The notes under the pieces: generated by a model | What the model was told of the DNA's origin: nothing | The model's database searches: none | Seen by the model: only the letters and a program-made list of their open reading frames with translations | In this document: in pieces, positions 1 through 64,000 of the stretch | How positions within the stretch are numbered: the first letter of the stretch is position 1 | How the letters are laid out: each line of letters starts with the position of its first letter | Position numbers and translations under genes: made by a program | DNA from: Spirochaetota bacterium | Lineage (GTDB): Bacteria > Spirochaetota > UBA4802 > JAFGDQ01 | Reading direction: 5' to 3' | Assembly: GCA_043803405.1 (NCBI GenBank) | Contig: JAZDKB010000018.1 | Coordinates: 160,001-224,000, forward strand | Length of the DNA: 64,000 bases

Positions 1-609
1 AAGCGTGTAACCGAAAAGCCCGTGCGCTACTAGCTCAAGTCTTTGCGGCAGGCCCTTGCTGTTAAGTTGCATGATATTTACAGTCCGCGTTAAACCGTAA
101 GAGCTGTCGTATTTGTTTATCTTTGTTTCGCCGCCTTGCGTGATCACATCTATTGTTGTGCCGTCGGCGCAGCCGAAGCGCGCTATGCTTTTTCCGTCCG
201 GCTGCTTCCCGTAAACCGGGCTCCTGGCTTCAGGGGCAAAGTAGATCAGCTTCAGGTCGTCCATTAAAGCTTTTACGAAATCGGAAGACTCAAATGCGGG
301 TATTGCGCGGTTAACAGTAACAGCATTGTTGCCTAAGCTTGCGTCTAAGAGCACCAGCCCTTCCACGCTCATCATCACAGCGCGTATCGATCTTTGCGCA
401 GGATCGACACTCGTCACGCCGATGAGCAAAAGCCTGTCCCCGTTTGGAAGCTCTGCCTTAATTGAATGAGTAAGCTGATATTTATCTTTCAGATAAAAAC
501 CTGCGGCCATATGCTCTTTGTACCGGCCCGGATGTTCAATTACTGGAAGGCTTTTACACGAGAGAAAAAGAACCGCTGCTGCAAATAATAAAAACGCGTA
601 TTTTTTCAT
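1..609 (-). CDS. Putative lipoprotein, DUF3261-like (3' end runs off the window)
   Basis: Not in the ORF track because it is open at the window edge. ATG at 609 overlaps the TGA of the upstream gene (ATGA). Translates MKKYAFLLFAAAVLFLSCKSLPVIEH...QLTHSIKAELPNGDRLLLIGVTSVD...; lipobox FLSC. Family inferred from sequence character and its position after a LolA-like gene in a fatty-acid cluster. Confidence 0.6.
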   Translation of the reverse strand, partial: MKKYAFLLFAAAVLFLSCKSLPVIEHPGRYKEHMAAGFYLKDKYQLTHSIKAELPNGDRLLLIGVTSVDPAQRSIRAVMMSVEGLVLLDASLGNNAVTVNRAIPAFESSDFVKALMDDLKLIYFAPEARSPVYGKQPDGKSIARFGCADGTTIDVITQGGETKINKYDSSYGLTRTVNIMQLNSKGLPQRLELVAHGLFGYTL

Positions 610-1220
610 TCAGGATTCCGGTACAGTCTTTCATCAATATTTTTATTGTGCTCAATTGCGCTGAATTTTATCAGAGTGTACGAGTCGCCGGACTCGCTTA
701 TCTTAACGCTTTTAACAACGCCCTCGGTCCTTGAAACAGCAAGCTCTATGCTGCTTATAATGCCTGCGAAAGTTTTATCCCTCGGAGTAAGTATAATCCT
801 GTCAACCGCGCCTTTGCTTAAGGTTGCCTTAAAATTCGGGTCATCATGGAAGCGGCCTGCAAGCCACGAAGTGATCTCCTGCATAACGATTTCCATTGCC
901 TGTGCCTTTGCACGTGTGTCTTCGGTCAGACCGTTCCTGCCTTCAATGTAGCTCTTGACCCTGCCGTTATGCGATAGCAGAATGCTTTTTACAGGTGTAA
1001 CATATTCCCATCTCAGCGACTTTGGAGCACTGAAAAAGAACCTGCCTTCGGACACAAGCGGCTTAACGAGTATCTTCATGTGTTTTTCCTGTGTGAATTT
1101 CGCGCTTACTGTTTTTATTGCTTTCGCGACCTTGCCGATTTCCTCCCAGTCATCGGTATACGCGACCGAAGCATTAAAACATAAAAAAATTATTAGTATG
1201 ATAATTGTCTTTTTGTTCAT
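606..1220 (-). CDS. LolA-like periplasmic carrier protein
   Basis: Signal peptide from MNKKTIII (start 1220 preferred over 1259); SAKFTQEK..SEGRFFFSAPKSLRWEY matches the LolA-family pattern. Confidence 0.8.
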   Translation of the reverse strand: MNKKTIIILIIFLCFNASVAYTDDWEEIGKVAKAIKTVSAKFTQEKHMKILVKPLVSEGRFFFSAPKSLRWEYVTPVKSILLSHNGRVKSYIEGRNGLTEDTRAKAQAMEIVMQEITSWLAGRFHDDPNFKATLSKGAVDRIILTPRDKTFAGIISSIELAVSRTEGVVKSVKISESGDSYTLIKFSAIEHNKNIDERLYRNPE

Positions 1221-1289
1221 GATCGTTCCTGTACGAAATTTTCTTTGGAAGATATACATTCTTTATATTTTATTATTATTTGCTAAGTT

Positions 1290-1349
1290 AAATCCACCCT
1301 GACCCCCTTTCATTAAAGGGGGTGGCGAGCAAAGCGAGCCGGGGGATTT
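1290..1349. repeat. REP-like nested palindrome (AATCCnCCC..ACCCCCTTT/AAAGGGGGT..GGGGGATT)
   Basis: Nested inverted repeats read directly; a related copy lies at 19536-19575. Confidence 0.65.
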
Positions 1350-1390
1350 TCTTGCACTCATAGAAATAGCATTCCCCCCCAAATAAATTT

Positions 1391-2119
1391 TCAGAACATG
1401 CCGCCGTTCACGGAAATGACCTGACCAGTAATATACGAGGCATCGTCAGAGCAGAGAAAACGCACCACTTTTGCCACTTCCTCAGGTTTGCCTATCCTGT
1501 TCATAGGTATCATTTGCTTGATCATGTCCTTAGGCGCGTCCTTTATCATTTCAGTGTCAATGAGCCCCGGCGCGACCACATTGAGCCGTATCCCGAGACG
1601 CGCAACTTCAGTAGCGATCGATCTTGTCGCGGCAATTACCGCAGCTTTTACAGCAGAATAGTTGGACTGCCCGCGGTTGCCTATAAGCGCGGATACGGAC
1701 GCTATTGTAACAACAGAGCCTCTGTGCTTGGGCACCATCTTCTGCAGAATAGGTCTTGTAATATTATAAAATCCTTTTATTGTAACGTCAATGAGCGAAT
1801 CCCAGTCCTCTTTCTTGTGCATCAGGAAAAGCCCGTCCGCAGTAATGCCCGCGTTGTTGACAAGAACGCTCACGTATTTAAAACGCGAGATAATATCCTT
1901 TACGCATTCCTGTGTCTTTTCATAATCCGCAACATCGAATTTCATTATTTCGCCAGCGCCGTTATTGGCTTTTATCATTTCAAGAGTCTGTGCTGCTGCT
2001 TCGTCATTGGACCTGTAATTTACAATTACATAATAACCGTGCGCAGCAAGCTCAACACAAATCGCCCGGCCAATGCCGCGGCTTCCTCCTGTGACAACCG
2101 CTATTTGCTGCTCGCTCAT
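1391..2119 (-). CDS. fabG: 3-oxoacyl-ACP reductase (SDR)
   Basis: TGGSRGIG, NNAG, YSAVK (YxxxK), NVVAPGLIDT and C-terminal ISVNGGM. Confidence 0.9.
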   Translation of the reverse strand: MSEQQIAVVTGGSRGIGRAICVELAAHGYYVIVNYRSNDEAAAQTLEMIKANNGAGEIMKFDVADYEKTQECVKDIISRFKYVSVLVNNAGITADGLFLMHKKEDWDSLIDVTIKGFYNITRPILQKMVPKHRGSVVTIASVSALIGNRGQSNYSAVKAAVIAATRSIATEVARLGIRLNVVAPGLIDTEMIKDAPKDMIKQMIPMNRIGKPEEVAKVVRFLCSDDASYITGQVISVNGGMF

Positions 2120-2161
2120 TCTTTACTCCTTATTCTTTACGCTATATTCCCTGGATAATTG

Positions 2162-2238
2162 GCCACAGAGGCGCGGAGGCACAGAGAATTCTTTTTTAAA
2201 AATAATATTTTATCTCTGTGTCTTAGTGTCTCTGTGGC
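2162..2238. repeat. CACAGAG-type intergenic inverted repeat
   Basis: gccacagag-gcgcggag-gcacagaga ... tctctgtg-tcttagtg-tctctgtggc; imperfect ~25-bp arms around an AT-rich spacer. Confidence 0.7.
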
Positions 2239-2313
2239 ATTCTTTTAATTCAGTTCCCATGGAATTATGATTTTTATCTGGTAATAATGATTTATAAAAA
2301 AAATAATCTTGTC

Positions 2314-2736
2314 TTACACAGGGCTGAAAACCTGCAGAACTACTTTGCAAAGTATTTCACTGTTTGATGCGTTCTCAACACTGCCTTCAAAAACAGCATA
2401 GTTCTCGTCATCAAAACGCGGCGCAACCCTTATTAATAGCCGCGTGCCGAGAGCAATTTCCCCAGCAAAAAAATCAGCCTGCTTAACGCCTACTATCCAT
2501 CCGAAAACTCCCTTGCCTGTTTCCTTTAATTTTTTACATCCTATTGCAATGCCTGTGCTTTGCGCGACAAGCTCAACCATAATAATCGGATTGACGGAGT
2601 TATCATTAAACAAAGGCCATTTCTCTGAAACAACGGATTCCGTAACAGCGCGCTTTCCTTCAACCTCAACTATTCTGTCTAACAGTTTCAGCCTGTCGCG
2701 GTGTGGAAGTATGTCTTCAATAGCTACATCGATCAT
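2314..2736 (-). CDS. FabZ-like hotdog-fold 3-hydroxyacyl-ACP dehydratase (ApeP-like)
   Basis: ILPHRDRLKLLDRI and VELVAQS motifs; GWIVGVK strand; lies upstream of fabG. Confidence 0.8.
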   Translation of the reverse strand: MIDVAIEDILPHRDRLKLLDRIVEVEGKRAVTESVVSEKWPLFNDNSVNPIIMVELVAQSTGIAIGCKKLKETGKGVFGWIVGVKQADFFAGEIALGTRLLIRVAPRFDDENYAVFEGSVENASNSEILCKVVLQVFSPV

Positions 2737-2994
2737 ATAATTTTATTTTTTCTTACTGGTAAAAAAATTTGAATTATCTTCGAACCCGGTTAAAAGATGC
2801 TTTGATTCGTTTGTCTTATACAACAGACTGCGATTTTGTCTGCTGAGATTGATTCTAAATACAGGTATTTCATTGACCAAGTCAAGATAAAAAACATTCT
2901 CCAACAGGCCACTGTTCATTAGTTATTGACTTTTCTGAATTAATAGATTTATTATTGATAATGATTAAATCAATTTTTTCCGGAGGAATTTAAA

Positions 2995-4413
2995 GTGGGC
3001 ATTAAAAAAGGAATAAATAAAAAGCAAAATATCTCAAAAGATCTTATTCAGATACGCAATCAGATTAATAAACAGAGAGATTTTTTTAATACAGGCTCCA
3101 CTAAAGAAATATCATTTCGTATAGAACAGCTTAAAAAATTAAAAAGCGCGCTTAAAAAATACGAACCTGAAATAATGCAGGCATTGTATAAAGACCTTAG
3201 AAAATCAGACTTCGAATCTTATCTAACCGAACTGGGTGTTCTTTACTCAGGGATAGATTACGCACTGGCAAATATAAAAAAGTGGGCAAAGCCTAAAAGA
3301 GCCAAAACGCCGTTTTCGCTGCGTCCTGCGCGAAGCCGGACAGTAGCCGAGCCATACGGCAGCGTGCTCATAATAGGGCCGTGGAATTATCCTCTTCAGC
3401 TTGTTGTGGCTCCTTTGATCGACGCGATCGCGGCAGGCAATTGCGCAGTAGTAAAACCCTCTTCACTCGCGCATTATACGTCGGAAGTAATCGTAAAAAT
3501 CATTTCGGAAACATTTGATCCGGCGTATATTTACGCAGTTAAAGGAGGAACGGAAAGAACGCCGTTTTTAATTACTGAAAAATTCGACTACATCTTTTTT
3601 ACAGGCGGGACTGAAACAGGCAGAACAATTATGCAGGCAGCAGCAAAGGAGCTGACGCCTGTAACCCTTGAGCTTGGCGGCAAAAGCCCTGCAATCGTAA
3701 GCAGCGATGCCGCAATCGACATGGCAGCAAAAAAGATCACGTGGGGAAAATTCGTCAACGCGGGGCAGACATGCATTGCGCCGGATTATGTACTGGCACA
3801 TAAAGATATAAGCGAAAAACTGGTCTCAGGAATTAAGCATTATGTGGAAATATTCTACGGCAAAGACCCGAAGCAAAGCCCGGATTTTGCGCGCATTATA
3901 AGCCCGGGACATTTTAAAAGGATAAGCAATCTTTTAAAAAAAGCGGATATTGTTTTCGGCGGTCGTACAGACGAAAAAGAGCTATATATATCCCCTACTG
4001 TAGCAAAGAATATTTCGCTGAAGCATCCTTTGATGCTGGAAGAGATATTCGGGCCTGTGCTGCCTGTGCTGGAATTCAGCGATATTAACGAAGCGATATC
4101 GACTGTTAAATCCATGCCAAAACCGCTGGCCCTTTATCTTTTTACTTCGGGTAAGAATATAGAGCAGAGAATCAGCAATGAAATATCCTGCGGAGGTATG
4201 GTGATAAACGACACCTTGCTTCATGTCGCGAACCATCATCTGCCTTTCGGGGGAGTTGGTTTCAGCGGGATAGGCCAGTATCACGGCAAAGCGGGCTTTG
4301 ATACCTTTTCGCACATAAAAGCTGTAATGAAAAGCCCGCGGAGCATTGATCTACCGCTTCGTTATCCGCCATATAAAAATAAAATTAAATTTTTAAAGTG
4401 TTTATTCGGATAA
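2995..4413 (+). CDS. Aldehyde dehydrogenase (ALDH3/YwdH-like)
   Basis: PWNYP, FTGG, LELGGKSP, NAGQTCIAPDY, EEIFGP, PFGGVG; GTG start with a GGAGG RBS. Confidence 0.93.
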   Translation: MGIKKGINKKQNISKDLIQIRNQINKQRDFFNTGSTKEISFRIEQLKKLKSALKKYEPEIMQALYKDLRKSDFESYLTELGVLYSGIDYALANIKKWAKPKRAKTPFSLRPARSRTVAEPYGSVLIIGPWNYPLQLVVAPLIDAIAAGNCAVVKPSSLAHYTSEVIVKIISETFDPAYIYAVKGGTERTPFLITEKFDYIFFTGGTETGRTIMQAAAKELTPVTLELGGKSPAIVSSDAAIDMAAKKITWGKFVNAGQTCIAPDYVLAHKDISEKLVSGIKHYVEIFYGKDPKQSPDFARIISPGHFKRISNLLKKADIVFGGRTDEKELYISPTVAKNISLKHPLMLEEIFGPVLPVLEFSDINEAISTVKSMPKPLALYLFTSGKNIEQRISNEISCGGMVINDTLLHVANHHLPFGGVGFSGIGQYHGKAGFDTFSHIKAVMKSPRSIDLPLRYPPYKNKIKFLKCLFG

Positions 4414-4489
4414 AGAAATAAAGGATTATCAGGCAGATTGAATACTTTTCAAAATTCTGCGGCAGAATCATCCGGTACGGCTTCCCTTC

Positions 4490-5854
4490 CTACCATGAAT
4501 ACATCAACTCAGCCTCAACCTGGTCATTTTTCGAGTATCTTCCGAACACCGATTGCGGAGGCCCATCCAGAATGATTGCTGTAATGCCAGCTTTCCATGC
4601 ATCAGTAAAAATATACCTGATATTCGCCTTTGCCATGCTAGCTCCGTGTTCAGGGTTATACGCAATGCTTGCATTCGTTTCCACCTTCTGGTTCATCCAT
4701 GTTACCTTGATGTTAGCCCAGAGAATTGTCTCCACTTTCCTTTCGTAAAAATTTTCAGGTCTGTCCGGAATTACAGTCTGCTGTGCCTGTATTATAAGAG
4801 TAACGTCTTCGAACAACCTGTAGTCCGCGCCGATTCCATAGTCCAGCACGTCGGTCTTATACCCGATGGTGTTCAGAGGATAAACACCGGGTGAAGTAGT
4901 CGTAGGATACCCCCAGAGCTCCCTGCGTATATTATAATACCTGTTCATGATATAAGCAGCCTCAGCCCGCAGGCTCCAGTCTCCCATCACTGCGGCTCCA
5001 TCTAATCCGATCGAAGTGATCCTGCGGAAGTCCGGTACATAGCCGGGATCGATCTTTATTATATCGGTTTGTGGAATAATTTTAAGCGAGGTTGTTTTGA
5101 ATACAGGACGCGGATCATAACCGCGGTACAGGTTAAGTGCCCATTCGATGTCGCCTGTGCGTTTTACTCTCATGCCGATATTGCTGTTCCCGATTCTACG
5201 CTGGGGTAAGTCGGGCTCGCCCGGGACGATCTCTGTGCCCGGGATCTGCAGGAACGCTGTGTTTGATATGCCCGACCAGCGCTCATCCGGCATGGAGAGG
5301 CGATAGGGTACCAGCACCGGTATCCATACCATATCGCATGTCCATTTATCTATCAGCATGCTCGCAGACATGGAAGGAACGCCGATTTTCCGGTCTTCGA
5401 GCGGTTTTCTAAGAAACTGGGTATAATCACAGGGATTCAGCATGTCATTCGGCGGGAATTCGTCGAGCCTGCCCCATGCAAAGCGCTGGATGCCTGCCCT
5501 GAGATCGAGTGCAGCAGAAGAATATTGCAAATAGAACTCTTTAAATTCAAGATAGGGGGTATTACTCTGGTACACGTCGCTATAGTTCTTAAATAGCTTT
5601 TTATCACGCGCAGGCCGTTTCACGCTCCCGTCCCATCCGCCTTCGAGCCATGAATGAAACTTCCATGACAGATCGCTTACATCAAGTTTGACGCGTCCTG
5701 CAGCACCAGGATATTCTTTCACATTGTCGCTGTCCGAAGCCTCAACTCCGCGCAAATTCAGATTGCCGGAAACAGTGTATATGTCGTCGGCGTATATTGA
5801 TTGAGAGATGAATATAATGTATATTAAGATGAATGCCAGTTTTATCATAAACAC
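4490..5854 (-). CDS. Outer-membrane beta-barrel protein (DUF1302-like)
   Basis: Signal peptide; LRAGIQRFAWG motif; amphipathic strands; C-terminal ELMYSW barrel signal; last gene of an operon with a LolA-like gene. Confidence 0.7.
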   Translation of the reverse strand: MFMIKLAFILIYIIFISQSIYADDIYTVSGNLNLRGVEASDSDNVKEYPGAAGRVKLDVSDLSWKFHSWLEGGWDGSVKRPARDKKLFKNYSDVYQSNTPYLEFKEFYLQYSSAALDLRAGIQRFAWGRLDEFPPNDMLNPCDYTQFLRKPLEDRKIGVPSMSASMLIDKWTCDMVWIPVLVPYRLSMPDERWSGISNTAFLQIPGTEIVPGEPDLPQRRIGNSNIGMRVKRTGDIEWALNLYRGYDPRPVFKTTSLKIIPQTDIIKIDPGYVPDFRRITSIGLDGAAVMGDWSLRAEAAYIMNRYYNIRRELWGYPTTTSPGVYPLNTIGYKTDVLDYGIGADYRLFEDVTLIIQAQQTVIPDRPENFYERKVETILWANIKVTWMNQKVETNASIAYNPEHGASMAKANIRYIFTDAWKAGITAIILDGPPQSVFGRYSKNDQVEAELMYSW

Positions 5855-5914
5855 ATTAGTACACCGTCACATTTGAAATTGTGGATGTAAGAATATTTTT
5901 AAATCTGTCTTTGT

Positions 5915-6709
5915 TTATTTCCCAGCCCTTTCCAGCGACCGCTGTGTGAAAAGATCATCTGAATAATGTGTATGATATTGAACTTTGTCGAGAGTGAGTT
6001 CAGTCCTGTGCTTTGTCTTCCTGTTTTCCATCTCCATCCAGAATGGAGTTGGAATTCCGTCAATGATCCTTACATCTTTGAATACGCCGGCTCTGTAAAT
6101 ATCATTATCCTTGTAGTATTCAATCTTAAAATGAATCCACAGATCTTTTGCCACCCATGCAATGTACTTGGTAAATTTTCTGCGAACCTTCGGAGTCACC
6201 TCGACAACATAGCAGGGTTTCCCGTCAATGGTATCTTCTTTCAGAATGCTGAACTTGTAATCGTTCAGGTTAGGCGGGCCGCCGAAATCATCATAGGAAA
6301 AATCGGATCCGAAGAACGAGTCGTCCTGCGAACTGTTCGCTATACGGCGCACACGTTTGAATTCAGGGAAATACGCCCACAGGTCGCGTTCTGAGAACGT
6401 ATGGGCGTGGATCAGGAATCCGACGTTCTTCAGGTCAGGCGGAGTGTTGAATATTACGAGGTTTTTGTATGCCTCAGGGTCGGCCTTTTTGCCGTATTGA
6501 GTAAGAGAGCGCGTACGCTTTCCTCCGCCTTTATCAAAGAGAACCATGGTTGCATCGATCTTATGATCAAGCCACCTGGAGCGCTGCTCATGGAACTTCT
6601 CGTATACCTCCCTGCCGGACATGGCAAAAACAGATGACGGGAACAGAATGATTAAAACAAGTATTCTGCTTAATGTAAAAATGTTTATCATTTTTAATTT
6701 ATTATTCAT
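5915..6709 (-). CDS. Outer-membrane lipoprotein-sorting (LolA-like) protein
   Basis: Start corrected to MNNKLK at 6709, which overlaps the permease stop. WAYFPEFKRVRRI and SFFGSDFSYDD are typical of this family. Confidence 0.8.
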   Translation of the reverse strand: MNNKLKMINIFTLSRILVLIILFPSSVFAMSGREVYEKFHEQRSRWLDHKIDATMVLFDKGGGKRTRSLTQYGKKADPEAYKNLVIFNTPPDLKNVGFLIHAHTFSERDLWAYFPEFKRVRRIANSSQDDSFFGSDFSYDDFGGPPNLNDYKFSILKEDTIDGKPCYVVEVTPKVRRKFTKYIAWVAKDLWIHFKIEYYKDNDIYRAGVFKDVRIIDGIPTPFWMEMENRKTKHRTELTLDKVQYHTHYSDDLFTQRSLERAGK

Positions 6710-9293
6710 AGGAAAGTGCCTCCACAATATTGGTCTTTGCTGCCCGCCGGGCAGGGTAAAGCCCTGCCAGCACAGAAAGCCCGACAGAAAGTATAATGGC
6801 CGCAAATAATGCAGGATAAAACAGATTATACTTCATACTTGCACCAAAGGCAGCCTGGTAAAACCCGTCAAATATTATCCAGCCGGTCAATATTCCAACC
6901 ACTGTGCCCATCAGCCCTCCTGTAAGACCTATAACCGCGGACTCAATAAGAATGATTCTCGACACCTGGCTTCTCTTCATACCTATGGATCGAAGTATGC
7001 CTATCTCCCGTGTTCGTTCCATAACAGATGCGAGAAGCGCGATAACTATGCCGAAACCTGCAATGATTAAAGTAAGTATGTTCACTGCATTAAACAGAGC
7101 AAAAAAGCTGTCTAACATTTTATGTACTTCTGCCCTGAATTCTACACCTGAAAGTACAAATAGCTTCCTTCCCTTGCCGAATTGTTCCAGGATGGCCTCT
7201 TTTACTTTAACCAGATCTCCGGGAGATTTTACACGCACTTCATAGGTATCTACCAGATTGTCTTTCCAGTGTTTTTTATAAGTGGACGTATCCATATATA
7301 TACTGCCAAACTCAGACGAGTAATCTGCAATTATGGCAGCTACGCTGAAACGAATCGGGCTGATAGGGGTTGGAAGTATAATTGTATCTCCCGGCTTTAT
7401 GTGATACCTTGTAGCAAAACTTTCGTTCACTGTAAGGTTATCCTTACCCGGTAGAAGCCGCAGTACGTCTTCCCTTCTGCCTTCCGCGATCATAAGAGGA
7501 CAGTATCCCATCCTCATGGCCACATCAATGGAGTGCAGAATAATCCTGCTACCCTTGTAATTTATATTATTCTTACGGAAAGGTTCTACTGTCAGAATTT
7601 TTGGAATCTTCTCAATTTCCTTTAGCATTGCTTCAGACATTGGTACAGTAGGTGCATCGCCTGAAGCCATAAGATGACCTGAGCTTATAAAGATATCTGC
7701 CCGCACTATGGATTCAATCCAGTCAAACACTGACTTTCGAAAGCTGTTTACGATATTAGCAGAACTGACAAAAAGACAGATACTGAAAAAGATGGCTGCA
7801 ACAGCTACAGCATTCCTGGTAAGGCTCTTCTGCAGGTTCATGCCTGCAAGCCTTCCAAGAGATCCGAAAGAAAAAGAAAGGAATGGATGTATCAGCGTTA
7901 AAAACCACTTCAGAAAATACGGACTTAGAAGCGAAATAGCAATCATAAGAAAAAGCGTAGAGAGCCAGACTAAACCTGAGTAATTGGAAGAGGATGAAAT
8001 ATCTGCTATTTTATAGATTCCAATAATAAGAACTGAAAGTAAAAAGAAGAAAGCAGAAATTATCTTTATCCTTCTGGAAAAGAAAAAACCGTCTCCTGAA
8101 TAGGGTAAAGAGCGGATAGCTGAGATAGGTGAAATTTTCGAAATAGAAAAAGCCGGCGCCGCAGCTGAGACAAGACTGACAAATATTCCAATACTGCCGC
8201 CACGTAAGATATCTATCCACGAAATAATAAGTCCATCAACCGAAATCTTAATATATGTCTCGGTCAGGGATTTGGCTACCATTCCAATACTGAGCTTTGC
8301 AAATAAAACACCAAGAACAACTCCAAGCACAGAACCAAGTGCAGAGAACAGAAATGTCTCCCCCAGGAACAACCTTACGATTTCACCCTTTCTGGCTCCG
8401 ATAGCCCTGAGTATCCCTATTTCCTTTCTGCGTTGTACAGTTGATATCGAGACTGCGTTATAGATAAGGTACATTCCAACTATCAGTGCCATTAGGCTAA
8501 AAGCTCTCATAAAATTTCGGTAGCTGCCCAGCAGTATCTCAACCTGCTTTGTCCTGCCTGCAGGGGTGTCAATATTATACCCTTTGGGAAGTGCGTGCTC
8601 AATACGTTCCTTCACTGTATCTATGGTTTCTCCCGGTAGCAAACTCATGTCTATACGATCGATACGATTTTCTTTCCCGAACGCCAGTTGAGCAGCAAAG
8701 ATGTCCATTATAGCAATGTCGCCGCCCGCAGCCTTTGCCGGGCCTTCGGGGTTTAGCAGGCCTCTCACTTTGAACCGCTTTATGCCCTGAACAGTCTGTA
8801 CCTTTATTTCCTGGTCGATTTTAATGCCTTCCCTGTCTGCTAAAGCCTGCGTAATAAGGATAGAATCGCGTTTTGCAAGAAAGAGCAATGGATCAGGAAT
8901 ATCTGCAGATTCGTCCTTTATACTATAACTGCGGACATTGCTGTCCTGCAGTGTGTCGATGCCAAGTATCATAAGCGCGCGCTCGGTGCCGCCGGAAAGG
9001 CTGGTATTTGCTTCTATGACCGGCACCGCGTACTCCACACCCTGAACCTTCTGAACTTTGTCGAGCATTTCTTCCGGGAATCCGGAACCAGCCAGGGTAA
9101 CCTGAAGGCTTGCCCTTCCCATAATCTGATTCATGGATTCCTCAAAGGACTGGAGAACGCTCCTGTTCACGATATCCAGGGAAATCATTGCAGCTACACC
9201 CAGACATATACCGGATATTGCAACTATCAGTTGAGTCTTCTGATGCTTAATATGCTTAAAACTTATATGACGAAGCAGATTTCCAAGGTTCAT
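6702..9293 (-). CDS. ABC transporter permease, duplicated MacB/FtsX-type
   Basis: Two FtsX repeats (QRRKEIGILRAIGA; ERTREIGILRSIGM), two large periplasmic domains, C-terminal YPARRAA. Confidence 0.9.
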   Translation of the reverse strand: MNLGNLLRHISFKHIKHQKTQLIVAISGICLGVAAMISLDIVNRSVLQSFEESMNQIMGRASLQVTLAGSGFPEEMLDKVQKVQGVEYAVPVIEANTSLSGGTERALMILGIDTLQDSNVRSYSIKDESADIPDPLLFLAKRDSILITQALADREGIKIDQEIKVQTVQGIKRFKVRGLLNPEGPAKAAGGDIAIMDIFAAQLAFGKENRIDRIDMSLLPGETIDTVKERIEHALPKGYNIDTPAGRTKQVEILLGSYRNFMRAFSLMALIVGMYLIYNAVSISTVQRRKEIGILRAIGARKGEIVRLFLGETFLFSALGSVLGVVLGVLFAKLSIGMVAKSLTETYIKISVDGLIISWIDILRGGSIGIFVSLVSAAAPAFSISKISPISAIRSLPYSGDGFFFSRRIKIISAFFFLLSVLIIGIYKIADISSSSNYSGLVWLSTLFLMIAISLLSPYFLKWFLTLIHPFLSFSFGSLGRLAGMNLQKSLTRNAVAVAAIFFSICLFVSSANIVNSFRKSVFDWIESIVRADIFISSGHLMASGDAPTVPMSEAMLKEIEKIPKILTVEPFRKNNINYKGSRIILHSIDVAMRMGYCPLMIAEGRREDVLRLLPGKDNLTVNESFATRYHIKPGDTIILPTPISPIRFSVAAIIADYSSEFGSIYMDTSTYKKHWKDNLVDTYEVRVKSPGDLVKVKEAILEQFGKGRKLFVLSGVEFRAEVHKMLDSFFALFNAVNILTLIIAGFGIVIALLASVMERTREIGILRSIGMKRSQVSRIILIESAVIGLTGGLMGTVVGILTGWIIFDGFYQAAFGASMKYNLFYPALFAAIILSVGLSVLAGLYPARRAAKTNIVEALSYE

Positions 9294-9979
9294 TATGCAT
9301 CCTCCCCCAGGGAGATGTCTTTTGACAAAATTCCGTCTTTAAGTGTTATTATGCGTGTGCCATAAGCCGCAGCTTTGGGGTCATGTGTCACCATGACTAT
9401 GGTCTGGCCCTGCTCGTTCAGGGATTTGAGGAGCAGGAATATCTCTTCTCCCGTATGGGAATCGAGGTTGCCGGAGGGTTCGTCTGCAAGCAGCACATCC
9501 GGGTTTGTGATCAGGGCGCGGGCAATGGCTACCCTCTGCATCTCGCCGCCGGAAAGCTGCTCCGGCCTGTGCCCGGTTCGCTCTCCAAGCCCGACCTTCT
9601 GCAGAAGCGCATCAGCTTTCGGTTTTATCTTCGAAAAAGGGACGCTGTCGAGTAGAAGAGGAATGCCGACATTCTCTGCTGCTGTAAGCAGTGGAAGAAG
9701 ATTAAAAAACTGAAAAATAAAGCCTATGCGTTTACGCCTGATGAGCGTAAGCTCGTTGTCGCTTATCCCGTGAAGCCCAACATTATCGATAAAGACCTCG
9801 CCGGATGTCGGCTGATCCAATCCTCCCATCAGATTTAAAAGCGTACTTTTCCCGGAACCGCTCGGCCCCATTATGCTTAAAAACTCGCCTTTTTTAATAG
9901 TTAAGGAAATATTGTTCAGCGCATGAACTTCTTTTTCACCTTGTTTATATGTCTTTGTAGCATTCTTTAATTTAATCAT
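9293..9979 (-). CDS. ABC ATP-binding protein (LolD/MacB-type)
   Basis: [34 protein letters not shown]. Confidence 0.93.
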
Positions 9980-9990
9980 ATACTATACTC

Positions 9991-10533
9991 CTATCGCAAA
10001 TTGAATTCGCGAATTTTATTTTCAGAATGAGTCAGCCATTTAATGTCTGCCTCCGCGTGAAACAGGCCTGCGTCCATTAGCAGCTCCGTTACCAGGCCGT
10101 TAAGGCTTTGGCGCTCTTTTTTTAAAGCCACTTTTTTTCGTGTAAGGCGGTTCATTTGCTTCAGATACATTGCTTTCTGTTTTTCGATCAGTTCAAGTAC
10201 AGGCTCAGGATGTTTTTTATCCATAAATACGAGCTTAATAAAAAACTCATCGCGAAGCGCCCGAACTTTACTCACAGGCGTAGTCAGCCATTCATCCAGT
10301 TCCTGGCGTCCTTTCTCCGTAATACTGTAGATCTTTCTATCAGGACGCTTCTCCTGGGATTGCCTGTCATAGGTAACAAGCTCTTCCTTCTCAAGGCGGT
10401 CCAGCGTAGTATATATCTGGCCATAGTTGAGTCTCCAGAAATCACCGACCTTTTCATCAAAGCTGCTTTTTAATTCGTATCCGTGCAGGGCTTTCTCGGC
10501 TAAAATCCCAAGCATAGCAAACTTAATTGACAT
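9991..10533 (-). CDS. PadR-family transcriptional regulator (AphA-like C-terminal helices)
   Basis: HGYELK, GQIYTTLDRLE, RKIYSITEKG. Confidence 0.9.
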   Translation of the reverse strand: MSIKFAMLGILAEKALHGYELKSSFDEKVGDFWRLNYGQIYTTLDRLEKEELVTYDRQSQEKRPDRKIYSITEKGRQELDEWLTTPVSKVRALRDEFFIKLVFMDKKHPEPVLELIEKQKAMYLKQMNRLTRKKVALKKERQSLNGLVTELLMDAGLFHAEADIKWLTHSENKIREFNLR

Positions 10534-10557
10534 TGTTTAAGTCTCCAATGATAATAT

Positions 10558-10588
10558 CTATATAATAGTATATAGCTAAAAGTATATA
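10558..10588. promoter_or_regulatory. Candidate PadR operator
   Basis: Palindrome CTATATA-atag-TATATAG (10558-10575) plus a second AGTATATA 14 bp further on, 25 bp upstream of the padR start. Confidence 0.4.
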
Positions 10589-10806
10589 ACAAGTGATAAA
10601 AATTGACTTTTATGTCAATATTATTTTTGATTTTTTTTATAAAATATGTTCGATAAAGTTTATTTCAGGAATTTTATTAAATTGTGAGAGGGGTATCCGG
10701 ATGCAGGAATATGATTAAAAATCAATGTCAATCTGACAAGTTATCTGACTTTTTATAAGATTTAATATTTCAAATGAACCCTGGATATGTCCCTAGATAA
10801 TACAAT

Positions 10807-10900
10807 GTCATTTCGAACCCTGTGCCTCCCAGGCGAAGTCGCTGGAAAGCAGGGCTAAAAATCTATTCTTATTGAGATTTCTCCCTTCGGTCGAAATGAC
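10807..10900. repeat. GTCATTTCGA...TCGAAATGAC REP-like element
   Basis: 10-bp terminal inverted repeats; right half GAGATTTCTCCCTTCGGTCGAAATGAC resembles the widespread GTCAT..ATGAC REP class. Confidence 0.7.
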
Positions 10901-10918
10901 CTTATATTTATTAATGTA

Positions 10919-11416
10919 CTAATCTATCTTGCAAAACAACGAACCTTTAGCTCCGCATACCGGGCATGTTCCGGGCGCTTCCTTCTCGGCAGTGAATCCA
11001 CATACAGGGCAAATGTAATATGAATATGTTTCCTTAGATTTGCCTAAACTGTCCAGAAGATTCTGGTAAAGCTGAGCATGTATTTTTTCTACTGAATTTG
11101 CGAACGAGAATGTCCTCTCAGCAGCCTTGTTCCCTTCGGATTTTGCAGCTTCAATCATCTCAGGATACATGCTTGTGAATTCATGAGTCTCGCCCGAAAC
11201 CGCTTCCTGAAGATTCTCTTTTGTGCTCTTAATCCCGTTAAGCACTTTTAGATGACTGTGCGCATGTATAGTCTCTGCTTCTGCAGCTGCGCGGAAAAGC
11301 TTTGCTAGCTGGGGATACCCTTCCTGGTCTGCTTTCGCCGCAAAAGCAAGATACTTTCTGTTTGCCTGTGATTCTCCTGCAAAGGCCTCTTTTAAATTCT
11401 GTTCTGTTTTCGACAT
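10919..11416 (-). CDS. rbr: Rubrerythrin
   Basis: AFAGESQANRKY, EAETIHA, VEKIHA, and a C-terminal CPVCG..CPVCG rubredoxin domain. Confidence 0.93.
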   Translation of the reverse strand: MSKTEQNLKEAFAGESQANRKYLAFAAKADQEGYPQLAKLFRAAAEAETIHAHSHLKVLNGIKSTKENLQEAVSGETHEFTSMYPEMIEAAKSEGNKAAERTFSFANSVEKIHAQLYQNLLDSLGKSKETYSYYICPVCGFTAEKEAPGTCPVCGAKGSLFCKID

Positions 11417-11487
11417 GCTTAAGTTTCTCCCTGTATGATTAAATATTGCTGTCTTTGGCCTTCAAGCGTTCTAAAGACAGCTTAACT

Positions 11488-11853
11488 CTATTTGCCTGAG
11501 CTTGCATCTATTAATACATTACCGCGCGTGACCCTGCTTGCTCCTGTCTGTTTAAGAACAATTGCTTCCTCGTATTTGCTGGTTAAATCAATCTCCAGAT
11601 CGTCTTTTGATAAAACTGAAACTTCTCCCATAATATCAGTTCTGCCTTTGTTTAATAATATAATAATGGGTGCTGACGTTAATCGTTTGAACCTTAATTC
11701 CGCTAGTTCACCGTTTGCCCTTCCGAAAACAGTTATTGATAACATACCTTTTTTTACTGCGTCATTTACTCCGACCTTTTCTGCTGCCATTGCAGCTGCC
11801 GAACAAAATATTAGGGACAATGCAAAGCAAAAACAAATCATTGATTTTTTCAT
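11488..11853 (-). CDS. Hypothetical exported protein
   Basis: Signal peptide ending AMA; AGGAG RBS upstream. Confidence 0.65.
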   Translation of the reverse strand: MKKSMICFCFALSLIFCSAAAMAAEKVGVNDAVKKGMLSITVFGRANGELAELRFKRLTSAPIIILLNKGRTDIMGEVSVLSKDDLEIDLTSKYEEAIVLKQTGASRVTRGNVLIDASSGK

Positions 11854-12072
11854 TTGATTTTCTCCTTATGTTTAATTTTAAAGAAACTGATGTTTCTGTT
11901 TTTAATGATCTTTATTAAATCGGCTTAATTATTAAAAACGCGTTTTTATTTAAAAGATACTTTATGCAAGGTCCTGTAATGCAGATCAATTTGTATTATA
12001 TATTTTTACATAAATTATAACAAGCTAATTTTATAAATTGATAATTACGACTGCATTAGTTGCCGTAAAATT

Positions 12073-12453
12073 TTAATCCAGAACACCCAAAGGCATTGGT
12101 ATGAGCTGCTTGTTATTGTTCATGCATATTATATCAACCTCTGCTTCCACCATTCCCTGGCCGTTAAGCTCAACACGCTGAATTAGCCTGCGCCTGAATT
12201 CGCTCCTGTCCTGGCCGACTTTTGTCACAACCTGAAGATTATCCCCCAGCTTTGCAGCCTTTAAAAATTTTATTTTCATCTCATATACGGCAAAGTTGAA
12301 TCCTTCCGCGTTATACTGGCTTATTGGTTTGCCGTTCCTGGATACAAATTCGCTTCTGGCCCTTTCCATATACTTAAGATAATTAGCATGATATACAATA
12401 CCGAGACAATCCGTATCTTCGTAATATACCTTTACATCTATTCTGTGTTCCAT
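12073..12453 (-). CDS. YbgC/FadM-family acyl-CoA thioesterase
   Basis: VYYEDTDCLGIVYHANYLKYMERAR; start corrected to MEHRI at 12453 (AAGGA upstream). Confidence 0.88.
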   Translation of the reverse strand: MEHRIDVKVYYEDTDCLGIVYHANYLKYMERARSEFVSRNGKPISQYNAEGFNFAVYEMKIKFLKAAKLGDNLQVVTKVGQDRSEFRRRLIQRVELNGQGMVEAEVDIICMNNNKQLIPMPLGVLD

Positions 12454-12657
12454 AAATAGCGTCCTTACCTGTAATGAATATACTATGTCTGTGACTAAAA
12501 AAAATACCTGGGAGATTGTCAACAGATAAAATATTATTACATAATAACCCGATTGCACCGAAAGCTGGTGCGATAACACCGGAGGAATACTACAGGGTAT
12601 TTTATTTGACTTTTTAAAAATATTAGTATCACACTATAAACTATTTTTCTGATCTAC

Positions 12658-12685
12658 GGAACTTTTATTGATCTTTATTGTCTAA
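12658..12685 (+). promoter_or_regulatory. RpoE-type ECF promoter
   Basis: G-GAACTT-N16-TCTAA, 30 bp upstream of the VWA gene start. Confidence 0.6.
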
Positions 12686-12715
12686 AAAATATAATAAAAA
12701 ACCGGAGGCATTATA

Positions 12716-14587
12716 ATGAAAAAATTACTATTTCTGATAATCGCATTTGTTTTTATATTCGGATGCGCTGATTCAAAAATGGCAAAAGTATCGTCCGATG
12801 ATAAAAGCTTAAGAGATGAAGTGGCTGCAGACACATCTTCGGCCAAACAGGACATGGAAAGGGCAAAGGCTTCTTCCGAAGAAAAAGACGCATCCGGCTA
12901 CAAGGAAGCAAAGAAGGCATCTGAGCCGGCATCGCCCTCGAAAAAGAAGAAGAACGGGGACAGCAAGGCGGACATGGCAGCTCCGGCCGGAGCGCCTTCT
13001 CCTCGTGAATCGTCTGCCGGAGCAGGCGTTGGCGGCGGAAGGAGCACAGTGCCGTCATCATCAGGACTAAAGGCAGGCTTTGCGGACGACAATAAGCAAT
13101 TCAATTACTTTGTAAAATTTCTTGAACAGTACAAAGGCTCTGCGAAGCATTATCCTGCAAATATTGAGGAACGCATTATACTTAAAGTATTTGATTTCAA
13201 AAACAAAAGCATAGCCAATGCAAAGATCGATATTTTTGCTGACAAAAAACAATTATGTTCCGGAAGAACATACGCGGACGGCAGCTTTTTGTTTTTTCCT
13301 TCAGAGTACGGGAATAAGCCTGCGGCTTACAGGGCTGTAATTACATCGCAGCAGAAATCAAAAGAAATAAAAATAGACAGGCAGGGCAAACGTGAAATTG
13401 ACGTAAATTTTGACGGGCTTCGTCCTGAGATGAAAAATATTCCTATAGATATTTTATTCATTCTGGACACAACTGGCAGCATGGGCGAAGAGATAAGCAG
13501 GCTTAAAGACACAATAGAAATAATCAATATGAACATCGCGTCCATTTCAAGCAAGCCGAAGGTTCGTTTCGGCATGGTTCTGTACAGGGATAAAGACGAA
13601 GAATACCTGACAAAAATTATTCCGCTTACTGACGATCTTGACAGGTTCAGGGAGGAGCTTAACAAAGTTGAGGCCAACGGCGGTGGAGACGGGCCGGAAG
13701 ATCTCCAGTCCGCATTATCGGATGCGTTAACTAAAATAAAATGGAATAATAACGGCATACGCCTTAGCTTTATTATTACGGACGCTCCCCCTCACATTGA
13801 CTACGGGCAAAAATACACTTATATAAACGCAGCCCGTGACGCGAGACAAAAAGGAATAAAGATATTCTCCGTAGGCACAGGCGGCCTTGATATAAACGGC
13901 GAATACGTTTTAAGGCAATTGTCGCAATACACGTATTCAAAGTATATCTTCCTTACTTACGGCGAAAGAGGCGAGGCTGAAGGCGGGAAGGAAGGCAGCG
14001 TGAGCCATCACACAGGCGCGAATTTTCAGACCGACAAGCTCGAGAGCATAATCATCCGCTTTGCAAAGGAAGAGCTTTCTTTTCAGTCGGATAAGCCTCT
14101 GGAACAGGGAGAGGAATTTATTCAGGCTGTTAAAATAAAAGACGAGCAGAACGAAGCGACACTTAAAAAGCTTAATGACATGTGCATTGCACAGCTTATT
14201 GATTATTCGTCAATAGGCATTCCTTTGGGTACAACTGTAAGCGTAATTCCCTTTGCTTCGGACAACAAAGCGCTTAAATCAAATGCCGAGTATTTTACAG
14301 AACAGATGGCCTTTTCGCTTGCCAGGAACAAGACATTTAAAATAGTTGAACGCAAGGATATGCAGAAAATCCTTAAAGAGCTTGAACTTCAGTTTACAGG
14401 CCTTGTTAAGGATGAAAGCGCTGTTAAGGCAGGCAAACTCATCGGCGCAAAAATGATAATTACAGGAAATATTTACGAAAAGCCAGCCAATTATGAGATA
14501 TTTTTAAAGCTGCTGCGCGTTGAAACAGGGGAAGTGGTTTCCGTTAACAAGCTAAGAATAGACAGAATGCTTGGACTTTCAAAATAG
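12716..14587 (+). CDS. VWA-domain lipoprotein with C-terminal FlgO/CsgG-like domain
   Basis: Lipobox IFGC; low-complexity linker; MIDAS LDTTGSM, GGGDGPED, ITDAPPH; C-terminal IVERKDMQKILKEL..AGKLIGAK..LLRVETGEV. Confidence 0.8.
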   Translation: MKKLLFLIIAFVFIFGCADSKMAKVSSDDKSLRDEVAADTSSAKQDMERAKASSEEKDASGYKEAKKASEPASPSKKKKNGDSKADMAAPAGAPSPRESSAGAGVGGGRSTVPSSSGLKAGFADDNKQFNYFVKFLEQYKGSAKHYPANIEERIILKVFDFKNKSIANAKIDIFADKKQLCSGRTYADGSFLFFPSEYGNKPAAYRAVITSQQKSKEIKIDRQGKREIDVNFDGLRPEMKNIPIDILFILDTTGSMGEEISRLKDTIEIINMNIASISSKPKVRFGMVLYRDKDEEYLTKIIPLTDDLDRFREELNKVEANGGGDGPEDLQSALSDALTKIKWNNNGIRLSFIITDAPPHIDYGQKYTYINAARDARQKGIKIFSVGTGGLDINGEYVLRQLSQYTYSKYIFLTYGERGEAEGGKEGSVSHHTGANFQTDKLESIIIRFAKEELSFQSDKPLEQGEEFIQAVKIKDEQNEATLKKLNDMCIAQLIDYSSIGIPLGTTVSVIPFASDNKALKSNAEYFTEQMAFSLARNKTFKIVERKDMQKILKELELQFTGLVKDESAVKAGKLIGAKMIITGNIYEKPANYEIFLKLLRVETGEVVSVNKLRIDRMLGLSK

Positions 14588-14781
14588 AGGACAGTATCAT
14601 TATACATCGATCAGGGGAGTTTTAATGCTTAGGCATATAAACTCCTCTGTACTTCGGATATTTCCTCTTTGCATTCAATCCCATACTGAAGCTTCCCTTG
14701 GGAGCAGCAAATGCTGCTAAAATAATACTTGCCAATATGATATTTTTTATCAGGATGAGTTAATACTTCAGGAGAATTAAA

Positions 14782-16452
14782 TTGAAAAAGAACGATAACA
14801 ATATTCATCCGCTCGGCACACGCGCGCGTATTCTTTTATCCAGCGTTTTCGGGCCATATGCCCGGGACGACGAATACGGCAGCCGCGCAATCAATCCTAT
14901 GGAGCTTTACCACAACCAGGTAACGCGCGTGCAGGGCCCGTTCTCCCTGCGTATGTTTCACCGCTCGTTCGGGCTTATGCTTATACAGGAGAACGTAGAC
15001 GCACCGTGCACACTTCTCGACTTCCCAACGCTGGAGCGCTTTGCAGAAGAAATAAAAACAAAGGCTTATGATATTATAGGAATAAGCTCCATTATTCCGA
15101 ATGTAGGCAAAGTAAAAAAGATGTGCGAGATTATACGCAAACATGCTGCGGACGTCAAGATCGTAGTAGGCGGCCATATAGCAAACCTTCCCGACCTGCA
15201 CAAAATAATCGATGCTGACTTTATAGTAAAAGGCGAAGGCATAAGCTGGTTCAGAAAATATCTGGGACAGGATACTAAAGCGCCTGTTAAGCACCCTGCT
15301 GTCATCTCGGGATTCGGCAACCGCATTTTCGGCATACGCCTTCCGGGCAAGGACACTGCTGCTACGCTCATCCCTTCAGTAGGCTGCCCTATGGGCTGTA
15401 ACTTCTGTTCAACATCGCATCTCTTTGGAGGCAAAGGCAAATCCGTGAACTTTTATGAAACAGGTGATGAGCTTTTTAACGTGATACTCCAGATCGAAAG
15501 CAAGTTGAATGTGCAGAGATTTTTTATAATGGATGAGAACTTTCTGCTGTATAAGCAGCGTGCTTTAAGGCTTCTGGAGCTTATAGAGAAGCACAAAAAA
15601 AGCTGGTCGTTCTATATATTCAGCTCCGCAAAGGTCATTAGCTCGTATTCCGATGAACAGCTTCTGGGTCTAGGAGTATCGTGGATTTGGATGGGGCTTG
15701 AAGGTAAAGGAAGCCAGTACACCAAGCTAAAGGAGATCGATACCCGTTCGCTTGTTAAACATCTCCAGTCCATCGGGATCGGAGTGCTCGGATCAAGCAT
15801 AATCGGGCTCGAAAATCACACTCCGGAAAACATTGAAAGCGTTATCGATTACGCGGTGAGCCACGGCACGGATTTTCATCAGTTTATGCTTTACACTCCG
15901 ATTCCGGGAACCGCTTTGTACGAAGAGCATAAAAAAAAGAAAACACTTCTTCCGGAAAAAGAATGCCCTCTTCCGGATACTCACGGCCAGTACCGTTTTA
16001 ATTTTAAGCATAAATATATTAAAAATAAACAGGAGATACAATATCTTCTGCAGGCATTTCAAAAGGACTTTGAAACAAACGGCCCCAGCATTGCGCGGTT
16101 AATCAGGACTTTGCTTAACGCGTGGAAGCAGCACAAGGACCATGCTGATATGCGCGTGCGCTCGCGCATTCTCTGGGAAACACGCAGGCTCAGGGATGTG
16201 TACCCGGGCGCCGTGTGGGCAATGAGGAAATATTATAAAAAAAATAAATATATGTATGATAAGCTTTCGGAAATACTCCGTGATATTTACAAAGAATTCG
16301 GGATCATTGTCAGGATAATCGCGCCTGCTGTGGGTATGTGGGTGTACTTTAAGATCGCGAAGGAAGCGCACAGGCTCTCGTGCGGATGGACTTACGAACC
16401 TGAGACGCATTACGAAAAGAACGAAAAAGCTCTGGCTATGGAAGGGCAGTGA
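14782..16452 (+). CDS. Cobalamin-binding radical SAM protein
   Basis: B12-binding region (IIGISS..IVVGGH..VKGEG), CPMGCNFC, IMDENF, YTPIPGT; TTG start after AGGAG. Confidence 0.88.
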   Translation: MKKNDNNIHPLGTRARILLSSVFGPYARDDEYGSRAINPMELYHNQVTRVQGPFSLRMFHRSFGLMLIQENVDAPCTLLDFPTLERFAEEIKTKAYDIIGISSIIPNVGKVKKMCEIIRKHAADVKIVVGGHIANLPDLHKIIDADFIVKGEGISWFRKYLGQDTKAPVKHPAVISGFGNRIFGIRLPGKDTAATLIPSVGCPMGCNFCSTSHLFGGKGKSVNFYETGDELFNVILQIESKLNVQRFFIMDENFLLYKQRALRLLELIEKHKKSWSFYIFSSAKVISSYSDEQLLGLGVSWIWMGLEGKGSQYTKLKEIDTRSLVKHLQSIGIGVLGSSIIGLENHTPENIESVIDYAVSHGTDFHQFMLYTPIPGTALYEEHKKKKTLLPEKECPLPDTHGQYRFNFKHKYIKNKQEIQYLLQAFQKDFETNGPSIARLIRTLLNAWKQHKDHADMRVRSRILWETRRLRDVYPGAVWAMRKYYKKNKYMYDKLSEILRDIYKEFGIIVRIIAPAVGMWVYFKIAKEAHRLSCGWTYEPETHYEKNEKALAMEGQ

Positions 16453-16739
16453 GTTGCGGCTTTTTCTGTTAGTTCCAAGTAGACCTTCTTCCTGCTTAGT
16501 CCGTCCCTGCTGACTCCGAAAGATTATCAGTCACCGTAAGGCCCGTCCCCGTCTTAGCAAAAATCCAGAGGTGATTCTTCAGTCGAACGCCTATCATCCT
16601 GAGAGTGCGTTGGAAAGCCATTGCTTCTGTGACTGCGTTTTACTATCAGGTACCTTTTTCTTCCCGGAAAAATCTCTTTAATAATAAAATATAATTTAAT
16701 ATAATATAATTCAGTTTTAAATTTTACGCGAGGTATTCA

Positions 16740-17777
16740 ATGATACGGATTAATATTAATTTGGTCCGTCAGGGAATGACTACCGCCGGTAACATTTATT
16801 CAGTCGACGGGACTCTGCTTATACCGATAAACACAACCTTGACAGGTGATTATATAAGGAAACTCAAACAGGAAGGTTTTGATTCCATATATGTTCAGAA
16901 TCCGCATATAAAAGGTTTAGAACCATTTGACCGGGAAATTGAGAGAATAAAAGCTGAAGCAACAAGTATAATTCACCGTGAATGCGCAGATATACGATCA
17001 GATAAAAAATTAAATCTATCATGTATTTACAATATATCTGAAATGATTGTCGATTGTGTGTTAAGTAATAGGAATCTGCTTATTCATCTTTCTGATATCC
17101 GTGCGCACAATGATTATACCTTCGGCCATTCTGTTAACGTGTGCATGCTTTCGATCATGACCGGAATTAAAATGAGATATAATAATACCCAGCTTCATGA
17201 ATTGTCCGTAGGTGCACTTCTTCATGATATCGGAAAACTTCTGATTCCGGATGAAATTCTTTCCAAGCCTTCAAAACTTGTCGGCGATGACTGGAAGATC
17301 ATGAGACAGCACGTTACTCTGGGTTACGAAATTGTTATGGAGAAAACCGGGAATGTATCGCCGCGTTCGGGTAACATTATACTGCAGCATCATGAGAACT
17401 ATAACTGCAGGGGATATCCGGCCGGACTGTGCAGTGATGAGATCGATGAATATGCGAAAATTACAGCAGTAGCTGACATGTATGACGCTATAACAGCTGA
17501 CCGCACATACAGGCCTGCATCATATCATCATGACGCTTATCACAGTATACTTGCCGCAAAAGGCGTGAGATTTGATCAGGAGATTGTCGATGTATTTATA
17601 AATAATGTTGCTAAGTATCCGATTGGAAGTGTGATTTTGTTAAGCACTTTCGAAACCGGTACTGTAATTGAAAGTTTTGCGGAAACCCAGGATCAGCCTG
17701 TAGTTAAAGTAATAGCTGATGAATACAGAAGGTCTCTGGCCGGCAACGGCCGGATTATTGATGCAACTTTATTTTAA
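16740..17777 (+). CDS. HD-GYP cyclic-dinucleotide phosphodiesterase
   Basis: YTFGHSVNV, LLHDIGK, HHENYNCRGYP, VADMYDA. Confidence 0.88.
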   Translation: MIRININLVRQGMTTAGNIYSVDGTLLIPINTTLTGDYIRKLKQEGFDSIYVQNPHIKGLEPFDREIERIKAEATSIIHRECADIRSDKKLNLSCIYNISEMIVDCVLSNRNLLIHLSDIRAHNDYTFGHSVNVCMLSIMTGIKMRYNNTQLHELSVGALLHDIGKLLIPDEILSKPSKLVGDDWKIMRQHVTLGYEIVMEKTGNVSPRSGNIILQHHENYNCRGYPAGLCSDEIDEYAKITAVADMYDAITADRTYRPASYHHDAYHSILAAKGVRFDQEIVDVFINNVAKYPIGSVILLSTFETGTVIESFAETQDQPVVKVIADEYRRSLAGNGRIIDATLF

Positions 17778-18224
17778 AAAATTAATAATTTCCTGAATAT
17801 CCGGTAATTCCTTAATCGGATAAACCTTGACAAAGATAGCCTTTCTTTGCTCGTCGAGGATTACATTAGCCCGCTCAGAGAAACCTAACTTATCAATTAA
17901 TAATCCGAGTTTTGAAGCTAGTCCGCCATGCGGCCAAAAATCGGATAGTAAATCTATTCTTTCTATGCCAAGACTTTTTGCCCATGCCTTTTTACAGGGT
18001 ACTGCATCAATGGATAATCCCAGCGGAACAGTGTTCAATTTTTTAAAAGTCTCAAAGTTCGATTCAAGTGATTGCATCTGTTTTGCACAAATATCAGTCC
18101 ATGCTAAAGGATGGAAGGACATCAGTATTTTTTTCCCTTCCAATGCGGCGGTATCGAGGATTGTATCATTCTGGTTTTTTAATGAAAAATTTTCAAAATA
18201 ATCACCTGTCTTTATTCTAGTCAT
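17769..18224 (-). CDS. Peroxiredoxin (AhpC/TSA, AhpE-like)
   Basis: FHPLAWTDIC (PxxxTxxC), LSDFWPHG, SERA; start MTRIK at 18224 after AGGAG. Confidence 0.88.
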   Translation of the reverse strand: MTRIKTGDYFENFSLKNQNDTILDTAALEGKKILMSFHPLAWTDICAKQMQSLESNFETFKKLNTVPLGLSIDAVPCKKAWAKSLGIERIDLLSDFWPHGGLASKLGLLIDKLGFSERANVILDEQRKAIFVKVYPIKELPDIQEIINFLK

Positions 18225-18645
18225 CTTCTCCTCCTGATTTATTGATTGATAACCCTGCATATTATATATATGCTAAATCTTTTTTACAAACAAAATTTAA
18301 ACAAGATTATTGAGTAATGCTGGGCAAAGTACAGCAATCCAATATACAGTTATCAATATTCAGAAGCTCCGATAGAAGGAGGTAACGCAAAATTTCCGGA
18401 GTGATCAATTGTTATCCCTGTTTCCGAACATCTGCGAGATAACACATGGTGTACCTGGCATCCCTGCCGGAATTCGCGCTTTCTCAACAGAAAAAGGCAA
18501 TTTAAAACCGCCGGAACACACTGCATTTATAATTGTCTAACCGGAAAATATCCTTATTAAAATATCCTGCATATTTTTAATCCGCATGTCAGTATAACAA
18601 TCCCTGTACAGCGCCTTCACACATTAAAAAATTTTTCCGCGGAAA

Positions 18646-18676
18646 GTGACATTAATATCCTTCATATTTGTTTAAT
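18646..18676 (+). promoter_or_regulatory. Candidate ECF promoter, copy 1
   Basis: GTGACA-N17-TGTTTAAT upstream of the OM barrel gene; the same motif occurs at 21503 and 24263. Confidence 0.65.
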
Positions 18677-18759
18677 CAATAAAGCAATTCAGCGCATGAG
18701 TGTTCTGTTGTTTTTCATTATTAGCTGTGTGCGCTGATAAAATTAAAAAGGAGGTCATA

Positions 18760-19461
18760 ATGAAAAGCATGTCAAAATTTTTTGCCGTAATTTTAGCAGT
18801 ATTCCTCTTTGGCAATTCCGGAATCTTTGCCCAGGAAGCGGCAAAGGCCGCAACTGAAGCGGAAAAAATAACTAACACCGGCGAAACGCAGGATAAACCG
18901 AAGCGCGAGGTGAGTGCGCTTTTTAAAGGCATTGGGAAGGATACTTACATTTCCGGTTACGGTGCGCTTACGGGGTCATACTCAAGGATCAAAGGAGAAG
19001 ATGCGTTCCTGCCCGGCTTCCGTGCTGGACTCATACTGGATAACCTGGTAATTGGCCTGAGCGGCACATGCCTTGCGCATCCGAATAAAAGGAGCGACTT
19101 CGGGGATAATTCATATACGGACGGGAAAGACTACGTGGACTTCAGCTATGGAGGCGCAATGGTCGAATATTACTTCTTCCCGCAAAAACTGGTGCATTTT
19201 TCAATAGGCACTGTGATCGGCGGAGGAAGCCTCAGGTTTTCGTCAGACAGGGATGACGACGATGACAATGACAACAGGGGCGGGGATAAATTTTTCGCAG
19301 TGGAGCCAGAAGCGAATGTTTTCATAAATCTTGCAAGGTTCTGCCGCGTCGGCATAGGCGGTTCGTACAGGTACATCAATGGCCTGGATAATGATACCTA
19401 TAAAGACAGGCATTTCAACGGCGCGAATGTTAAACTGGTAGCAGCTTTCGGATGGTTCTAG
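18760..19461 (+). CDS. Small outer-membrane beta-barrel protein
   Basis: Start MKSMSK at 18760 after AAGGAGG; signal peptide ending IFA; SGYGA, YGGAMVEY, VEPEANV, GGSYRY strands; C-terminal FGWF. Confidence 0.75.
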   Translation: MKSMSKFFAVILAVFLFGNSGIFAQEAAKAATEAEKITNTGETQDKPKREVSALFKGIGKDTYISGYGALTGSYSRIKGEDAFLPGFRAGLILDNLVIGLSGTCLAHPNKRSDFGDNSYTDGKDYVDFSYGGAMVEYYFFPQKLVHFSIGTVIGGGSLRFSSDRDDDDDNDNRGGDKFFAVEPEANVFINLARFCRVGIGGSYRYINGLDNDTYKDRHFNGANVKLVAAFGWF

Positions 19462-19535
19462 GGCAATAGCACATACAGGGGCAGGGGCTGTATCACGCTA
19501 AAAAAAGCAGATTTGTTTATGATAATTTTTGCTGT

Positions 19536-19575
19536 AAATCCCCCCTACCCCCCTTTAAATAAAAAAGGGGGGTAG
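19536..19575. repeat. REP-like palindrome, second copy of the 1290 family
   Basis: AAATCCCCCCTACCCCCCTTT-aaataaa-AAAGGGGGGTAG; 12-bp stem. Confidence 0.65.
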
Positions 19576-19643
19576 CCGTTTCGCCTCAAACGATTTAAAT
19601 TTATAAATAGCTTAAAAATAAATTATTCAAGAGAGAAAAAAAA

Positions 19644-20285
19644 ATGTCTGATACATTATACCTTGTAGGTTATGCCGAAACCTTTGTTTTTATTATGCTT
19701 CTTGCGGCAAGCATAATAGCACTGGCAGTAGGCATAGAGAGGACTGTAATATTCAAAAGGAATACAAATAAAAAAATAGATCTGTTCGTCAGCCGGTTAA
19801 TTGAGCTGTTCCGCAGCCGCAACATTAAAGCCGCTGCCGCGCTGGTAAAGGAAACAGGAGAAAACGTATATACACGTTTTGCGGACTTTTCAATGCATCA
19901 GGCGGAAAAATACGGAAGCGATCTGCCCGAACTTATGTCCGGTAAAATAATAGAGGAAAAGATGTTTCTCGAAAAGCGGCTTACAATATTGAACACTCTT
20001 GGAAACAACGCGCCTTTCATAGGCCTGCTCGGCACAGTGCTCGGCGTTATTAAAGCATTCTACGGGCTTGGCACGCTCGGCAGCACAGGCGCGGAAGTGG
20101 TAATGCGCAGCATCTCAAAGGCTTTGCTTGCTACGGCAGCAGGCCTGTTCATAGCCATACCCGTAGTCATGGCAAACAATTACTTTTCAAAAAAAGTGAA
20201 GATCATTACCCAGCATCTTGAAATTTTTTCCAGAGAAATAAACGCGAGCCTTCGCGCAAAAAAAAAGAATGCAAAGAGTGAATAA
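19644..20285 (+). CDS. exbB: MotA/TolQ/ExbB proton channel
   Basis: APFIGLLGTVLGVIKAF; ALLATAAGLFIAIP. Confidence 0.9.
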   Translation: MSDTLYLVGYAETFVFIMLLAASIIALAVGIERTVIFKRNTNKKIDLFVSRLIELFRSRNIKAAAALVKETGENVYTRFADFSMHQAEKYGSDLPELMSGKIIEEKMFLEKRLTILNTLGNNAPFIGLLGTVLGVIKAFYGLGTLGSTGAEVVMRSISKALLATAAGLFIAIPVVMANNYFSKKVKIITQHLEIFSREINASLRAKKKNAKSE

Positions 20286-20304
20286 ACAAAAGAGGTAAAT
20301 TGCA

Positions 20305-20706
20305 ATGTCAATATTTTCAAATTCGGAAAGCGACGAGATAGGGTACATCAACATTACTCCAATGGTAGATGTTCTGCTTGTGCTCCTTGTCATATTCATG
20401 GTAACAGCGAATTTTTTAAAGATGGAATCCGTAAACATAAACCTGCCAAAGGTTAACTCGGCTGATCCCAATATCGCGAAATCAGTTCAGATTGCGCTTA
20501 CGAACAACGGCAGGCTTTTAATGGAGGACAGCGAAATCACTGAAGAAAGAATGCTAGCAAGGCTTTCGCAGGAAGCCAGGTACAGGCCGAATGTGAGGGT
20601 AACGCTTTCCGCTGATGAGCGCCTTGCATACGGGAAAATAGCGCACGCGATGGGCATTATCCGCCAGTCGGGCGTTACGCGAATTGCTTTGTCCGTAAAG
20701 CGCTGA
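20305..20706 (+). CDS. exbD: ExbD/TolR
   Basis: INITPMVDVLLVLLVIFMVTA; LSADERLAYG. Confidence 0.9.
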   Translation: MSIFSNSESDEIGYINITPMVDVLLVLLVIFMVTANFLKMESVNINLPKVNSADPNIAKSVQIALTNNGRLLMEDSEITEERMLARLSQEARYRPNVRVTLSADERLAYGKIAHAMGIIRQSGVTRIALSVKR

Positions 20707-20719
20707 TGCATATAAAATT

Positions 20720-21379
20720 ATGATAAAAATATATCATCAAATAATTCAAAAGTTCAGAATGATGGATCTTTTCAGGCGATGCGTCAGCATTTCATTCAGC
20801 CTTCATCTGTTATTTATCGGTACATATTATCTTTCCAGTATGCCTGCTTTCAGCTCGGATGCCGGTGAAGTCTTTGACAGCCGGAACATAAGCTTTAAGA
20901 ATACGGAAGTTGATTTTGTCGATCTTCCGCCTTCCGTTATTTTGGGCGGTGACACAAACCCGGCTCCGGTACAGAAGGAAGAATGGGTGGAGGGCACAGG
21001 CAGGGGCAGGCCCGATGCGGGCAATACAGACGTAAATATAAACAAGCTCTCAGGCACAGGCACTGACCCGGACGGGTACATGTTCGCGGATCTCGCGGAC
21101 CATCCTCCAGTGCCGATAATCGATTTTAATCCGGACGATTTTTTTCCGCAGGCAGCAAGATCTGCGAACATTCACAGGAGCACAGTGCTTGTTGAAGTCC
21201 AGGTAAACGAGAACGGCTCTGTTAAAAATTTCAGGCTATTGTCCGCAGCTTCAGTATACGGTTTTGACGAGGCAGCAGTCAAAGTGCTTTCAAGGATGCG
21301 CTTTCGGCCCGGAAAGGTAAACGGCAGGCCTGTAAAAATGCTTGCGCGCATGCCCCTGGTATTTGCCCTGGAAGACTGA
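20720..21379 (+). CDS. tonB: TonB energy transducer
   Basis: N-terminal SFSLH anchor; C-terminal FPQAAR..GFDEAAV..FRPGKVNGRPV. Confidence 0.85.
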   Translation: MIKIYHQIIQKFRMMDLFRRCVSISFSLHLLFIGTYYLSSMPAFSSDAGEVFDSRNISFKNTEVDFVDLPPSVILGGDTNPAPVQKEEWVEGTGRGRPDAGNTDVNINKLSGTGTDPDGYMFADLADHPPVPIIDFNPDDFFPQAARSANIHRSTVLVEVQVNENGSVKNFRLLSAASVYGFDEAAVKVLSRMRFRPGKVNGRPVKMLARMPLVFALED

Positions 21380-21385
21380 TGCATA

Positions 21386-21473
21386 CTAGAACTCATCTCA
21401 AAATTAGATTTTATTGTGTTTTAATCAATCCTGAATAGTTCCTATAAATTAATAATCTTGAGATAAGTTGTAG
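21386..21473. mobile_element. 88-bp MITE-like element
   Basis: CTAGAACTCATCTCAAAATTA ... TAATCTTGAGATAAGTTGTAG: 21-bp inverted termini with 3 mismatches; no ORF inside. Confidence 0.5.
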
Positions 21474-21502
21474 AAATCTCATTAAGAGTCCATCCCGGAA
21501 TA

Positions 21503-21533
21503 GTAACACTTTCGCTGCCCTCCCGTGTTGAAT
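21503..21533 (+). promoter_or_regulatory. Candidate ECF promoter, copy 2
   Basis: GTAACA-N17-TGTTGAAT, 50 bp upstream of the TonB-dependent receptor. Confidence 0.65.
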
Positions 21534-21583
21534 AATAAAAAGATAAATTTAATATTTTATTCATTCAATAAAGGGCCAGCGAT

Positions 21584-23983
21584 ATGTCATTATATCAAAA
21601 CAAATCTTTTTATTTATTTGTCATAATTATTTTTTTTATTATGAAAGTCTCTGTCATTCATGCGCAGGCAGCAAAAGATGAATCTCCTGCTGCGGCAGAA
21701 CAGCCCGTGAAAGAAGCAGGCATTGCTGAAAACAGTGAAGCGCAAAAGCCGGGCGACCCCTCCTCACAGAACGCGGCTGAAAATGAAAAGGCAAAAACAG
21801 ACAGCAAAGAGACTGTGCTAAAGCCGCTCGTGATTCGCGGTTCAAAGGCGCGCGACAAGAAGAAGCCGGACATACAGAGCATCTCGCGCCAGACAATGAC
21901 TACCGAGGACATGAAAGAGGTTCCTGCTTCATTCGGGGATTCGGTTAGCGCTCTAACTTCGCTTCCGGGAATAACGCGCGAGGGAGGGAGCATATTCGGC
22001 GACCTTGTGATCAGGGGCGCCGATCCCATGGGCAACAAATATTTTGTCGATGATATTCCGCTCTATGATCCTCTGCATTTCGGAGGGATTCATTCTGTAA
22101 TCAATACGAACTTAATAAAGGATATAGACGTATACTCGTCCGCGTTCCCGGCTGAATTCGGATCAGCTACATCTGCCGTTATCAATATTTCCACTATAGA
22201 CAGGGTAAATGATTATGGAGGATATTTCGACGTAAGCCTTCTTTCCGTTAACACGCTTTTAAAAGCTCCCATACTGAAGGACAATAGCAATAACCTTGTT
22301 TTTAACAGGCCTTTAACCGGAGCGGATAATGATATACAGAATGCAGGATTTGTAATTGCGTCCGGAAGGTACGGCTATCTTGGCCTCGCCATAAAAGCCT
22401 CGGATATGATGACAGGCAATGACACACCTGTATCCCCCGAATACTGGGATTACCAGTTTAAGATGAAATATAATTTCAACACTGTACATTCGGCTACAAT
22501 TTTTCTTTTCGGGTTCAAGGATTTTATACGCATACTGATGAACGATGATCTCATGGAATCAGGGGATGATCCGTATATGATGAATGCGAAAATGAGATAC
22601 GAGAGGATATCGCATAATCAGGGACTGTATTTTGATTCGAAATTCAGCAATGACTTAAGCAACAGGATCCTTTTATACAGCTCTTTTACTGATATTAATG
22701 AATACTATGATTTTCCTGCAACAGGCGCTGCCTCATGGGCAAAGGATCTGGGACTGCATACAAAGCCCTGGATATTCGGACTAAAGGATAAGTATAAAGC
22801 AAAATGGCTGGACAGACATGCGGAACTTAGCGGAAGCGCCGAATACACGTTTTATCATTTTACTGCAAAAGGCAATTCCATTATTAACAAAGGAATGTCT
22901 CCTGTACTTGATTTCGGCGATGAAGACGCATTTCAAAGATACAACCTTGATGAAAAAATCATCAACCATGTTTACGGCGGTTACATTGAGAATAAATTTA
23001 TTTTTTCCGGCCTTACTGTCACTCCGGGCATACGGTCAGATCATCTTGTAAGAACAGGCGAGACAACATTTGACCCGAGACTTATGGCGAGCTGCAAATT
23101 TCCAACCAATACAACTATTGGTGCAGCAGGCGGGCATTACAGTTATTTCCCGCAGGTAAACCCGTACATCTTTGGTGAAAACACGGATGTCGCAGGCATG
23201 GGTAAAAAATTAAAATCCGAAAAAGCGTGGCATTCAAGTGTCAGCATTGAACAGGAAATCGGGCTTTTTTCATTTAAAGTTGAAGGATTCAGGAATTATT
23301 ATTATGATGAGCCAATGGCGTATCCTCATTATGAAGCAGACGGCACATATTTCCAGGGATTATGCTCAGGTAAAGAAAAAACCCGCGGATTTGAACTAAT
23401 GCTTCGCAAGGACTCTGAAGAGAGCAATAACGGGCTGTTCGGATGGATGAGCTATACATATACTCGCGCAAAATTTAAAAGCGGCCTGCCTACTACTGCT
23501 AATTTTCACGGAGTCGATCAGGGCTATATTGGAGACGAATACGGCGACAAATGGATCACATCGGAGTACGAGCAGGAGCATAATTTCAAGCTTGTCGCAG
23601 GTTACAGGCTTAACCGGCATATTTTAAGCGGACGTTTTCAGTACTGTTCGGGATATCCGTATACGCCTATTACAGGGCATGACTATGATGAAGATTATAA
23701 TACTGCTACTGGGAAAGACCGGTATATACCTGTATCCGGCGACAGGAATGCAAAAAATTTTCCATCTTATTATTCGCTTGATCTCAGATACACGCATAAG
23801 ACAAATTATTCATGGGGCAATGTAAGCTGGTACGTAGAAGTGATCAATTGTTTAATGAAAAAGCAGGTAAACACACAAAAGTGGTACTGGGACAGACCGT
23901 ATAGTGAAGGCAACAATCCGAAAAACAAATCGGAAGATACTCTTAATTTTATGCCGAATTTAGGAGTTGAAATTAAATTTTAA
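21584..23983 (+). CDS. TonB-dependent receptor
   Basis: Signal peptide; plug region (LTSLPGI, LVIRGAD, IDVYSSAFPAEFG); C-terminal SLDLRY..PNLGVEIKF. Confidence 0.9.
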   Translation: MSLYQNKSFYLFVIIIFFIMKVSVIHAQAAKDESPAAAEQPVKEAGIAENSEAQKPGDPSSQNAAENEKAKTDSKETVLKPLVIRGSKARDKKKPDIQSISRQTMTTEDMKEVPASFGDSVSALTSLPGITREGGSIFGDLVIRGADPMGNKYFVDDIPLYDPLHFGGIHSVINTNLIKDIDVYSSAFPAEFGSATSAVINISTIDRVNDYGGYFDVSLLSVNTLLKAPILKDNSNNLVFNRPLTGADNDIQNAGFVIASGRYGYLGLAIKASDMMTGNDTPVSPEYWDYQFKMKYNFNTVHSATIFLFGFKDFIRILMNDDLMESGDDPYMMNAKMRYERISHNQGLYFDSKFSNDLSNRILLYSSFTDINEYYDFPATGAASWAKDLGLHTKPWIFGLKDKYKAKWLDRHAELSGSAEYTFYHFTAKGNSIINKGMSPVLDFGDEDAFQRYNLDEKIINHVYGGYIENKFIFSGLTVTPGIRSDHLVRTGETTFDPRLMASCKFPTNTTIGAAGGHYSYFPQVNPYIFGENTDVAGMGKKLKSEKAWHSSVSIEQEIGLFSFKVEGFRNYYYDEPMAYPHYEADGTYFQGLCSGKEKTRGFELMLRKDSEESNNGLFGWMSYTYTRAKFKSGLPTTANFHGVDQGYIGDEYGDKWITSEYEQEHNFKLVAGYRLNRHILSGRFQYCSGYPYTPITGHDYDEDYNTATGKDRYIPVSGDRNAKNFPSYYSLDLRYTHKTNYSWGNVSWYVEVINCLMKKQVNTQKWYWDRPYSEGNNPKNKSEDTLNFMPNLGVEIKF

Positions 23984-24074
23984 TAGTGAATGATTCAAAT
24001 CCATTAGATAATTCCAGAATGAGCTAAAATCTGATTTATTGTTTAATTTTAAATTTAGCAGTACTCCGTATAGA

Positions 24075-24200
24075 GAATTGAAATACATAACAAAATTTTC
24101 TGCGGAATCGCACCCTTTTTTTCTGCTTTTCAGTTAATTAAAGGCTTTTAGTTCAGGGTGCGAAAAGCGTCCTCAAAAATTTTGTTATGTATTTCAATTC
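24075..24200. mobile_element. 126-bp MITE-like element with perfect 25-bp terminal inverted repeats
   Basis: GAATTGAAATACATAACAAAATTTT (24075-24099) and its exact reverse complement (24176-24200); inner TCGCACCCT/AGGGTGCGA pair. Confidence 0.65.
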
Positions 24201-24262
24201 CTGGCATTTATGACGGCGTATAGGAGTATCTAAGTTTATAAGCGGAATTATTTTTTAGCAGG

Positions 24263-24293
24263 GTAACAAATAATACGGTTTCAGATGTTTAAT
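24263..24293 (+). promoter_or_regulatory. Candidate ECF promoter, copy 3 (autoregulatory position)
   Basis: GTAACA-N17-TGTTTAAT, 26 bp upstream of the ECF sigma ATG. Confidence 0.7.
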
Positions 24294-24319
24294 TAACAGA
24301 GATTAAAAAGGAATTCAGG

Positions 24320-24808
24320 ATGCAGATCGATGTTGCTGAATATTACAGGAAATACGGGCCAATGGTGCTCAGAAGGTGCAGATTGCTTCTTAAGGATGAA
24401 GACAGGGCAATGGACGCCGTGCAGGATGTATTTGTGAAGCTTCTGCAGAACCAGGACAGGCTGAGCGGCACATATCCTTCGAGCCTGCTTTTCAGAATGG
24501 CAACCAACGTGTGTCTGAATATTATACGTTACGATAAAAGCAGGCCGCAGGCAGACTGCGGCGACATTCTGGCTTACATTGCTGCCAATGATGACATGGA
24601 GAGCAGGATCGCGGTAAGGGATTATATCGAAAGAATATTCGCAAAAGAAAAAGCAACCACAGGCGAACTTGCTGTAATGCACTATGTGGATAAAATGACG
24701 CTTAATGAAGTAGCAGAAATTTCCGGGATGTCTGTTTCCGGGGTCAGGAAGCGTCTGAGAAAATTAACTGAAACAGCGAAATCTCTGGATATGGAGGAAG
24801 AGATATGA
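24320..24808 (+). CDS. ECF sigma factor
   Basis: Region 2 (YGPMVLRRCRLLL..AMDAVQDVFVKL..LFRMATNVCLN) and region 4 HTH (MTLNEVAEISGMSVSGVRKRL); 162 aa. Confidence 0.9.
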   Translation: MQIDVAEYYRKYGPMVLRRCRLLLKDEDRAMDAVQDVFVKLLQNQDRLSGTYPSSLLFRMATNVCLNIIRYDKSRPQADCGDILAYIAANDDMESRIAVRDYIERIFAKEKATTGELAVMHYVDKMTLNEVAEISGMSVSGVRKRLRKLTETAKSLDMEEEI

Positions 24809-25614
24809 ACAATAACCGAATACCCGATATTATGCTTGAAAGATATGTTCTGAAAGAGCTTGACCCGAAAAAGACAAACGAGATCCGCGTGCTTAGTGAA
24901 ACTGATCCGGATATAGCCTCAAGGATAATGGAGATCAGGAAGTCAAACGAAGAAATACTGAGAACGTATCCTGATGACAAGATCACGGCAGAGATAACGC
25001 ATAAATATAATACACAGAATATATCCTGGAAAAAACAGCGCCGCATTCCGGTAAAATATCTGCGCATTATCCCGCCTGTTGCTGTCGCAGCTGCAGCTCT
25101 TGTTGTTTTTATACTGCTTCCGGCTGTTAAAAAAGATGTGGCAATTATAGATACGAATGACATTACAAGGATCAAGGGAAAGGAAACTGCGCTTTACTTG
25201 TACAAAAAAAACAGAAACGGCGAAATTGATCTTATGAAAAACAATTCGGGCGCAAAAACAGGCGATCTGATTCAAATAGGTTACTCAACAATGGAAAATT
25301 CTTATGGCGTGATTTTATCGATAGACGGCAGGGGGAAGGTGACCCTTCATTATCCTGCTAATGAGAAGCAATCATCAAAGCTGCCTGCAGGAAAAAAACA
25401 CTTGCTCGAAAATTCATACGAGCTCGACGACGCGCCGGATTTTGAACGTTTCTTTTTTATAACATCATCTAACGAGATAAATATAGCATCTGTTGTATTT
25501 TCCGCAGAGATGCTTGCAGTTGAAAGGAAAAAGGCAATGACTGAAAATTTAACCTTTCAGTCTCTCAAAAATGAATCGATTAACCAGGTCTCTGTACTTG
25601 TTAAAAAGGATTAG
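24805..25614 (+). CDS. Putative single-pass anti-sigma factor with DUF4384-like periplasmic domain
   Basis: ATGA overlap with the sigma gene; N-terminal IPDIMLERYVLKEL; TM helix (PVAVAAAALVVFILLP); TRIKG; GDLIQIGY..GVILSIDGRGKVTLHYP..SYELDDAPDFERFFFITS. Confidence 0.75.
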   Translation: MNNNRIPDIMLERYVLKELDPKKTNEIRVLSETDPDIASRIMEIRKSNEEILRTYPDDKITAEITHKYNTQNISWKKQRRIPVKYLRIIPPVAVAAAALVVFILLPAVKKDVAIIDTNDITRIKGKETALYLYKKNRNGEIDLMKNNSGAKTGDLIQIGYSTMENSYGVILSIDGRGKVTLHYPANEKQSSKLPAGKKHLLENSYELDDAPDFERFFFITSSNEINIASVVFSAEMLAVERKKAMTENLTFQSLKNESINQVSVLVKKD

Positions 25615-25619
25615 CTTAA

Positions 25620-27911
25620 ATGAAAAAAATATTTAATGTCATTTGTATAATATTTTTCTGTTTTTTTTATATTATAAATATTTCCGGCCTTGAAAAAAAT
25701 ACCATCCGCAGATTTGCTTTAATAGTGGGGGCAAATGACGGAGGCCCTGCCAGGCCAAAGCTTAAGTATTCGGTTTCGGACGCAAAATCAGTTCTGACAG
25801 TGCTTAACGAAATGGGCGGCATTACACGGAACGACAGCGTACTTCTGATTGAGCCTGACAGAAAAATTTTTTTTTCAGGAATGGATTCTGTTATAAAAAA
25901 AATAAAGCAATCAGGAAAAACATCGGATAAAAAAGAACTAATATTTTATTATTCAGGACACTCAGACGAAGAATCCATACTCCTCGGCAAAGAAAAAATA
26001 TCCTACAAGGAGATAAAGGATTTCATAAACAGCACACCTTCCGATGTGCGCATTGCAATACTCGACTCATGTTCATCTGGAGCTTTCACGAGGCTTAAGG
26101 GAGGTAAAATGCGCTCTCCGTTTCTCGTGGATTCCGCATTTAACATGAAGGGATACGCGTTTATGACTTCAAGCTCGCCCGACGAAGCATCGCAGGAATC
26201 TGAAAGAATAAAGGGCTCGTTCTTTACGCACTATCTAGTCGCGGGTTTAAGAGGCGCTGCGGACATGACCCAGGACGGCCGCATCACTCTTAACGAAGCA
26301 TACCAGTTTGCCTATAACGAGACCCTTGCGGGCACGGAGAAGACAATGAGCGGGCCACAGCACCCGAACTACAATATACAGATGTCGGGAACCGGCGATG
26401 TCGTAATGACGGATATACGTAAAAGCTCTTCTTTAATGATTATAAGCACGGAGATATCCGGCAAGCTGTTCATCAGGGACAGTGGGAACAGCCTTGTTTG
26501 CGAATTAAGAAAATCCGCAGGGCGCGCCATGCAGCTTGGGCTGGAGGGAGGAGCATACAGTATCACATACATAAAAGAAGGCAGCCTGTACGAAGCGGAT
26601 ATAACACTTAATACAGGCAAAGAAGTAGTTCTTTCGAATAATGACTTTAAAAAATCAGCTAAAGACAAAACAGTAGCCCGCGGAGATGCAGATAACAGCG
26701 AAAACAAATACGAAACAGTGGAATGGCAATTTTCTCTTTATCCGATGTTTCAGAGGAACAGAAACGTAATTAATAATTTTACGTTTAATCTTTTTGGAAG
26801 CTACAGCGCCCGGTTAAACGGACTCAGCTTTGGACTGGGTCCCGGCATTGTAAAGGAAGATGTAAAGGGGATTCAGCTGAACATTTTTGGAAATTACGCT
26901 GGTGAGAGAGTTGAAGGCGCACAGCTTTCCGTTATTGGCAATTATTCCGGGGGAAATATTACAGGTCTTCAATTATCACATCTTTTTAATATTGCCAGAG
27001 GCAATACAACCGGAGCGCAAGTATCACAAATTTTTAATATTTCAAGAGGCGACTTGACCGGGGCTCAGGTTTCCACAATATTCAACTATAACAGTAAAGA
27101 CGTAAAAGGAACACAGACTTCCTGCATCTTTAATCATGCGCAGCAAAATATTACAGGTCTGCAGCTTAGCGCTGTATATAATTATTCCGGCGAAAACGTT
27201 AAAGGCACGCAGATATCAGCAGTATATAACCACGCAGGAAAAAAAATGACAGGCCTGCAGCTTACCGGTGTCTGCAATTATTCCGGCGATGATGTAAATG
27301 GAACACAGATTGCCGGTGTTGCAAATATTTCGGGTAACGCAAACGGAGTGCAGATTGCTACATTCAATCTTGCAAAGGATTTCAGCGGTGTTCAGCTGGG
27401 CGTCATAAATATCGCGAAAACGCAGAACGGATTGCCTATTGGCCTCATTAATTTTTCCGAAAACGGCGCCATAGAAATCGCAGCATGGGGAAGCACGTTT
27501 ATGGCAGGCAACGCTGGTTTATTGTTCCGTTCGCATTATATTTATACTATATTTTCAGCAAGCTGGAATAATCTTGATGAAAAGATTGATACATCCTTTG
27601 CATATGGATTTCATCTTGGTGTCCATATACCGGTAAGCTCTTTTTACACGGACATTGACGCAGGTTTTATCCATATAGATAATGACAAGATCTTCTCGGT
27701 TAAAGAAAACACTGATCAGCAGGCATTGCAGGGAAGAATATCGATCGGGTATTATATTACAAAACGCATCTCGGTTTTTGCAGGCGCGGGTCTTAGTTAT
27801 ATATATGACAGCGAATTCAATAATGATGACGGAGATACGAGATTTAAGGAAGGAAAATATTCACCGTTGTTCTTTGCCGGAATAAAAGCTGCGTTGTTCG
27901 GCAATGGATAG
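25620..27911 (+). CDS. Exported caspase-like (peptidase C14) protein with beta-solenoid repeats and a C-terminal beta-barrel-like region
   Basis: Hydrophobic N-terminus; RFALIVGANDG, LKYSVSDA, YYSGH (catalytic His), ILDSCSSG (catalytic Cys), GSFFTHYL; 16-aa GxQ..N repeats; amphipathic C-terminal strands. Confidence 0.85.
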   Translation: MKKIFNVICIIFFCFFYIINISGLEKNTIRRFALIVGANDGGPARPKLKYSVSDAKSVLTVLNEMGGITRNDSVLLIEPDRKIFFSGMDSVIKKIKQSGKTSDKKELIFYYSGHSDEESILLGKEKISYKEIKDFINSTPSDVRIAILDSCSSGAFTRLKGGKMRSPFLVDSAFNMKGYAFMTSSSPDEASQESERIKGSFFTHYLVAGLRGAADMTQDGRITLNEAYQFAYNETLAGTEKTMSGPQHPNYNIQMSGTGDVVMTDIRKSSSLMIISTEISGKLFIRDSGNSLVCELRKSAGRAMQLGLEGGAYSITYIKEGSLYEADITLNTGKEVVLSNNDFKKSAKDKTVARGDADNSENKYETVEWQFSLYPMFQRNRNVINNFTFNLFGSYSARLNGLSFGLGPGIVKEDVKGIQLNIFGNYAGERVEGAQLSVIGNYSGGNITGLQLSHLFNIARGNTTGAQVSQIFNISRGDLTGAQVSTIFNYNSKDVKGTQTSCIFNHAQQNITGLQLSAVYNYSGENVKGTQISAVYNHAGKKMTGLQLTGVCNYSGDDVNGTQIAGVANISGNANGVQIATFNLAKDFSGVQLGVINIAKTQNGLPIGLINFSENGAIEIAAWGSTFMAGNAGLLFRSHYIYTIFSASWNNLDEKIDTSFAYGFHLGVHIPVSSFYTDIDAGFIHIDNDKIFSVKENTDQQALQGRISIGYYITKRISVFAGAGLSYIYDSEFNNDDGDTRFKEGKYSPLFFAGIKAALFGNG
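26868..27467 (+). repeat. Intragenic 16-aa (48-nt) GxQ-x5-N repeats
   Basis: GIQLNIFGNYAGERVE / GAQLSVIGNYSGGNIT / GLQLSHLFNIARGNTT ...: nine full units, then four shorter ones. Confidence 0.85.
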
Positions 27912-27977
27912 ATAATAGAACATTAAATATGAGAGGCACTCGCCAGGATGAGAAATCCCGATAAAAACAATTTTATG

Positions 27978-28050
27978 CAGGCCACGAGGGATTTGAACCC
28001 CCAGCCCTCGGTTTTGGAGACCGATGCTCTACCAGTTGAGCTAGTGGCCT
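27978..28050 (-). tRNA. tRNA-Trp (CCA)
   Basis: AGGCCAC/GTGGCCT acceptor stem, TAGCTCAACTGGTAGAGC D-arm, TCGGT-CTCCAAA-ACCGA anticodon arm, GGTTCAAATCC T-arm; 3' CCA not encoded. Confidence 0.95.
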
Positions 28051-28230
28051 GTATGGATATTTATACGTAATTACAGAAAAATAAAAAAATATATATCTGT
28101 CAAGTAAATAACCGGATAAATATTGCATCCCGAAAAAATCTCTTTTATTTCTTAAAAACCTTTATCACTGAATAATTCGTGAATAAGCCAAAAGAATCCT
28201 AAAATATATTTTATCTGTTCAAACAGGCTC

Positions 28231-29670
28231 TTAGTAATACTTCCCCATCAGGACATCTTCGAATAAATATTTCTGGTTGTCGGCTTTTTCTTCAAAATGG
28301 ATCGGATAATTTCCGTTAAAGCAGGCCATGCAGAACTGCATTTCAGGTTTATCAATAGCTTTCATCAGAGTTTCTGTGCTTAAATACTCTATCGAATCCA
28401 CCCTGAGATATTTTCTAATCTCCTCGATCGTATGAGTTGCTGCAATCAGTTCGCTGCGCGTCGGAATGTCGATCCCGTAAAAGCACGGAAATTTTGTAGG
28501 CGGAGCGGATATCCTTATGTGAATTTCTTTTGCGCCGGCGTTCCTGAACATCTTCATAATTTTACGCATTGTGGTGCCGCGCATTATGGAGTCATCCACG
28601 ACCACCACTCTTTTGCCTTTTATCGCGGATTTAATGACATTATACTTTATTTTTGCACCAAAGTCCCTTATCTTCTGGGACGGCTCAATAAAAGTCCTTC
28701 CTATGTAATGGCTCCGTATCATTCCGGTTTCATAAGGTATGCCGGATTCCTTGGCAAATCCAAGCGCTGCGACTATGGAAGAATCCGGGATGGGAACAAC
28801 GATGTCCGCTTCAATGGGCGACTGCCTGTAAAGCATTCTTCCCAGCGCTATTCTCATATCGTAGACCGAGTGATTAAAGATGATGCTGTCCGGTCTTGAA
28901 AAATAAATATATTCGAAAACACAAAGCGAGTGCTTTTCTTTTTTAAAAGGATAATACGATTTAACGCCGTTCTTCGATATCTCAATAAGCTCGCCCGGCT
29001 CTATTTCCCTTTCGTATTCGGCGTCAATAATGTCAAACGCACAGGTCTCGGATGCAACAACATGAGCGCTGCCAAGGCTTCCGAGCACCAGCGGTCTGAA
29101 GCCATTCGGATCCCTCACCGCGTAAATCGTATCCTTGTTCATTATTAGAAGCGAATAAGCTCCCTTTATCTGCTTAAGAGCGTGTATCAGGGCTGTCAGG
29201 AAATCCTTAAACCCGGACTTTGCCATCAGGTGAATAATGACTTCCGAATCAATAGAAGTCTGGAATAATGAGCCCTCGCTTTCAAGCCTGTTCCTTAATT
29301 CTGCCGTATTGACCAGGTTCCCGTTGTGTGATAATACCATGGGACCAAGTATGGAATCCGCTCTTAGAGGCTGCGCGTTCCGGAGAAAAGATGAACCTGT
29401 TGTGGAATACCTGTTGTGCCCAATGGCCATGTGGCCGCGCAGATTTGTGATATCTTCTTCTTTGCCAAAGACATCGGTTACTTTACCCATGCCTGCATAC
29501 CTGTATATGTGCAAGCCATCAGAGGATGCTATGCCCGCAGATTCCTGCCCCCTGTGCTGAAGAGTGTATAAACCAAGATAAGTCAGGTTTGAAGCATCTT
29601 CACGTCCGTATACCCCAAAAACGCCGCATTCTTCCCTGGGTTTATTTTCTCCTATATCATATACCGTCAT
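28231..29670 (-). CDS. purF: Amidophosphoribosyltransferase
   Basis: EECGVFG, LQHRGQESAG, GHNRYST, VVVDDSIMRGTT, PCFYGID. Confidence 0.97.
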   Translation of the reverse strand: MTVYDIGENKPREECGVFGVYGREDASNLTYLGLYTLQHRGQESAGIASSDGLHIYRYAGMGKVTDVFGKEEDITNLRGHMAIGHNRYSTTGSSFLRNAQPLRADSILGPMVLSHNGNLVNTAELRNRLESEGSLFQTSIDSEVIIHLMAKSGFKDFLTALIHALKQIKGAYSLLIMNKDTIYAVRDPNGFRPLVLGSLGSAHVVASETCAFDIIDAEYEREIEPGELIEISKNGVKSYYPFKKEKHSLCVFEYIYFSRPDSIIFNHSVYDMRIALGRMLYRQSPIEADIVVPIPDSSIVAALGFAKESGIPYETGMIRSHYIGRTFIEPSQKIRDFGAKIKYNVIKSAIKGKRVVVVDDSIMRGTTMRKIMKMFRNAGAKEIHIRISAPPTKFPCFYGIDIPTRSELIAATHTIEEIRKYLRVDSIEYLSTETLMKAIDKPEMQFCMACFNGNYPIHFEEKADNQKYLFEDVLMGKYY

Positions 29671-30048
29671 TTATTCCTCCAAACAGTTGCTTCTGCACTA
29701 TAACGAGTGAATTCATATTTTGTAAATACTTATTATTTCTACAGGGGAATAAAATCTGTATTTTTTTAATAAGATAATTGACTAATATAAATACATATCC
29801 TAACATAACAACGGTCTAAAACAGGAGATTAATTCTCCTTTAAACTGTCAATTGTTTTTGATGCATCAGAATATATCAAAATAGGTTTTGTTGCAGAAAT
29901 TACCTTTATACTTTTAGTAGAGTATAATAATATATTAAAAATTTATCTGTAAGGCTATAAAATTTAAATAATATTAAGCTGGTTGCATTTTTTAAAGTTA
30001 AATCCGGTTTTGCAACGACCCAATAATATTATTTGCAGGAGTAAATTA

Positions 30049-30636
30049 ATGAAAGTAATTCATATAATTAAAAAAATAGAATCAATAGATGAGGATATTA
30101 AGGAGCTAAGAAAGCTCGAAAAATCTCTGCAAAAAGACAAGTCCTTTTCAACACCTATTTATATATCAATTGAAAAGCAGATAAATATATTGCTGGGAGA
30201 CAGAATTAAGATGCTTGAGCTCAAGATTGCAAATCCTCCTCTTGACATGTTAAAGGATATTGAAGGAGCAGAGGCTGAAGAGGCATCTGAAAAAAAACCG
30301 GAAAAATCGGTAAAAAAAGCAAAGCCGAAAAAAGACAAGTCTTCAGTAAAAGCAGGCGATGAAACGGATGAGATAGAGGACATTGACGACATTGGCATTT
30401 TAACGCAGGATTTAATAGACGAAAAGTTCGCCAGGTTAAAAGAAGAAAAAGATCTTATTGATAAAAAATTAGCCGGCCCGATGCGTAATAAAGATGATGA
30501 AGACAGCATAAGCGATGAAAGCATTAAGCTCCTGGACGTTGCACTTGAGAACGGCTCTCTTAACAAGACTTCACTTGATAAAGAAAGGAAGAAGGTCAGA
30601 TTCTTTAAAGATAATTTTCCGGGCGGGGATTACTAA
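30049..30636 (+). CDS. Hypothetical charged protein
   Basis: Start MKVIH at 30049 after AGGAG; coiled N-terminus and Lys/Glu/Asp-rich middle; no recognised motif. Confidence 0.65.
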   Translation: MKVIHIIKKIESIDEDIKELRKLEKSLQKDKSFSTPIYISIEKQINILLGDRIKMLELKIANPPLDMLKDIEGAEAEEASEKKPEKSVKKAKPKKDKSSVKAGDETDEIEDIDDIGILTQDLIDEKFARLKEEKDLIDKKLAGPMRNKDDEDSISDESIKLLDVALENGSLNKTSLDKERKKVRFFKDNFPGGDY

Positions 30637-30642
30637 AATTAT

Positions 30643-33390
30643 TTAAGCTTTTTTCATACCTTTTTCAAGCATCGATTCAATTTTATATTTCTCCAGAAAA
30701 TAGATTGTGCTGCCCATTTCGCTTTCGTTTTTATTCAGATTTTTAAATGCTACTTCTCTTACAATAACGCTAACATTCATGCCTTTCTTTTTATCCTGCA
30801 AAAGCTTTGCCGATATGCTCCCTAAATCTTTAAAAGACACAAACCCTGAGGAAGTTTTATCCTGATATATAATATTATAGAATGTTTCGTTATCGCGTCT
30901 TTCAATGAGAGCCGCAAGCGCGCGTTTATTTTCCGAAATTAAAATCAGCTTTCCTTTAACTATTGCCGTTTCATCAACAACAGACAATTCCCCGAACCTG
31001 TCGATCAGCAGCTTATTAATTTTAAATGTATTCTTTTTCTTCTCCGAAATCTGTGCTGTTTTGGTTAGGCGCTTAACAATATTCTGGCAAAAATCATACA
31101 GATAAGTCAGGAATTCCTCCTTCATTGCAATCGGTTTTATGAATGAAAACAAATTCCCGGTTTCATTAACTATATAAGTAAAAAACAGATTTCCTTTTTC
31201 TTCATACGCAGCCGTAAGAATATTGTTTTCAGAAATATTGCGTAGCGCACTTAATGAAGTAAATACCGGGTCTCCGGAGAAAAAACCGTATTCAATTTGC
31301 TTTTTCGGTTTTATAGTTATGGCAGTTAAAAGATTGATTATATTCGGATAAATACCGGTTTCTATTTCTTCACCGTTTCTTATTACCATCACCAGTTTTG
31401 TTCCGATATTTGCGATAAATCCGGCTGATGTTTTTTTCCTGTCTTCGATTATGGCAGCATAGGCTTCTTTAAATAAGCTGATTATTCTTTTAAACGGTTT
31501 TTTATATGGATCAGGCGTGTTAATTGCGCAATGATCTTCAAAACTTTTTTTTAATTTATTGCCGTCTTTTAAAACAGTAAAAAGTATATTAATGAGATCT
31601 TCTTCGGAATTATATTCTTTTAAATATGATTCGCCCCAGCTTGTATGATAAAGAAAATGCAGTGTCTGAATTTCTTCGGGATTTTCAATATTAAAATTAA
31701 CTATTAAGAAATTTAACAGATTAAAAACAGGACTCAGAAAATAATCATTTCTTAAAACGATCCTCTCTTCTTTAAAAAAATTGGAACTTTGATCGAGAAA
31801 GCTCAGTACCTGCTGCTGATTGATCCTTGTGTATCCAGACTGTATGTTCACCCTGGTAAAACCCGGATAAAATATCTGGTTAAGAGATGTCCAGATTAAA
31901 AGTTTCAGCAAATTGCTTTCAGTCTTCAGTGTGGTTGTTATAAAACTGTCGGTTTTTACGGTGTTTCTTTTATACAATCTCCACTCTATGTTGTTAACAG
32001 ATTGATTGACAGGTTCAATATATAATACTGGTTCGGATGGCGTATCCTTAAATGTAATGAACTGTTCAATTTTATCAGGTTCACGCTTAAAATGAGTTTT
32101 AAGTTTCCTGTTCAGTATCATCGCATCATTCTCGGTAACCTTCTTCGCAAGCTTCAATGTCGGGAATTGTTCCGTGATATTTTTATAGCTTAAGAGCATT
32201 AATTTTTTTACCGAGTCCCAGAATTCCATTACTTTATTGAAATCCCATGTGTCAAAATTATCGAGATCCGATATTTTATCCATGTTCCATTGCCATTCTT
32301 TGACATACTGGAACATTATTTCAACTTTATACGGAATATTTTTATTGTCTTTAACCCCCAGGTACTTTGAGAGCTGCGGATCGATTTTAAGGTAAAGATT
32401 TTTCTTAAGCATCTCCAGAAGGTTTTTGTCCCTGATCCTTGAGCTGTAGAAATCATAAACTTCCTTAAACATCATTAAGTACGAATCCAGTACGGTATTG
32501 TCGAATGTGCTGTTTTGCACATTAATTTTAACCTTCTGGCTCATAAGCGGTGAGTCGTTAGTAATTGAAAGATATTTTTCAAGGAGCCCTATTTTAATTA
32601 TAGATTTAAAAGGATTCCCAAGCGATTTTATTATCTGGAAAAGGGCTGCTCCTAAAAAATCTTCCCTGGATATTTCATAAAGATTTCCAAGATCGACAAA
32701 ATCCTTCTCAATCATTTCCTTTGGAAGCCTTGAGAACATCTCGTTATATTCTTTATCTTTTATCAGTTGAGGGACAACCCACCAGAACGGTATTTTTCCT
32801 GCAATAATAATTGAGCTTCTTAGAAATTCATCTTTCAAAACTGCACCTACTGTTGAACCGAATGCTTCTACTTCATCTACCGCAAAAATATTCTGTTTAA
32901 CAAGCTCAACATCATTTATAAAAATATGTACAGGCAGTTTTATTTCCGAAGCAGCCCATTTCTGAACAGCCTCTACTTTTTTCTTGAAAAGCTCAAAAGA
33001 TTCCGGAGATGTTTCTCTGAGGTCTATGCATGCCCAGTAATCGAAGTCGGATTTTTTGTTATACGCGATAGTTCCTATACTGCCCATAATGGCCAGCATC
33101 TCAATAAAAGGGCGTTTGGTCTGTGATATTTCCACCGTAGTTGCAGGAAATTTTCCGCGGATAAATCTTCTTGTATCTTCATCCAGTTCGTAATTGGCTA
33201 TTCCAAGCGGGACATTACCATCAACATATCCCGGAAATTTTTTATGATTAACGCTTAGAAAAAATGGAATGGAATTAATAACTTTTTTTGTATTTGTGTT
33301 GCCTACAAATTGCTGGAAACGCTGATATTTAATTTTATTGAATTCCAGAAATTTATTTTTATTGTTTTCGATTTGTTCCAAAAATTCCAT
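30643..33390 (-). CDS. cyaA: Class I adenylate cyclase
   Basis: MGSIGTIAYNKKSDFDYW (GS..SDxD nucleotidyltransferase signature of class I AC), LKDEFLRS, AGKIPFWW, DLGNL, KSLGNPFKS. Confidence 0.85.
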   Translation of the reverse strand: MEFLEQIENNKNKFLEFNKIKYQRFQQFVGNTNTKKVINSIPFFLSVNHKKFPGYVDGNVPLGIANYELDEDTRRFIRGKFPATTVEISQTKRPFIEMLAIMGSIGTIAYNKKSDFDYWACIDLRETSPESFELFKKKVEAVQKWAASEIKLPVHIFINDVELVKQNIFAVDEVEAFGSTVGAVLKDEFLRSSIIIAGKIPFWWVVPQLIKDKEYNEMFSRLPKEMIEKDFVDLGNLYEISREDFLGAALFQIIKSLGNPFKSIIKIGLLEKYLSITNDSPLMSQKVKINVQNSTFDNTVLDSYLMMFKEVYDFYSSRIRDKNLLEMLKKNLYLKIDPQLSKYLGVKDNKNIPYKVEIMFQYVKEWQWNMDKISDLDNFDTWDFNKVMEFWDSVKKLMLLSYKNITEQFPTLKLAKKVTENDAMILNRKLKTHFKREPDKIEQFITFKDTPSEPVLYIEPVNQSVNNIEWRLYKRNTVKTDSFITTTLKTESNLLKLLIWTSLNQIFYPGFTRVNIQSGYTRINQQQVLSFLDQSSNFFKEERIVLRNDYFLSPVFNLLNFLIVNFNIENPEEIQTLHFLYHTSWGESYLKEYNSEEDLINILFTVLKDGNKLKKSFEDHCAINTPDPYKKPFKRIISLFKEAYAAIIEDRKKTSAGFIANIGTKLVMVIRNGEEIETGIYPNIINLLTAITIKPKKQIEYGFFSGDPVFTSLSALRNISENNILTAAYEEKGNLFFTYIVNETGNLFSFIKPIAMKEEFLTYLYDFCQNIVKRLTKTAQISEKKKNTFKINKLLIDRFGELSVVDETAIVKGKLILISENKRALAALIERRDNETFYNIIYQDKTSSGFVSFKDLGSISAKLLQDKKKGMNVSVIVREVAFKNLNKNESEMGSTIYFLEKYKIESMLEKGMKKA

Positions 33391-33454
33391 AATTTGTTTT
33401 AATATGTTCTTTTATTGCTGTCAAAATTATTAATAATATTATTACTCAAAAAAA

Positions 33455-34483
33455 TTATTCCGCAGGTTGCAAAATAATTTCAGTAACAAGTTCAAATATC
33501 GGATTGGATATGACGTTATTTGAATAACTGTAACTTTTTATCTGTTTATCTGTTTTATAGATCAAAGGGAATATTGTTTTTATGCTTTTTTGCGAAAATG
33601 CTTTCAGGCTTTCGTTGAAATTAGCCTGGTTCCTCGGATTTATTCCTATTTCATTCATTGCAGCTTCGCTGTTCAAGTTATTTTTAATTAAATCATAGTA
33701 TTTTTCAATCAGCTCAGTCTGTCTCATTATCAGTTTTAATATTGCAAGCTCATGCGTCCCGTTATCAAGAACTCTGGCGAGTTTATAATAACTGCTTTTT
33801 TCTTTTTTAAATAATGACTCGATAAATTCAAAGACCGAAAACTCCTTTGAATTCTGTATATACTTATTAATGATTTCCTTTGTAATGTGTTTCTCACCTG
33901 AATCGATAATCATTCCCAGGGATTCATCGATTTTATGAATGTCCCTGCCTGTCAGATCGATTAAATGAATTGCTGCCGATCTTTCCATCTCTAAACCGTT
34001 TTTACGAAATGAAGCTGTAATATAGCCTAATATATCATTTTCGAACAATCTCCAGAACTGATATGCTTTAATAAATTTTAAATCTTTGCTGTCAATTACC
34101 GCCGGTATCTTATTTTCAGGGCTTGTCATAATCAGAATAGTTTCATCAGGTTTGGAGCTAATAACTTCTTTGAGGAGTTGACGGTCTTCGCTTTTTGCCT
34201 TTAACGAATTAATGTTCAGCATTACGCAGACTTTATTATCGGAGAACATGGAAGCGGAAAGCGCAAATTCTGCCGCATCCTTAAAGTCGCCGCTTTCAAG
34301 GTGGAATCTTCTGGCTGAATATTCTTTTTCATCAGGGCCGGTAATCGCTATATCGGTAATTCTGCTGATTATCTTTTCCTTTTCTCCTTCTTCCTCACCC
34401 AGAAAAAGATACATGTTTTCAAGCTTGCCGGATTTTATTTCTGCAGCAAGCTGTTTTGAATTCGGAAATTTTTGATATGCCAT
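33455..34483 (-). CDS. holA: DNA polymerase III delta subunit
   Basis: MYLFLGEEEG, SMFSDNKV, SVFEFIE; length and position after an lptE-like gene. Confidence 0.8.
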   Translation of the reverse strand: MAYQKFPNSKQLAAEIKSGKLENMYLFLGEEEGEKEKIISRITDIAITGPDEKEYSARRFHLESGDFKDAAEFALSASMFSDNKVCVMLNINSLKAKSEDRQLLKEVISSKPDETILIMTSPENKIPAVIDSKDLKFIKAYQFWRLFENDILGYITASFRKNGLEMERSAAIHLIDLTGRDIHKIDESLGMIIDSGEKHITKEIINKYIQNSKEFSVFEFIESLFKKEKSSYYKLARVLDNGTHELAILKLIMRQTELIEKYYDLIKNNLNSEAAMNEIGINPRNQANFNESLKAFSQKSIKTIFPLIYKTDKQIKSYSYSNNVISNPIFELVTEIILQPAE

Positions 34484-34484
34484 C

Positions 34485-35102
34485 CTACTTTTTCCCTTTC
34501 TCAGCCGGAGTCATTAATTCCGTATACCATCCGTTTATTGTTTTAAAGGCTATTCTCCCTGCCAGATCGTCAAGAACTTTCTCCAAAGTCAGTGTTTCAG
34601 AAGAAATGGGAGGTTTTATTTCCGAGAATTCCTTAAATGCCTGTATCTCCTTTTCATAAAATATTTCATTTTTATTGTTCATATCGAATAATTTTACTGA
34701 AGCTGTAATTCTGAGCCTTTTCTTAACCGGTTTATCGAAACCGTTATATTCCAGACCCTGCACCTGATATTCTTTTATTATTCCGCTAAGGATCAGATCC
34801 GCATTTTCATTTTCAGATACAACAGCAAGCCGTCCGTCCAGCCTTATTTGTTCTCTTAATTTGACCGTAAGTTCCTCGGATATGGAAGATAATCCTGTTA
34901 AATTGTTAAATACAGGAACGCTTATTTTATTTGCCTGTCTCGGAACGACAGGTTCGCCTTTAAAATTCTTTAAAACATCTTTAACTGAATGATCTTTCCT
35001 GTTTTCGTCCGAAACGCAGCCCGATAAAAAAACAATAAAGGAAAAAGCAGCCGTAATTAGTATTTTTTTGTTTAAAAAAACAAAAAACATTATAAACCTC
35101 AT
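34485..35102 (-). CDS. lptE: LptE-like lipoprotein (start uncertain)
   Basis: Lipobox LSGC; ISVPVFNNLT, ADLILSGII; directly upstream of holA. Confidence 0.65.
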   Translation of the reverse strand: MRFIMFFVFLNKKILITAAFSFIVFLSGCVSDENRKDHSVKDVLKNFKGEPVVPRQANKISVPVFNNLTGLSSISEELTVKLREQIRLDGRLAVVSENENADLILSGIIKEYQVQGLEYNGFDKPVKKRLRITASVKLFDMNNKNEIFYEKEIQAFKEFSEIKPPISSETLTLEKVLDDLAGRIAFKTINGWYTELMTPAEKGKK

Positions 35103-35241
35103 AAATCAATAAAAAAAATTCTAATGGAACCGGATATTTATCCGATAATATCAGTATATCATTTTATACTCTAAGTTATAGGTCTTCCTTATTTTGTATT
35201 GTTGCACTCAAACACCTACAAACTAATGAAGATAATAAAAT

Positions 35242-35274
35242 AAAAAACGGGATATGTAAATTATCCCGTTTTTT
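35242..35274. terminator. Bidirectional intrinsic terminator
   Basis: AAAAAACGGGATA-tgtaaat-TATCCCGTTTTTT just after the stop of the 35278 gene. Confidence 0.8.
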
Positions 35275-35277
35275 TAT

Positions 35278-38200
35278 TTATATTGTCCTTAAAAGTTCCC
35301 TGAATTTATACATCTCGTCGATATATTTTTGCGCCGACAGATCCCAGTAACTGACCGACTTTTCCGCAAGAATCCTTGCCTTGTATACGATTTCGTCATT
35401 GTTGTTTTTAAAAAAAGCCGATGCTCTTTCCACTGCGTCGTAAAATGCCCATGGGCTGAAGTCCGAAAACAAAAATCCGCTCCCCTGAACCCTGTCCCCG
35501 CTTACGCTGATGGGAAATACGGTATCCCGGAGGCCTCCTGTCGCACGCGCTATTACAAAACAGCCGCATGCAAGAGCCTCAAGCTGGGATATTCCGCCTG
35601 GTTCGTTCATTGACGGCATACAGAAAAAATCGGTAGATAAAAGCGGTATGCGCACATCCTGAAATCCGAAGGAAACCCGTACATTATCCGGATAACAGTT
35701 TCCCAGAATGTAAAGCCCGTGAGCTATTTCTTCGGCCCGGTTGTCGCCCGAAGCGACAGCTCCTCCTATTATTGCCTGGCACCCCAGGCGGGTAAATATT
35801 CCTTCGGAAGCTTCAAGCAAAAGCTGAAAACCCTTTTGTTCCGATATCCGGTGAATCATGCATAAAAGCATTATATCAGGATCTACTTTCAGGTTTTTTT
35901 CCAGTTGAAGCATCATTTTATTAATTAATCTTTTTATAATATACTTACGTTTTTCATCTTCTATATCATTAATTGTTTTTATGCCTTTTATAATTTCAGG
36001 ATACCTTGTCTCGATCTTCTCCCTGAGACGATTTTCTTTTTTTATTTTTTCGATCAGCAATGGATAATATTGTTCAAAAAATCCGGAGCTTTTATAATGA
36101 TGATTAACTCTTTTGCGGAAATCACGTCCAATTGCATTGCTTATCCCCAGAACGTTTTTTACTATGCGTTCAAGTCCGTCGCATGCCCTTTCGATCTGCA
36201 GGGCATAGGACGGGCTTACAGTTATTACTTTATCGGCAAACCGGACCGCAGCTGCCATACAGTTTAGCCTGTCGGGGTGCACGGGATCTGCAAAATCGCC
36301 GGCTCTCCATTGCGGAAGATTAAAAAGATTAAATATGTTAAATCCGTTCTCAAAAAAATGAAATGAGTCGAAATACTGCCATCCGCCGTTATGTATTATA
36401 TGAAGAAATTTAGTCATTGCAAAGTTAGGATTATTTGCATAAAAGGAATCGGAACGGACAATCCCGTTAAATAAACCCGCGTAAGCGTCATTCGTGAAAG
36501 TGAAGTACGGATTTAACTCGAAATTTATTATAACTTCCACGCTGGCTCTTGAAAACGCAACCCTTCTCCTTATCTTTTCCGAGGAAGTAATACCCCAGTA
36601 AAGGCCGTCAAAAAATTCATGATGGTCCAACAGAAAATATTTTACTCCGTCGACTATACCGGAATAAACACCTGCCGTATATTCATCCCCTAAAATCTTA
36701 AATTTTATATTTTTACCGGTATAAGAAATATTATATTTTTTGACCGCCTCTGCCATTTTTTTTACTGCTTTGTCATCTCCATGTTTATAATAACCTGATA
36801 TTACATATACTTCTTCACCCATTCTGGCAAACTCTCTCGGCAGTTCGTATACTACATTTGCAAGTCCGCCGCTTTTTGAAAACGGCTCGGCTTCTGCCGA
36901 TAAAAATACAATGGCTCCTTTTTTATTGTGAAACCTGATATATTCAGCAATTTTCCTTAAAGTATCATCAGGATGCGCTGACAACAGATTTATATAATTA
37001 ATCACAATTTCTTTACTCAGTATATCGTTAATTGAAAGATGGAACAGCGCGCGTTTTATTCCCAGTTCCAGGATGCTGATTTTATCTGCATTGAATAAAG
37101 GTTTAAGTGTAAGCAGGATGTCTGTAAATTTTTCGTAAGTGGAACTTTTAGACGCAATTTCATTAAATGCAAAGTTGGATTTAAAATGTCGCACATCGGA
37201 TATATTGCTCATTCTGGCAAACGAGTCCTTTAAAAAATCATCATAATATTCGCCGATCTCGTCAACTTTAACCAGCTGCAGCAGTTTAATCCTTTCAGTG
37301 AATGATACTGTTGATGTAAGCCTGCTTGTTTTAAGTTCGCGCCCGGTATAGAATCCGTGTTCTCCGGTAATATGCGAATATAACGGATCCACGATCTTGT
37401 AAAACGCATCATCGTCTATCGGAAGAACAGGGTTATCGAACTGAAGCGAAACAAACTGGTTTGAATCTGCGAAGTTGAATACACCGATCCATGTAATATC
37501 CTCGGAGAAATTGATTGCCGCGGCAACCATGTTATTATTTGTCCAGATCAGGTAGCCTTTGCCGGTTATTTTTCTGTGGAATCCGTACCATTCCCTGTAA
37601 AATCCCGAGACGCTGCGGTTTGCCGCATTTTCGAACTGGTTCCAGTTCACATAAATATTGTCAAGGAAGACCTTCCAGCCCTCGCCTTCGGCGCTTCCTT
37701 CGTAATCCATAATTACGCTGCTCATGAACATTGTCAGCCCTACTGCAGCGCGAAGCCCCCTGTGCCCGAACGTATTTAAAGCTCTTCGTTCGTCGTGGTT
37801 CCCCAGAATTCCCAGGAGCTCGGTTCCGGGAGGCAATACTGAAGGATAATGCTGATCATAAATATGATAAATTTCCCTTACATCCGTTTTCCCGTGAATA
37901 ATATTTTCACAAATTTTAAATAAAGCGGAATTATAAGGAACTATGCCTGTGCGGGTCAGATATTTTTCATGGCCCCAGTAACATTCCGCTATATTTAAAA
38001 AGTAATTTTTATTTTTCTCTTTAAGCTTCTTCTCAATACTCAGCATCAGAAAATAATGCAAAGGAACAGCCATAGTATCCCTGCATGCCGAATCGTAATA
38101 ACCTGTTGTGATAAAATGCCCGTCTTCCCTGTCGTTTACAATTATTCTGCCTTCAACCATTTCTTCATGCGTTCTTTTACTGCCGTTTATGAATGGATAG

Positions 38201-40128
38201 TTATTTTTCTTCATCATGATAGGGACCGCATGGGCGGAATCGAACCTGATGCCGTCAATATCGAATTTATCTATAAGCAATGCGACGGAGTCTGCAAGCC
38301 ACTCCCATACTTCGAACTTTCTGTAATTGTGAAGCCTGCCGTCGTCCCAGCTCCCGTAGCGGCCGTCGGTTGACGCCCGCTCAACCAGCTGCCCTTCGTG
38401 GTTGTAGCATTTGACTATGTTATCGGCCGGGAAGTTGCTCTTCCTGTTCAGATGCGGGACAATATCCACTATTATTTTTATTCCGATGGAATGGGCTTTT
38501 TTAATCAGGTTGATAAGTTCAGCCTCGCCGCCGAGGTTCGGTTCGATTTCCGTAAGGCTCATAGGCGAGAAGGGGGAAGGCGATGTAGCGCCCGGCGCCC
38601 AGTCTTCCCTGTTATGACCTCTCAGCTGAACCCCGAGAAGGTAAATGGATGTAATATAATAACGGCTTTTAAGATGCTCAAGGTGAGCTGTAATATCCGA
38701 AAAGTTGCCTAGCCGTATTACTTCGCCGTGTTCATTAAAAACAAGTCCCGGATGGCCGTCGCCGTCCTTCCAGAATCTGCCGGTATGCCCGTGTATATCA
38801 GGAAAAATTTCAAATATGATCTCGCCTCTCATGTCCGGCACTATGTTTATTCTGCCGCTTGAGCCTGCAATGTTAAGCCATCCCTGTTCTTTTTTATCTT
38901 TATACACAAGAAAATCATAATGCCCGAGCTGATCAAACATCATATCTGCAAAATGTATTTTCTTTGTATCGTCATATTCCAGTGGAACATCAAAAAACTC
39001 TATGGAATTTTCAAGTGATATCCTGTTTAAAATATTATATTTATAAATCCTTACAAAATATTTTTGCTTTCCGGCAGGCAGTTTAAAATCCAGCCTGGAC
39101 TTTAAACCAGCTCTTATATTTACAAAACGCTCAGCCATGGGCGCATCGAATTCCTTTGGAGAAAAAATCTTTTCCAGAATAATATTCGCCCTGTTCCTTA
39201 TCTCGTGAATGTCATGACCGGAAGCCGAAACCAGAAGCCTTACTATTTCCTTTATGGATTCCGCATCGCCATCTTTTTTGTATAACCTGGCAAATTTTTC
39301 AAGCGATTCGATCGCCTCCATATTTATATTATAATTAAAATGCATTTCATTGCCGGGCATCCTCGCATCCAGCTTGCTTAAAGCAATTTCACGTTCCTTG
39401 TGAGTGAACCTGGTTATTTTTACAGGCTTAACTTTTACTATTTCCACTTTTTCCGGAGCTAATTTCACCAGTTCATCAACAAGCTCGTTTAAAGCTCTGG
39501 ACACGTAAGGAGGGAAAATCTCTATATGAGCGTATCCGGTTTCAATTGCCCTTGATTCGATCATTAGAAGCAGTTTAAAGGATTCGAACAGCATATTGCC
39601 GTTTTTCTTCTGCTCATTGGCAAGCACGTCAAAAATATTCAGGCCGAGATATATGGAAGGGATTTCATCCCACTCCGGTCCTGTGCCTACATGCGAAATT
39701 ACTGTAGTGCTCTCGGATATATGATAGATTGTAGGCTTCCCGGGCTTTTCCTTTATTATTACGAATCTTCTGTTGTTAAGATTTGTCAGGGCTCCCTCTG
39801 CAATTGCCTTATGAATAAAAAGCGCGGCAGATACCAGGCGGGAAGAGAGCCTTGCGTCGCTCATTAACCTGTTACGATAATTTTCATCGCCGTTTGAAAT
39901 TTTATCAATAATGCCGTTTTTAATCGCGATAAAGCGGTCGCTTAATTGTTCCTGCGAAGCACCTGCTTTAAACTCCGATATAATTAACGAGTCGGGTGAA
40001 AAATCGAAACATCTCTGGTTCATGAAGGCTTCGGTTATTTCATTTCTGACCAGTAAGTCAGTAACTAGATGCTCGTCCTTTAAGCTGAACCTTGAAAGGC
40101 TGCTGAGAGTTGAAGTTGATTTTTGCAA
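35278..40128 (-). CDS. glgA: GH13 alpha-amylase-family domain fused to GT5 glycogen synthase, with an unknown N-terminal region
   Basis: GH13: VDIVPH, DGIRFDSAH, IAECYW, GNHDE. GT5: EAEPFSKSGGLANV, IIHNGGWQ, TVSPSYA, RISEQKG, PSMNEPGGISQL, ATGGLRDTV. Confidence 0.85.
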   Translation of the reverse strand: MQKSTSTLSSLSRFSLKDEHLVTDLLVRNEITEAFMNQRCFDFSPDSLIISEFKAGASQEQLSDRFIAIKNGIIDKISNGDENYRNRLMSDARLSSRLVSAALFIHKAIAEGALTNLNNRRFVIIKEKPGKPTIYHISESTTVISHVGTGPEWDEIPSIYLGLNIFDVLANEQKKNGNMLFESFKLLLMIESRAIETGYAHIEIFPPYVSRALNELVDELVKLAPEKVEIVKVKPVKITRFTHKEREIALSKLDARMPGNEMHFNYNINMEAIESLEKFARLYKKDGDAESIKEIVRLLVSASGHDIHEIRNRANIILEKIFSPKEFDAPMAERFVNIRAGLKSRLDFKLPAGKQKYFVRIYKYNILNRISLENSIEFFDVPLEYDDTKKIHFADMMFDQLGHYDFLVYKDKKEQGWLNIAGSSGRINIVPDMRGEIIFEIFPDIHGHTGRFWKDGDGHPGLVFNEHGEVIRLGNFSDITAHLEHLKSRYYITSIYLLGVQLRGHNREDWAPGATSPSPFSPMSLTEIEPNLGGEAELINLIKKAHSIGIKIIVDIVPHLNRKSNFPADNIVKCYNHEGQLVERASTDGRYGSWDDGRLHNYRKFEVWEWLADSVALLIDKFDIDGIRFDSAHAVPIMMKKNNYPFINGSKRTHEEMVEGRIIVNDREDGHFITTGYYDSACRDTMAVPLHYFLMLSIEKKLKEKNKNYFLNIAECYWGHEKYLTRTGIVPYNSALFKICENIIHGKTDVREIYHIYDQHYPSVLPPGTELLGILGNHDERRALNTFGHRGLRAAVGLTMFMSSVIMDYEGSAEGEGWKVFLDNIYVNWNQFENAANRSVSGFYREWYGFHRKITGKGYLIWTNNNMVAAAINFSEDITWIGVFNFADSNQFVSLQFDNPVLPIDDDAFYKIVDPLYSHITGEHGFYTGRELKTSRLTSTVSFTERIKLLQLVKVDEIGEYYDDFLKDSFARMSNISDVRHFKSNFAFNEIASKSSTYEKFTDILLTLKPLFNADKISILELGIKRALFHLSINDILSKEIVINYINLLSAHPDDTLRKIAEYIRFHNKKGAIVFLSAEAEPFSKSGGLANVVYELPREFARMGEEVYVISGYYKHGDDKAVKKMAEAVKKYNISYTGKNIKFKILGDEYTAGVYSGIVDGVKYFLLDHHEFFDGLYWGITSSEKIRRRVAFSRASVEVIINFELNPYFTFTNDAYAGLFNGIVRSDSFYANNPNFAMTKFLHIIHNGGWQYFDSFHFFENGFNIFNLFNLPQWRAGDFADPVHPDRLNCMAAAVRFADKVITVSPSYALQIERACDGLERIVKNVLGISNAIGRDFRKRVNHHYKSSGFFEQYYPLLIEKIKKENRLREKIETRYPEIIKGIKTINDIEDEKRKYIIKRLINKMMLQLEKNLKVDPDIMLLCMIHRISEQKGFQLLLEASEGIFTRLGCQAIIGGAVASGDNRAEEIAHGLYILGNCYPDNVRVSFGFQDVRIPLLSTDFFCMPSMNEPGGISQLEALACGCFVIARATGGLRDTVFPISVSGDRVQGSGFLFSDFSPWAFYDAVERASAFFKNNNDEIVYKARILAEKSVSYWDLSAQKYIDEMYKFRELLRTI

Positions 40129-40242
40129 AATTTTACCTCTACCACTTAAATATACAAATTTTTATTATTGAGAATTAATAAGTCAGATAATCAATCCGGT
40201 GCGGGATAATCCGTAATCACAATCTCTTTATAACATTAAAAT

Positions 40243-40269
40243 ATATCGACAAAAAATGCAATTAAATTA
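40243..40269 (-). promoter_or_regulatory. Sigma28-like promoter candidate
   Basis: TAAT-N15-GTCGATAT on the minus strand, ~115 bp upstream of the GH13-GT5 gene. Confidence 0.4.
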
Positions 40270-40359
40270 TCTTTCAAAATACACTGTTAAGTTCTTGACT
40301 TTAATAAAACGATATATTAAATTTTTTTAATAAATAATATTTCCCCAGGAGGAAGAAGT

Positions 40360-40809
40360 ATGAAAACAGTTAAGGACATTCTTCAAAACAAAACAATTAA
40401 GGAAATATGGTCAGTATCACCGAAGGCTTTTGTATACGATGCTCTTGTTCTTATGAACGAGAAGGGGATCGGCGCCGTACTGGTTATGGACGAGAAAGAA
40501 AAGATTGCCGGAATATTTTCAGAACGAGATTATGCCAGAAAGATTATCATCAAAGGAAAATCCTCAAAGGAAACGAAAGTAGAGGAAGTAATGACTCCTG
40601 CTTCGAAAATGTATACGGTTAAACCTGATAGTCCTCTTGAAGAATGTATGGCTCTTGCAACTGAGAAACACATCAGGCATTTGCCTGTTTTCGAGCAGGG
40701 CAAATTCATAGGACTTATTTCTACAGGCGATATTGTAAAAATATTGATTTCGGAAAAACAGGACCTAATAAATCAATTAAGCGATTATATTGCCGGTATT
40801 TACACATAA
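40360..40809 (+). CDS. CBS-pair protein
   Basis: GIFSERDYAR, IRHLPV, GLISTGDIVK. Confidence 0.9.
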   Translation: MKTVKDILQNKTIKEIWSVSPKAFVYDALVLMNEKGIGAVLVMDEKEKIAGIFSERDYARKIIIKGKSSKETKVEEVMTPASKMYTVKPDSPLEECMALATEKHIRHLPVFEQGKFIGLISTGDIVKILISEKQDLINQLSDYIAGIYT

Positions 40810-40919
40810 AATCGTGTTGTTCCGGATAATAAAAATTGCCTATTGTAACGACAAGATCGCATCACAAAACATGTAAACAGTAAATTTATTTTTGGCAGGT
40901 TTCGGGATACGATCTTAAT

Positions 40920-40950
40920 AAAAAAGCGGGAATCAGTCTCCCGCTTTTTT
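40920..40950. terminator. Intrinsic terminator
   Basis: AAAAAAGCGGGA-atcagtc-TCCCGCTTTTTT. Confidence 0.75.
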
Positions 40951-41039
40951 ATTCGGACTAAAAAGTACTTGCGAAAATATTTTCGTTTATCTAATAATTT
41001 GAGCATATATTTTTTATAAAGGATTTGTATTACTTTAAA

Positions 41040-42023
41040 ATGACAGAAAAAGATTTACTTATTGAAAAAATACAATTGCTCCGCAATGCGAGTCTTTTTT
41101 CAAAGTTGAGAGAAGCCGAGCTTGAGATAGTCGCGGCCTACAGTGAATACTATACTTTTAACCAGGGACAGACTATATTCAGCGAAGGAAGCAATGCCGA
41201 AGTGCTTTACATTATTAAGGACGGCGAGGTTTTAATCAGCAAGGAGAAGAAAAACCTTGGTGTTATCGATCTTGCCCGTTATATTTCCAATGAAAGCTTC
41301 GGCGAGATGAGCCTTCTTACAAATAAATCCAGAACCGCAAAAGCGGTTGCGGAGAAGGATACAACAGTACTTATTTTTCCCATGGAAGGAGTAAAGTTTA
41401 AGGATGTTCTTGAAAAGCATCCGGAAATTTCGGCGCGTATACTGCATAAATTTTTGGCCATAATCGCAGGAAGAATACGCAACACCAACAGGCTTATTTC
41501 GGAGAGAACTCCGTGGATAAGGGATCTGCGCCGGCAGCTCTACAGCGATAAGCTCACAGGGCTTTATAACCGCACATTTATTGAAGAAGATTTTGCTGCG
41601 TTCCTGCCGCAGTACGGGGAATACACAAGCCTCATTATGATTAAACCGGATAATTTTAAGGATATTAACGATAATTTCGGACATGATGTAGGCGACAAGG
41701 TTTTGCGGCTTCTAGCGATCTTTTTGCAGTCCATCCTTAGAGAAGAAGATATGGGAGTACGGTACAGGGGAGACGAGTTTGCTGCAATTCTGCCGAACAC
41801 AAGCACCGAAGAAGCGATAGAGATTGCAGATGACATAAGGTCGACCATTATGGAAATGGATATAGGAAATGCCACGAACGGCGAGCTGAACAAAATAACG
41901 GTAAGCATCGGGCTCTCGACTTATCCGTTCCATGCGAGCGATAACATTATGCTTGCGGACAGGGCACACGAAAAGATGTTCGAGGCGCGCGAAAAAGGCG
42001 GCAACCGCGTGATCAGCGTGTAG
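41040..42023 (+). CDS. cNMP-binding + degenerate GGDEF protein
   Basis: FGEMSLL..RTAKAVA phosphate-binding cassette; DKLTGLYNR; KPDNFK; RYRGDEF. Start 41040 or 41025. Confidence 0.88.
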   Translation: MTEKDLLIEKIQLLRNASLFSKLREAELEIVAAYSEYYTFNQGQTIFSEGSNAEVLYIIKDGEVLISKEKKNLGVIDLARYISNESFGEMSLLTNKSRTAKAVAEKDTTVLIFPMEGVKFKDVLEKHPEISARILHKFLAIIAGRIRNTNRLISERTPWIRDLRRQLYSDKLTGLYNRTFIEEDFAAFLPQYGEYTSLIMIKPDNFKDINDNFGHDVGDKVLRLLAIFLQSILREEDMGVRYRGDEFAAILPNTSTEEAIEIADDIRSTIMEMDIGNATNGELNKITVSIGLSTYPFHASDNIMLADRAHEKMFEAREKGGNRVISV

Positions 42024-42141
42024 CAACTTATGCTGCTAGTCATCTTAAAAATTAAGTTTTATATTAAGTAGATTGAATGTTTTAAAATCATATTTTTAAG
42101 ATAAGTTATTATATAATATTATTTGTGATAATGTAATTATT

Positions 42142-43113
42142 ATGAAAGCCACCATTGAATTTCTGCAAAACGTAGATTTATTCTCGCTCCTCTCGGATGA
42201 AGAGATGGGCAGGATAATAAAATCACTTCATCCTGTTGAGAAAGAGGCGGATGAAATATTGTTTAAAGAAGGAGACGAGGGCAACGAACTCTTTATAGTA
42301 ATGTCGGGCAAAGTTGCCAGCTTTGTAGTGTTGCCTAAAGGCACAAAGCGTGAGATCGCCGAGTTTAAGCCCGGGGATTTTTTCGGCGAAATGTCAATTT
42401 TTGAAAACACGCACAGATCGGCAACCTGCTATACAAAAGAAAAAAGCTCTCTCTTAACCCTGAGGGAAAGAGACCTCTTTGAACTGATACTTTACGACCC
42501 GGAAATCGCAATTAAAATAATGTACCGCATGCTTAACATTACAACTGACCGGCTTCTCGACAGGAGCGAATTTTTATCGGACATGGTACAGTGGGGGGAG
42601 GAAGCGCGTAAAAGGGCAATCACGGACGAGCTGACCGGCATTTACAACAGGCGTTTTCTTGATGACTCCCTGACAGATTATTTTGAAAAAGCAAAAAACA
42701 GCGGCGAATCATTATCTTTCATAATGCTGGACATAGATAATTTTAAACAATACAGCGAAATGTTTACGCAAAGCCAGGTTAACCGTTTAATAATTGAAGT
42801 CGTATCCGTATTTAAAAAATATTTCAGGGAAAACGATATAATTGCAAGGTACGGAGGCGATGAATTCACCGCCATATTGCCGGATACGGATCCGGAGTCC
42901 GCATTTAAGATTGCCGACGAGATACGCAAAGCTGTCAGCGAATTACGCTTTGCGGAATTGCTGAATAGCGACATCGGGCAGATAACAATCAGCCAGGGAA
43001 TTTCCTCATATCCTCAAAATGCCGATGATCCTGAAACCTTAAGAGTAAAAGCAGACAAAGCGCTTTATAAAGCAAAACTGGAAGGCAGAAATAAAGTCGT
43101 TCTTGCAGAATAG
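42142..43113 (+). CDS. cNMP-binding + GGDEF protein
   Basis: FGEMSIF..RSATC; DELTGIYNRR; DIDNFK; RYGGDEF. Confidence 0.9.
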   Translation: MKATIEFLQNVDLFSLLSDEEMGRIIKSLHPVEKEADEILFKEGDEGNELFIVMSGKVASFVVLPKGTKREIAEFKPGDFFGEMSIFENTHRSATCYTKEKSSLLTLRERDLFELILYDPEIAIKIMYRMLNITTDRLLDRSEFLSDMVQWGEEARKRAITDELTGIYNRRFLDDSLTDYFEKAKNSGESLSFIMLDIDNFKQYSEMFTQSQVNRLIIEVVSVFKKYFRENDIIARYGGDEFTAILPDTDPESAFKIADEIRKAVSELRFAELLNSDIGQITISQGISSYPQNADDPETLRVKADKALYKAKLEGRNKVVLAE

Positions 43114-43116
43114 ATT

Positions 43117-43803
43117 TTACTTTAATTTATTTGTTTTTCCAATAATAGAAATCTTTATTCTGAGGTTCTTCATTGTAAAAGAAGTAAATCTGTCGGGCCT
43201 TAACTTCATCAGATTAAAATCGATTACGGAACCGTCTTTTGTATTTGGATGGATATTTACTTCAAGGCGGGATGCTGTCGGAATTCTTCCAACGCCGTTG
43301 CATACATGGCAGTATCTGTCCTCTCCGCGGCACACATGGCAATCCATCCTTGAAGGCAGTTCCACATAAGCCACTGCCCCGTTTTCGGATTCTTTCGGAG
43401 TAATAAAAATCTCGATATCCTGGCCGAATGCGCGCATCCTTTCTTTTCTTCCGATCTTTTTATTCAGAAGCCTGGTTGTGAGCAGATCCTTGAGAGATAT
43501 GGAGTATTTAATGCGGTTTTTAGGAAGATAAACATAGCCTTCACTGCTAAACCTGCCGTTTAACAGCACTTTTGTATAATCGCGTCTGAGTTCATCGTTT
43601 ATTAGTATCTTGTAGCCTTTGATAATAAGATCGACTTTCTTTTTTTCTTCATCGGAGTTTTTTCCCGAAATATCCGGATGATATATTTTAATTAAATTAC
43701 AAAAAGCAGACCGGATTAATTCCTTCTTTGCTTTGTAAGGAATATTCAGGATCTCATAAAAGTCGATCAAATTGCCTTTATCGTCGCAATAAGGCTTATT
43801 CAT
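43117..43803 (-). CDS. Short J-domain protein with a reduced zinc finger
   Basis: DFYEILNI..YHPD J-domain; CHVCRG / CHVCNGVG. Confidence 0.8.
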   Translation of the reverse strand: MNKPYCDDKGNLIDFYEILNIPYKAKKELIRSAFCNLIKIYHPDISGKNSDEEKKKVDLIIKGYKILINDELRRDYTKVLLNGRFSSEGYVYLPKNRIKYSISLKDLLTTRLLNKKIGRKERMRAFGQDIEIFITPKESENGAVAYVELPSRMDCHVCRGEDRYCHVCNGVGRIPTASRLEVNIHPNTKDGSVIDFNLMKLRPDRFTSFTMKNLRIKISIIGKTNKLK

Positions 43804-43881
43804 TTGAATAACCGTATACTATCTTTTAAATATAATTATATAAATATGCAGACTTAGAGTGCGTGCTAAAACATCGCCGGT

Positions 43882-45606
43882 TTAGTTCTGCACCGCGGCC
43901 TGTGCGCGGATCAAATCATGCAGAGTAATTATTCCATAGACTGAATTTTTGCTCCTGTCAAGTACAAGCAAAACATGAACAGCAGATTCAACAAACTTAT
44001 TTCCAACGTCCTTAACTGATTCATCTGAATAACAAGTGCTGATTTCCTGCATCACTGGAATATTATGCCTTTTAACAGCATCCTTTATTTGCTGACGAGT
44101 AACTATACCCTGTATCTGTTCATTTATAATAACAGGAAAAGCATTGAACGGATATTGATCGAGCAAAGCCTGCATCTTTTTTTCTGTAAATTCTTCAAGT
44201 ACAACAGGATTGGGACTTGCAATGGCTGAAACCGGTAGACTCTGCCAGCTTTGCAGATCAAGCGGCGGCCTGATTTTGTGAAGCTCATGCCCGTCCTGAA
44301 CAAGGAGAGCGTCATAAAAATTCAGCTTGCCGGAGCGCCGGGCAATCGCCTGGCTGATGATCGTCCCCAGCATAAGACCCGGCACAATAGCGAACTGATG
44401 CGTCATCTCAAACACAATAAGCATGGACGTTAAAGGCGCACGGACGATCGTTCCCAGGCATGCGCTCATTCCAACAGAAGCAAGCACAATATGATCAGCC
44501 TGTGTTAATGGTATAAACAAATTTGCCAGTCCGGCAAAAAAATAACCTGTTAATCCCCCAATAAATAAAGACGGGGCAAATATGCCTCCGCAGCCACCGA
44601 AACTGTAGCCGGCAATTGTAGCGAATAATTTAGCACAGACAAGAATGCCTGCGATTTTCCATTCAAAGTTATTGCTTAATGCAGCAGAAAGATCCTGATA
44701 GCCAAGACCGAACACGCCAATTTTTCCGGTTGCCATGAAGACACTGCACCCGATGATCCATGTGATAATCCCGCCGCACAACGGAAGCAGCCATAAAGGG
44801 ATTTTCTTCTGCTTTTTCAAATTTCCCCTGAAAAAGACAGTTGCGCGTTGAAAAATTACACCTGCAAAAGATGCGACAAGAGAAACGAGCGATACAACAA
44901 GATAATGGAACCAGCTGATGTCTTCAACAGACGGTATTGAAAACGCCGGCTGCCTGCCGAGAATGGCATATACTACAAAAGCGCCTATTACAGATGAAAG
45001 TACAACGCGTCCCAGAAACCTGCTGTTTAGATCCCCAAGTATTTCTTCAATAACAAAAGTAATAGCTGCGATAGGCGTGTTAAAGGCGGCCGCAAGACCG
45101 GCCGATGCGCCAATCAGAGTGGCGCTTCTCCGCTGACGAAACGACGCTCCCAGTAATCCATCCAGGCCGGAAGATATGCCGCTGCCAATATACACGGAAG
45201 GACCTTCCCGTCCAAGGCTGTTTCCTCCGCCAATGCTTAATACTCCTGCGACAAATTTAACTAATACCGGCTTAAAGCTCATGTATCCTAGCTCTTTCCA
45301 GTAAGCTGTTTTAACCTGGGGAATTCCGCTGCCTGCTGCTTCCGGGCTGAATACATTCAATAAATAACCGACAAGCAGGGAAGTGGAAGTAATGACAAGG
45401 AAACTTGCTGTTATAAAAAAGACAGGCGATTTTGTTTTAAAATAGATATATGTATGCGAAAACAGTAGATTTGTTAAAAATAAAAAACTGACTGCAGCCA
45501 GACCGGCAGCCATACTTAGAACACATGTTACTATTATAGATCTAATATTTTCAGGAAAGCGCTGCAGTAAATTTACTATAAATTTTTGATTTAACTCATT
45601 ATTCAA
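43882..45606 (-). CDS. ClC chloride/proton transporter with CBS domains
   Basis: GSGIP, GREGP, AAFNTP, GGIFAP; C-terminal CBS pair. Confidence 0.92.
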   Translation of the reverse strand: MNNELNQKFIVNLLQRFPENIRSIIVTCVLSMAAGLAAVSFLFLTNLLFSHTYIYFKTKSPVFFITASFLVITSTSLLVGYLLNVFSPEAAGSGIPQVKTAYWKELGYMSFKPVLVKFVAGVLSIGGGNSLGREGPSVYIGSGISSGLDGLLGASFRQRRSATLIGASAGLAAAFNTPIAAITFVIEEILGDLNSRFLGRVVLSSVIGAFVVYAILGRQPAFSIPSVEDISWFHYLVVSLVSLVASFAGVIFQRATVFFRGNLKKQKKIPLWLLPLCGGIITWIIGCSVFMATGKIGVFGLGYQDLSAALSNNFEWKIAGILVCAKLFATIAGYSFGGCGGIFAPSLFIGGLTGYFFAGLANLFIPLTQADHIVLASVGMSACLGTIVRAPLTSMLIVFEMTHQFAIVPGLMLGTIISQAIARRSGKLNFYDALLVQDGHELHKIRPPLDLQSWQSLPVSAIASPNPVVLEEFTEKKMQALLDQYPFNAFPVIINEQIQGIVTRQQIKDAVKRHNIPVMQEISTCYSDESVKDVGNKFVESAVHVLLVLDRSKNSVYGIITLHDLIRAQAAVQN

Positions 45607-45690
45607 TTGAAATATCCTATTTTAAAAATTTCAGGTTAAAGTTATATATTGTTATTCCGTTATTTTATTCAATAAATTTTTTATTCAGCC

Positions 45691-45720
45691 GGCACAATGC
45701 TGATGCAGAAGCATTGTGCC
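45691..45720. terminator. Hairpin downstream of rsgA (possible terminator)
   Basis: GGCACAATGCT-N8-AGCATTGTGCC, perfect 11-bp stem; weak U-tract. Confidence 0.4.
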
Positions 45721-45809
45721 TGGCAAGATGTATTTTTTAATTCGTTTTAAATGAAAACTTTTAATCTGCATTTAGTAATTCATCTTCATCTAATTCGATG
45801 AAGATTTTA

Positions 45810-46871
45810 TTACCGTTCTTTAAAATGATCCTTAATCAATTTAGAGAGCTTCTTTTCCCTGGCTTTTTTCTCGAGCCTGGCTTTTACATCCGTTTTCGAA
45901 TTAAGAAAGGATATCTCGCCTTTCATTCCCAGGTAATTTTCATATCTCGCATGATCGAGTATTCCTTCAAAGAGCGCTTTCTGTACAGCGCAGCCAGGTT
46001 CGCTCTGATGCGTGCAGTTCCTGAACCTGCATTTTTTTGCAATTACAGAGATATCGGAGAAAGCGTTGTCTATACTTTTTTCATCCGCCCATAGACCAAG
46101 TTCCCTTAGTCCCGGAGTGTCTATAAGCATCAGTCCGCCCGGAAGGAAGAAGAGTTCCTTGTGTGTTGTAGTGTGCCTGCCGCGCAGGTCATCCTGCCTC
46201 TGCGCACCCGTACGTATTTTTTGTTCTCCAAGCAAAGTGTTGATGAGCGCGGATTTCCCGACTCCCGAAGGTCCAGTTAGCGCAATAGTTGACATGGGCG
46301 CGCAGCCGGCAATAAGTTCGCGGAGCCCTTCTCCGGTAAAAGCGCTTACAATATGTACAGGTATATCCTCAGAAAAAGTTGCCTCTCGCATTGCCTGCTC
46401 CTTGTCTTTGCAAAGATCGGACTTGTTTAAGACAATAACTGGTCTGGCTCCGCTTTCACCTGCCATGGTGATATATCTTTCTATACCTCTCATATTAAAA
46501 TTCCTTCCTCCGTCAAGGCCGTTCACTATAAAAAGGATGTCTATATTCGCAGCAATGATCTGTTCGTCAATTTCCCTGCCTGCAGTTTTACGCGAGAAAG
46601 AACTCCTGCGTTCAAGGACTTTTTCTATAACAAATGTCCCGTCTGTTTCAGTCATTGCTACCCAATCGCCTATTGTCGGATAATCGGATCTCATAACCGC
46701 AGTATAATGGAACGCGCCGCTGACCTGGGCCGTATGTCTCCCGCTCTCAGACTCGACATCGTAGATATGGCGCGTCTCGCGTATAATCCTCGCAGGCATA
46801 AGTCCATGATTTCTGTATTGAGAAAATCTTTGTTCGAAAAAATCGTCCCATCCTAGTTGCTTTAGATTCAT
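45810..46871 (-). CDS. rsgA: 30S-dependent GTPase RsgA-family protein
   Basis: PTIGDWV, NKSDL, GPSGVGKS, GRHTTT, DTPGLR, CRFRNCTHQSEPGC. Confidence 0.93.
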   Translation of the reverse strand: MNLKQLGWDDFFEQRFSQYRNHGLMPARIIRETRHIYDVESESGRHTAQVSGAFHYTAVMRSDYPTIGDWVAMTETDGTFVIEKVLERRSSFSRKTAGREIDEQIIAANIDILFIVNGLDGGRNFNMRGIERYITMAGESGARPVIVLNKSDLCKDKEQAMREATFSEDIPVHIVSAFTGEGLRELIAGCAPMSTIALTGPSGVGKSALINTLLGEQKIRTGAQRQDDLRGRHTTTHKELFFLPGGLMLIDTPGLRELGLWADEKSIDNAFSDISVIAKKCRFRNCTHQSEPGCAVQKALFEGILDHARYENYLGMKGEISFLNSKTDVKARLEKKAREKKLSKLIKDHFKER

Positions 46872-47260
46872 GGCCTTTCTCCTTTGATACCGAGCAGGAA
46901 TGTATCTTTCAATAATGTTTCAGCCGGAAACGGCATTGACATGAACGGCCTGGTTGCCAGCAGCACCAGCAATAGTTCGCTGTCGTCTCCTGCAATGCGG
47001 TTTGTCCTTATAATGCCGCATTTGATGCATCTGTGTATTATGCTCCATTCTTTCTTTTTCCCGGCCCATATTCCGATTGGTTCCATCAGTCCGCGGCATC
47101 CGGACCTCCTGTCTCCAACGCATATATCTATATGAGAGCTGAAAAGGCAGAAGGGGCAATGATTGCGAAAATGCGTACCGCTTTCCGCTGAAGCAACGGG
47201 ATTGCCGCAATTACCGCAAATAAAAGGATCGTTGTTGCTTTGAATTTTATGTCTGGACAT
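46868..47260 (-). CDS. RNHCP-domain protein
   Basis: FICGNCG..FRNHCPFCLFSSHID..GDRRSGCRGLMEPI..HRCIKCG..NRIAGDD; ATGA overlap with rsgA. Confidence 0.9.
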   Translation of the reverse strand: MSRHKIQSNNDPFICGNCGNPVASAESGTHFRNHCPFCLFSSHIDICVGDRRSGCRGLMEPIGIWAGKKKEWSIIHRCIKCGIIRTNRIAGDDSELLLVLLATRPFMSMPFPAETLLKDTFLLGIKGERP

Positions 47261-47413
47261 AGTTGTCTCCGTATATACTTTTTATGTAATAATTATTTTT
47301 TAACAAAAGTTGTATTAACGGACGGATGTCCTGTTCTGGTTTTACAGAGAAGAAAAGATCTGGGTGCTTCTGTAGACGGGGTTATTTTAAAAACGAATTT
47401 ATTAAACCTGCTT

Positions 47414-47464
47414 TTATAAAATAAATCCCCTGAACAGGAACATCCTTACTGCTATATTCAACAT
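47414..47464 (-). CDS. Putative leader peptide MLNIAVRMFLFRGFIL
   Basis: AAGGAGG RBS, ATG at 47464, TAA at 47414-47416; overlaps a stem that pairs with downstream leader sequence. Confidence 0.65.
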   Translation of the reverse strand: MLNIAVRMFLFRGFIL

Positions 47465-47559
47465 AAAACCTCCTTTTATTTTAATTTTATAACTGTCTTT
47501 ACTTATATTGAGAAATACTGTCAATATTATTTTAAAAAAAATCTTATAAAAAATATTAA

Positions 47560-48510
47560 CTATTTTCTATTTCTTTTCTTTTTAAAAATTGCAAGCGCTT
47601 CAGATTTTATAATAGATGCGGTATCCTGCTTAAAGATGCTTTTTAATATATCATAAAGTTCGGGGCTGTTCTTTTTCATCTTTTCCGGATGCTCAAAGAA
47701 TTCCTCGCCTGCAACTGCAAGGAATTCTGCTTCCTCTGTCAGTGCATATGAATCGATATCCGATCTGCCGGACTCGATCTTCTCCATCTCCGACTCTCTG
47801 ATAGTTTTCCATTTGCCGAGTTCCTCCCTGTTAAGCATAAGCAGAGGAAGTCCGTCTATCACCCCATCCTCTTCATCAATTTTATGAATAAATTCATGAA
47901 TGGCAGTATTTCCTCCATCCATTGAGGCAAATCCCCTGAATAGTTCCTTTTTAGAAATGATTAAAGAGGAAGCATGCTGCTCCACCATGCCGAGCACATC
48001 CCTGTCGCCGGATTTAAAATTATAGTTATGATCGAACCTGTCAGGATAAACAAGTATCTCGCCCAGTGTATCGTATTCCCAGTCCTCAATTTTAAAAACA
48101 GGGATAATTGCAGCAGAAGCTATCAGGAGTTTTGTGCTGTCATCGACTTCTGTCCCAATGCCTGTGATTATTTTTTCAGCAAGAAATATCTGCACTTTTT
48201 TCTCAAAGTAATATTTCTCATCATCGCTGAGCGTCCTGTAAAAGAAAACCAAATCTGATAATATTTTTTTCCATTTTTCCGGAAATGGAATTGATGCTAT
48301 CTTTTTTCTTTTTCTGTATTTTCTGGTAATAAAAAAATGAAGAAATATAAACACGGATGCAGTGATAACGCCTGTCAGGTTTTCCATATCCGGAAAAAAT
48401 TTTCTTAATAAAAATGAAACTACATTAGCAGCAACTATAGCTGTTATTATTGAAACTATCAGCGAGAATAAGAGATTAATTTTATATCTACGCGTGAATA
48501 CTGCTTCCAT
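47560..48510 (-). CDS. MtfA-like (peptidase M90) zinc peptidase with N-terminal TM helices
   Basis: EILVYPDRF, NTAIHEFIHKID, YALTEEAEFLAVAGEEFFEHP, PELYDIL. Confidence 0.85.
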   Translation of the reverse strand: MEAVFTRRYKINLLFSLIVSIITAIVAANVVSFLLRKFFPDMENLTGVITASVFIFLHFFITRKYRKRKKIASIPFPEKWKKILSDLVFFYRTLSDDEKYYFEKKVQIFLAEKIITGIGTEVDDSTKLLIASAAIIPVFKIEDWEYDTLGEILVYPDRFDHNYNFKSGDRDVLGMVEQHASSLIISKKELFRGFASMDGGNTAIHEFIHKIDEEDGVIDGLPLLMLNREELGKWKTIRESEMEKIESGRSDIDSYALTEEAEFLAVAGEEFFEHPEKMKKNSPELYDILKSIFKQDTASIIKSEALAIFKKKRNRK

Positions 48511-48720
48511 ATATCAGGAATCCTTTTGATCTGCCGAAAATTACACTGCTCCCGTACGCCCGTGCCCCACGAACGTTTTTGTTCTGCATTCTCCTGAACA
48601 TCTGCCTTCCAAATCCTGTCCAAAATAAAAAAGCAGACTTAACGTGGAATACTATTCTTATGCTAAGAAACTATCTCAGTAAATAATTTGTGAAAGAGTT
48701 TTACTCTACTGGAATAGGCA

Positions 48721-50643
48721 TTAAATCAGTTTTTCAATAAAATGATGATGTAAAAGCTGCATGGATATTATGCCCACGATCGTCATGTCGTCGCGCTCGC
48801 TTACGTTTTTACTTTCGGGCGATAATTTATTGAGCAGGCCTTCGGTAATCTTAGAGTCAAAATAACCTCCCTTTTCAATCGCTTCTTTTGAGATCATTTT
48901 TGAGGCATCATTATCCCTGTTATAAAAGCACTGGCTGATAGGCGCCCTGTAGGGCTGTTTGTATCTTTTTACAATCGACTCCGGAAGAATATCTTCATAG
49001 GTTTTCTTAAGTATATATTTTTCGTTTAATATTTTTATCTTATATTTGGGCGGGATCGTATTCGCGAATTCGATTACATTATGGTCGAGAAAAGGAAAAC
49101 GCCCCTCGATTGAATGGCCCATCATCATCCTGTCGCCCTGCGACGAAAGAAGATAGCCGGACATGAAAAGCGTTGCTTCCAGGTACTGCGCCCTGCAGAG
49201 CGGATGCCATCTCATTATGTCCGGATCGACGTAGTCATCGAGTTCATGAAAGAGACGCTCGCCGCTGAATGAGTCCCTGTGCTGCCCGGTAAAATAATTT
49301 TTAATTTGTGATGTATTGTTCCAGCGTATAAGGTGCGAGTAATATTTATTGTTCGTATCCGCAAGATTTTTTCTGAAAAAGGACTGCCAGAATCTCCCGA
49401 TCCTGGGGTCCCTTGATACGTCAGGGTAAAGCGACGACAGAAGATTCGCGCGCCATTTCGAATCAGGGCTTTTGGCCCAGAACCTGCGGACTTTATCCTC
49501 CTTGAATATGTCGTAACCTCCCAGGATCTCGTCCGATCCTTCGCCGGTAAGCACGACCTTTATGTTATTGTCGCGCACCAGGCCTGAGAGAATATACAAC
49601 GGAGCAGGCGCTGTCCTTAACATCGGTTTCTCGGAAAAGTAAACTACATCGGAAAATGTTTTTCCTATGTTATCATAGTTCGCTTCTATAATGCGGTGAT
49701 CGGTCTTAAGGTAATCCACCATCTGCATCTGGTAAGCGCGCTCATCGAATTTAGTATCGCCGAAAGCCACGGAAAACGTGATGAGGTCGTTGTTATGATA
49801 CTTCTTGACAAGCGATGTTATAACCGATGAGTCCAGGCCGCCTGACAGGTACGCGGCAACCGGCACGTCGGCCCTCAGCCTGATCGTTGTCGCTTCGAAC
49901 AGCCTCTCTTTAAGACCCGCCATGTAATACGAAAGAGGCCTGTCCTCATAATCGTTTTCATCCGGGAACTCGAACTTCCAGTACCTGTGAGCGGCTGCCC
50001 TGCCTTCGCTGACAGTCATCAGGTGGCCGGGCGCAAGTTCGTTAATATTTTTAAACACAGTCCTCGGCGGAATGTTAACCCATAAGGTAAATATCTGCTC
50101 AATGCCGCGCATGTCAATCTCGGGCGTTACGCCGGGATAGCGGAATATTGCTTTCATCTCAGAGGCAAAAAGAAATGTCCCGTCCGGGAGCATGGAATAA
50201 AAAAGCGGCCTTATCCCGACCCGGTCGCGGGCGAGCACAAGCCGTTTCTCTTTCGCGTCCCATATTGCTATCGCGAACTGGCCTGTAAAATGCGTAAAGC
50301 AGTCCCTTCCCCATTCCTCATAACCATGGACAATAACTTCGGTATCGCTGTGAGTGGCCAAGCGGTGTCCTTTCTTTTCCAGCTCTTCCCGGAGTTCAAT
50401 GTAATTAAATATCTCGCCGTTGAAAACAACGCATATGGATCCGTCCTCGTTAAACATGGGCTGTTTCCCGCCCGAAAGGTCGATTATAGAAAGCCTGCTC
50501 TGGGCCAGGCCAACTTCATCCTTTATGTAAAATCCGCTTTCATCCGGGCCCCTGTGTTTAAGGCTTTCTATCATGCTGCTCAGGGTTTTCGAATCAATTC
50601 CCCTGTCGTTCGCACTGTTTAGTATACCTGCAATTCCGCACAT
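48721..50643 (-). CDS. asnB: Asparagine synthase (glutamine-hydrolysing) family amidotransferase
   Basis: MCGIAG, HRGPD, FNGEIFN, LSGGLDSS, LTGEGSDE, RFPFLD. Confidence 0.93.
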   Translation of the reverse strand: MCGIAGILNSANDRGIDSKTLSSMIESLKHRGPDESGFYIKDEVGLAQSRLSIIDLSGGKQPMFNEDGSICVVFNGEIFNYIELREELEKKGHRLATHSDTEVIVHGYEEWGRDCFTHFTGQFAIAIWDAKEKRLVLARDRVGIRPLFYSMLPDGTFLFASEMKAIFRYPGVTPEIDMRGIEQIFTLWVNIPPRTVFKNINELAPGHLMTVSEGRAAAHRYWKFEFPDENDYEDRPLSYYMAGLKERLFEATTIRLRADVPVAAYLSGGLDSSVITSLVKKYHNNDLITFSVAFGDTKFDERAYQMQMVDYLKTDHRIIEANYDNIGKTFSDVVYFSEKPMLRTAPAPLYILSGLVRDNNIKVVLTGEGSDEILGGYDIFKEDKVRRFWAKSPDSKWRANLLSSLYPDVSRDPRIGRFWQSFFRKNLADTNNKYYSHLIRWNNTSQIKNYFTGQHRDSFSGERLFHELDDYVDPDIMRWHPLCRAQYLEATLFMSGYLLSSQGDRMMMGHSIEGRFPFLDHNVIEFANTIPPKYKIKILNEKYILKKTYEDILPESIVKRYKQPYRAPISQCFYNRDNDASKMISKEAIEKGGYFDSKITEGLLNKLSPESKNVSERDDMTIVGIISMQLLHHHFIEKLI

Positions 50644-51068
50644 AATTTTTCCGTTAAATAATTTCGTTAATTTAAACTACTAAAAAACTGAATACTTATC
50701 ATTCATTTTATAAAATAATATTTTTAAAAGTAAAAAATCAAGCCACTATTAATTAAGGCAAAATGATTTGGCTATTTTTCATTTCCTTTATGTAAAATAA
50801 TCCGGTATTGCGTATTCCGGAAGAAATGCTGTCAGGTTAATTATCTGCCATAGTGAAATTCAAGACAATTAATTTCCCTTTTATTATCAGATTGGCCGAT
50901 CTTTTAATTTTATTGCGTTTTAATTCCATTTTTTTTCCAAAACTAAAATGGCGCTAATCAAACGATAAAAAATTTACATGCAGTGATGATTTACAGAAAG
51001 AATAAATTTCTGTTGACTTGTAATAATTACACGATTTTATTTCTATAAATTCCTCAGGTGATTGTTCA

Positions 51069-51533
51069 ATGAAAACAAATGCTATACGAATCCTTGAATC
51101 GAAAAAGATCGCTCATACAACGGCTGAATACGGATACGATGAGGATGAGTTGAATGCCGTCAGTGTTGCGAACTCGATTGGAGCGCTGCCTGAGACAGTT
51201 TTCAAGACTTTAGTCGCGCGAAATGATAAAAATAATGTCATAGTATTCGTGATCCCCGGCAACTTTAACCTCAATCTAAAAAAGGCCGCAACATCTTCAT
51301 ATTCAAAGAACATTGAAATGCTCAAGGTCAAAGAACTTTTTCCTATCACCGGATATATTCGCGGCGGATGCTCCCCGATAGGCATGAAAAAATTTTTTCC
51401 GGCATTCATAGACGAAACTGCCCGGCTTCATGAAAAAATATATATAAGCGCCGGAATTCGCGGTATGCAGATCTGTCTTTCTCCTTTAGATCTTGCGAAG
51501 GTCATTGAAGGGATATTTGCAGATCTGATATAA
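51069..51533 (+). CDS. ybaK: Cys-tRNA(Pro) deacylase
   Basis: KTNAIRIL, VFKTLV, TGYIRGGCSPIG, ISAGIRG. Confidence 0.93.
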   Translation: MKTNAIRILESKKIAHTTAEYGYDEDELNAVSVANSIGALPETVFKTLVARNDKNNVIVFVIPGNFNLNLKKAATSSYSKNIEMLKVKELFPITGYIRGGCSPIGMKKFFPAFIDETARLHEKIYISAGIRGMQICLSPLDLAKVIEGIFADLI

Positions 51534-51561
51534 AGTCTTAATATGAAATATGTTTATAAAA

Positions 51562-51614
51562 AAAGGATCATACTTTACACTCGTGTTTCAAAAAACTGTA
51601 AAGTATGATCCTTT
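51562..51614. terminator. Long hairpin between convergent genes
   Basis: AAAGGATCATACTTTACA-N17-TGTAAAGTATGATCCTTT, perfect 18-bp inverted repeat. Confidence 0.65.
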
Positions 51615-51684
51615 GTAAACATGTATGACGAATATTCTGAAAGCATTTTCTCAAGTTAACGGGTTTAAAAGCAGTATAATAATA

Positions 51685-52533
51685 TTATAATTTCTTCGCT
51701 GAAACGATCATCATATCTCCTAAATAAAATTTCTTTGCCAGATAATCTGCCAGGTTTCTGATAATCGATCCGCTTTTTCCGAAATTGCTTCCATAAGTTT
51801 TATAGCGAACAACCTGGAATCCTGAATTCTCCAGAATCTCTTTTAAAGTTCTGTACGAAAAAAAGAATATGTGCTCTGGAAAATTATAGAACCTCCACTC
51901 TTTGCCGAAAAGCCTCATAAAGTTTAAACCCCCGGCTCTGCATGTTGAGATGCACAGAATCCCGTTTGCATCCATATCTTTATAAATTTTTTTTAATACC
52001 AGATCGGGCCGGTGCAAGTGCTCAATTGTCGCCCATAAAGTTATAAGCTGAAATTTTTTTGAATAATTGATCTTAAGATAATCACCAGGGCGGACATCCA
52101 TTCCCGATTTGCGGGCAAAAGCTACGCAGTCTTTTGAAACATCAATGCCCGAAGAATCCCATCCCCTTCCTTTCATGAAATTTACGAAATATCCTGCGGC
52201 GCAGCCTATATCAAGACAGTTTTTCCTTCCCTTTAACCAGTCCTCAAATTTAAAAAAGTCAAGGTCTGCCAGGTTAAGTTTAAATACACGTTCAATTTCA
52301 TTTCTGACTTTATCGGAAAAATAATTATCATAACCGCGCTCTGTTCTTTTAGTAAAATATTCTTTGCTGTAATATTTTTTTATTTCTTTTTCATCGGGCA
52401 CAGATGAAAGGAAGCGCATTCCGCACCTGCTGCATTTGACAAGCGTAAATTCGTCGCCCCTTTCGGACGCTTTTTTAAACTGCGGCGTAAAATTTTTAGA
52501 TCCGCAAACAATGCATGTATCGATTGTTATCAT
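51685..52533 (-). CDS. Class I SAM-dependent methyltransferase with N-terminal Zn-binding motif
   Basis: CIVCG..CSRCG; LDIGCAAG; TIEHLHRP; PEHIFFF. Confidence 0.88.
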   Translation of the reverse strand: MITIDTCIVCGSKNFTPQFKKASERGDEFTLVKCSRCGMRFLSSVPDEKEIKKYYSKEYFTKRTERGYDNYFSDKVRNEIERVFKLNLADLDFFKFEDWLKGRKNCLDIGCAAGYFVNFMKGRGWDSSGIDVSKDCVAFARKSGMDVRPGDYLKINYSKKFQLITLWATIEHLHRPDLVLKKIYKDMDANGILCISTCRAGGLNFMRLFGKEWRFYNFPEHIFFFSYRTLKEILENSGFQVVRYKTYGSNFGKSGSIIRNLADYLAKKFYLGDMMIVSAKKL

Positions 52534-52635
52534 AAATTTTTTCCGGCTTATTCGTTAAAGCTGCAACGCACTCGCTTTTTTAAAGTGATTTGTGTACATT
52601 TAATATTACGTTGTAGCGAATAACGCATTATCGGT

Positions 52636-53778
52636 TTACTGATCGTTTAACAGCGATAAAACTATTTTAGCAATTCTGTTGATCGCGTTCGGCTTCCCAA
52701 GCTTGCGTTTAACATCTGCAATATTTTTAATCATATCATTCAATAAACTTTTGTTGTCCAGATATCTGCTGACTTCCAGAAATATTTTTTTGCCTGTCAC
52801 ATTTCTTTGAAGAAGCTCTGTGCAAATTCTTTTGCCTGCAACAATATTGACTAGGGCAATATTTTTTATTTTAAGAACAAGCCTTGCGATCAATTCGGAA
52901 AAGAGGTCTATTTTATAAACGACTATCATCGGCTTGCCTATTATTGCTGTTTCCAGGGTAGCAGTGCCGGATGAGATTATTATAAAGTCGCATTTCTTAA
53001 TGGCTTTGTATGTATTGTCGGATATAATGCGAATTTTTAATTCAGAATAGGCGGGGTTACTCATATATAATTTTACAAAGTCAATTGCCTCTCCTTTTAT
53101 TAATGGCAGCAAAAAAGAAGCACCGTATTTTTTTTGCAGGATAACTGCTGCGTCGAGCATTGCAGGAAGATGTCTCTTTACCTCCGACAATCTTGAGCCT
53201 GGCAGAATGCCTATGCATCTTCCTGTGCTCCCGGCAGCAGTGCTGCGTGCTCCAGATAAACCGGATGAGACAAGATCGACCAGCGGGTTGCCTGCGAAAA
53301 AAACTTTTACACCCTCCTTCCTGTATATCTCCTCTTCAAACGGATACAGAACTATCATTGCATCAACATATTTTTTTATCTTTTCAATTCTCGAGTAATG
53401 CCATGCCCATATTTGCGGAGAAATATAATATATAATCTGTATGTTGCTTTTTTTTAGTTTTTCCGCAAGACGCAGATTAAACCCCGGAAAGTCTATTAAA
53501 ATTACAGTATTAATCCCTTTCGATAATACGAACTCAAGAATATTATTAAGCGCTTTTTTGTAGAAAGAGAGCTTAAGCAAAGGTTCAATCATTCCCATGC
53601 TTGCGAAGTCTTTGTAATTATAAATAAGCTTAACTTTTTCTTTATTTAAATTTTCTCCGCCTACGCCATAAAACCCGATATCCTTACTCAGCTTTTTTAT
53701 GGCGTTCACAAGAAGGCCGCCATGCATATCGCCGCTTGCTTCTCCGGCCATTATAAAAATTTTTTGTGTATGTTTCAT
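52636..53778 (-). CDS. lpxB: Lipid-A-disaccharide synthase
   Basis: AGEASGD, IDFPGFN, YISPQIWAW, LPGSR, SGTATLE. Confidence 0.95.
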   Translation of the reverse strand: MKHTQKIFIMAGEASGDMHGGLLVNAIKKLSKDIGFYGVGGENLNKEKVKLIYNYKDFASMGMIEPLLKLSFYKKALNNILEFVLSKGINTVILIDFPGFNLRLAEKLKKSNIQIIYYISPQIWAWHYSRIEKIKKYVDAMIVLYPFEEEIYRKEGVKVFFAGNPLVDLVSSGLSGARSTAAGSTGRCIGILPGSRLSEVKRHLPAMLDAAVILQKKYGASFLLPLIKGEAIDFVKLYMSNPAYSELKIRIISDNTYKAIKKCDFIIISSGTATLETAIIGKPMIVVYKIDLFSELIARLVLKIKNIALVNIVAGKRICTELLQRNVTGKKIFLEVSRYLDNKSLLNDMIKNIADVKRKLGKPNAINRIAKIVLSLLNDQ

Positions 53779-53962
53779 AGCATTGGATGATCTCATGGAA
53801 TAGAGTACTTATTAATTTGTATAATAATTCCTCCGGAAAGTTCATTGTTAGCTATTATATATTTTTGTACGTTTGTCAATCAAACAAATAATTCATTTGA
53901 CATGATAAGATTATTATTTCTATACAAAAAGAGTAAGGAAATAGAAGAACATAAATAATACA

Positions 53963-54880
53963 ATGAGCAATCACAAATACTGGATAGCCTTAGAGCAGGC
54001 AAAGGGAATAGGCCCCGCGAATCTAAAGATTATTTATGATAAATTAAAAAGCTTTAATCTGTCAATAATTGATCTTTTTAACCTAACTCCTGCGGAGATC
54101 AAAAGCGAATTTGCCTTGCACGAAAATGTAATTAACGCAATCGGGAACGCAAAGAATTCCATATATAGAATAGAAGAAGATTATCATTCATTGATTGATG
54201 CGGGAGTTGAGCCTTTACTTTTTTTTGAGGAAGCTTATCCGGTGCGTCTGCATAACATATTAAAGACATCGATCCCGCCTGTGCTGTATATATATGGCAA
54301 CAGAAATATCCTTAAAGAAAAAGGCGCTGCAATACTCGCTGAAAAAGATCTGAGCGAAAGAGGAGAAAATATCACTTATCTTGCTGCGAAAGAACTTTCA
54401 ATGCACAGGATTGCGGTAATAAGCGGTATGGCCAAAGGTGCGGATATTGCGCACAGAAGCGCTCTTTTAAACGGAGGCGCCACAATTGCGATATTACCGC
54501 ATGGCATATTTCATTTTAAAATTCCTGATCTTTTAAAAGATGTATATGATCCCGAAAAAATTCTTATAATCTCGCCTTTTTATCCTTCTGCAGAACCGAA
54601 TAAATATAATGCTTATATCAGAAACAGGCTGATTTGCGCTCTCTCTTATGCTGTTTATATAACGGAAGCTGCTCAGGACGGCGGAATTTTTGAAGCCGCG
54701 AAATCTGCAAAGAAATTAAATGTGCCGTTATTTGTAACTGAATATAAAGACTATCCAAAGAGCGCTTCTGCAAATAAATCTTTAATTGATGATGGAGCTT
54801 TTCCTGTTAAAGGCAGGCTCATAAATAATGAGCTGACCCCCAACCTGGATGATTTAACAGGCATTGTAAAATTTAAATAA
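53963..54880 (+). CDS. dprA: DNA-processing protein DprA/Smf
   Basis: GIGPA, YPVRL..PPVLYIYGN, ISGMAKGAD, RNRLICALS. Confidence 0.85.
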   Translation: MSNHKYWIALEQAKGIGPANLKIIYDKLKSFNLSIIDLFNLTPAEIKSEFALHENVINAIGNAKNSIYRIEEDYHSLIDAGVEPLLFFEEAYPVRLHNILKTSIPPVLYIYGNRNILKEKGAAILAEKDLSERGENITYLAAKELSMHRIAVISGMAKGADIAHRSALLNGGATIAILPHGIFHFKIPDLLKDVYDPEKILIISPFYPSAEPNKYNAYIRNRLICALSYAVYITEAAQDGGIFEAAKSAKKLNVPLFVTEYKDYPKSASANKSLIDDGAFPVKGRLINNELTPNLDDLTGIVKFK

Positions 54881-55058
54881 AACGTCTGCTACTAACCATT
54901 ATTTAATGCAGTTATTATAATTCAACTTGACGTAAAAGTTTTACTTCGATATATTAAGAATCTATTACATTGGATAGTTTATGAACGAGTTAAAAGGATA
55001 ATTTCCAATCTGTTAAGATAGATTCTGAGCCATATTTATTATTATCGGGGCATAAGTT

Positions 55059-55289
55059 ATGAATGCGTATAAACTACTTACAAATATACCTAAAGAAAGA
55101 AAAATTTATCTCGAAATTCCTTCATCCTTTCCTGTTGGGCCAGTTGAAATTATTATGCTTTCTGGCGATAAAGCAGAAAGCGTGAATGAAGAAAATATAA
55201 AAAAAATTTATGGTTCTTTTAAAGGAAGCAAATTCAACTCTGAACGATTTATTCAGCTTAAACAAGAAGAAAAGGAATTAGATCGATAA
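55059..55289 (+). CDS. Putative antitoxin
   Basis: 76-aa ORF coupled by a TAATG overlap to a PIN gene. Confidence 0.6.
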   Translation: MNAYKLLTNIPKERKIYLEIPSSFPVGPVEIIMLSGDKAESVNEENIKKIYGSFKGSKFNSERFIQLKQEEKELDR

Positions 55290-55702
55290 TGGAGACTTAT
55301 GTTTTTGACGCCTGCTCTTTGATCGCTTTTTTTGAAGGAGAACCCGGGTCCGATAAAGTCCGAGATATTATAATTAAAGCCAATAGAGGGAATTGTATTA
55401 TATACATAAATAAAATCAACTTACTCGAAATTTACTATGGGTTTCTTCGAGACGATGGCCGCGAAACTGCAGAAAAAGCTTTTAGTGATGTTTTGTCCCT
55501 TCCTGTCAGTATTGTTGATATTCTAGGAGATGATCTAATTAAAGAAGCTGGAAGGATAAAAGCAGTTTATAAAGTTTCTCTAGCTGATTCGATTGCAATA
55601 GCTGAAGCAAAAATTCGAAAAGCACGTCTAGTGAGTTCAGACCACCATGAGTTAGATATTATTGATAAAAAAGGTGAGGTAGACTTTCTTTGGATCAGAT
55701 GA
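55289..55702 (+). CDS. vapC: PIN-domain VapC-like toxin
   Basis: YVFDACSLIA, INLLEIYY, SLADSIAIA, LVSSDHHE. Confidence 0.88.
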   Translation: METYVFDACSLIAFFEGEPGSDKVRDIIIKANRGNCIIYINKINLLEIYYGFLRDDGRETAEKAFSDVLSLPVSIVDILGDDLIKEAGRIKAVYKVSLADSIAIAEAKIRKARLVSSDHHELDIIDKKGEVDFLWIR

Positions 55703-55955
55703 GAATATTCTAACCGTCATTTTAAAATTATAGTTCTTAATATTAGCCCCCCTCCGTTTGTTACGAACATATTACAATCATATTAACCAAATGTAAATTT
55801 AATCCTAAAAACTGGTGTTTCTGGATTCTGCTGTTGACTCTTAATGCCTGAATGTCTATCAATAGATCAAAAAGTAACACAAAATATTATTTTAATATTA
55901 AATTAAACATTAAAATAAAAATAATAAAATATTTTATTTAGCCGGAGGTTATTAT

Positions 55956-57179
55956 ATGATAAACTATGTGGATACCGTATGGATGCTGATATCCACTGCG
56001 ATGGTTATGCTTATGACTCCAACCCTCGCATTCTTTTACGGCGGTTTAGTCCGGAAGAAAAATGTTCTCTCCATATTAATGCAGACATTTGCGATCCTTG
56101 CAGCTGTTTCCCTGCAATGGATTCTTTTCGGGTATAGTATTGCATTTGGCCCGGATTTCGGCAGCATAATAGGAAAGCTTGATTATATAGGTTTAAGCGG
56201 AGTAGGAATGGCTCCTCTTGACGGACAGACAATACCGCATCAGGTTTTTGTGTTATTCCAGATGATGTTTGCTGTAATAACCCCGGCACTGATCATTGGT
56301 GCATTTGCGGAAAGAATCAAATTCTGCGGTTTTTTATTGTTCATTATTTTATGGACAACATTTATTTACGACCCGATGGCTCACTGGGTCTGGTCTCCTG
56401 CCGGCTGGCTGGCAAAACTCGGAGCTCTTGACTTTGCCGGAGGAACAGTAATTCACATTACAGCAGGAATATCAGCTCTGGTTATGGCATTATTGCTTGG
56501 CAAACGTTCCGGGCTTACTGTCGGCAAAGCGCCTCATAATCTCCCTTTTGCGGTTCTGGGTGCGGGTTTCCTATGGTTCGGCTGGTTCGGTTTTAATGCA
56601 GGAAGCGCGCTTTCCGTGGGACCTGTGACAGTATCTGCTTTTTTAAATACAAATACAGCGGCAGCAGCGGCCGCACTTACATGGATGTTCCTGGACTGGA
56701 TGATAAACAAAGTTCCTACGGTGCTTGGAGTGATTACAGGCCTTGTTGCGGGACTTGTAGCCATAACTCCTGCTGCGGGTTATGTAACGCCCATTGCTTC
56801 GATTTTTATAGGAGCAAGCGGCAGCGTACTTGGCTTTATTTTCGTATCTAAAATAAAACCAAAATTCGGATATGATGATTCTCTGGATGTATTCGGCGTG
56901 CACGGCATCGCAGGGATTACGGGAGCAATTCTGACAGGTGTTTTTGCCACAAAAACGATTAATACGGCAGGAGCAGACGGTCTTCTGTACGGGAATCCAT
57001 CGCAGCTTTTTGTGCAGGCAATAACTGTATTAGTCGCAATAGTCTATTCGGCATTGGGTACTTACATATTGTTTAAATTAGTCGATGCTGTTATTGGACT
57101 AAGAGTGGATGCTAAAGATGAATATATCGGCCTTGATCTCACACAGCATCACGAAGCCGGGTACACCTTAATGGAGTAG
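55956..57179 (+). CDS. amtB: Ammonium transporter
   Basis: [38 protein letters not shown]. Confidence 0.95.
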
Positions 57180-57190
57180 GGAGAAAAAAT

Positions 57191-57532
57191 ATGAAATACG
57201 TAATAGCAGTCATCAGGCCGCATAAACTGGAGGCCGTTAAAGCTGAGCTGGAAAAAGAAGAAGTCCATCTTATGACAATAAGCGAAGTTCTCGGATGCGG
57301 ACGTCAGAAAGGGATCACTGAGGTATATCGCGGTGTTAAAGAAGTAGACAACCTTTTACGCAAAGTAAAGCTGGAGATTGCAGTTAACGATTCTTTTCTT
57401 GAAAAAACAATCTCGGCCATTACAAGAGGTGCCGGCGAGGGAAAAATCGGAGACGGCAAAATATTCGTTCTGGACCTTAACGAATGCATCAGGATAAGTT
57501 CCGGCGAACGGGGCCATGTCGCAATCGGCTAA
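57191..57532 (+). CDS. glnK: P-II nitrogen regulator
   Basis: GCGRQKG..VYRG T-loop, [16 protein letters not shown]. Confidence 0.92.
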
Positions 57533-57631
57533 AATTAATAATAGTGATATTTGTTTATGTTGGATATCTGCGAAACAATCTTAATATTTATAACAGGATT
57601 GTTTCGCAGTAATTATTTGAATGATACAGGA

Positions 57632-57832
57632 TTATTTTATCTTGTATTTCTTCTTGAATTTTTCAACGCGGCCTGTGCTGTCTACAATTTTCTGTTTTTT
57701 AGTGTAAAATGGATGACAGCTGGAGCAAATTTCAACGTGAAGATCCTTTACAGTTGATCTTGTTTTGAATTCCTGCCCGCATGCGCATTTAATAGTAGTT
57801 TCTTCATAAGCAGGATGTATACCTTCTTTCAT
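57632..57832 (-). CDS. rpmE: 50S ribosomal protein L31 (Zn-binding type)
   Basis: [26 protein letters not shown]. Confidence 0.97.
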
Positions 57833-57889
57833 ATTTATCTCCCTAATTGGTTCAATTATAGTATCGTGAATTTAAATCTCTCTTTTTGT

Positions 57890-59335
57890 TTAAGCTCCGG
57901 AATTCATTGCTCCGAAAAACGCTTTATTGTTTTTAGTCGCTTTCATCTTTTCAACCAGCAATTCCATTGCCTCAACAGGGCTCATTGGAGCAATTGCCTT
58001 TCTGAGTACCCATAGCTTACTTAGCTCTTCTTCGTCAAGCAAAAGTTCTTCTCTTCTTGTTCCGGATTTGTTAATGTCTATAGCAGGGAATACCCTTCTG
58101 TCAACGAGTTTCCGGTCAAGATTTACTTCACAGTTGCCGGTGCCCTTAAATTCTTCAAAAATTACCTCATCCATTCTGCTGCCGGTATCTATAAGAGCAG
58201 TCGCAAGAATTGTAAGGCTTCCGCCTTCTTCTATGTTTCTTGCTGCTCCGAAAAATCTTTTCGGTTTATGTAAAGCGTTTGAATCAACGCCGCCGGAAAG
58301 AATTTTACCGCTCGACGGCACAACCTGATTGTATGCTCTAGCAAGCCTTGTTATAGAGTCAAGCAAAATTACTACATCTTTTTTGTGTTCGACCAGCCTT
58401 TTCGCTTTCTCCATTACCATCTCAGCTACCTGCACATGCCGCGAAGCAGGCTCGTCAAAAGTGGAAGAAATTACTTCTCCTTTGACAGACCTTTGCATAT
58501 CTGTAACTTCTTCGGGCCTTTCATCTATCAGTAATACAATAAGGTATATTTCCGGATGATTTGTAGTTATTGAGTTTGCGATCTGCTGAAGAAGTATTGT
58601 TTTACCTGTCCTGGGTGGCGCTACAATTAAAGCTCTTTGACCTTTCCCCAAAGGAGTAAAAATGTTAACAATTCTCATACTTACGTTGTGTGCTTCAGTC
58701 TCAAGATTAATTCTGTTCTGAGGATAAAGAGGGGTAAGATTGTCAAAAAGAGCTCGTTTCTGCAGTTTCTCAGGATTTTCATAATTTACGGCTTCTATCC
58801 GGAGAAGCGCGTAAAAACGCTCATTATCCTTAGGAGGCCTTATTTGTCCTGTTACATTGTCGCCTGTTCGTAACCCGAAAAGTCTTATTTGAGATGGCGA
58901 AACATATATATCGTCGGGACCTGGTAAATAATTATAATTCGGAGAACGGAGGAAACCGTATCCGTCGCTTAATATTTCCAGAACCCCGCTTGAAAATATC
59001 AGACCACTTCTTTCAGTCTGCACTTTGAGTATTTCAAAAATCATATCCTGCTTTTTTAAACTTGAAACTCCTTCTATGCCCATTTCACGGGCAATAGCGG
59101 ATAATTCGCTGATAGTCTTATCTTTCAATTCAGCAAGGTCCAGTTTGCTGTCAGTTCCTGTAGATTTCTTTTTTTCAACACGGCTTTCATTTTTTATCCT
59201 GGGATTGCTTTTTCCTGTTGAAGGAACAGGTTTCTTATCAAAATGGTTGCTGCCATTTGAGCCGCTTGCGCCGTTCGTTCCATTAGAACCATTGCTTTTT
59301 ATATCAGCTTTTACAGTTTCAGTTGGTTTTATCAT
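57890..59335 (-). CDS. rho: Transcription termination factor Rho with a short N-terminal extension
   Basis: [45 protein letters not shown]. Confidence 0.97.
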
Positions 59336-59953
59336 AAATCACCTTTAAAATATATTAATTATTGCATTATTCTGAGAAACAGGGAAAGTCTGGATGCAGA
59401 AAATTATCTCCATTGTTTGGAACAGTATTTATTAATGTACACACTAGTATTTAATATGCGAGAAAAGAATCCAAAATTGTTTTAAAATCATAAATTGAAT
59501 AATAAGTATTTTTTAAGATATTTATAAGTATTTATCCATTATATGTAGTTATATATTGTATTCCACAATTAAATTTAATAAACGTTTCCTGGCTTCATTT
59601 TATCAAGAAATATTGTGAGTTACCAGATATTTAATTTTCTCTTGCAGGATTTTGATAAAGATCATTAAAATTAAAGGAGAAATTGCCTCATAAATATTTA
59701 TAGAAGATGTATAAAATAAAAATATACTCGTTAAATAATAAAAGTTATATATTATTCTACAGGGAAAGTTGAGTTTAAAACCATAAGTATAACTTTTTCT
59801 CTGCAGTTAATTTAAGAAATAGTTTTGAAATTTAAAACTGTTTGATCATGAGGATAATAATCGGAATTATTTATACCTGTTTGATAGATTAATATCACAT
59901 GACAAATTAGTCAAGGAAAATATTTTTGTTTTAAATTAAAATTTATTAATTTC

Positions 59954-59981
59954 TTGACATTTATAAATTTTAATTTAGACT
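59954..59981 (+). promoter_or_regulatory. Sigma70-like promoter candidate for flaA
   Basis: TTGACA-N16-TAGACT. Confidence 0.45.
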
Positions 59982-60160
59982 AAAATAGTTAAAAAATTAA
60001 ATATTTAGACCGCAAAATTTCAATAGTCCGGGTGCGCTATCGGTTAATTAAAATATTCATGCCTTATTGGAGCGGCTACCCAACCTAATATAAAACAGCG
60101 GAGGTAATGGTTGTTAAATCTTTAAATTAAAAATAAAATTAAATTGAATAATTTTATATT

Positions 60161-60187
60161 TAATTTCTTCAGATTATATTCCGATAT
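60161..60187 (+). promoter_or_regulatory. Sigma28-like promoter candidate for flaA
   Basis: TAAT-N15-TCCGATAT, compared with the consensus TAAA-N15-GCCGATAA. Confidence 0.45.
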
Positions 60188-60314
60188 TGATAATAAGGAT
60201 ACTCATATTTTTATCCTTGAGAAGGGCAAAAATATATTAAAATCTTAAAACAAAAAGTCTGATATACGGCAGGTAATATACTGCCGTCAAAACAATTTAT
60301 TAAGGAGTTAAGAC

Positions 60315-61082
60315 ATGAAAAGGGAGGTCAAATCAATACTGCCGGCAATGTCCATCGGATTATTAATTTTATTTATAGGAATAGGCAGCATACAACTAAA
60401 AGCCCAAGCCCCTGCAACAACGGCTCCGGCTACTACAACAGCTCCAGCACAGAGCGCTCAGAAACAACAATCCGGCCTTTATGAAGACTGGATGAGTGAT
60501 TTTGAAACCTGTGAAGACTGGAGAGCGCTTTCAACAACACCGCTCGGTGACTCAAAAATAAGAAAAATACCGGGAAAGCCGAGACCAATGGATGATCAGG
60601 GGAATGTCACTGAATTTCCGAACGAGATTACTGATGAAAACGGAATAACACATAAAAATGAGAATGTGCTCGGAGTTAAGGGTTATGTTATAGATAGAGG
60701 ATTTGACAGGGTAGAAGTTCTCCCTCCAAATGAATTTATTATTCGCGGAAAAGCGAAAGAATTAAAAGTCTGGGCATTAGGCAGAAAGTTCAGACATACA
60801 TTATTTGTAAAATTCAGAGATTACAGAGGAAAATTCCATAAAATTAAAGTTGGCAGACTGGATTTCTGGGGATGGAGAGAAATGTCGGTTATTATACCCG
60901 GATGGATACCGCAGTCTGCAACTTATGCCATGCTGGATAAAAACCTTCATTTTGTATCCTTTTTTATTGAAAGCGACCGGTATGAAGTGCCTGGAACTTA
61001 TTATGTTTATTTAGATAACTTCAGGATATTAACCGATCTGTCCGAATTTACAGGCGATACTTTCATTAAAGATACATGGTAA
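60315..61082 (+). CDS. flaA: Flagellar sheath protein FlaA (paralogue 1)
   Basis: Signal peptide; SDFET, VLGVK, LKVWALGR, LDFWGWREM, YLDNFRILTD. Confidence 0.88.
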   Translation: MKREVKSILPAMSIGLLILFIGIGSIQLKAQAPATTAPATTTAPAQSAQKQQSGLYEDWMSDFETCEDWRALSTTPLGDSKIRKIPGKPRPMDDQGNVTEFPNEITDENGITHKNENVLGVKGYVIDRGFDRVEVLPPNEFIIRGKAKELKVWALGRKFRHTLFVKFRDYRGKFHKIKVGRLDFWGWREMSVIIPGWIPQSATYAMLDKNLHFVSFFIESDRYEVPGTYYVYLDNFRILTDLSEFTGDTFIKDTW

Positions 61083-61136
61083 AATCTGCCAGATACCAGA
61101 TAAAAATGCAGATAAGAATCGACAAGGAGGCGATAT

Positions 61137-62009
61137 ATGAAAAATAATAAATACAAGGTTTTTTCGATAATAGCAATTTTTCTCGCTGTTTTAATTTTTG
61201 GATTCCCCGGAGCTAAGACAGCTAATTCAAAAGTAATAACCAATGTTCCGGCAGACATCAGCTCAAAAGAATTAAGGGCTGTTGTAGTCGAGGATTTTGA
61301 AACACCTGCCGAATATACGCTGGAGACAGTCCCGAAGAAGAATACTGATCCTAAGAGGGATCCTGTCCCCACGCTTCAACTGAAATATATTGACAGCGGG
61401 CCCGCGGATTTGAAGGCTGAAAAATGGAGCGCAGATAAGAAAGGAATGGAAAAGAAAAAAGTCCTCGGGGTCCACTTCAGATTCAAATATCCGGGATATA
61501 ACCGCGTAGATATTATTCCGCCGCTGGAAGTACAATGGGATGACCCCAGCCGGAAAATTACTACATACGATTCCAGAACAGGAAAATATATTCAGGAAAA
61601 CGCGATTCAACTGCCAGGACAGGCAAGAGGATTGTCTATGTGGGTACACGGCAGAGGAGATGATTATTATCTGGATTGCTGGGTTAAGGACTGGAAAGGA
61701 GAAGTGCATATCCTTAAATTCGGGTCTCTCAATTATGTAGGCTGGAAGCCTTTGATGGCGGAAATACCTCGTTATATTCCGCAGGAAGTGGAAACTTATC
61801 CTCAGACAAAACTACTAAAAGTAATAAGATTTGTAATAAGGTCAACACCTGACGCAGCAGCACAGGATACATATATATTCTTTGATCAGCTGAAAGTGCT
61901 GACCGATATTTATGAAGTAAATTTTGACGGACAGGAACTTGATAAAGCTTTTAATGACGGCAGTGCGCCTTCAACAGCGCCAAGCAGCACGCCTAAAGAA
62001 AAGAAGTAA
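61137..62009 (+). CDS. flaA: Flagellar sheath protein FlaA (paralogue 2)
   Basis: Signal peptide; VEDFE, VLGVHF, LSMWVHGR, LNYVGWKPL, FFDQLKVLTD. Confidence 0.88.
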   Translation: MKNNKYKVFSIIAIFLAVLIFGFPGAKTANSKVITNVPADISSKELRAVVVEDFETPAEYTLETVPKKNTDPKRDPVPTLQLKYIDSGPADLKAEKWSADKKGMEKKKVLGVHFRFKYPGYNRVDIIPPLEVQWDDPSRKITTYDSRTGKYIQENAIQLPGQARGLSMWVHGRGDDYYLDCWVKDWKGEVHILKFGSLNYVGWKPLMAEIPRYIPQEVETYPQTKLLKVIRFVIRSTPDAAAQDTYIFFDQLKVLTDIYEVNFDGQELDKAFNDGSAPSTAPSSTPKEKK

Positions 62010-62045
62010 ACATATTTAATTTTTTCATAATACATCCTGAAGCAA

Positions 62046-62082
62046 AATACCCATCCTTTAATTGTGATGGGTATTCTGTTTT
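62046..62082 (+). terminator. Intrinsic terminator after the flaA pair
   Basis: AATACCCATC..GATGGGTATT followed by CTGTTTTT. Confidence 0.7.
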
Positions 62083-62237
62083 TGTAATATATCAGATTTT
62101 TTTATTTCAAGGCGGAAGGCGTGCGATAGCATCGGGGATTTGCCCTAGGGAATTTTACTAAGCCATGAATCTGATTATAGTGATGCTTCTATAAATTATG
62201 ATGAAACATAATATTAAATTATTAACCAGGCACAGAT

Positions 62238-64000
62238 ATGGATAAAGAGAAAACAATGGATAAAGAGAAAATATTAGAACGACTTAAATCATTATTTAAA
62301 GAAGAACAGTGGGGAAGAATAGATCCCAAGGATATAGGCATCTCCAAATTCAAAATTCTGGATGATATTTTCAACAATCTTGTAAGTGCCGGATTGCTTA
62401 AAGATGCATCAGTTGAATGCAAAACATATCTTACGGAACATCCTGACTCAATAATTGCATCATATTTAGTTGGCTGCATGGGCCATCATTTGGGACAAAT
62501 CGAAGACACGATACAATTAAGATTATTAATAGATCTTTTTACAAAAAATCATAAATGGGCAATAGTAGAATTATTATCGGAAAAAGTACTTGAATACGGA
62601 GAGAACAGGATTGCTCTAAAGGCGCTTGCTACAAGTCTTGAGCGGCTTGGCAGGAACAGAGAGGCCACTCCTGTGTGGGAAAATCTTCTTAAACTGGACA
62701 GATTCGATACTGAGGTTGCAAAAAAACTTGCATTTGCTATTATCGACGAGGATCCGGAGAAAAGCGCCCAGTATATGAAGCTTTCAATAGAAGGATTTAT
62801 AAAAAACGGTGAATTTAATGAGATTTTAGCACTATGGAATAAATTAATTTCTATTTCTTATGAAGATACTCAGTTTTTTGACAGAATAGAGAGAATGCTT
62901 GTTGAGTCCAAACATCTGGAATTAACGGCAACATTGCTTAAATCCCTTTTTCAAAAACATAAGGATGATGAAAATCCGAATCAATCAATAGAGATTCTAA
63001 AGAAAATACTGGATTACTCTCCTGAGGATATAAATTCAAGAAAGGAATTGATTAAATTTTATTTAAAAAAATACGGCAATCATTCTCAATATGAGCAATT
63101 TTTAAAACTTTCAAAATTGAATAATTTCAAATATCCCGTGAAGCACGCTATTCAGGATTTTGAAAAAAATATAGTTTTCGATAAAGGTAATTACGTTTAT
63201 CACAGATCATGGGGAGTTGGTAAGATTTCCGATATTGAGAATGAATTTATCGTAGTCGATTTTAAGGAAAAAACAGGGCATAAAATGTCTATCCAGATGG
63301 CGCTTCAATCTCTAATGCCCATAGGAAAAAACCACATATATGCGATGGAGCATGAAGACCCGCAAACCCTTCATGCTTTGTTCAAAGATCAATTTATAGA
63401 TTTTTTTGAAATATTAATAAATTCATTTGAAGGAAATATATTTTTAAATGATATAAAAAAAGAGCTGATCCCGAAATATGTAAGCCTTAAAGAATGGTCA
63501 AAATGGTGGGCAAGGGCGAGAACTGAAATTAAAAAGAATCCTCATTATGGCGTTTCATTAAAGAAAAAAGATTTAATTTCACTCAGGGACAAACCTTTGA
63601 CATTTGCCGATGAATTGCTGGACAATTTTATTAAGTCAGGATCATTCAGCGAAAAGCTGGATATTGCAATAGAATTTGTCAATAATATTGAGAGCGAGGA
63701 AGGAAAACCTGTTGCGCAGTATTTTCTGGATTATTTCAGTTCTCAGACAAAGGAAGGGTCTCCTACAAAGGAGATATTGTCATATTTTATTCTTAATGGA
63801 TTTTCAAAATTTATCGATTCGCAAAAATTGAAGCTTGATGCCATACTTGCAAAAATTACTCAATTCATTAAATCGAGCAATGATCTTCCATTGATTTCAA
63901 GAAAAATAACAAGCTATGACTATAAAAAGGATTTCATTAATTTAATCGAAAATACAAGGGAAGACTGGCCTAGTGTAGTATCCGGAATATTATTTGAAAC
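62238..64000 (+). CDS. greA: Spirochaete-type long GreA, N-terminal part (runs off the window)
   Basis: Not in the ORF track because it is open-ended. MDKEKTMDKEKILERLKSLFKEEQWGR..KWAIVELLSEKVLEYGENRIALK..FDKGNYVYHRSWGVGKI..MALQSL. Recognised as the N-terminal extension of spirochaetal GreA; the Gre domain itself is outside the window. Confidence 0.75.
   Translation, partial: MDKEKTMDKEKILERLKSLFKEEQWGRIDPKDIGISKFKILDDIFNNLVSAGLLKDASVECKTYLTEHPDSIIASYLVGCMGHHLGQIEDTIQLRLLIDLFTKNHKWAIVELLSEKVLEYGENRIALKALATSLERLGRNREATPVWENLLKLDRFDTEVAKKLAFAIIDEDPEKSAQYMKLSIEGFIKNGEFNEILALWNKLISISYEDTQFFDRIERMLVESKHLELTATLLKSLFQKHKDDENPNQSIEILKKILDYSPEDINSRKELIKFYLKKYGNHSQYEQFLKLSKLNNFKYPVKHAIQDFEKNIVFDKGNYVYHRSWGVGKISDIENEFIVVDFKEKTGHKMSIQMALQSLMPIGKNHIYAMEHEDPQTLHALFKDQFIDFFEILINSFEGNIFLNDIKKELIPKYVSLKEWSKWWARARTEIKKNPHYGVSLKKKDLISLRDKPLTFADELLDNFIKSGSFSEKLDIAIEFVNNIESEEGKPVAQYFLDYFSSQTKEGSPTKEILSYFILNGFSKFIDSQKLKLDAILAKITQFIKSSNDLPLISRKITSYDYKKDFINLIENTREDWPSVVSGILFE

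Follow-up and report, generated by a model that had tools for sequence, protein, structure and literature searches.

The 64-kb window (the whole stretch of DNA that was analysed) carries three copies of a two-box motif, GTRACA-N17-TGTTKAAT. These sites are real and unique in the genome, and they are most likely promoters read by the ECF-type sigma factor encoded next to them (positions 24320–24808). Features of the sequence that argue for such promoters include the uniqueness of the sites, their conservation at orthologous positions in related genomes, their ranks in a scan with a matrix derived outside the genus, and the motif-free paralogues of the genes that they precede.

Occurrence of the motif

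There are exactly three matches to GTRACA-N17-TGTTKAAT in the window, all on the + strand. Site 1, GTGACA-N17-TGTTTAAT (18646–18676), lies upstream of the gene of a small barrel protein and possibly also serves exbB-exbD-tonB. Site 2, GTAACA-N17-TGTTGAAT (21503–21533), precedes the gene of a TonB-dependent receptor, and site 3, GTAACA-N17-TGTTTAAT (24263–24293), a putative autoregulatory site, precedes the sigma gene. The three copies fall within 5.6 kb on one strand, are intergenic and are each positioned upstream of a + strand gene, with 83 nt (barrel gene), 50 nt (receptor) and 26 nt (sigma) between the motif and the ATG. The window scan and the gene positions confirm what an earlier, sequence-only reading of this DNA had described, namely three intergenic + strand copies with a 17-nt spacing, and a comparison of the three bears out its remark that their spacers are unrelated sequences.

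The degenerate positions of the motif were picked from the three copies themselves, after the fact, and short matches arise easily in AT-rich intergenic DNA. The copies could on these grounds be chance matches or remnants of local duplication that have no function, but this is extremely improbable. In dinucleotide-preserving shuffles of the window (n = 100) the mean number of matches is 0.01, and none of the 100 reaches three. A strict scan of both strands of the whole assembly (3,975,434 bases, 54 contigs) returns the same three matches and no other in 3.98 Mb, and spacers of 16–18 nt add none. The unrelated spacers speak against duplication. Reduced to its core, GTRACA-N17-TGTT, the motif matches 14 times in the genome, and in two relatives of the same genus (G001 and G002) the core is not enriched over a reversed control (13 versus 19 and 10 versus 15 matches, respectively), so the signal resides in position and extended conservation and not in how often the core occurs genome-wide.

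Both of these properties also argue against chance. In G001 and G002 all three sites are kept, before the sigma gene, before the receptor orthologues and, at the orthologous position of site 1, before the barrel/exbB block. When aligned, these sites have invariant −35 and −10 blocks, whereas their spacers and flanks have diverged. Furthermore, a PWM built from 44 sites, all outside the genus of the window and from other phyla, ranks site 2 first (20.6 bits), site 1 seventh (14.7 bits) and site 3 tenth (14.3 bits) among 7,946,332 genome positions. Sites 1 and 3 each score ~6 bits below site 2. The former has T-T where most family sites have G-G, and the latter has an A at +22 that occurs in 0 of 44 family sites. 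Six of the other seven positions in the top ten lie inside ORFs according to a crude ORF flag. Two of the seven were inspected: one (C19:255345) is antisense inside a 622-aa gene, and the other (C19:255890) is located in a hairpin at the 3′ end of a gene. CheA-box matches of an earlier version of the matrix were also inspected.

The sigma factor and the signal upstream of its relatives

The sigma factor (162 aa, 24320–24808, + strand) consists of regions 2 and 4 only (group 4 type). It matches Pfam Sigma70_r2 (E 2.3e-10) and, weakly, r4 and r4_2, and scores 55.1 bits against NCBIfam TIGR02937 (sigma70-ECF; cut-off 42.9). Its family comprises more than 575 relatives across phyla. The stop codon of the sigma gene is overlapped by the start of the next gene (24805–25614, + strand), the product of which is a putative single-pass anti-sigma factor of 269 residues. 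Its AlphaFold2 model (mean pLDDT 86.5) predicts an N-terminal four-helix bundle, a single membrane-spanning helix and, on the periplasmic side, a DUF4384-like beta domain. The match to Pfam DUF4384 is below the gathering score (E 9.4e-5), and DUF4384 is matched in 11 of 41 members of the protein's family at an E-value of 0.01 or better. No Pfam anti-sigma or zinc-finger family, PDB profile or solved structure with a significantly similar fold was found for this protein. Of the 80 loci compared, 79 have a homologue of this protein encoded after the sigma gene, and we infer that the gene at position +1 encodes the anti-sigma factor.

The third gene (25620–27911, + strand) encodes an exported caspase-fold protein of 763 residues, in which a Peptidase_C14 domain (Pfam, residues 30–217) is accompanied by LA_2272-type repeats (NCBIfam) and a C-terminal domain. 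The His/Cys dyad of the caspase, His114 and Cys151, is invariant in all 41 aligned homologues. A caspase homologue follows the anti-sigma gene in 66 of 80 loci. The sigma factor, the DUF4384-like membrane protein and the exported caspase form a widespread, so far uncharacterised module.

The two-box signal accompanies this module in several phyla, where the consensus upstream of orthologous sigma genes is (G/A)GTRACA-N17-TGTTnnA. Conservation across the family is limited to GTRACA...TGTTnnA, and the final AT of TGTTKAAT is a genus-level feature. In 49 of 80 loci the strict pattern GTRAC-N18-TGTT occurs in the 100 nt that precede the sigma start. These loci span GC contents from 0.29 to 0.74; the loci compared are mutually related, so that such counts do not represent independent events. 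In most loci the motif lies 14–50 nt before the start codon. The strict pattern reaches a density of 2.04 per kb upstream of sigma and 0.025 per kb over the remaining sequence of the loci (~80-fold); for a reversed control pattern, the matches in these two compartments number 0 and 11. When the 1.5 kb upstream of each sigma gene is scanned with the PWM, 73 of 80 loci have a same-strand site (29 of 36 among those outside the training set) and seven have none. Positions that were not used for site selection are also conserved, with G or A at −1 in 44/44 sites, A at +5 in 38/44, G at +22 in 39/44 and A at +29 in 37/44.

A motif close before the sigma's own gene across phyla is the expected signature of autoregulation. 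Both boxes of the window sites are of ECF type: a −35 element GTAAC(A/G) has been experimentally defined for sigma-D of C. glutamicum and a −10 element GTT for its sigma-H (PMC6338062). The sequence-only reading had taken the motif for an autoregulated ECF promoter and had suggested motif discovery upstream of orthologous sigma genes. The same two-box signal does lie upstream of sigma orthologues, and phylogenetic footprinting at the level of genus and family supports the proposed promoter function.

The sites might nevertheless be regulatory elements that are read by another ECF-type sigma factor or by a two-box activator or repressor, and the genome does contain at least three other weak ECF-like sigma matches (C3:98486, C16:41291 and C23:73878). 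Such a reader is improbable: the motif accompanies members of this sigma family across phyla, its boxes are asymmetric, have a fixed spacing and always face the gene, which is promoter-like and unlike the site of a dimeric regulator, and the top PWM matches (>11 bits) are never found beside the other three sigma genes.

Barrel, energiser and receptor genes

The gene downstream of site 1 (18760–19461, + strand) encodes a protein of 233 residues when read from the ATG at 18760, which follows an AGGAGG; the longest ORF begins with a GTG at 18700. The AlphaFold2 model (mean pLDDT 73.8) has eight strands and is most similar in Foldseek to NspA (E 3e-6), Ail, OmpA-TM, OmpX and OmpW, and the protein matches no Pfam or NCBIfam family. 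According to this model, the first gene of the block folds as a small eight-stranded outer-membrane β-barrel. The gene is single-copy in the genome (tblastn), and in other lineages its homologues lie beside the sigma operon or form part of a fusion with the caspase.

The barrel gene is followed by exbB (19644–20285), exbD (20305–20706) and tonB (20720–21379), all on the + strand (Pfam MotA_ExbB, ExbD and TonB_C). Two paralogous energiser clusters exist elsewhere in the genome, on contigs C20 and C43. They encode proteins that are 59–80% identical to those of the window, and no motif was found within 1.5 kb upstream of them (best score 0.2 bits or less). Site 2 precedes the receptor gene (21584–23983, + strand, 799 aa). 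Plug (residues 100–197) is the sole domain that the Pfam scan matched in its product, and Atlas features and a structure search lead to clusters of TonB-dependent receptors. A receptor paralogue on contig C53 (55% identical) likewise has no motif (best score 8.0 bits). ExbB, ExbD, TonB and a Plug-domain receptor are thus encoded together, as in a TonB-dependent uptake system.

Pfam returns the gene content that the sequence-only reading had claimed (ExbB, ExbD, TonB_C, a Plug receptor, sigma-70 r2/r4, a weak DUF4384 and Peptidase_C14), and its exclusion of a FecR/FecA-type route agrees with the lack of a FecR or STN domain in the 49 window ORFs scanned. Its claim that the block is one sigma-controlled unit with TonB import as output is supported by the comparison of loci, with qualifications. 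The receptor and the sigma gene have sites of their own. The co-transcription of the energiser genes is a matter of probability, and the commoner output of the sigma family is barrel-like proteins.

The 182-nt gap between the barrel gene and exbB contains a GC-rich hairpin with an 11-bp stem and no T-tract (19546–19574, + strand), because of which exbB-exbD-tonB can be assigned to site 1 only with probability. The regulon might be confined to the barrel gene, the receptor and the sigma operon, with exbB-exbD-tonB transcribed from a housekeeping-type promoter of their own and the hairpin acting as a terminator. A stable hairpin before exbB, a different GC-rich hairpin at the corresponding position in G002, the absence of a motif directly before exbB, where the only match within 1.5 kb upstream is site 1, itself separated from the barrel ATG by 83 nt, and the recent paralogy of the cluster with the two other energiser clusters are all consistent with such an arrangement. 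It is nonetheless rather unlikely, as the hairpin has no T-tract and a terminator scan lists nothing in the gap, the order motif-barrel-exbB-exbD-tonB is kept in G001 and G002, and sites head exbB elsewhere: directly in a Myxococcales MAG (G041), and in one Fibrobacterota locus (L128) through a DUF3450 gene with exbB ~1 kb downstream. Read-through from site 1 is the preferred reading, and the hairpin could be an attenuator or an RNA-stabilising element.

Across the sigma family, the outputs commonly comprise the caspase itself and, as the usual additional targets, small secreted proteins that resemble outer-membrane barrels. TonB parts are present at 3 of the 80 loci and, separately, at 5 of 13 Fibrobacterota loci. 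TonB coupling is a minority, lineage-specific addition in the family, and most such cases include ExbB-type genes. In G041 one site precedes exbB-exbD-tonB-receptor-orf375, and a second one precedes the sigma/anti-sigma/caspase genes. In the five Fibrobacterota loci the site lies before a gene of a TonB-dependent receptor (TBDR) downstream of the caspase, and three of the five have a further site before a DUF3450 gene. As judged from sequence, receptor coupling recurs in the Spirochaetota genus, in the Myxococcales MAG and in Fibrobacterota, and is built from different parts in each. The link between the sigma factor and TonB uptake, put forward for this window by the sequence-only reading, thus extends to two other phyla.

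A possible route of activation and related systems

In the resting state, the membrane protein (24805–25614) would keep the sigma factor inactive. An envelope signal would free the latter, possibly via the co-encoded exported caspase, and RNA polymerase bearing the sigma factor would initiate a few bases 3′ of each TGTT box. Three units would be transcribed: (i) the sigma/anti-sigma/caspase operon, which would create positive feedback; (ii) the TonB-dependent receptor; and (iii) the small outer-membrane barrel, probably together with exbB-exbD-tonB, by read-through of the hairpin. The recognition of these sites by this sigma factor, the positions of the transcription starts and the role of the caspase in activation are what we infer here. 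More tentatively, the exported caspase, located at or in the outer membrane, may respond to a cue from the envelope or from nutrients by cleaving the DUF4384-type periplasmic domain of the anti-sigma factor, which would free the sigma factor to produce a dedicated receptor and energiser. If true, FecR-type cell-surface signalling would have a caspase-gated alternative, an undescribed trans-envelope route in Spirochaetota, Myxococcota and Fibrobacterota, and bacterial caspase homologues would gain a defined physiological substrate.

Judged by its sequence, the system is likely an autoregulated ECF regulon, which is a known kind, and its caspase–TonB wiring, found in three phyla, has likely not been studied before. 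Similar to sigma-D and sigma-H of C. glutamicum (PMC6338062) and to the scheme of Casas-Pastor et al. 2021 (PMC7826278), as far as the sections compared describe them, it has a group 4 sigma factor, a membrane protein at +1, and an AAC-type −35 and a GTT-type −10 element that are repeated at its own and a few target operons. Unlike these systems, it carries an exported caspase at +2 and has outer-membrane and TonB targets. The combination of GTRACA and TGTT at a 17-nt spacing, as well as this sigma family, is absent from the ECF promoter descriptions compared. By written description, the family is similar in taxonomic spread to ECF25 of Casas-Pastor et al. 2021, which also occurs in Spirochaetes, Deltaproteobacteria, Fibrobacteres and Acidobacteria. 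However, ECF25s1 and s2 are assigned a GGAAC/GTC promoter, as opposed to GTRACA/TGTT, the other ECF25 subgroups are described there with no motif, and the searched part of the supplementary text on ECF25 does not mention a caspase neighbour.

As in FecI/FecR/FecA, an ECF sigma factor would control a neighbouring TonB-dependent receptor, and here TonB energiser genes as well. Unlike that system, the operon includes a caspase gene, the receptor lacks an N-terminal STN extension for signalling, and the putative anti-sigma factor at +1 carries a DUF4384-like beta domain and no FecR domain. The DdvS/DdvA system of Myxococcus xanthus, as presented in the compared parts of PMC6061681 and PMC11506125, shares an ECF sigma factor, a single-pass anti-sigma factor and an extracytoplasmic caspase-fold protease module. 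In DdvA, TPR-CHAT is fused to the anti-sigma factor (PMC6061681), whereas the window encodes a separate Peptidase_C14 protein, and its 269-aa +1 protein has no TPR or CHAT match in Pfam. The DdvS regulon is a CRISPR-Cas/CBASS defence island, whereas the window targets are envelope and uptake genes. The Craspase of Type III-E CRISPR (Csx29/Csx30/RpoE; bioRxiv 10.1101/2022.08.17.504292, portion compared) is similar to the proposed route in that RpoE is held by a protein which a caspase-like protease cleaves. Craspase is cytoplasmic and RNA-guided, whereas in the window all three partners bear signals for export or membrane insertion and the neighbourhood has no CRISPR genes.

The same sigma–caspase gene association was noted by Asplund-Samuelsson et al. 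2012 (PMC3501461), where, in the text compared, only co-occurrence is given, with no promoter, regulon or anti-sigma factor, and "tonb" occurs 0 times. According to that text, four metacaspase operons of M. xanthus have a sigma factor in common, and the sigma/metacaspase operon structure is also found in Anaeromyxobacter, Haliangium, Sorangium, Ralstonia and Fibrobacter.

Three promoter-like sites and the genes behind them

The window contains exactly three matches to GTRACA-N17-TGTTKAAT, which are all intergenic, lie on the + strand and share one 17-nt spacing, as a sequence-only reading had described. Site 1 (18646–18676) ends 83 nt before the ATG at 18760 of a 233-aa ORF (18760–19461) preceded by AGGAGG. 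Site 2 (21503–21533) ends 50 nt before the ATG of a TonB-dependent receptor gene (21584–23983, Pfam Plug), and site 3 (24263–24293) ends 26 nt before the ATG of an ECF sigma gene (24320–24808), which matches Pfam Sigma70_r2/r4 and NCBIfam TIGR02937 (55.1 bits, cut-off 42.9). The spacers, on comparison, are unrelated, again in agreement with the earlier reading. Dinucleotide-preserving shuffles of the window give a mean of 0.01 matches and never reach three (0/100). The whole assembly (3,975,434 bases in 54 contigs, GC 39%; the window is C18:160001–224000), scanned on both strands, contains the same three matches only, and spacers of 16–18 nt add none. The shorter core GTRACA-N17-TGTT is found 14 times in the genome; what makes the observation strong is therefore the longer motif, together with where its copies stand.

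No family matches the 233-aa ORF. AlphaFold2 (11-row alignment, mean pLDDT 73.8) models it with eight long strands, and its top matches in the PDB are all 8-stranded barrels, namely NspA (E 3e-6), Ail, OmpA-TM, OmpX and OmpW. This barrel gene is followed by exbB (19644–20285, Pfam ExbB), exbD (20305–20706, Pfam ExbD) and tonB (20720–21379, Pfam TonB_C). The sigma gene is followed by a '+1 protein' gene (24805–25614), a putative anti-sigma with a weak Pfam DUF4384 match, and by the gene of an exported caspase (25620–27911), which carries Pfam Peptidase_C14 and NCBIfam LA_2272 repeats. A tRNA-Trp (CCA) gene on the − strand (27977–28050), directly downstream of the caspase gene, bounds the block.

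The block had been proposed to be one sigma-controlled unit. Sites before the barrel, receptor and sigma genes agree with this. The 182-nt gap between the barrel gene and exbB contains a stable GC-rich 11-bp hairpin without a T-tract (19546–19574), and we regard transcription of exbB-exbD-tonB from site 1 as fairly probable. A terminator scan listed nothing in this gap. In G002, one of two same-genus genomes, the corresponding gap (L117) also has a GC-rich hairpin, but a different one, so that the structure is kept and the sequence is not.

The genome contains three paralogous exbB-exbD-tonB clusters and two paralogous receptors. The cluster copies on contigs C20 and C43 are 59–80% identical to those of the window at the protein level (ExbB 74–75%), and the receptor copy on C53 is 55% identical. 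Only the window copies carry the motif: the best scores of the weight matrix described below within 1.5 kb of the paralogous clusters and receptor are 0.2, −0.7 and 8.0 bits. No convincing fourth site was found genome-wide in a search in which two candidates were inspected and the other matches above 14 bits outside the window were judged by a crude ORF flag. Of the two, C19:255345 was rejected because it is antisense within a 622-aa gene and C19:255890 because it lies in a terminator-like hairpin at a gene 3' end. The predicted regulon of this genome, as read from sequence, thus consists of three promoters, all local.

The motif across the sigma family

Orthologues of the sigma (47–83% identity) are present in 16 of 40 related genomes. 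In the same-genus genome G001, sites precede the sigma gene, the receptor gene (80% identical) and the barrel/exbB block (exbB 85% identical). G002 retains the same three promoter positions, although unrelated genes occupy 9 kb between its tonB and its receptor gene. The motif was not found in this insert, beyond which the receptor gene keeps a site of its own; the receptor is therefore a separate transcription unit. In the same-genus alignments, the AGTRACA and TGTTnAAT blocks are invariant islands amid diverging spacers and flanks. Totals of the core pattern in G001 and G002 (13 and 10) show no excess over the reversed-pattern control (19 and 15), so only the positional coincidence counts. 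The G002 insert (L022 10744–19899), which is absent from the window's genome, encodes an fn3/cadherin-like protein of 1155 aa, a methyltransferase, an epimerase, a TetR protein, a metallo-beta-lactamase-fold protein and a LytTR protein.

A 14-sequence sigma alignment searched against one genome per species identified at least 575 relatives. The best 80 loci, used here, span Spirochaetota, Myxococcota (Archangium, Myxococcus, Nannocystis, Haliangium), Fibrobacterota, Acidobacteria and others. In 49 of these 80, strict GTRAC-N18-TGTT occurs no more than 100 nt before the sigma start; its density is 2.04 per kb upstream of the sigma gene versus 0.025 per kb in the other 1.65 Mb of the loci. The reversed control matches nowhere upstream of the sigma gene and 11 times in the rest. 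The 44 unique sites from outside the genus give the consensus (G/A)GT(G/A)ACA(g/c)nT...(G)G-TGTT-nnA, in which positions unused in selection are also conserved (−1 G/A in 44 of the 44, +5 A in 38, +8 T in 32, +22 G in 39 and +29 A in 37).

A matrix of the two blocks alone, built from these 44 sites, was run over the window's genome, 7,946,332 positions in all. In the resulting ranking, the site of the receptor gene comes 1st with 20.6 bits, that of the barrel gene 7th with 14.7 and that of the sigma gene 10th with 14.3. Six of the remaining seven top-ten positions fall within ORFs by the crude flag; the two inspected candidates, C19:255345 and C19:255890, are among these seven. With a limit of 1.5 kb upstream of the sigma gene, the same matrix detects a site on the same strand in 73 of the 80 loci (within 150 nt in 59), including 29 of the 36 loci left out of training. 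Where the site is far upstream, the first gene behind it is a different member of the module: a barrel homologue, a 415-aa secreted protein or an LA_2272-type protein. The motif thus recurs before orthologous sigma genes well beyond the genus.

Both boxes are of ECF type, as the sequence-only reading had held. The experimentally defined −35 element of Corynebacterium glutamicum sigma-D is GTAAC(A/G), and GTT is the −10 element of C. glutamicum sigma-H (both in the accessible part of PMC6338062). The three sites are most likely promoters read by the adjacent ECF sigma.

An earlier matrix, built from seven sites with the spacer columns scored, was dropped because CheA coding sequences came out on top. 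These are false positives that arise because the GC-rich spacer columns fit DISGRGVGMD, a conserved kinase box. At least three CheA paralogues are encoded in the genome (C19:91692, C53:2631, C30:41199), and their box mimics the motif when such columns are scored, a trap for weight-matrix scans.

Outputs of the family and the TonB link

Among the best 80 loci, taken from at least 575 relatives, a +1 protein homologue follows the sigma gene in 79 and a caspase homologue follows in 66; the 14 loci that lack the latter comprise six cut by contig ends and eight Myxococcus/Archangium loci in which tblastn gave no match. His114 and Cys151 of the caspase are invariant in 41 of 41 sequences. The caspases have two architectures, one of about 550 aa with a C-terminal barrel-homologous domain and one of 700–880 aa with LA_2272 repeats. 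An arrangement of a caspase plus a separate barrel gene in distant lineages was considered and rejected, as these are single ORFs of about 550 aa (L038, L040, L046, L051, L077, L089, L111). Their C-terminal domain is homologous to the standalone 8-stranded barrel of the window, which makes the free barrel genes of the regulon paralogues of the caspase's membrane anchor.

A second site is present in many loci, where it either diverges from the sigma operon or lies downstream of the caspase gene. Most of the genes that follow such sites lack a Pfam match, and their products, by reading of the sequences, appear to begin with signal-peptide-like segments and to have aromatic C-termini. Among these products are barrel homologues (218–270 aa) with GWF at the end, LA_2272-type repeat proteins (364–397 aa) to which the C-terminal half of the window's caspase is homologous, others of about 200 aa that end in SLGW, a copper-monooxygenase-like protein (Nannocystis) and a cyclase. 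With their small 8-stranded barrels, repeat proteins and the barrel-like anchor of the caspase, the regulons point to the outer membrane. The Archangium minus genome (G042, reached via L102; 69% GC) has 17 core matches versus 7 for the reversed control, and many of the former are scattered and have GGTGTT and GTGACAGTT boxes that resemble the consensus. Myxobacteria may accordingly have a larger regulon, or several paralogous modules.

Four of the 80 loci have TonB-system genes within 6 kb, namely the two same-genus loci, L067 and L103. L067 was not counted, as its receptor gene is without the motif; a sigma-54-like TGGCAC-N5-TTGC stands upstream of that gene instead (at about 740–790). L103, from a Myxococcales MAG (G041), has the order site, exbB-exbD-tonB, receptor, orf375, second site and sigma/anti-sigma/caspase, and its first site is of consensus quality (GTAACACTT...GGTGTT). 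The 867-aa receptor of this MAG (L115 6356–8959) consists of TonB_C, CarboxypepD_reg and Plug, unlike the receptor of the window. Myxococcota receptors of this neighbourhood, those among the Atlas rows included, have an N-terminal TonB_C fused to CarboxypepD_reg and Plug, which is unusual for a TonB-dependent receptor. ExbB of L103 is 32% identical to that of the window, which is 74–75% identical to its own genomic paralogues; these identities fit separate recruitment.

A Fibrobacterota sample comprised 41 genomes, 14 of them with a sigma match at E ≤1e-25, and 13 of the 22 listed places were fetched. A site lies just upstream of the sigma gene in 11 of these 13 loci and before a TonB-dependent receptor gene downstream of the caspase gene in five (L119, L123, L125, L127, L128). 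Pfam confirms Plug in L123, L125 and L127; L119 and L128 show fragmentary tblastn matches over short ORFs only. In L125 and L127, the gene after the receptor encodes a DUF4249 protein. L125, L127 and L128 have one more site, at the head of a DUF3450 gene, and in L128 exbB is found about 1 kb further downstream.

The TonB link is therefore a minority feature of the sigma family that recurs in three phyla, where the regulon adds a TonB-dependent receptor and mostly also ExbB-type energiser genes. The parts do not look orthologous, and recurrence of this kind points to a genuine functional connection of the caspase module with TonB-powered transport. It supports the earlier proposal that the motif links the module of the window to TonB uptake.

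Proposed control of the sigma and relation to known systems

ECF sigma factors are a major signalling device of bacteria, and an autoregulated one with a small local regulon is a textbook kind of system. To our knowledge, however, signal, promoter and regulon are all unknown for most ECF groups. This family, with at least 575 relatives in several phyla, gains a predicted promoter code, (G/A)GTRACA-N17-TGTTnnA, which makes its regulon predictable in any genome.

In the proposed mechanism, the sigma would read the three sites, the +1 membrane protein would hold the sigma and a periplasmic event would free it. The outputs would be the barrel, probably the energiser, and the receptor, plus more sigma, anti-sigma and caspase. 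In its model (mean pLDDT 86.5), the +1 protein starts with four helices, which are followed by a single transmembrane helix and, after a disordered linker, by a periplasmic domain rich in beta structure. It matches no Pfam anti-sigma family and nothing in a profile search of PDB sequences, and Foldseek against the PDB gives no match at E ≤0.001, only generic Ig-like/beta-sandwich ones. Its designation as an anti-sigma thus comes from architecture and position.

Neither FecR nor STN matched any of the 49 window ORFs of ≥110 aa. This agrees with the earlier remark that no FecR was seen, rules out a Fec-type system and means that the activating step must differ from classical receptor-to-sigma signalling. 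The obvious candidate for the activator is the caspase, whose gene is always adjacent and whose catalytic dyad is intact. The hypothesis that it makes the sigma-releasing cut has indirect support from constant gene adjacency, the catalytic dyad and two precedents for a caspase-fold protease tied to sigma control, Csx29/Csx30/RpoE of the type III-E CRISPR Craspase (bioRxiv 10.1101/2022.08.17.504292) and the TPR-CHAT domain of DdvA (PMC6061681), each as described in the accessible part of its source. A complex prediction for caspase residues 25–350 with the periplasmic residues 108–269 of the anti-sigma (41-row alignment each) gave 0.01 against a mark of 0.32, which is no answer either way.

An association of sigma and metacaspase genes was listed in 2012, with four operons of this type in Myxococcus xanthus (PMC3501461, accessible part). 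ECF25, as far as the searchable part of the classification text describes it (Casas-Pastor et al. 2021, supplementary text), has a similar taxonomic spread and DUF4384-type anti-sigmas. Its promoter, GGAAC/GTC, is given there for two subgroups only and differs from the present motif, and no mention of a caspase was found in that part of the ECF25 description. No account of this promoter, its regulon or a caspase/ECF/TonB link was found in the literature covered, which included part of the ECF supplement. The caspase/ECF idea is testable, since there are cultured relatives in Myxococcus, Archangium and Nannocystis; Fibrobacter is also among them (PMC3501461, accessible part). If the idea is wrong, an ordinary and useful ECF-regulon annotation remains.

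Several other genes of the window deserve mention. About 8 kb separate a class-I (enterobacterial-type) adenylate cyclase gene (30643–33390, −; Pfam Adenylate_cycl and Adenyl_cycl_N) from a tandem pair (41025–42023 and 42142–43113, both +), in which each gene encodes a cyclic-nucleotide-binding domain and a GGDEF diguanylate cyclase. Together they could form a cAMP to c-di-GMP relay in a spirochaete. Between them lies an unusually large fusion, a 1616-aa ORF (35278–40128, −) with an alpha-amylase-type catalytic domain, a starch-synthase domain (Glyco_transf_5) and a Glycos_transf_1 domain. A 623-aa protein (12716–14587, +) has a von Willebrand factor A domain and a C-terminal LpoB/CsgG-like domain; the next genes encode a B12-binding radical SAM protein and an HD-domain protein, and all three genes are without the motif. 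The ORF domain scan also identified genes for FlaA, LpxB and LptE.

What the first reader, a model, noticed from the sequence alone, without database searches (positions are those of the whole stretch)
24320..27911. ECF sigma / membrane anti-sigma / exported caspase-solenoid-barrel module: candidate proteolytic trans-envelope signalling system
Seen: three tightly coupled genes (ATGA overlap, then a 5-bp gap). They encode an ECF sigma; a single-TM protein with a small cytoplasmic N-terminus, a TRIKG motif just after the TM linker and a DUF4384-like domain; and a 763-aa protein with an export-type N-terminus, intact C14 His/Cys dyad (YSGH, DSC), a 16-aa-repeat solenoid and barrel-like C-terminus. 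Established: ECF sigmas are commonly released by anti-sigma proteolysis, and characterised bacterial meta/orthocaspases cut after Arg/Lys. Sigma, inhibitor and caspase-like protease genes also occur together at some type III CRISPR loci. Inference: this is a CRISPR-independent envelope version. An outer-membrane-anchored caspase would sense through its solenoid/barrel, cut the periplasmic anti-sigma (candidate site TRIKG; candidate self-processing site TVARGD) and free the sigma.
Basis: partly seen in the sequence, partly recalled or inferred. Interest (0 to 1): 0.85.

Follow-up and report, generated by a model that had tools for sequence, protein, structure and literature searches.

The report
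Outer-membrane caspase controlling nutrient-uptake sigma
A widely conserved three-gene cassette encodes an alternative sigma factor, its predicted membrane inhibitor and a caspase-type protease predicted to hang inward from the outer membrane, and the protease likely frees the sigma factor by cutting the inhibitor at a short motif it also carries itself, which would switch on outer-membrane uptake genes and give bacterial caspases a signalling job.

Summary
Observation confirmed; the proteolytic mechanism is well supported by comparison but untested. The triad is tightly conserved: caspase directly downstream in 80/80 anti-sigma-anchored loci, a sigma upstream in 78/80; anti-sigma upstream in 29/29 caspase-anchored loci. 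His/Cys dyad invariant, hydrophobic N-terminus in 79/79 scored; the model gives caspase, beta-sandwich, beta-helix and an 8-stranded OmpA-like barrel (periplasm-facing, inferred). New here: one motif, T-R-x-K|G, lies both in the anti-sigma linker (K 82/82) and nine residues after the caspase's catalytic Cys (KG 80/80, 122/122), plus an R|G at the anchor boundary, all in flexible segments. A dedicated promoter motif (RGTRACA-N17-TGTT) precedes the sigma in 53/78 loci and also TonB-dependent receptors, exbB and caspase-less barrel paralogues; in this genome its three intergenic hits all lie in this locus. No cas/CBASS neighbours: the output looks like envelope uptake, not defence. Myxococcus xanthus has the system, partly in its act locus. 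Sigma-metacaspase operons were noted in print in 2012 without mechanism. This scan found the same cassette before on other DNA.

The parts
24262..24292 (+). Predicted autoregulated ECF promoter (-35-like GTAAC 24263-24267, -10-like TGTT 24286-24289)
   Evidence: GTRRC-N18-TGTT upstream of 53 of 78 sigma genes, shuffle mean 0.175; intergenic PWM hit
24320..24808 (+). ECF sigma factor, 162 aa
   Evidence: TIGR02937 over cut-off; Sigma70_r2 + r4; homologue upstream in 78 of 80 loci
24805..25614 (+). Predicted single-pass anti-sigma: zinc-free helical anti-sigma domain (res 4-67), TM (about 88-106), flexible linker, Ig-like DUF4384-related domain (126-269)
   Evidence: Model pLDDT 81; res 4-67 match RslA 3hug_B Z 6.5, rmsd 3.2, 62 aligned
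25165..25179 (+). T-R-I-K-G, candidate cut K124|G125 in the extracytoplasmic linker
   Evidence: K 82 of 82, G 81 of 82, R 70 of 82; flanking columns mostly <=35 of 82; pLDDT<50 at 104-125
25620..27911 (+). Exported C14 caspase fused to beta-sandwich, beta-helix and 8-stranded outer-membrane barrel, 763 aa
25620..25688 (+). Sec-type signal peptide (hydropathy heuristic, no lipobox)
   Evidence: 79 of 79 scored homologues, lipobox pattern in 1; 120 of 122 representatives
25704..26414 (+). Caspase domain, H114 (25959-25961) and C151 (26070-26072), acidic D54/D149
   Evidence: all four 80 of 80; AtMC4 6w8r_A Z 21.8, rmsd 2.6, 207 aligned
26088..26102 (+). T-R-L-K-G in the loop after the catalytic Cys, candidate activation cut K160|G161
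   Evidence: K and G 80 of 80; KG at Cys+9/+10 in 122 of 122 representatives; pLDDT<50 at 160-173
26670..26684 (+). T-V-A-R-G at the border between the conserved caspase unit and the variable anchor, candidate release cut R354|G355
   Evidence: R/K-G 77 of 80; 121 of 122; pLDDT<50 at 351-360
26712..27455 (+). LA_2272-type 16-residue-repeat beta-helix
   Evidence: 3p4g_A Z 21.0, rmsd 3.3, 231 aligned
27468..27902 (+). 8-stranded OmpA/OprF-like barrel
   Evidence: 8 strands in model; OprF 4rlc_A Z 15.1, rmsd 3.5, 127 aligned; NspA, OmpA, OmpW Z 13-14
18645..18675 (+). Same promoter motif before the barrel-exbB-exbD-tonB genes
18760..19461 (+). Caspase-less outer-membrane barrel protein, predicted regulon member
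   Evidence: 26-39% identical to the barrel fused to caspases of L021/L024/L029/L061 and others; orthologue with the same motif in G184
19644..21379 (+). exbB, exbD, tonB, predicted regulon members
   Evidence: Pfam MotA_ExbB, ExbD, TonB_C
21502..21532 (+). Same promoter motif before the TonB-dependent receptor; best-scoring site in the genome
   Evidence: PWM score 29.6, rank 1 of 11
21584..23983 (+). TonB-dependent receptor, 799 aa, predicted regulon member
   Evidence: Pfam Plug E 4.5e-9

Best explanation
This conserved sigma / membrane protein / exported caspase cassette is likely a proteolytic trans-envelope switch, in which a caspase predicted to be tethered to the inner face of the outer membrane would cut the predicted anti-sigma at T-R-I-K|G and so free the sigma to transcribe its own operon and outer-membrane uptake genes. 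Shown by sequence and comparison: gene order, intact dyad, three conserved Lys/Arg-Gly motifs, the promoter motif and the genes it precedes. Predicted by models: anti-sigma domain, 8-stranded barrel, periplasmic position of the caspase, flexibility of all three motifs. Inferred steps: (1) an unknown outside cue acts on or clusters the barrel; (2) the caspase processes itself at K160|G161; (3) a cut at R354|G355 releases the caspase plus beta-sandwich from its anchor so that it can reach the inner membrane; (4) it cuts K124|G125, removing the Ig-like domain 18 residues from the membrane; (5) a site-2 (M50) protease finishes the job; (6) the sigma induces TonB-dependent receptors, ExbBD-TonB and caspase-less barrels, the last possibly as bulk receptors or feedback decoys.
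For: Linkage: 80/80 and 78/80, 29/29 and 28/29 from the caspase side; one copy of each gene in this genome. Dyad and acidic D54/D149 invariant, aligned with metacaspase-4; such enzymes cut after Arg/Lys and MaOC1 self-activates at Arg219 (PMC7475262). The same R-x-K-G in both proteins in 55 of 80 loci, background 0.0002 per residue; also in both proteins of a distant M. xanthus triad. Motifs coincide with the only long low-confidence segments of the caspase model and one of two in the anti-sigma. Promoter motif: 53/78, spacing 18 only; 92 sites against 2-9 for other spacings; before TonB receptors, exbB, barrels and sigma in five relatives and M. xanthus. M50 proteases present. Precedent for periplasmic-domain removal then RseP: DdvA (PMC11506125).
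Against: No cleavage, binding, localisation or expression data. Co-variation of the P3 residue between enzyme and substrate rests on one clade and is not significant (sign test p=1). Export was judged by hydropathy, not a trained predictor. A conserved K-G could be an inhibitor's bait or a binding motif. The promoter motif was found on the same loci in which it was first counted; raw genome-wide counts are not enriched (7 against 0-9 for other spacings; 20 against 14 control; 5 against 3), only the identity of the downstream genes is. This genome has no caspase-less copy of this caspase's own anchor. The signal is unknown.
Confidence: 0.62

Rival explanations
1. The middle protein is the caspase's bait-type inhibitor or non-cleaved docking partner; the signal passes by binding, or cleavage tunes or shuts off the response instead of starting it.
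For: PCi, encoded between sigma and PCaspase, is both cut by and inhibits PCaspase (10.1101/2023.06.23.546230). DUF4384 is found on pseudo-orthocaspases and fused to proteases. The Ig-like domain has many invariant residues, so it binds something. M. xanthus has an anti-sigma+caspase pair without adjacent sigma and a sigma+anti-sigma pair without adjacent caspase.
Against: The N-terminal domain resembles a sigma-binding domain and is across the membrane from the motif; the site is juxtamembrane, as site-1 cuts are; both M. xanthus loci carry the same promoter motif.
Confidence: 0.17
2. The caspase is an output, not the switch: a surface or periplasmic protease induced by the sigma to digest a polymer whose products the TonB receptor imports; the anti-sigma is handled by other proteases.
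For: Regulon is uptake-like; an S10 carboxypeptidase follows the TonB receptor in 6 loci; the beta-helix resembles adhesin and autotransporter passengers.
Against: An 8-stranded barrel with short turns on the N-terminal side implies a periplasm-facing caspase; outputs vary between loci while the caspase is fixed next to the anti-sigma in 80/80; does not explain the shared motif.
Confidence: 0.1
3. An outer-membrane assembly checkpoint: the caspase-barrel meets and cuts the anti-sigma only when its barrel fails to be inserted, so it reports on envelope biogenesis and needs no outside ligand.
For: At least four interchangeable anchor types suggest that being a barrel may matter more than a specific ligand site; DegS/RseA precedent (recalled).
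Against: Predicted targets are receptors and barrels, not chaperones or BAM parts; anchor type is matched by a same-type caspase-less paralogue in 29 of 76 loci, which points to specificity.
Confidence: 0.06
4. An anti-phage or cell-death module like the CRISPR/CBASS-linked sigma-protease cassettes.
For: Sigma, inhibitor and caspase occur together in type III loci; some Csx30 C-termini are DUF4384; DdvS controls a defence island.
Against: 143 flanking genes and the three proteins gave no cas, cyclase or SAVED hit in PADLOC; 7 of the 143 hit PADLOC models, three of them ATPase-type; promoter targets are TonB-system genes.
Confidence: 0.05

Closest known systems
Sigma-70/metacaspase operons of Myxococcus xanthus DK1622, Anaeromyxobacter, Haliangium, Sorangium, Ralstonia, Fibrobacter (PMC3501461; passages read)
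   Same: Metacaspase genes in operons with sigma-70 factors; N-terminal helices noted as likely signal peptides.
   Different: The passages read name no anti-sigma, barrel anchor, cleavage motif, promoter, regulon or mechanism.
M. xanthus act locus, fourth and fifth genes (names actD/actE recalled; primary papers not retrievable)
   Same: Homologues of the middle protein and caspase follow GGDEF, sigma-54 activator and epimerase/GNAT genes, matching a five-gene act operon.
   Different: No adjacent sigma there; the 53%-identical sigma is at another locus. Known only through developmental genetics; no biochemical role seen in the papers read.
DdvS/DdvA of M. xanthus (PMC11506125; abstract and passages)
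   Same: ECF sigma held by a single-pass anti-sigma; a periplasmic caspase-fold protease proposed as site-1 enzyme before RseP.
   Different: DdvA carries TPR-CHAT in its own chain and a zinc domain and controls CBASS/CRISPR; here the C14 protease is a separate outer-membrane-anchored protein, the anti-sigma domain lacks zinc ligands and targets are uptake genes.
Type III CRISPR cassettes: Csx29/Csx30/RpoE and SAVED-CHAT/PCaspase/PCi/PC-sigma (two bioRxiv preprints; passages)
   Same: Caspase-fold protease, cleavable sigma partner, sigma; some Csx30 have DUF4384; PCaspase is switched on by cleavage.
   Different: Cytoplasmic and triggered by target RNA or cA3; here exported, no cas/SAVED neighbours.
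Cell-surface signalling, FecA/FecR/FecI type (recalled)
   Same: Outer-membrane sensor, inner-membrane anti-sigma, ECF sigma that induces TonB-dependent uptake.
   Different: No FecR domain and no STN signalling domain detected; the outer-membrane partner is a small barrel carrying a protease.

Membership tests
ECF (group IV) sigma factors | Only sigma2 and sigma4 regions, about 160-200 aa | tested here: met
   162 aa; TIGR02937 55.1 > 42.9; r2 and r4 hits
ECF (group IV) sigma factors | Assignment to a numbered ECF group | not testable with these tools
   No group models available; the Casas-Pastor supplement (cut when stored) mentions DUF4384 only under ECF25 and no caspase
Class I anti-sigma (ASD) membrane proteins | N-terminal helical ASD, single TM, encoded at +1 | tested here: met
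   RslA match Z 6.5, rmsd 3.2, 62 aligned, a middling score; TM in 83 of 83 rows; position
Class I anti-sigma (ASD) membrane proteins | Binds and inhibits the cognate sigma | not tested
   No complex prediction was obtained; needs experiment
Zinc anti-sigma (ZAS) | HxxxCxxC zinc ligands | tested here: not met
   No conserved Cys/His in residues 1-70 of 82 aligned rows
DUF4384 (PF14326) | Score over the gathering cut-off | tested here: inconclusive
   22.9 < 27 bits; 48 of 64 homologues hit at E<=0.05
Peptidase C14 meta/orthocaspases | Caspase fold with His-Cys dyad | tested here: met
   PF00656 42.9 > 21.4; dyad 80 of 80; Z 21.8 to metacaspase-4
Peptidase C14 meta/orthocaspases | Arg/Lys-specific activity | not testable with these tools
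   Invariant D54/D149 align with metacaspase aspartates; their S1 role is recalled; no assay
DdvA-type TPR-CHAT anti-sigma | TPR-CHAT within the anti-sigma chain; defence regulon | tested here: not met
   269-aa protein with Ig-like domain; no cas/CBASS neighbours
Type III CRISPR-associated protease cassettes | cas or SAVED/cyclase genes adjacent; cytoplasmic protease | tested here: not met
   0 such hits in 143 nearest flanking genes; signal-peptide-like N-termini
FecA/FecR/FecI cell-surface signalling | FecR-domain anti-sigma and TonB transducer with STN domain | tested here: not met
   No FecR or STN Pfam hit at E<=0.1
Type Va autotransporters | 12-stranded translocator barrel | tested here: not met
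   Model has 8 strands over residues 617-761 and matches OprF/OmpA/NspA

The most novel reading that the evidence does not exclude
A new class of cell-surface signalling: an interchangeable small outer-membrane barrel acts as receptor for a tethered initiator caspase that self-activates (K160), cuts itself loose (R354), crosses the periplasm as a proteolytic messenger and cleaves its anti-sigma (K124), switching on TonB uptake and caspase-less decoy receptors, a bacterial counterpart of receptor-initiator-caspase signalling without death, already perturbed genetically in the M. xanthus act locus.
Probability: 0.35. Interest if true: 0.9.

Novelty: new variant of a known kind. Interest (0 to 1): 0.72.

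Why it matters
What most bacterial caspases do is an open question; characterised ones in the papers read are tied to defence or death. This family is large (2,807 clusters at 50% identity with E<=1e-30; 32 of 251 genomes sampled from this phylum) and comes with a candidate substrate, three residue-level cut sites, a promoter consensus and a regulon, so single point mutants and one reporter would test it. M. xanthus carries it and is genetically tractable. If true, it adds a caspase to the list of site-1 proteases and a new way to carry a signal across the periplasm.

Tried and rejected
RNA evidence: no RNA holder was listed. P3 co-variation: one clade, not significant. Single-sequence PDB search with the caspase: no match; profile search of the anti-sigma: nothing under E 0.1; Foldseek on its model: nothing under E 0.001. 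Sigma-70 promoter and terminator scan: at chance level (29 vs 23.0, 13 vs 9.8). Apparent 1,312-aa fusion in L123: an upstream open frame before a normal signal peptide. Gronewold and Kaiser papers could not be read; one search returned only actinomycin D papers. Literature searches that found no description of this mechanism: in a library lacking most subscription journals; the ECF-classification supplement was cut when stored and bioRxiv supplements were not seen, so a prior mention cannot be excluded. Rows dropped: L065 caspase (in pieces, under threshold), L023 in the signal count (start called late), L007/L023/L057/L063/L065 from A3/A4. Rows titled Eubacteriales/Clostridia fall among Aminicenantes rows in the tree and were not taken as evidence for monoderm hosts.
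Full report
Observation. The three genes are as described: 162 aa, 269 aa and 763 aa, with an ATGA overlap and a 5-bp gap. The first is an ECF sigma. The second has one hydrophobic segment and a sub-threshold DUF4384 hit. The third has a Peptidase_C14 domain, exact 16-residue repeats. Each is single-copy in this 3.98-Mb genome. Closest named relatives are Spirochaetota assemblies.

Conservation. A scan of GTDB genomes with the middle protein found 500 relatives; the best 80 were fetched. A caspase follows directly in 80 of 80 (one in pieces); a sigma homologue lies upstream in 78 of 80, one behind an intervening gene and one as a short ORF; the two without are Myxococcus. Record titles span Spirochaetota, Aminicenantes, Myxococcota, Fibrobacterota and Acidobacteriota. 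From the caspase side, 32 of 251 genomes of this phylum match; in the 29 non-self loci returned, the anti-sigma-like gene is upstream in 29 and the sigma in 28, the miss being at a contig end. The two sets overlap in part. A profile search finds 2,807 clusters at E<=1e-30.

Anatomy. The middle-protein model (pLDDT 81) has a helical N-terminal domain that aligns with the anti-sigma RslA (Z 6.5, rmsd 3.2, 62 residues, a middling score), then TM, a disordered linker and an Ig-like domain. It lacks zinc ligands. The caspase model (pLDDT 91) shows caspase fold 29-265 (metacaspase-4 Z 21.8), a beta-sandwich 270-346, a beta-helix 365-612 and an 8-stranded barrel 617-761 (OprF Z 15.1; NspA, OmpA, OmpW Z 13-14). 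The longest loops lie between strands 5-6 and 7-8 and short turns between 2-3, 4-5 and 6-7, which by the usual OmpA topology (recalled) puts the N-terminal domains in the periplasm. N-termini look like signal peptides in 79 of 79 scored (lipobox pattern in 1) and 120 of 122 further representatives; this is a hydropathy heuristic. H114, C151, D54 and D149 are invariant in 80 rows, 79 relatives plus this protein.

A shared motif. K124 is in 82 of 82 and G125 in 81 of 82 anti-sigma rows, amid linker columns that mostly reach under half that. The caspase carries the same T-R-x-K-G nine residues after its catalytic Cys (K, G 80 of 80; 122 of 122), where caspases have their inter-subunit processing loop (recalled). 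R-x-K-G is in both proteins in 55 of 80 loci against a background of 0.0002 per residue. A third site, R354-G355, marks the end of the conserved unit (77 of 80; 121 of 122). All three fall in segments under pLDDT 50. A distant M. xanthus triad shows RIKG, RLKG and LKG in the same places. Against: other conserved basic-Gly pairs exist inside folded regions (caspase 177 and 211, anti-sigma 176), and P3 co-variation is one clade and not significant.

Promoter and regulon. GTRRC-N18-TGTT lies upstream of 53 of 78 sigma genes, with one hit at any other spacing from 12 to 24 and a shuffle mean of 0.175; the motif was discovered on this set. A matrix built without this genome's site gave 11 hits over score 13 in the genome; only three are intergenic with a gene just downstream, and they precede the barrel-exbB-exbD-tonB genes (18645), the TonB receptor (21502) and the sigma (24262). 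In the 80 loci there are 92 sites against 2-9 for other spacings: 51 before sigmas, 21 before caspase-less paralogues, others before TonB receptors, exbB, barrels and lipoprotein-like genes. In five related genomes 20 matches were found against 14 controls, so the count is not enriched, but 6 precede TonB receptors, 2 sigmas, 2 anchor paralogues, 1 exbB and 1 the barrel orthologue. In M. xanthus AM003, 4 of 5 matches (3 controls) precede the sigma, the act-locus anti-sigma-like gene, an exbB-like gene and a beta-helix gene, the last two judged by eye.

Interchangeable anchors. The region after R354 falls into four main groups (43, 20, 6 and 6 of 77) and in 29 of 76 other loci a caspase-less gene with the same anchor type lies within 7 kb. 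In this window the co-regulated barrel belongs to another type, and no caspase-less copy of this caspase's anchor was found. The solenoid is therefore optional.

Not defence. Of 143 nearest flanking genes none hit cas, cyclase or SAVED models; 7 hit other PADLOC models. Genes further away were not scanned.

Mechanism. Most likely (0.62) the caspase is the site-1 protease: cue at the barrel, self-processing at K160, release at R354, cut at K124, site-2 proteolysis (M50 genes present), sigma release, induction of TonB uptake and barrels. Every step is inferred. Rivals: inhibitor or docking partner (0.17), caspase as output (0.10), assembly checkpoint (0.06), defence (0.05).

Prior knowledge. PMC3501461 (passages) noted sigma-70/metacaspase operons in myxobacteria, Ralstonia and Fibrobacter without mechanism. 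PMC11506125 (abstract, passages) proposes CHAT self-cleavage then RseP for DdvA. Two preprints (passages; part 1 of 5 of the second) describe the CRISPR-linked cassettes and DUF4384 in some Csx30. PMC7826278 (passages, truncated supplement) has no caspase mention. PMC7475262 (passages) gives Arg/Lys specificity and MaOC1 self-activation. The Myxococcus locus matches the five-gene act operon by its first three genes; the names actD/actE and their phenotypes are recalled, the primary papers were not readable. Searches found no description of the mechanism. Earlier notes of this scan, looked up after my reading was formed, report the same cassette in other genomes; they are not independent evidence.

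Verdict. Real, widespread and mechanistically specific; a new variant of regulated anti-sigma proteolysis and cell-surface signalling, untested. Interest 0.72.

Noticed in passing
window 27977-28050 (-): tRNA-Trp(CCA) directly after the caspase gene; no GC shift over the locus, so no sign of a recent island.
   Followed up: partly
L083 (M. xanthus AM003) 96-2040 (-) and L091 1-1317 (-): A sigma + anti-sigma + barrel-only locus without caspase, and a second close caspase elsewhere: the system is split over several loci in Myxococcus.
   Followed up: partly
L092 1021-3868 (-): A distant sigma / anti-sigma / caspase-barrel triad in M. xanthus with the same K-G motifs but a different sigma (28% identical), suggesting several parallel subfamilies.
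   Followed up: partly
L026 12637-13419: A second, orphan anti-sigma-like gene after exbB/tonB genes, and promoter motifs before both the caspase and exbB.
   Followed up: no
L017, L027, L031, L040, L043, L070: A clade in which enzyme loop and anti-sigma site both have a hydrophobic residue in place of the P3 Arg; five of these plus L065 are followed by a TonB receptor and an S10 carboxypeptidase-family gene.
   Followed up: partly
L008, L011, L022, L025, L053, L068, L077: DUF2807 (GIN-domain) genes next to the cassette, one with the promoter motif.
   Followed up: no
L022, L025, L053, L076, L077: Caspase-less paralogues that keep the beta-sandwich as well as the barrel, candidate decoys.
   Followed up: no
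window 12716-14587 (+): Lipoprotein-like 623-aa protein with VWA and C-terminal CsgG/LpoB-like domains, unrelated to the finding.
   Followed up: no
L006, L011, L022, L027 and others: Records titled Eubacteriales/Clostridia nest among Aminicenantes rows and carry outer-membrane genes; probably mislabelled titles.
   Followed up: no

What the first reader, a model, noticed from the sequence alone, without database searches (positions are those of the whole stretch)
47255..47475. Leader-peptide translational switch upstream of the RNHCP-rsgA operon
Seen (minus strand): a strong AAGGAGG RBS and a 16-codon uORF MLNIAVRMFLFRGFIL (47464-47414). Segment A inside the uORF (GGATGTTCCTGTTC, 47445-47432) is complementary, with a one-nt bulge, to segment C (GAACAGGACATCC, 47336-47324). 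It encloses a second stem GGGGATTTATTTTA/TAAAATAACCCC. An overlapping segment GGACATCCGTCCGTTAATAC (47331-47312) can instead pair with GTATATACGGAGACAACTATGTCC (47278-47255), which contains the RNHCP RBS and start codon. The two pairings are mutually exclusive. Established: uORF attenuators control genes that protect against ribosome-targeting antibiotics, and RsgA is a 30S maturation GTPase. Inference: normal uORF translation covers A and keeps the operon OFF. Stalling at the first codons, or ribosome scarcity, leaves A free (it starts ~19 nt after the AUG) and turns it ON. RNHCP-RsgA would then be an inducible ribosome rescue or resistance module.
Basis: partly seen in the sequence, partly recalled or inferred. 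Interest (0 to 1): 0.78.

Follow-up and report, generated by a model that had tools for sequence, protein, structure and literature searches.

The report
Ribosome-position switch before second RsgA
A short upstream reading frame and a conserved long-range RNA helix sit in front of a zinc-binding gene and a spare copy of the ribosome-assembly GTPase RsgA, and probably let these genes be translated when ribosomes stop in the first few codons.

Summary
All segments lie at the stated coordinates (fold z -4.1). 44 of 55 non-redundant RNHCP-rsgA operons carry the same leader. Across 50 leaders, segment A sits 21-22 nt after a uORF AUG in 49, is read in two frames, and pairs with C with compensatory changes at 10 of 13 pairs. 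So the RNA gauges ribosome position, not a peptide. The two pairings are not fully exclusive: only 6 of the 15 RBS-side pairs compete with A:C, and these 6 show no covariation. Modelled ribosomes over A close the RNHCP start by a median 2 kcal/mol (31 of 50; control masks 10 of 200), which supports trp/whiB7-like polarity. The window itself goes the other way (-2.3) because of a local hairpin. The RsgA is a second copy, and lone RNHCP genes in other lineages have their own short uORFs. Trigger, polarity and any resistance role are untested. This scan reported the same leader family before on other DNA (e1-6741195). I found no paper on it.

The parts
47519..47524 (-). Perfect -35-like hexamer of a probable promoter; transcript start inferred near 47489
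   Evidence: TTG[AC]C lies within 110 nt upstream of the uORF in 45 of 50 leaders, mostly at -55 to -66 (no chance control run). The consensus scan called no promoter here because the -10 is weak.
47468..47475 (-). Strong Shine-Dalgarno of the uORF
   Evidence: an SD word is present in 39 of 49 leaders with enough upstream sequence.
47414..47464 (-). 16-codon uORF (10-18 codons in relatives); translation not shown
   Evidence: Codon 5 is V in 39 and A in 9 of 50.
47449..47457 (-). uORF codons 3-5, able to pair with the RNHCP start codon in ribosome-free RNA (weak)
   Evidence: p = 0.12 in the window; p <= 0.05 in 11 of 50 leaders.
47432..47445 (-). Segment A: sensor arm inside the uORF, partner of C
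47378..47430 (-). Inner stem B (47430-47417 with 47389-47378), holding the uORF stop codon
47362..47373 (-). C', a weaker, nearer complement of A; clade-specific
   Evidence: p <= 0.05 in 7 of 50, including L031, L034, L144; p = 0.12 in the window.
47335..47348 (-). Small hairpin E overlapping the 5' end of C
47324..47336 (-). Segment C: pairs with A, or (3' half) with the RNHCP start codon and codon 2
47317..47335 (-). Hairpin F, joining C with the anti-RBS segment; peculiar to this copy
   Evidence: L031, L034 and L144 have A where the window has G at 47323.
47312..47322 (-). Anti-RBS segment; pairs with 47278-47268 whether or not A:C forms
   Evidence: prefers its own RBS in swap tests.
47255..47278 (-). 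RNHCP ribosome-binding site, start codon and codon 2: the regulated output
46868..47260 (-). RNHCP-domain gene, 130 aa, with invariant Cys/His residues (probable zinc binding); function unknown
45810..46871 (-). rsgA, second copy, 353 aa, start overlapping the RNHCP stop

Best explanation
A translational attenuator that reads where the ribosome is on a uORF, with trp/whiB7-like polarity. Shown by sequence comparison: A lies at a fixed distance just beyond the footprint of an initiating ribosome and pairs with C. The segment after C forms a standing hairpin with the RNHCP RBS, and the 3' half of C can extend that hairpin over the start codon. Inferred: ribosomes that elongate across A (from about codon 5) free C, which clamps the start codon (OFF). 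Ribosomes held at codons 1-3, or lost before codon 5, leave A free to capture C, and the RBS is then held only by the weaker hairpin (ON, partial). rsgA follows by translational coupling. The likely triggers are start-codon arrest by ribosome-targeting drugs or faulty initiation; the output is an accessory 30S maturation or repair GTPase plus RNHCP.
For: 44 of 55 non-redundant RNHCP-rsgA loci have the leader. A:C 89.7% paired, 10 of 13 pairs compensatory, 0 of 500 shuffles, slid controls 29-49%. C 3' half plus anti-RBS segment against the RBS/start: p <= 0.05 in 35 of 50; controls 0 of 50 and 3 of 50. Opening cost, codon 6 minus codon 1: median +2.0 kcal/mol, above +1 in 31 and below -1 in 4 of 50; control masks 10 and 3 of 200. 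By lineage, 12 of 21 clusters above +1 and 2 below -1. The effect grows with position: +0.25 at codon 3, +0.4 at codon 4, +1.1 at codon 5. In 14 further loci that lost RNHCP, 7 are above +1 and none below -1, and 10 keep a stub ORF ending at the rsgA start. The RsgA is a second copy in 5 of 5 relatives tested and 37% identical to the other copy here. In S. coelicolor an RsgA paralogue is listed among WblC-activated genes (PMC7157823, passages and supplement rows).
Against: The window itself gives the opposite sign (9.5 at codon 1, 7.2 at codon 6), and its clade shows no net switch. The 6 exclusive pairs do not covary, and 16 of 50 break the outer pair. The ON state still costs a median 8.6 kcal/mol to open. 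A local test was weaker: 24 of 50 above +1 against 47 of 200 controls. In the 14 RNHCP-less loci the swap test shows no own-partner preference (median rank 0.44). Codon 5 is V or A in 48 of 50 with no family-wide pairing partner for codons 3-7 (3 of 50); a stall there would cover A and not induce under this model. Orthology with the Streptomyces gene was not tested. All energies are equilibrium models.
Confidence: 0.58

Rival explanations
1. Opposite, ermC/toiL-like polarity: A:C plus the standing RBS hairpin is the resting OFF state, and a ribosome stalled over A (codons 5-9, perhaps at the conserved V/A codon 5) lets C fold with the anti-RBS segment and frees the RBS.
For: This is what the model gives for the window (hairpin F). 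A:C and the RBS hairpin coexist in the window, L031 and L034. Codon 5 is V/A in 48 of 50; tylosin-dependent stalling at Val5 is reported for toiL (PMC12121999, passages).
Against: Hairpin F rests on one base absent from the three closest complete relatives. Only 4 of 50 leaders and 2 of 21 lineages show this sign. No R/K-x-R/K motif in any of 50 uORFs, and the frame changes after codon 6.
Confidence: 0.17
2. A gauge of ribosome supply rather than of drugs: same structures and direction, but the signal is how often a mature 30S initiates on the uORF, so that the 30S maturation GTPase is under feedback from its own product.
For: Strong SD, no fixed peptide, and a ribosome-assembly GTPase as output. 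Efficient-translation-represses logic allows induction by loss of initiation, as with a whiB7 loss-of-start mutation (PMC10274678, passages).
Against: Free RNA is no more open than the codon-1 state (median +0.1; more closed in 18, more open in 11 of 50; window +1.7), and uORF codons 2-6 pair with the RBS/start in 11 of 50. That would keep untranslated RNA OFF in those.
Confidence: 0.14
3. The structure is set by something other than a uORF ribosome (RNHCP or RsgA binding its own leader, RNA decay, or Rho), and the uORF is incidental.
For: A, C and flanking bases are conserved beyond what pairing needs. RNHCP has invariant Cys/His residues and could bind RNA (inference).
Against: The SD-AUG keeps a fixed distance to A in 49 of 50 with no stop before the end of the A core. 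The leader persists where RNHCP is lost (14 of 38 loci).
Confidence: 0.09
4. Chance complementarity in an AT-rich intergenic region.
For: None beyond the window's reversed energy sign.
Against: 18 of 22 pattern matches in 122 genomes lie at RNHCP/rsgA loci.
Confidence: 0.02

Closest known systems
whiB7/wblC uORF attenuator (PMC10274678, passages read) and trp-type attenuators (recalled)
   Same: Efficient uORF translation represses; poor translation frees an arm that captures the repressive strand; output is a translation-stress gene.
   Different: No intrinsic terminator found in this leader; the output is occlusion of an RBS and start codon; short uORF with no regulatory-codon enrichment; only partial exclusivity.
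vmlR and cplR leaders (PMC9226507, PMC10201436, passages read)
   Same: Proposed sensing of ribosomes arrested at the start codon; SD-sequestering hairpin in front of a ribosome-acting NTPase gene.
   Different: Those have 3-codon uORFs whose stalled ribosome itself breaks the repressive stem, need uORF translation for induction, and use a terminator. Here the arm lies beyond the initiating ribosome, in a 10-18-codon uORF.
toiL of E. coli topAI-yjhQ (PMC12121999, passages read)
   Same: Purely translational switch with long-range pairing; valine at codon 5; in 11 of 50 leaders uORF codons 2-6 also pair directly with the downstream RBS/start.
   Different: In toiL a stall anywhere in the uORF opens the RBS; here the main helix is A:C and covering A is predicted to close the RBS in most copies.
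ermC / cat-86 leader-peptide attenuators (recalled, not read)
   Same: uORF plus four alternative segments controlling an RBS.
   Different: No conserved arrest peptide over A (two frames); predicted polarity opposite in most copies.
SCO6149, WblC-activated RsgA paralogue of Streptomyces coelicolor (PMC7157823, passages and supplement rows read)
   Same: A second RsgA tied to translation-targeting antibiotic stress.
   Different: Controlled by a transcription factor; orthology with this RsgA not tested.

Membership tests
trp/whiB7-type attenuator | uORF overlaps the arm that captures the repressive strand | tested here: met
   A lies inside the uORF in 50 of 50; A:C covaries.
trp/whiB7-type attenuator | Intrinsic terminator before the main gene | tested here: not met
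   No terminator-like site on the minus strand in 47260-47560 (window only).
trp/whiB7-type attenuator | Covering the arm represses | tested here: inconclusive
   Model only: 31 of 50 in favour, window against.
trp/whiB7-type attenuator | uORF is translated; loss of its start derepresses | not testable with these tools
   Needs toeprinting and reporters.
ermC-type leader-peptide attenuator | Conserved arrest peptide over segment 1 | tested here: not met
   A core is in frame 0 in 39 and frame 1 in 11 of 50; no R/K-x-R/K in 50.
ermC-type leader-peptide attenuator | Stall on segment 1 opens the RBS | tested here: inconclusive
   True in the model for the window and 3 others of 50.
vmlR/cplR-type start-codon sensors | About 3-codon uORF inside the repressive stem, plus a terminator | tested here: not met
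   10-18 codons; no terminator.
toiL-type leader | uORF pairs directly with the downstream RBS | tested here: inconclusive
   11 of 50 at p <= 0.05; window p = 0.12.
Any Rfam 15 family | Match at the gathering score | tested here: not met
   None at the leader; best E = 0.26, 18 bits against 60.
RsgA GTPases | PF03193 / TIGR00157 over cut-off; GTPase motifs and Cys/His zinc site intact | tested here: met
   160.4 against 30 and 155.7 against 100 bits; invariant motif columns in 51 relatives. Below the cut-offs of NF008931 and NF008932.
Antibiotic resistance or ribosome rescue factor | Drug-inducible and raises tolerance | not testable with these tools
   No expression or phenotype data.

The most novel reading that the evidence does not exclude
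RNHCP and the accessory RsgA form an undescribed, cross-phylum translation-stress module for the small subunit. It is wired in each lineage to a different ribosome-sensing leader that shares an Ile/Thr/Phe-Val/Ala element: the long A:C leader in spirochaetes, leaderless-looking 5-codon uORFs in Planctomycetota, 7-9-codon uORFs in Leptospira-like genomes and 3-codon uORFs before other rsgA copies. In the spirochaete form the leader would be a band-pass detector, ON only when a ribosome has initiated but fails to pass codon 4, reporting 30S subunits that initiate but cannot elongate.
Probability: 0.25. Interest if true: 0.8.

Novelty: new variant of a known kind. Interest (0 to 1): 0.56.

Why it matters
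Many bacteria carry a second RsgA of unknown purpose, and RNHCP (PF12647) returned no relevant paper in two searches. A conserved ribosome-sensing leader marks both as probable translation-stress genes and makes that testable with one reporter fusion. A 30S assembly GTPase as an inducible protection or repair factor would add to the known large-subunit examples such as ABCF and HflX proteins. The leader also offers a translational version of trp/whiB7 logic tuned to the first codons.

Tried and rejected
Rfam: no family. RNA reads: no RNA holder was listed, which is no evidence. Complex of RNHCP with RsgA: no answer, score 0.00 in two runs; not evidence either way. RNHCP fold (pLDDT 82.6): no Foldseek match at E <= 0.001, best VIA Z 2.7; the Atlas feature search gave no usable hit. 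Neighbours of lone RNHCP genes: 89 of 104 candidate ORFs scanned, no consistent family; 5 were methyltransferases. C' as a family-wide kinetic trap: rejected, 7 of 50. uORF SD pairing with RNHCP codons 3-6, seen in the window's fold: not conserved, 3 of 50. Macrolide +X+ motif: 0 of 50. A-type leader before 8 plasmid-collection rsgA genes, including one RNHCP-rsgA operon (L227): none seen by eye. No covariance model was built, so breadth rests on protein-anchored loci and one exact pattern. Literature searches found no description of this leader; the library lacks most subscription papers, and bioRxiv supplements were not seen. PMC13009471 (passages) was not relevant.

Full report
1. The observation. 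The 251-nt region folds at -55.9 kcal/mol, z -4.08, with 0 of 200 shuffles as stable. The genes behind it are RNHCP (47260-46868) and RsgA (46871-45810), overlapping by four bases. No Rfam family matches. The closest named relatives are titled uncultured Leptospiraceae and Leptospirales.

The claim of mutual exclusion holds only in part. Of the 15 pairs on the RBS side, 6 use bases of C. The other 9 (47322-47312 with 47278-47268) form beside A:C in the minimum-energy folds of the window, L031 and L034. Evaluated alone, that standing hairpin is -6.4 kcal/mol, -8.8 with a small hairpin over the start codon, and -13.4 when C adds its 6 pairs.

2. Conservation. I gathered 222 RNHCP-containing records, the window included. 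Of 55 non-redundant RNHCP-rsgA loci with at least 150 nt upstream, 44 passed a filter for an AUG followed by an A-like core. Six loci without a visible rsgA passed too, giving 50 leaders; one further hit, L178 (core at +30), was dropped as a probable chance match. Of the 11 that failed, L046 and L055 look like variants, L143 is cut at its 5' end, and the leader of L053 is displaced by an insertion. The A core lies 21 nt after the AUG in 39, 22 nt in 10 and 19 nt in 1, although +12 to +33 was allowed. It is therefore read in two frames, and the uORF runs 10-18 codons. What is kept is the distance from the start codon to A, not the peptide over A. An initiating ribosome reaches to about +16 to +18 (PMC9226507 and PMC12121999, passages), so A begins just outside it.

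A:C is paired in 89.7% of cells, with compensatory changes at 10 of 13 pairs; no shuffle of 500 reaches this, and slid controls give 29-49%. Relatedness can inflate that shuffle test, as the tool warns. The 6 pairs between C and the start codon are 83% paired with no compensatory change; both sides are constrained for other reasons, so this neither supports nor refutes them. The 3' half of C together with the segment after it is complementary to the leader's RBS/start at p <= 0.05 in 35 of 50, against 0 of 50 and 3 of 50 for control pairs. The segment after C prefers its own RBS in swaps (median rank 0.14-0.17 against 0.47-0.58). An exact pattern for the leader's 5' part hit 22 places in 122 genomes of the order: 18 at RNHCP/rsgA loci, 2 at contig ends and 2 inside unrelated genes.

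3. Direction of the switch. I masked the RNA from its 5' end to the edge of a ribosome at a given codon and computed the cost of opening -15 to +6 of RNHCP. Relative to codon 1 the cost changes by a median +0.25 at codon 3, +0.4 at codon 4, +1.1 at codon 5 and +2.0 at codon 6, where 31 of 50 exceed +1 and 4 fall below -1. Control masks of 15 nt between A and C give 10 and 3 of 200. Grouped at 70% RNHCP identity, 12 of 21 lineages exceed +1 and 2 fall below -1. A cruder local test was weaker (24 of 50 against 47 of 200).

The window is one of the exceptions: 9.5 kcal/mol at codon 1 and 7.2 at codon 6. The cause is hairpin F (47335-47317), which lets freed C fold with the anti-RBS segment; forbidding it gives 11.2. 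F depends on a G at 47323 where L031, L034 and L144 have A, yet this four-member clade shows no net swing (median -0.2). The ON state also remains costly to open (median 8.6). Free RNA is not more open than the codon-1 state, and in 11 of 50 leaders uORF codons 2-6 pair with the RBS/start. That favours a stalled ribosome over mere scarcity as the signal, weakly.

4. A natural test. Of 40 further accessory-rsgA regions picked mostly from genomes without an RNHCP match, 38 could be placed and 14 carry the same leader. Ten of the 14 keep a stub ORF, beginning at an RBS after C and ending at the rsgA start. In four related genomes (L238, L240-L242) both C and codon 2 of the stub differ from the window and still pair. 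Covering A raises the opening cost by more than 1 kcal/mol in 7 of 14 and lowers it that much in none, but the swap test is flat in this set (median rank 0.44). The regulated start site and its coupling to rsgA thus outlast RNHCP itself.

5. The output. G000 has two RsgA genes, 37% identical over the matched part, and 5 of 5 relatives tested have at least two. GTPase and zinc-site residues are invariant. RNHCP-RsgA fusions exist in two Atlas clusters of 57 and 53 members. In S. coelicolor an RsgA paralogue is named among WblC-activated genes (PMC7157823); I did not test orthology. Lone RNHCP genes have short uORFs of their own. A 5-codon ORF ending in V, A or C lies upstream in 32 of 93 loci (named ones mostly Planctomycetota), against 1 of 93 on the reverse strand, 0 of 82 further upstream and 1 of 93 shuffled. 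A 5-9-codon ORF ending in V or A lies upstream in 21 of 21 Leptospira-like loci, which are close kin. Six of 23 other rsgA loci have a 3-codon ORF of related form (0 of 23 reversed). These patterns were defined after seeing the data. Codon 5 of the A-type uORFs is V or A in 48 of 50, and Val5 is a reported tylosin stall site in toiL (PMC12121999). This remains unexplained and keeps the opposite polarity alive.

6. Comparison and verdict. The leader works most like the whiB7/trp attenuators, where efficient uORF translation represses (PMC10274678, passages), but it acts on an RBS and has no terminator. It is not a member of the erm, vmlR/cplR or any Rfam family by the tests listed. Nine literature searches found no description. 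Notes of this scan report the same family and similar leaders before second rsgA genes; I did not count them as support. Verdict: a real, conserved, ribosome-position-sensing leader, a new variant of a known kind. Early arrest turning it ON is the best reading (0.58); polarity in this copy, the trigger and any resistance role are unproven. Interest 0.56.

Noticed in passing
L094, L097, L100, L103, L106-L108, L110 and others, 130-310 nt upstream of RNHCP: Lone RNHCP genes, mostly in Planctomycetota, have a 5-codon uORF ending in V/A/C, often with a -10-like hexamer about 8 nt before the AUG (leaderless-looking); 32 of 93 loci against 0-1 in three controls.
   Followed up: partly
L007, L008, L011, L012, L014-L030, L036, about 160-200 nt upstream of RNHCP: Leptospira-like genomes (label inferred) have a 7-9-codon SD-less uORF ending Ile-Val/Ala, with a -35-like box about 35 nt upstream; its pairing with the RNHCP start was not significant (0 of 21).
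   Followed up: partly
L258, L259, L261, L264, L266, L267, 88-124 nt upstream of rsgA: Another accessory RsgA clade has a 3-codon uORF, Met-Ile/Leu-Val/Ala/Glu (6 of 23 loci, 0 of 23 reversed).
   Followed up: partly
L232, L236-L244: RNHCP is reduced to a 23-55-codon stub that keeps its RBS and still overlaps the rsgA start; in L232 the zinc-binding middle is deleted in frame.
   Followed up: partly
L286:1500-2350: An intact leader is separated from the RNHCP start by about 600 extra bases.
   Followed up: no
ESM Atlas clusters: RNHCP-RsgA fusion proteins of 450-477 aa, commonest in Bacillota.
   Followed up: no
L227:1077-2508: RNHCP-rsgA operon on a Vibrio plasmid, with only about 125 nt after a TetR gene and no A-type leader.
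   Followed up: partly
L032, L037, L041, L090, L091, L138, L161: Reverse gene order, rsgA then RNHCP, in 12 of 222 records.
   Followed up: no
L003, about 80 nt upstream of RNHCP: Three tandem copies of a roughly 25-nt unit just before the RBS.
   Followed up: no
L122:1582-1821 and L011:3-1229: An IF-1 gene (L122) and an ABC ATPase gene (L011) directly follow lone RNHCP genes.
   Followed up: no
window 47560-48510: MtfA-like M90 peptidase gene on the same strand just upstream; no terminator-like site was found between it and the leader, so read-through is possible.
   Followed up: no
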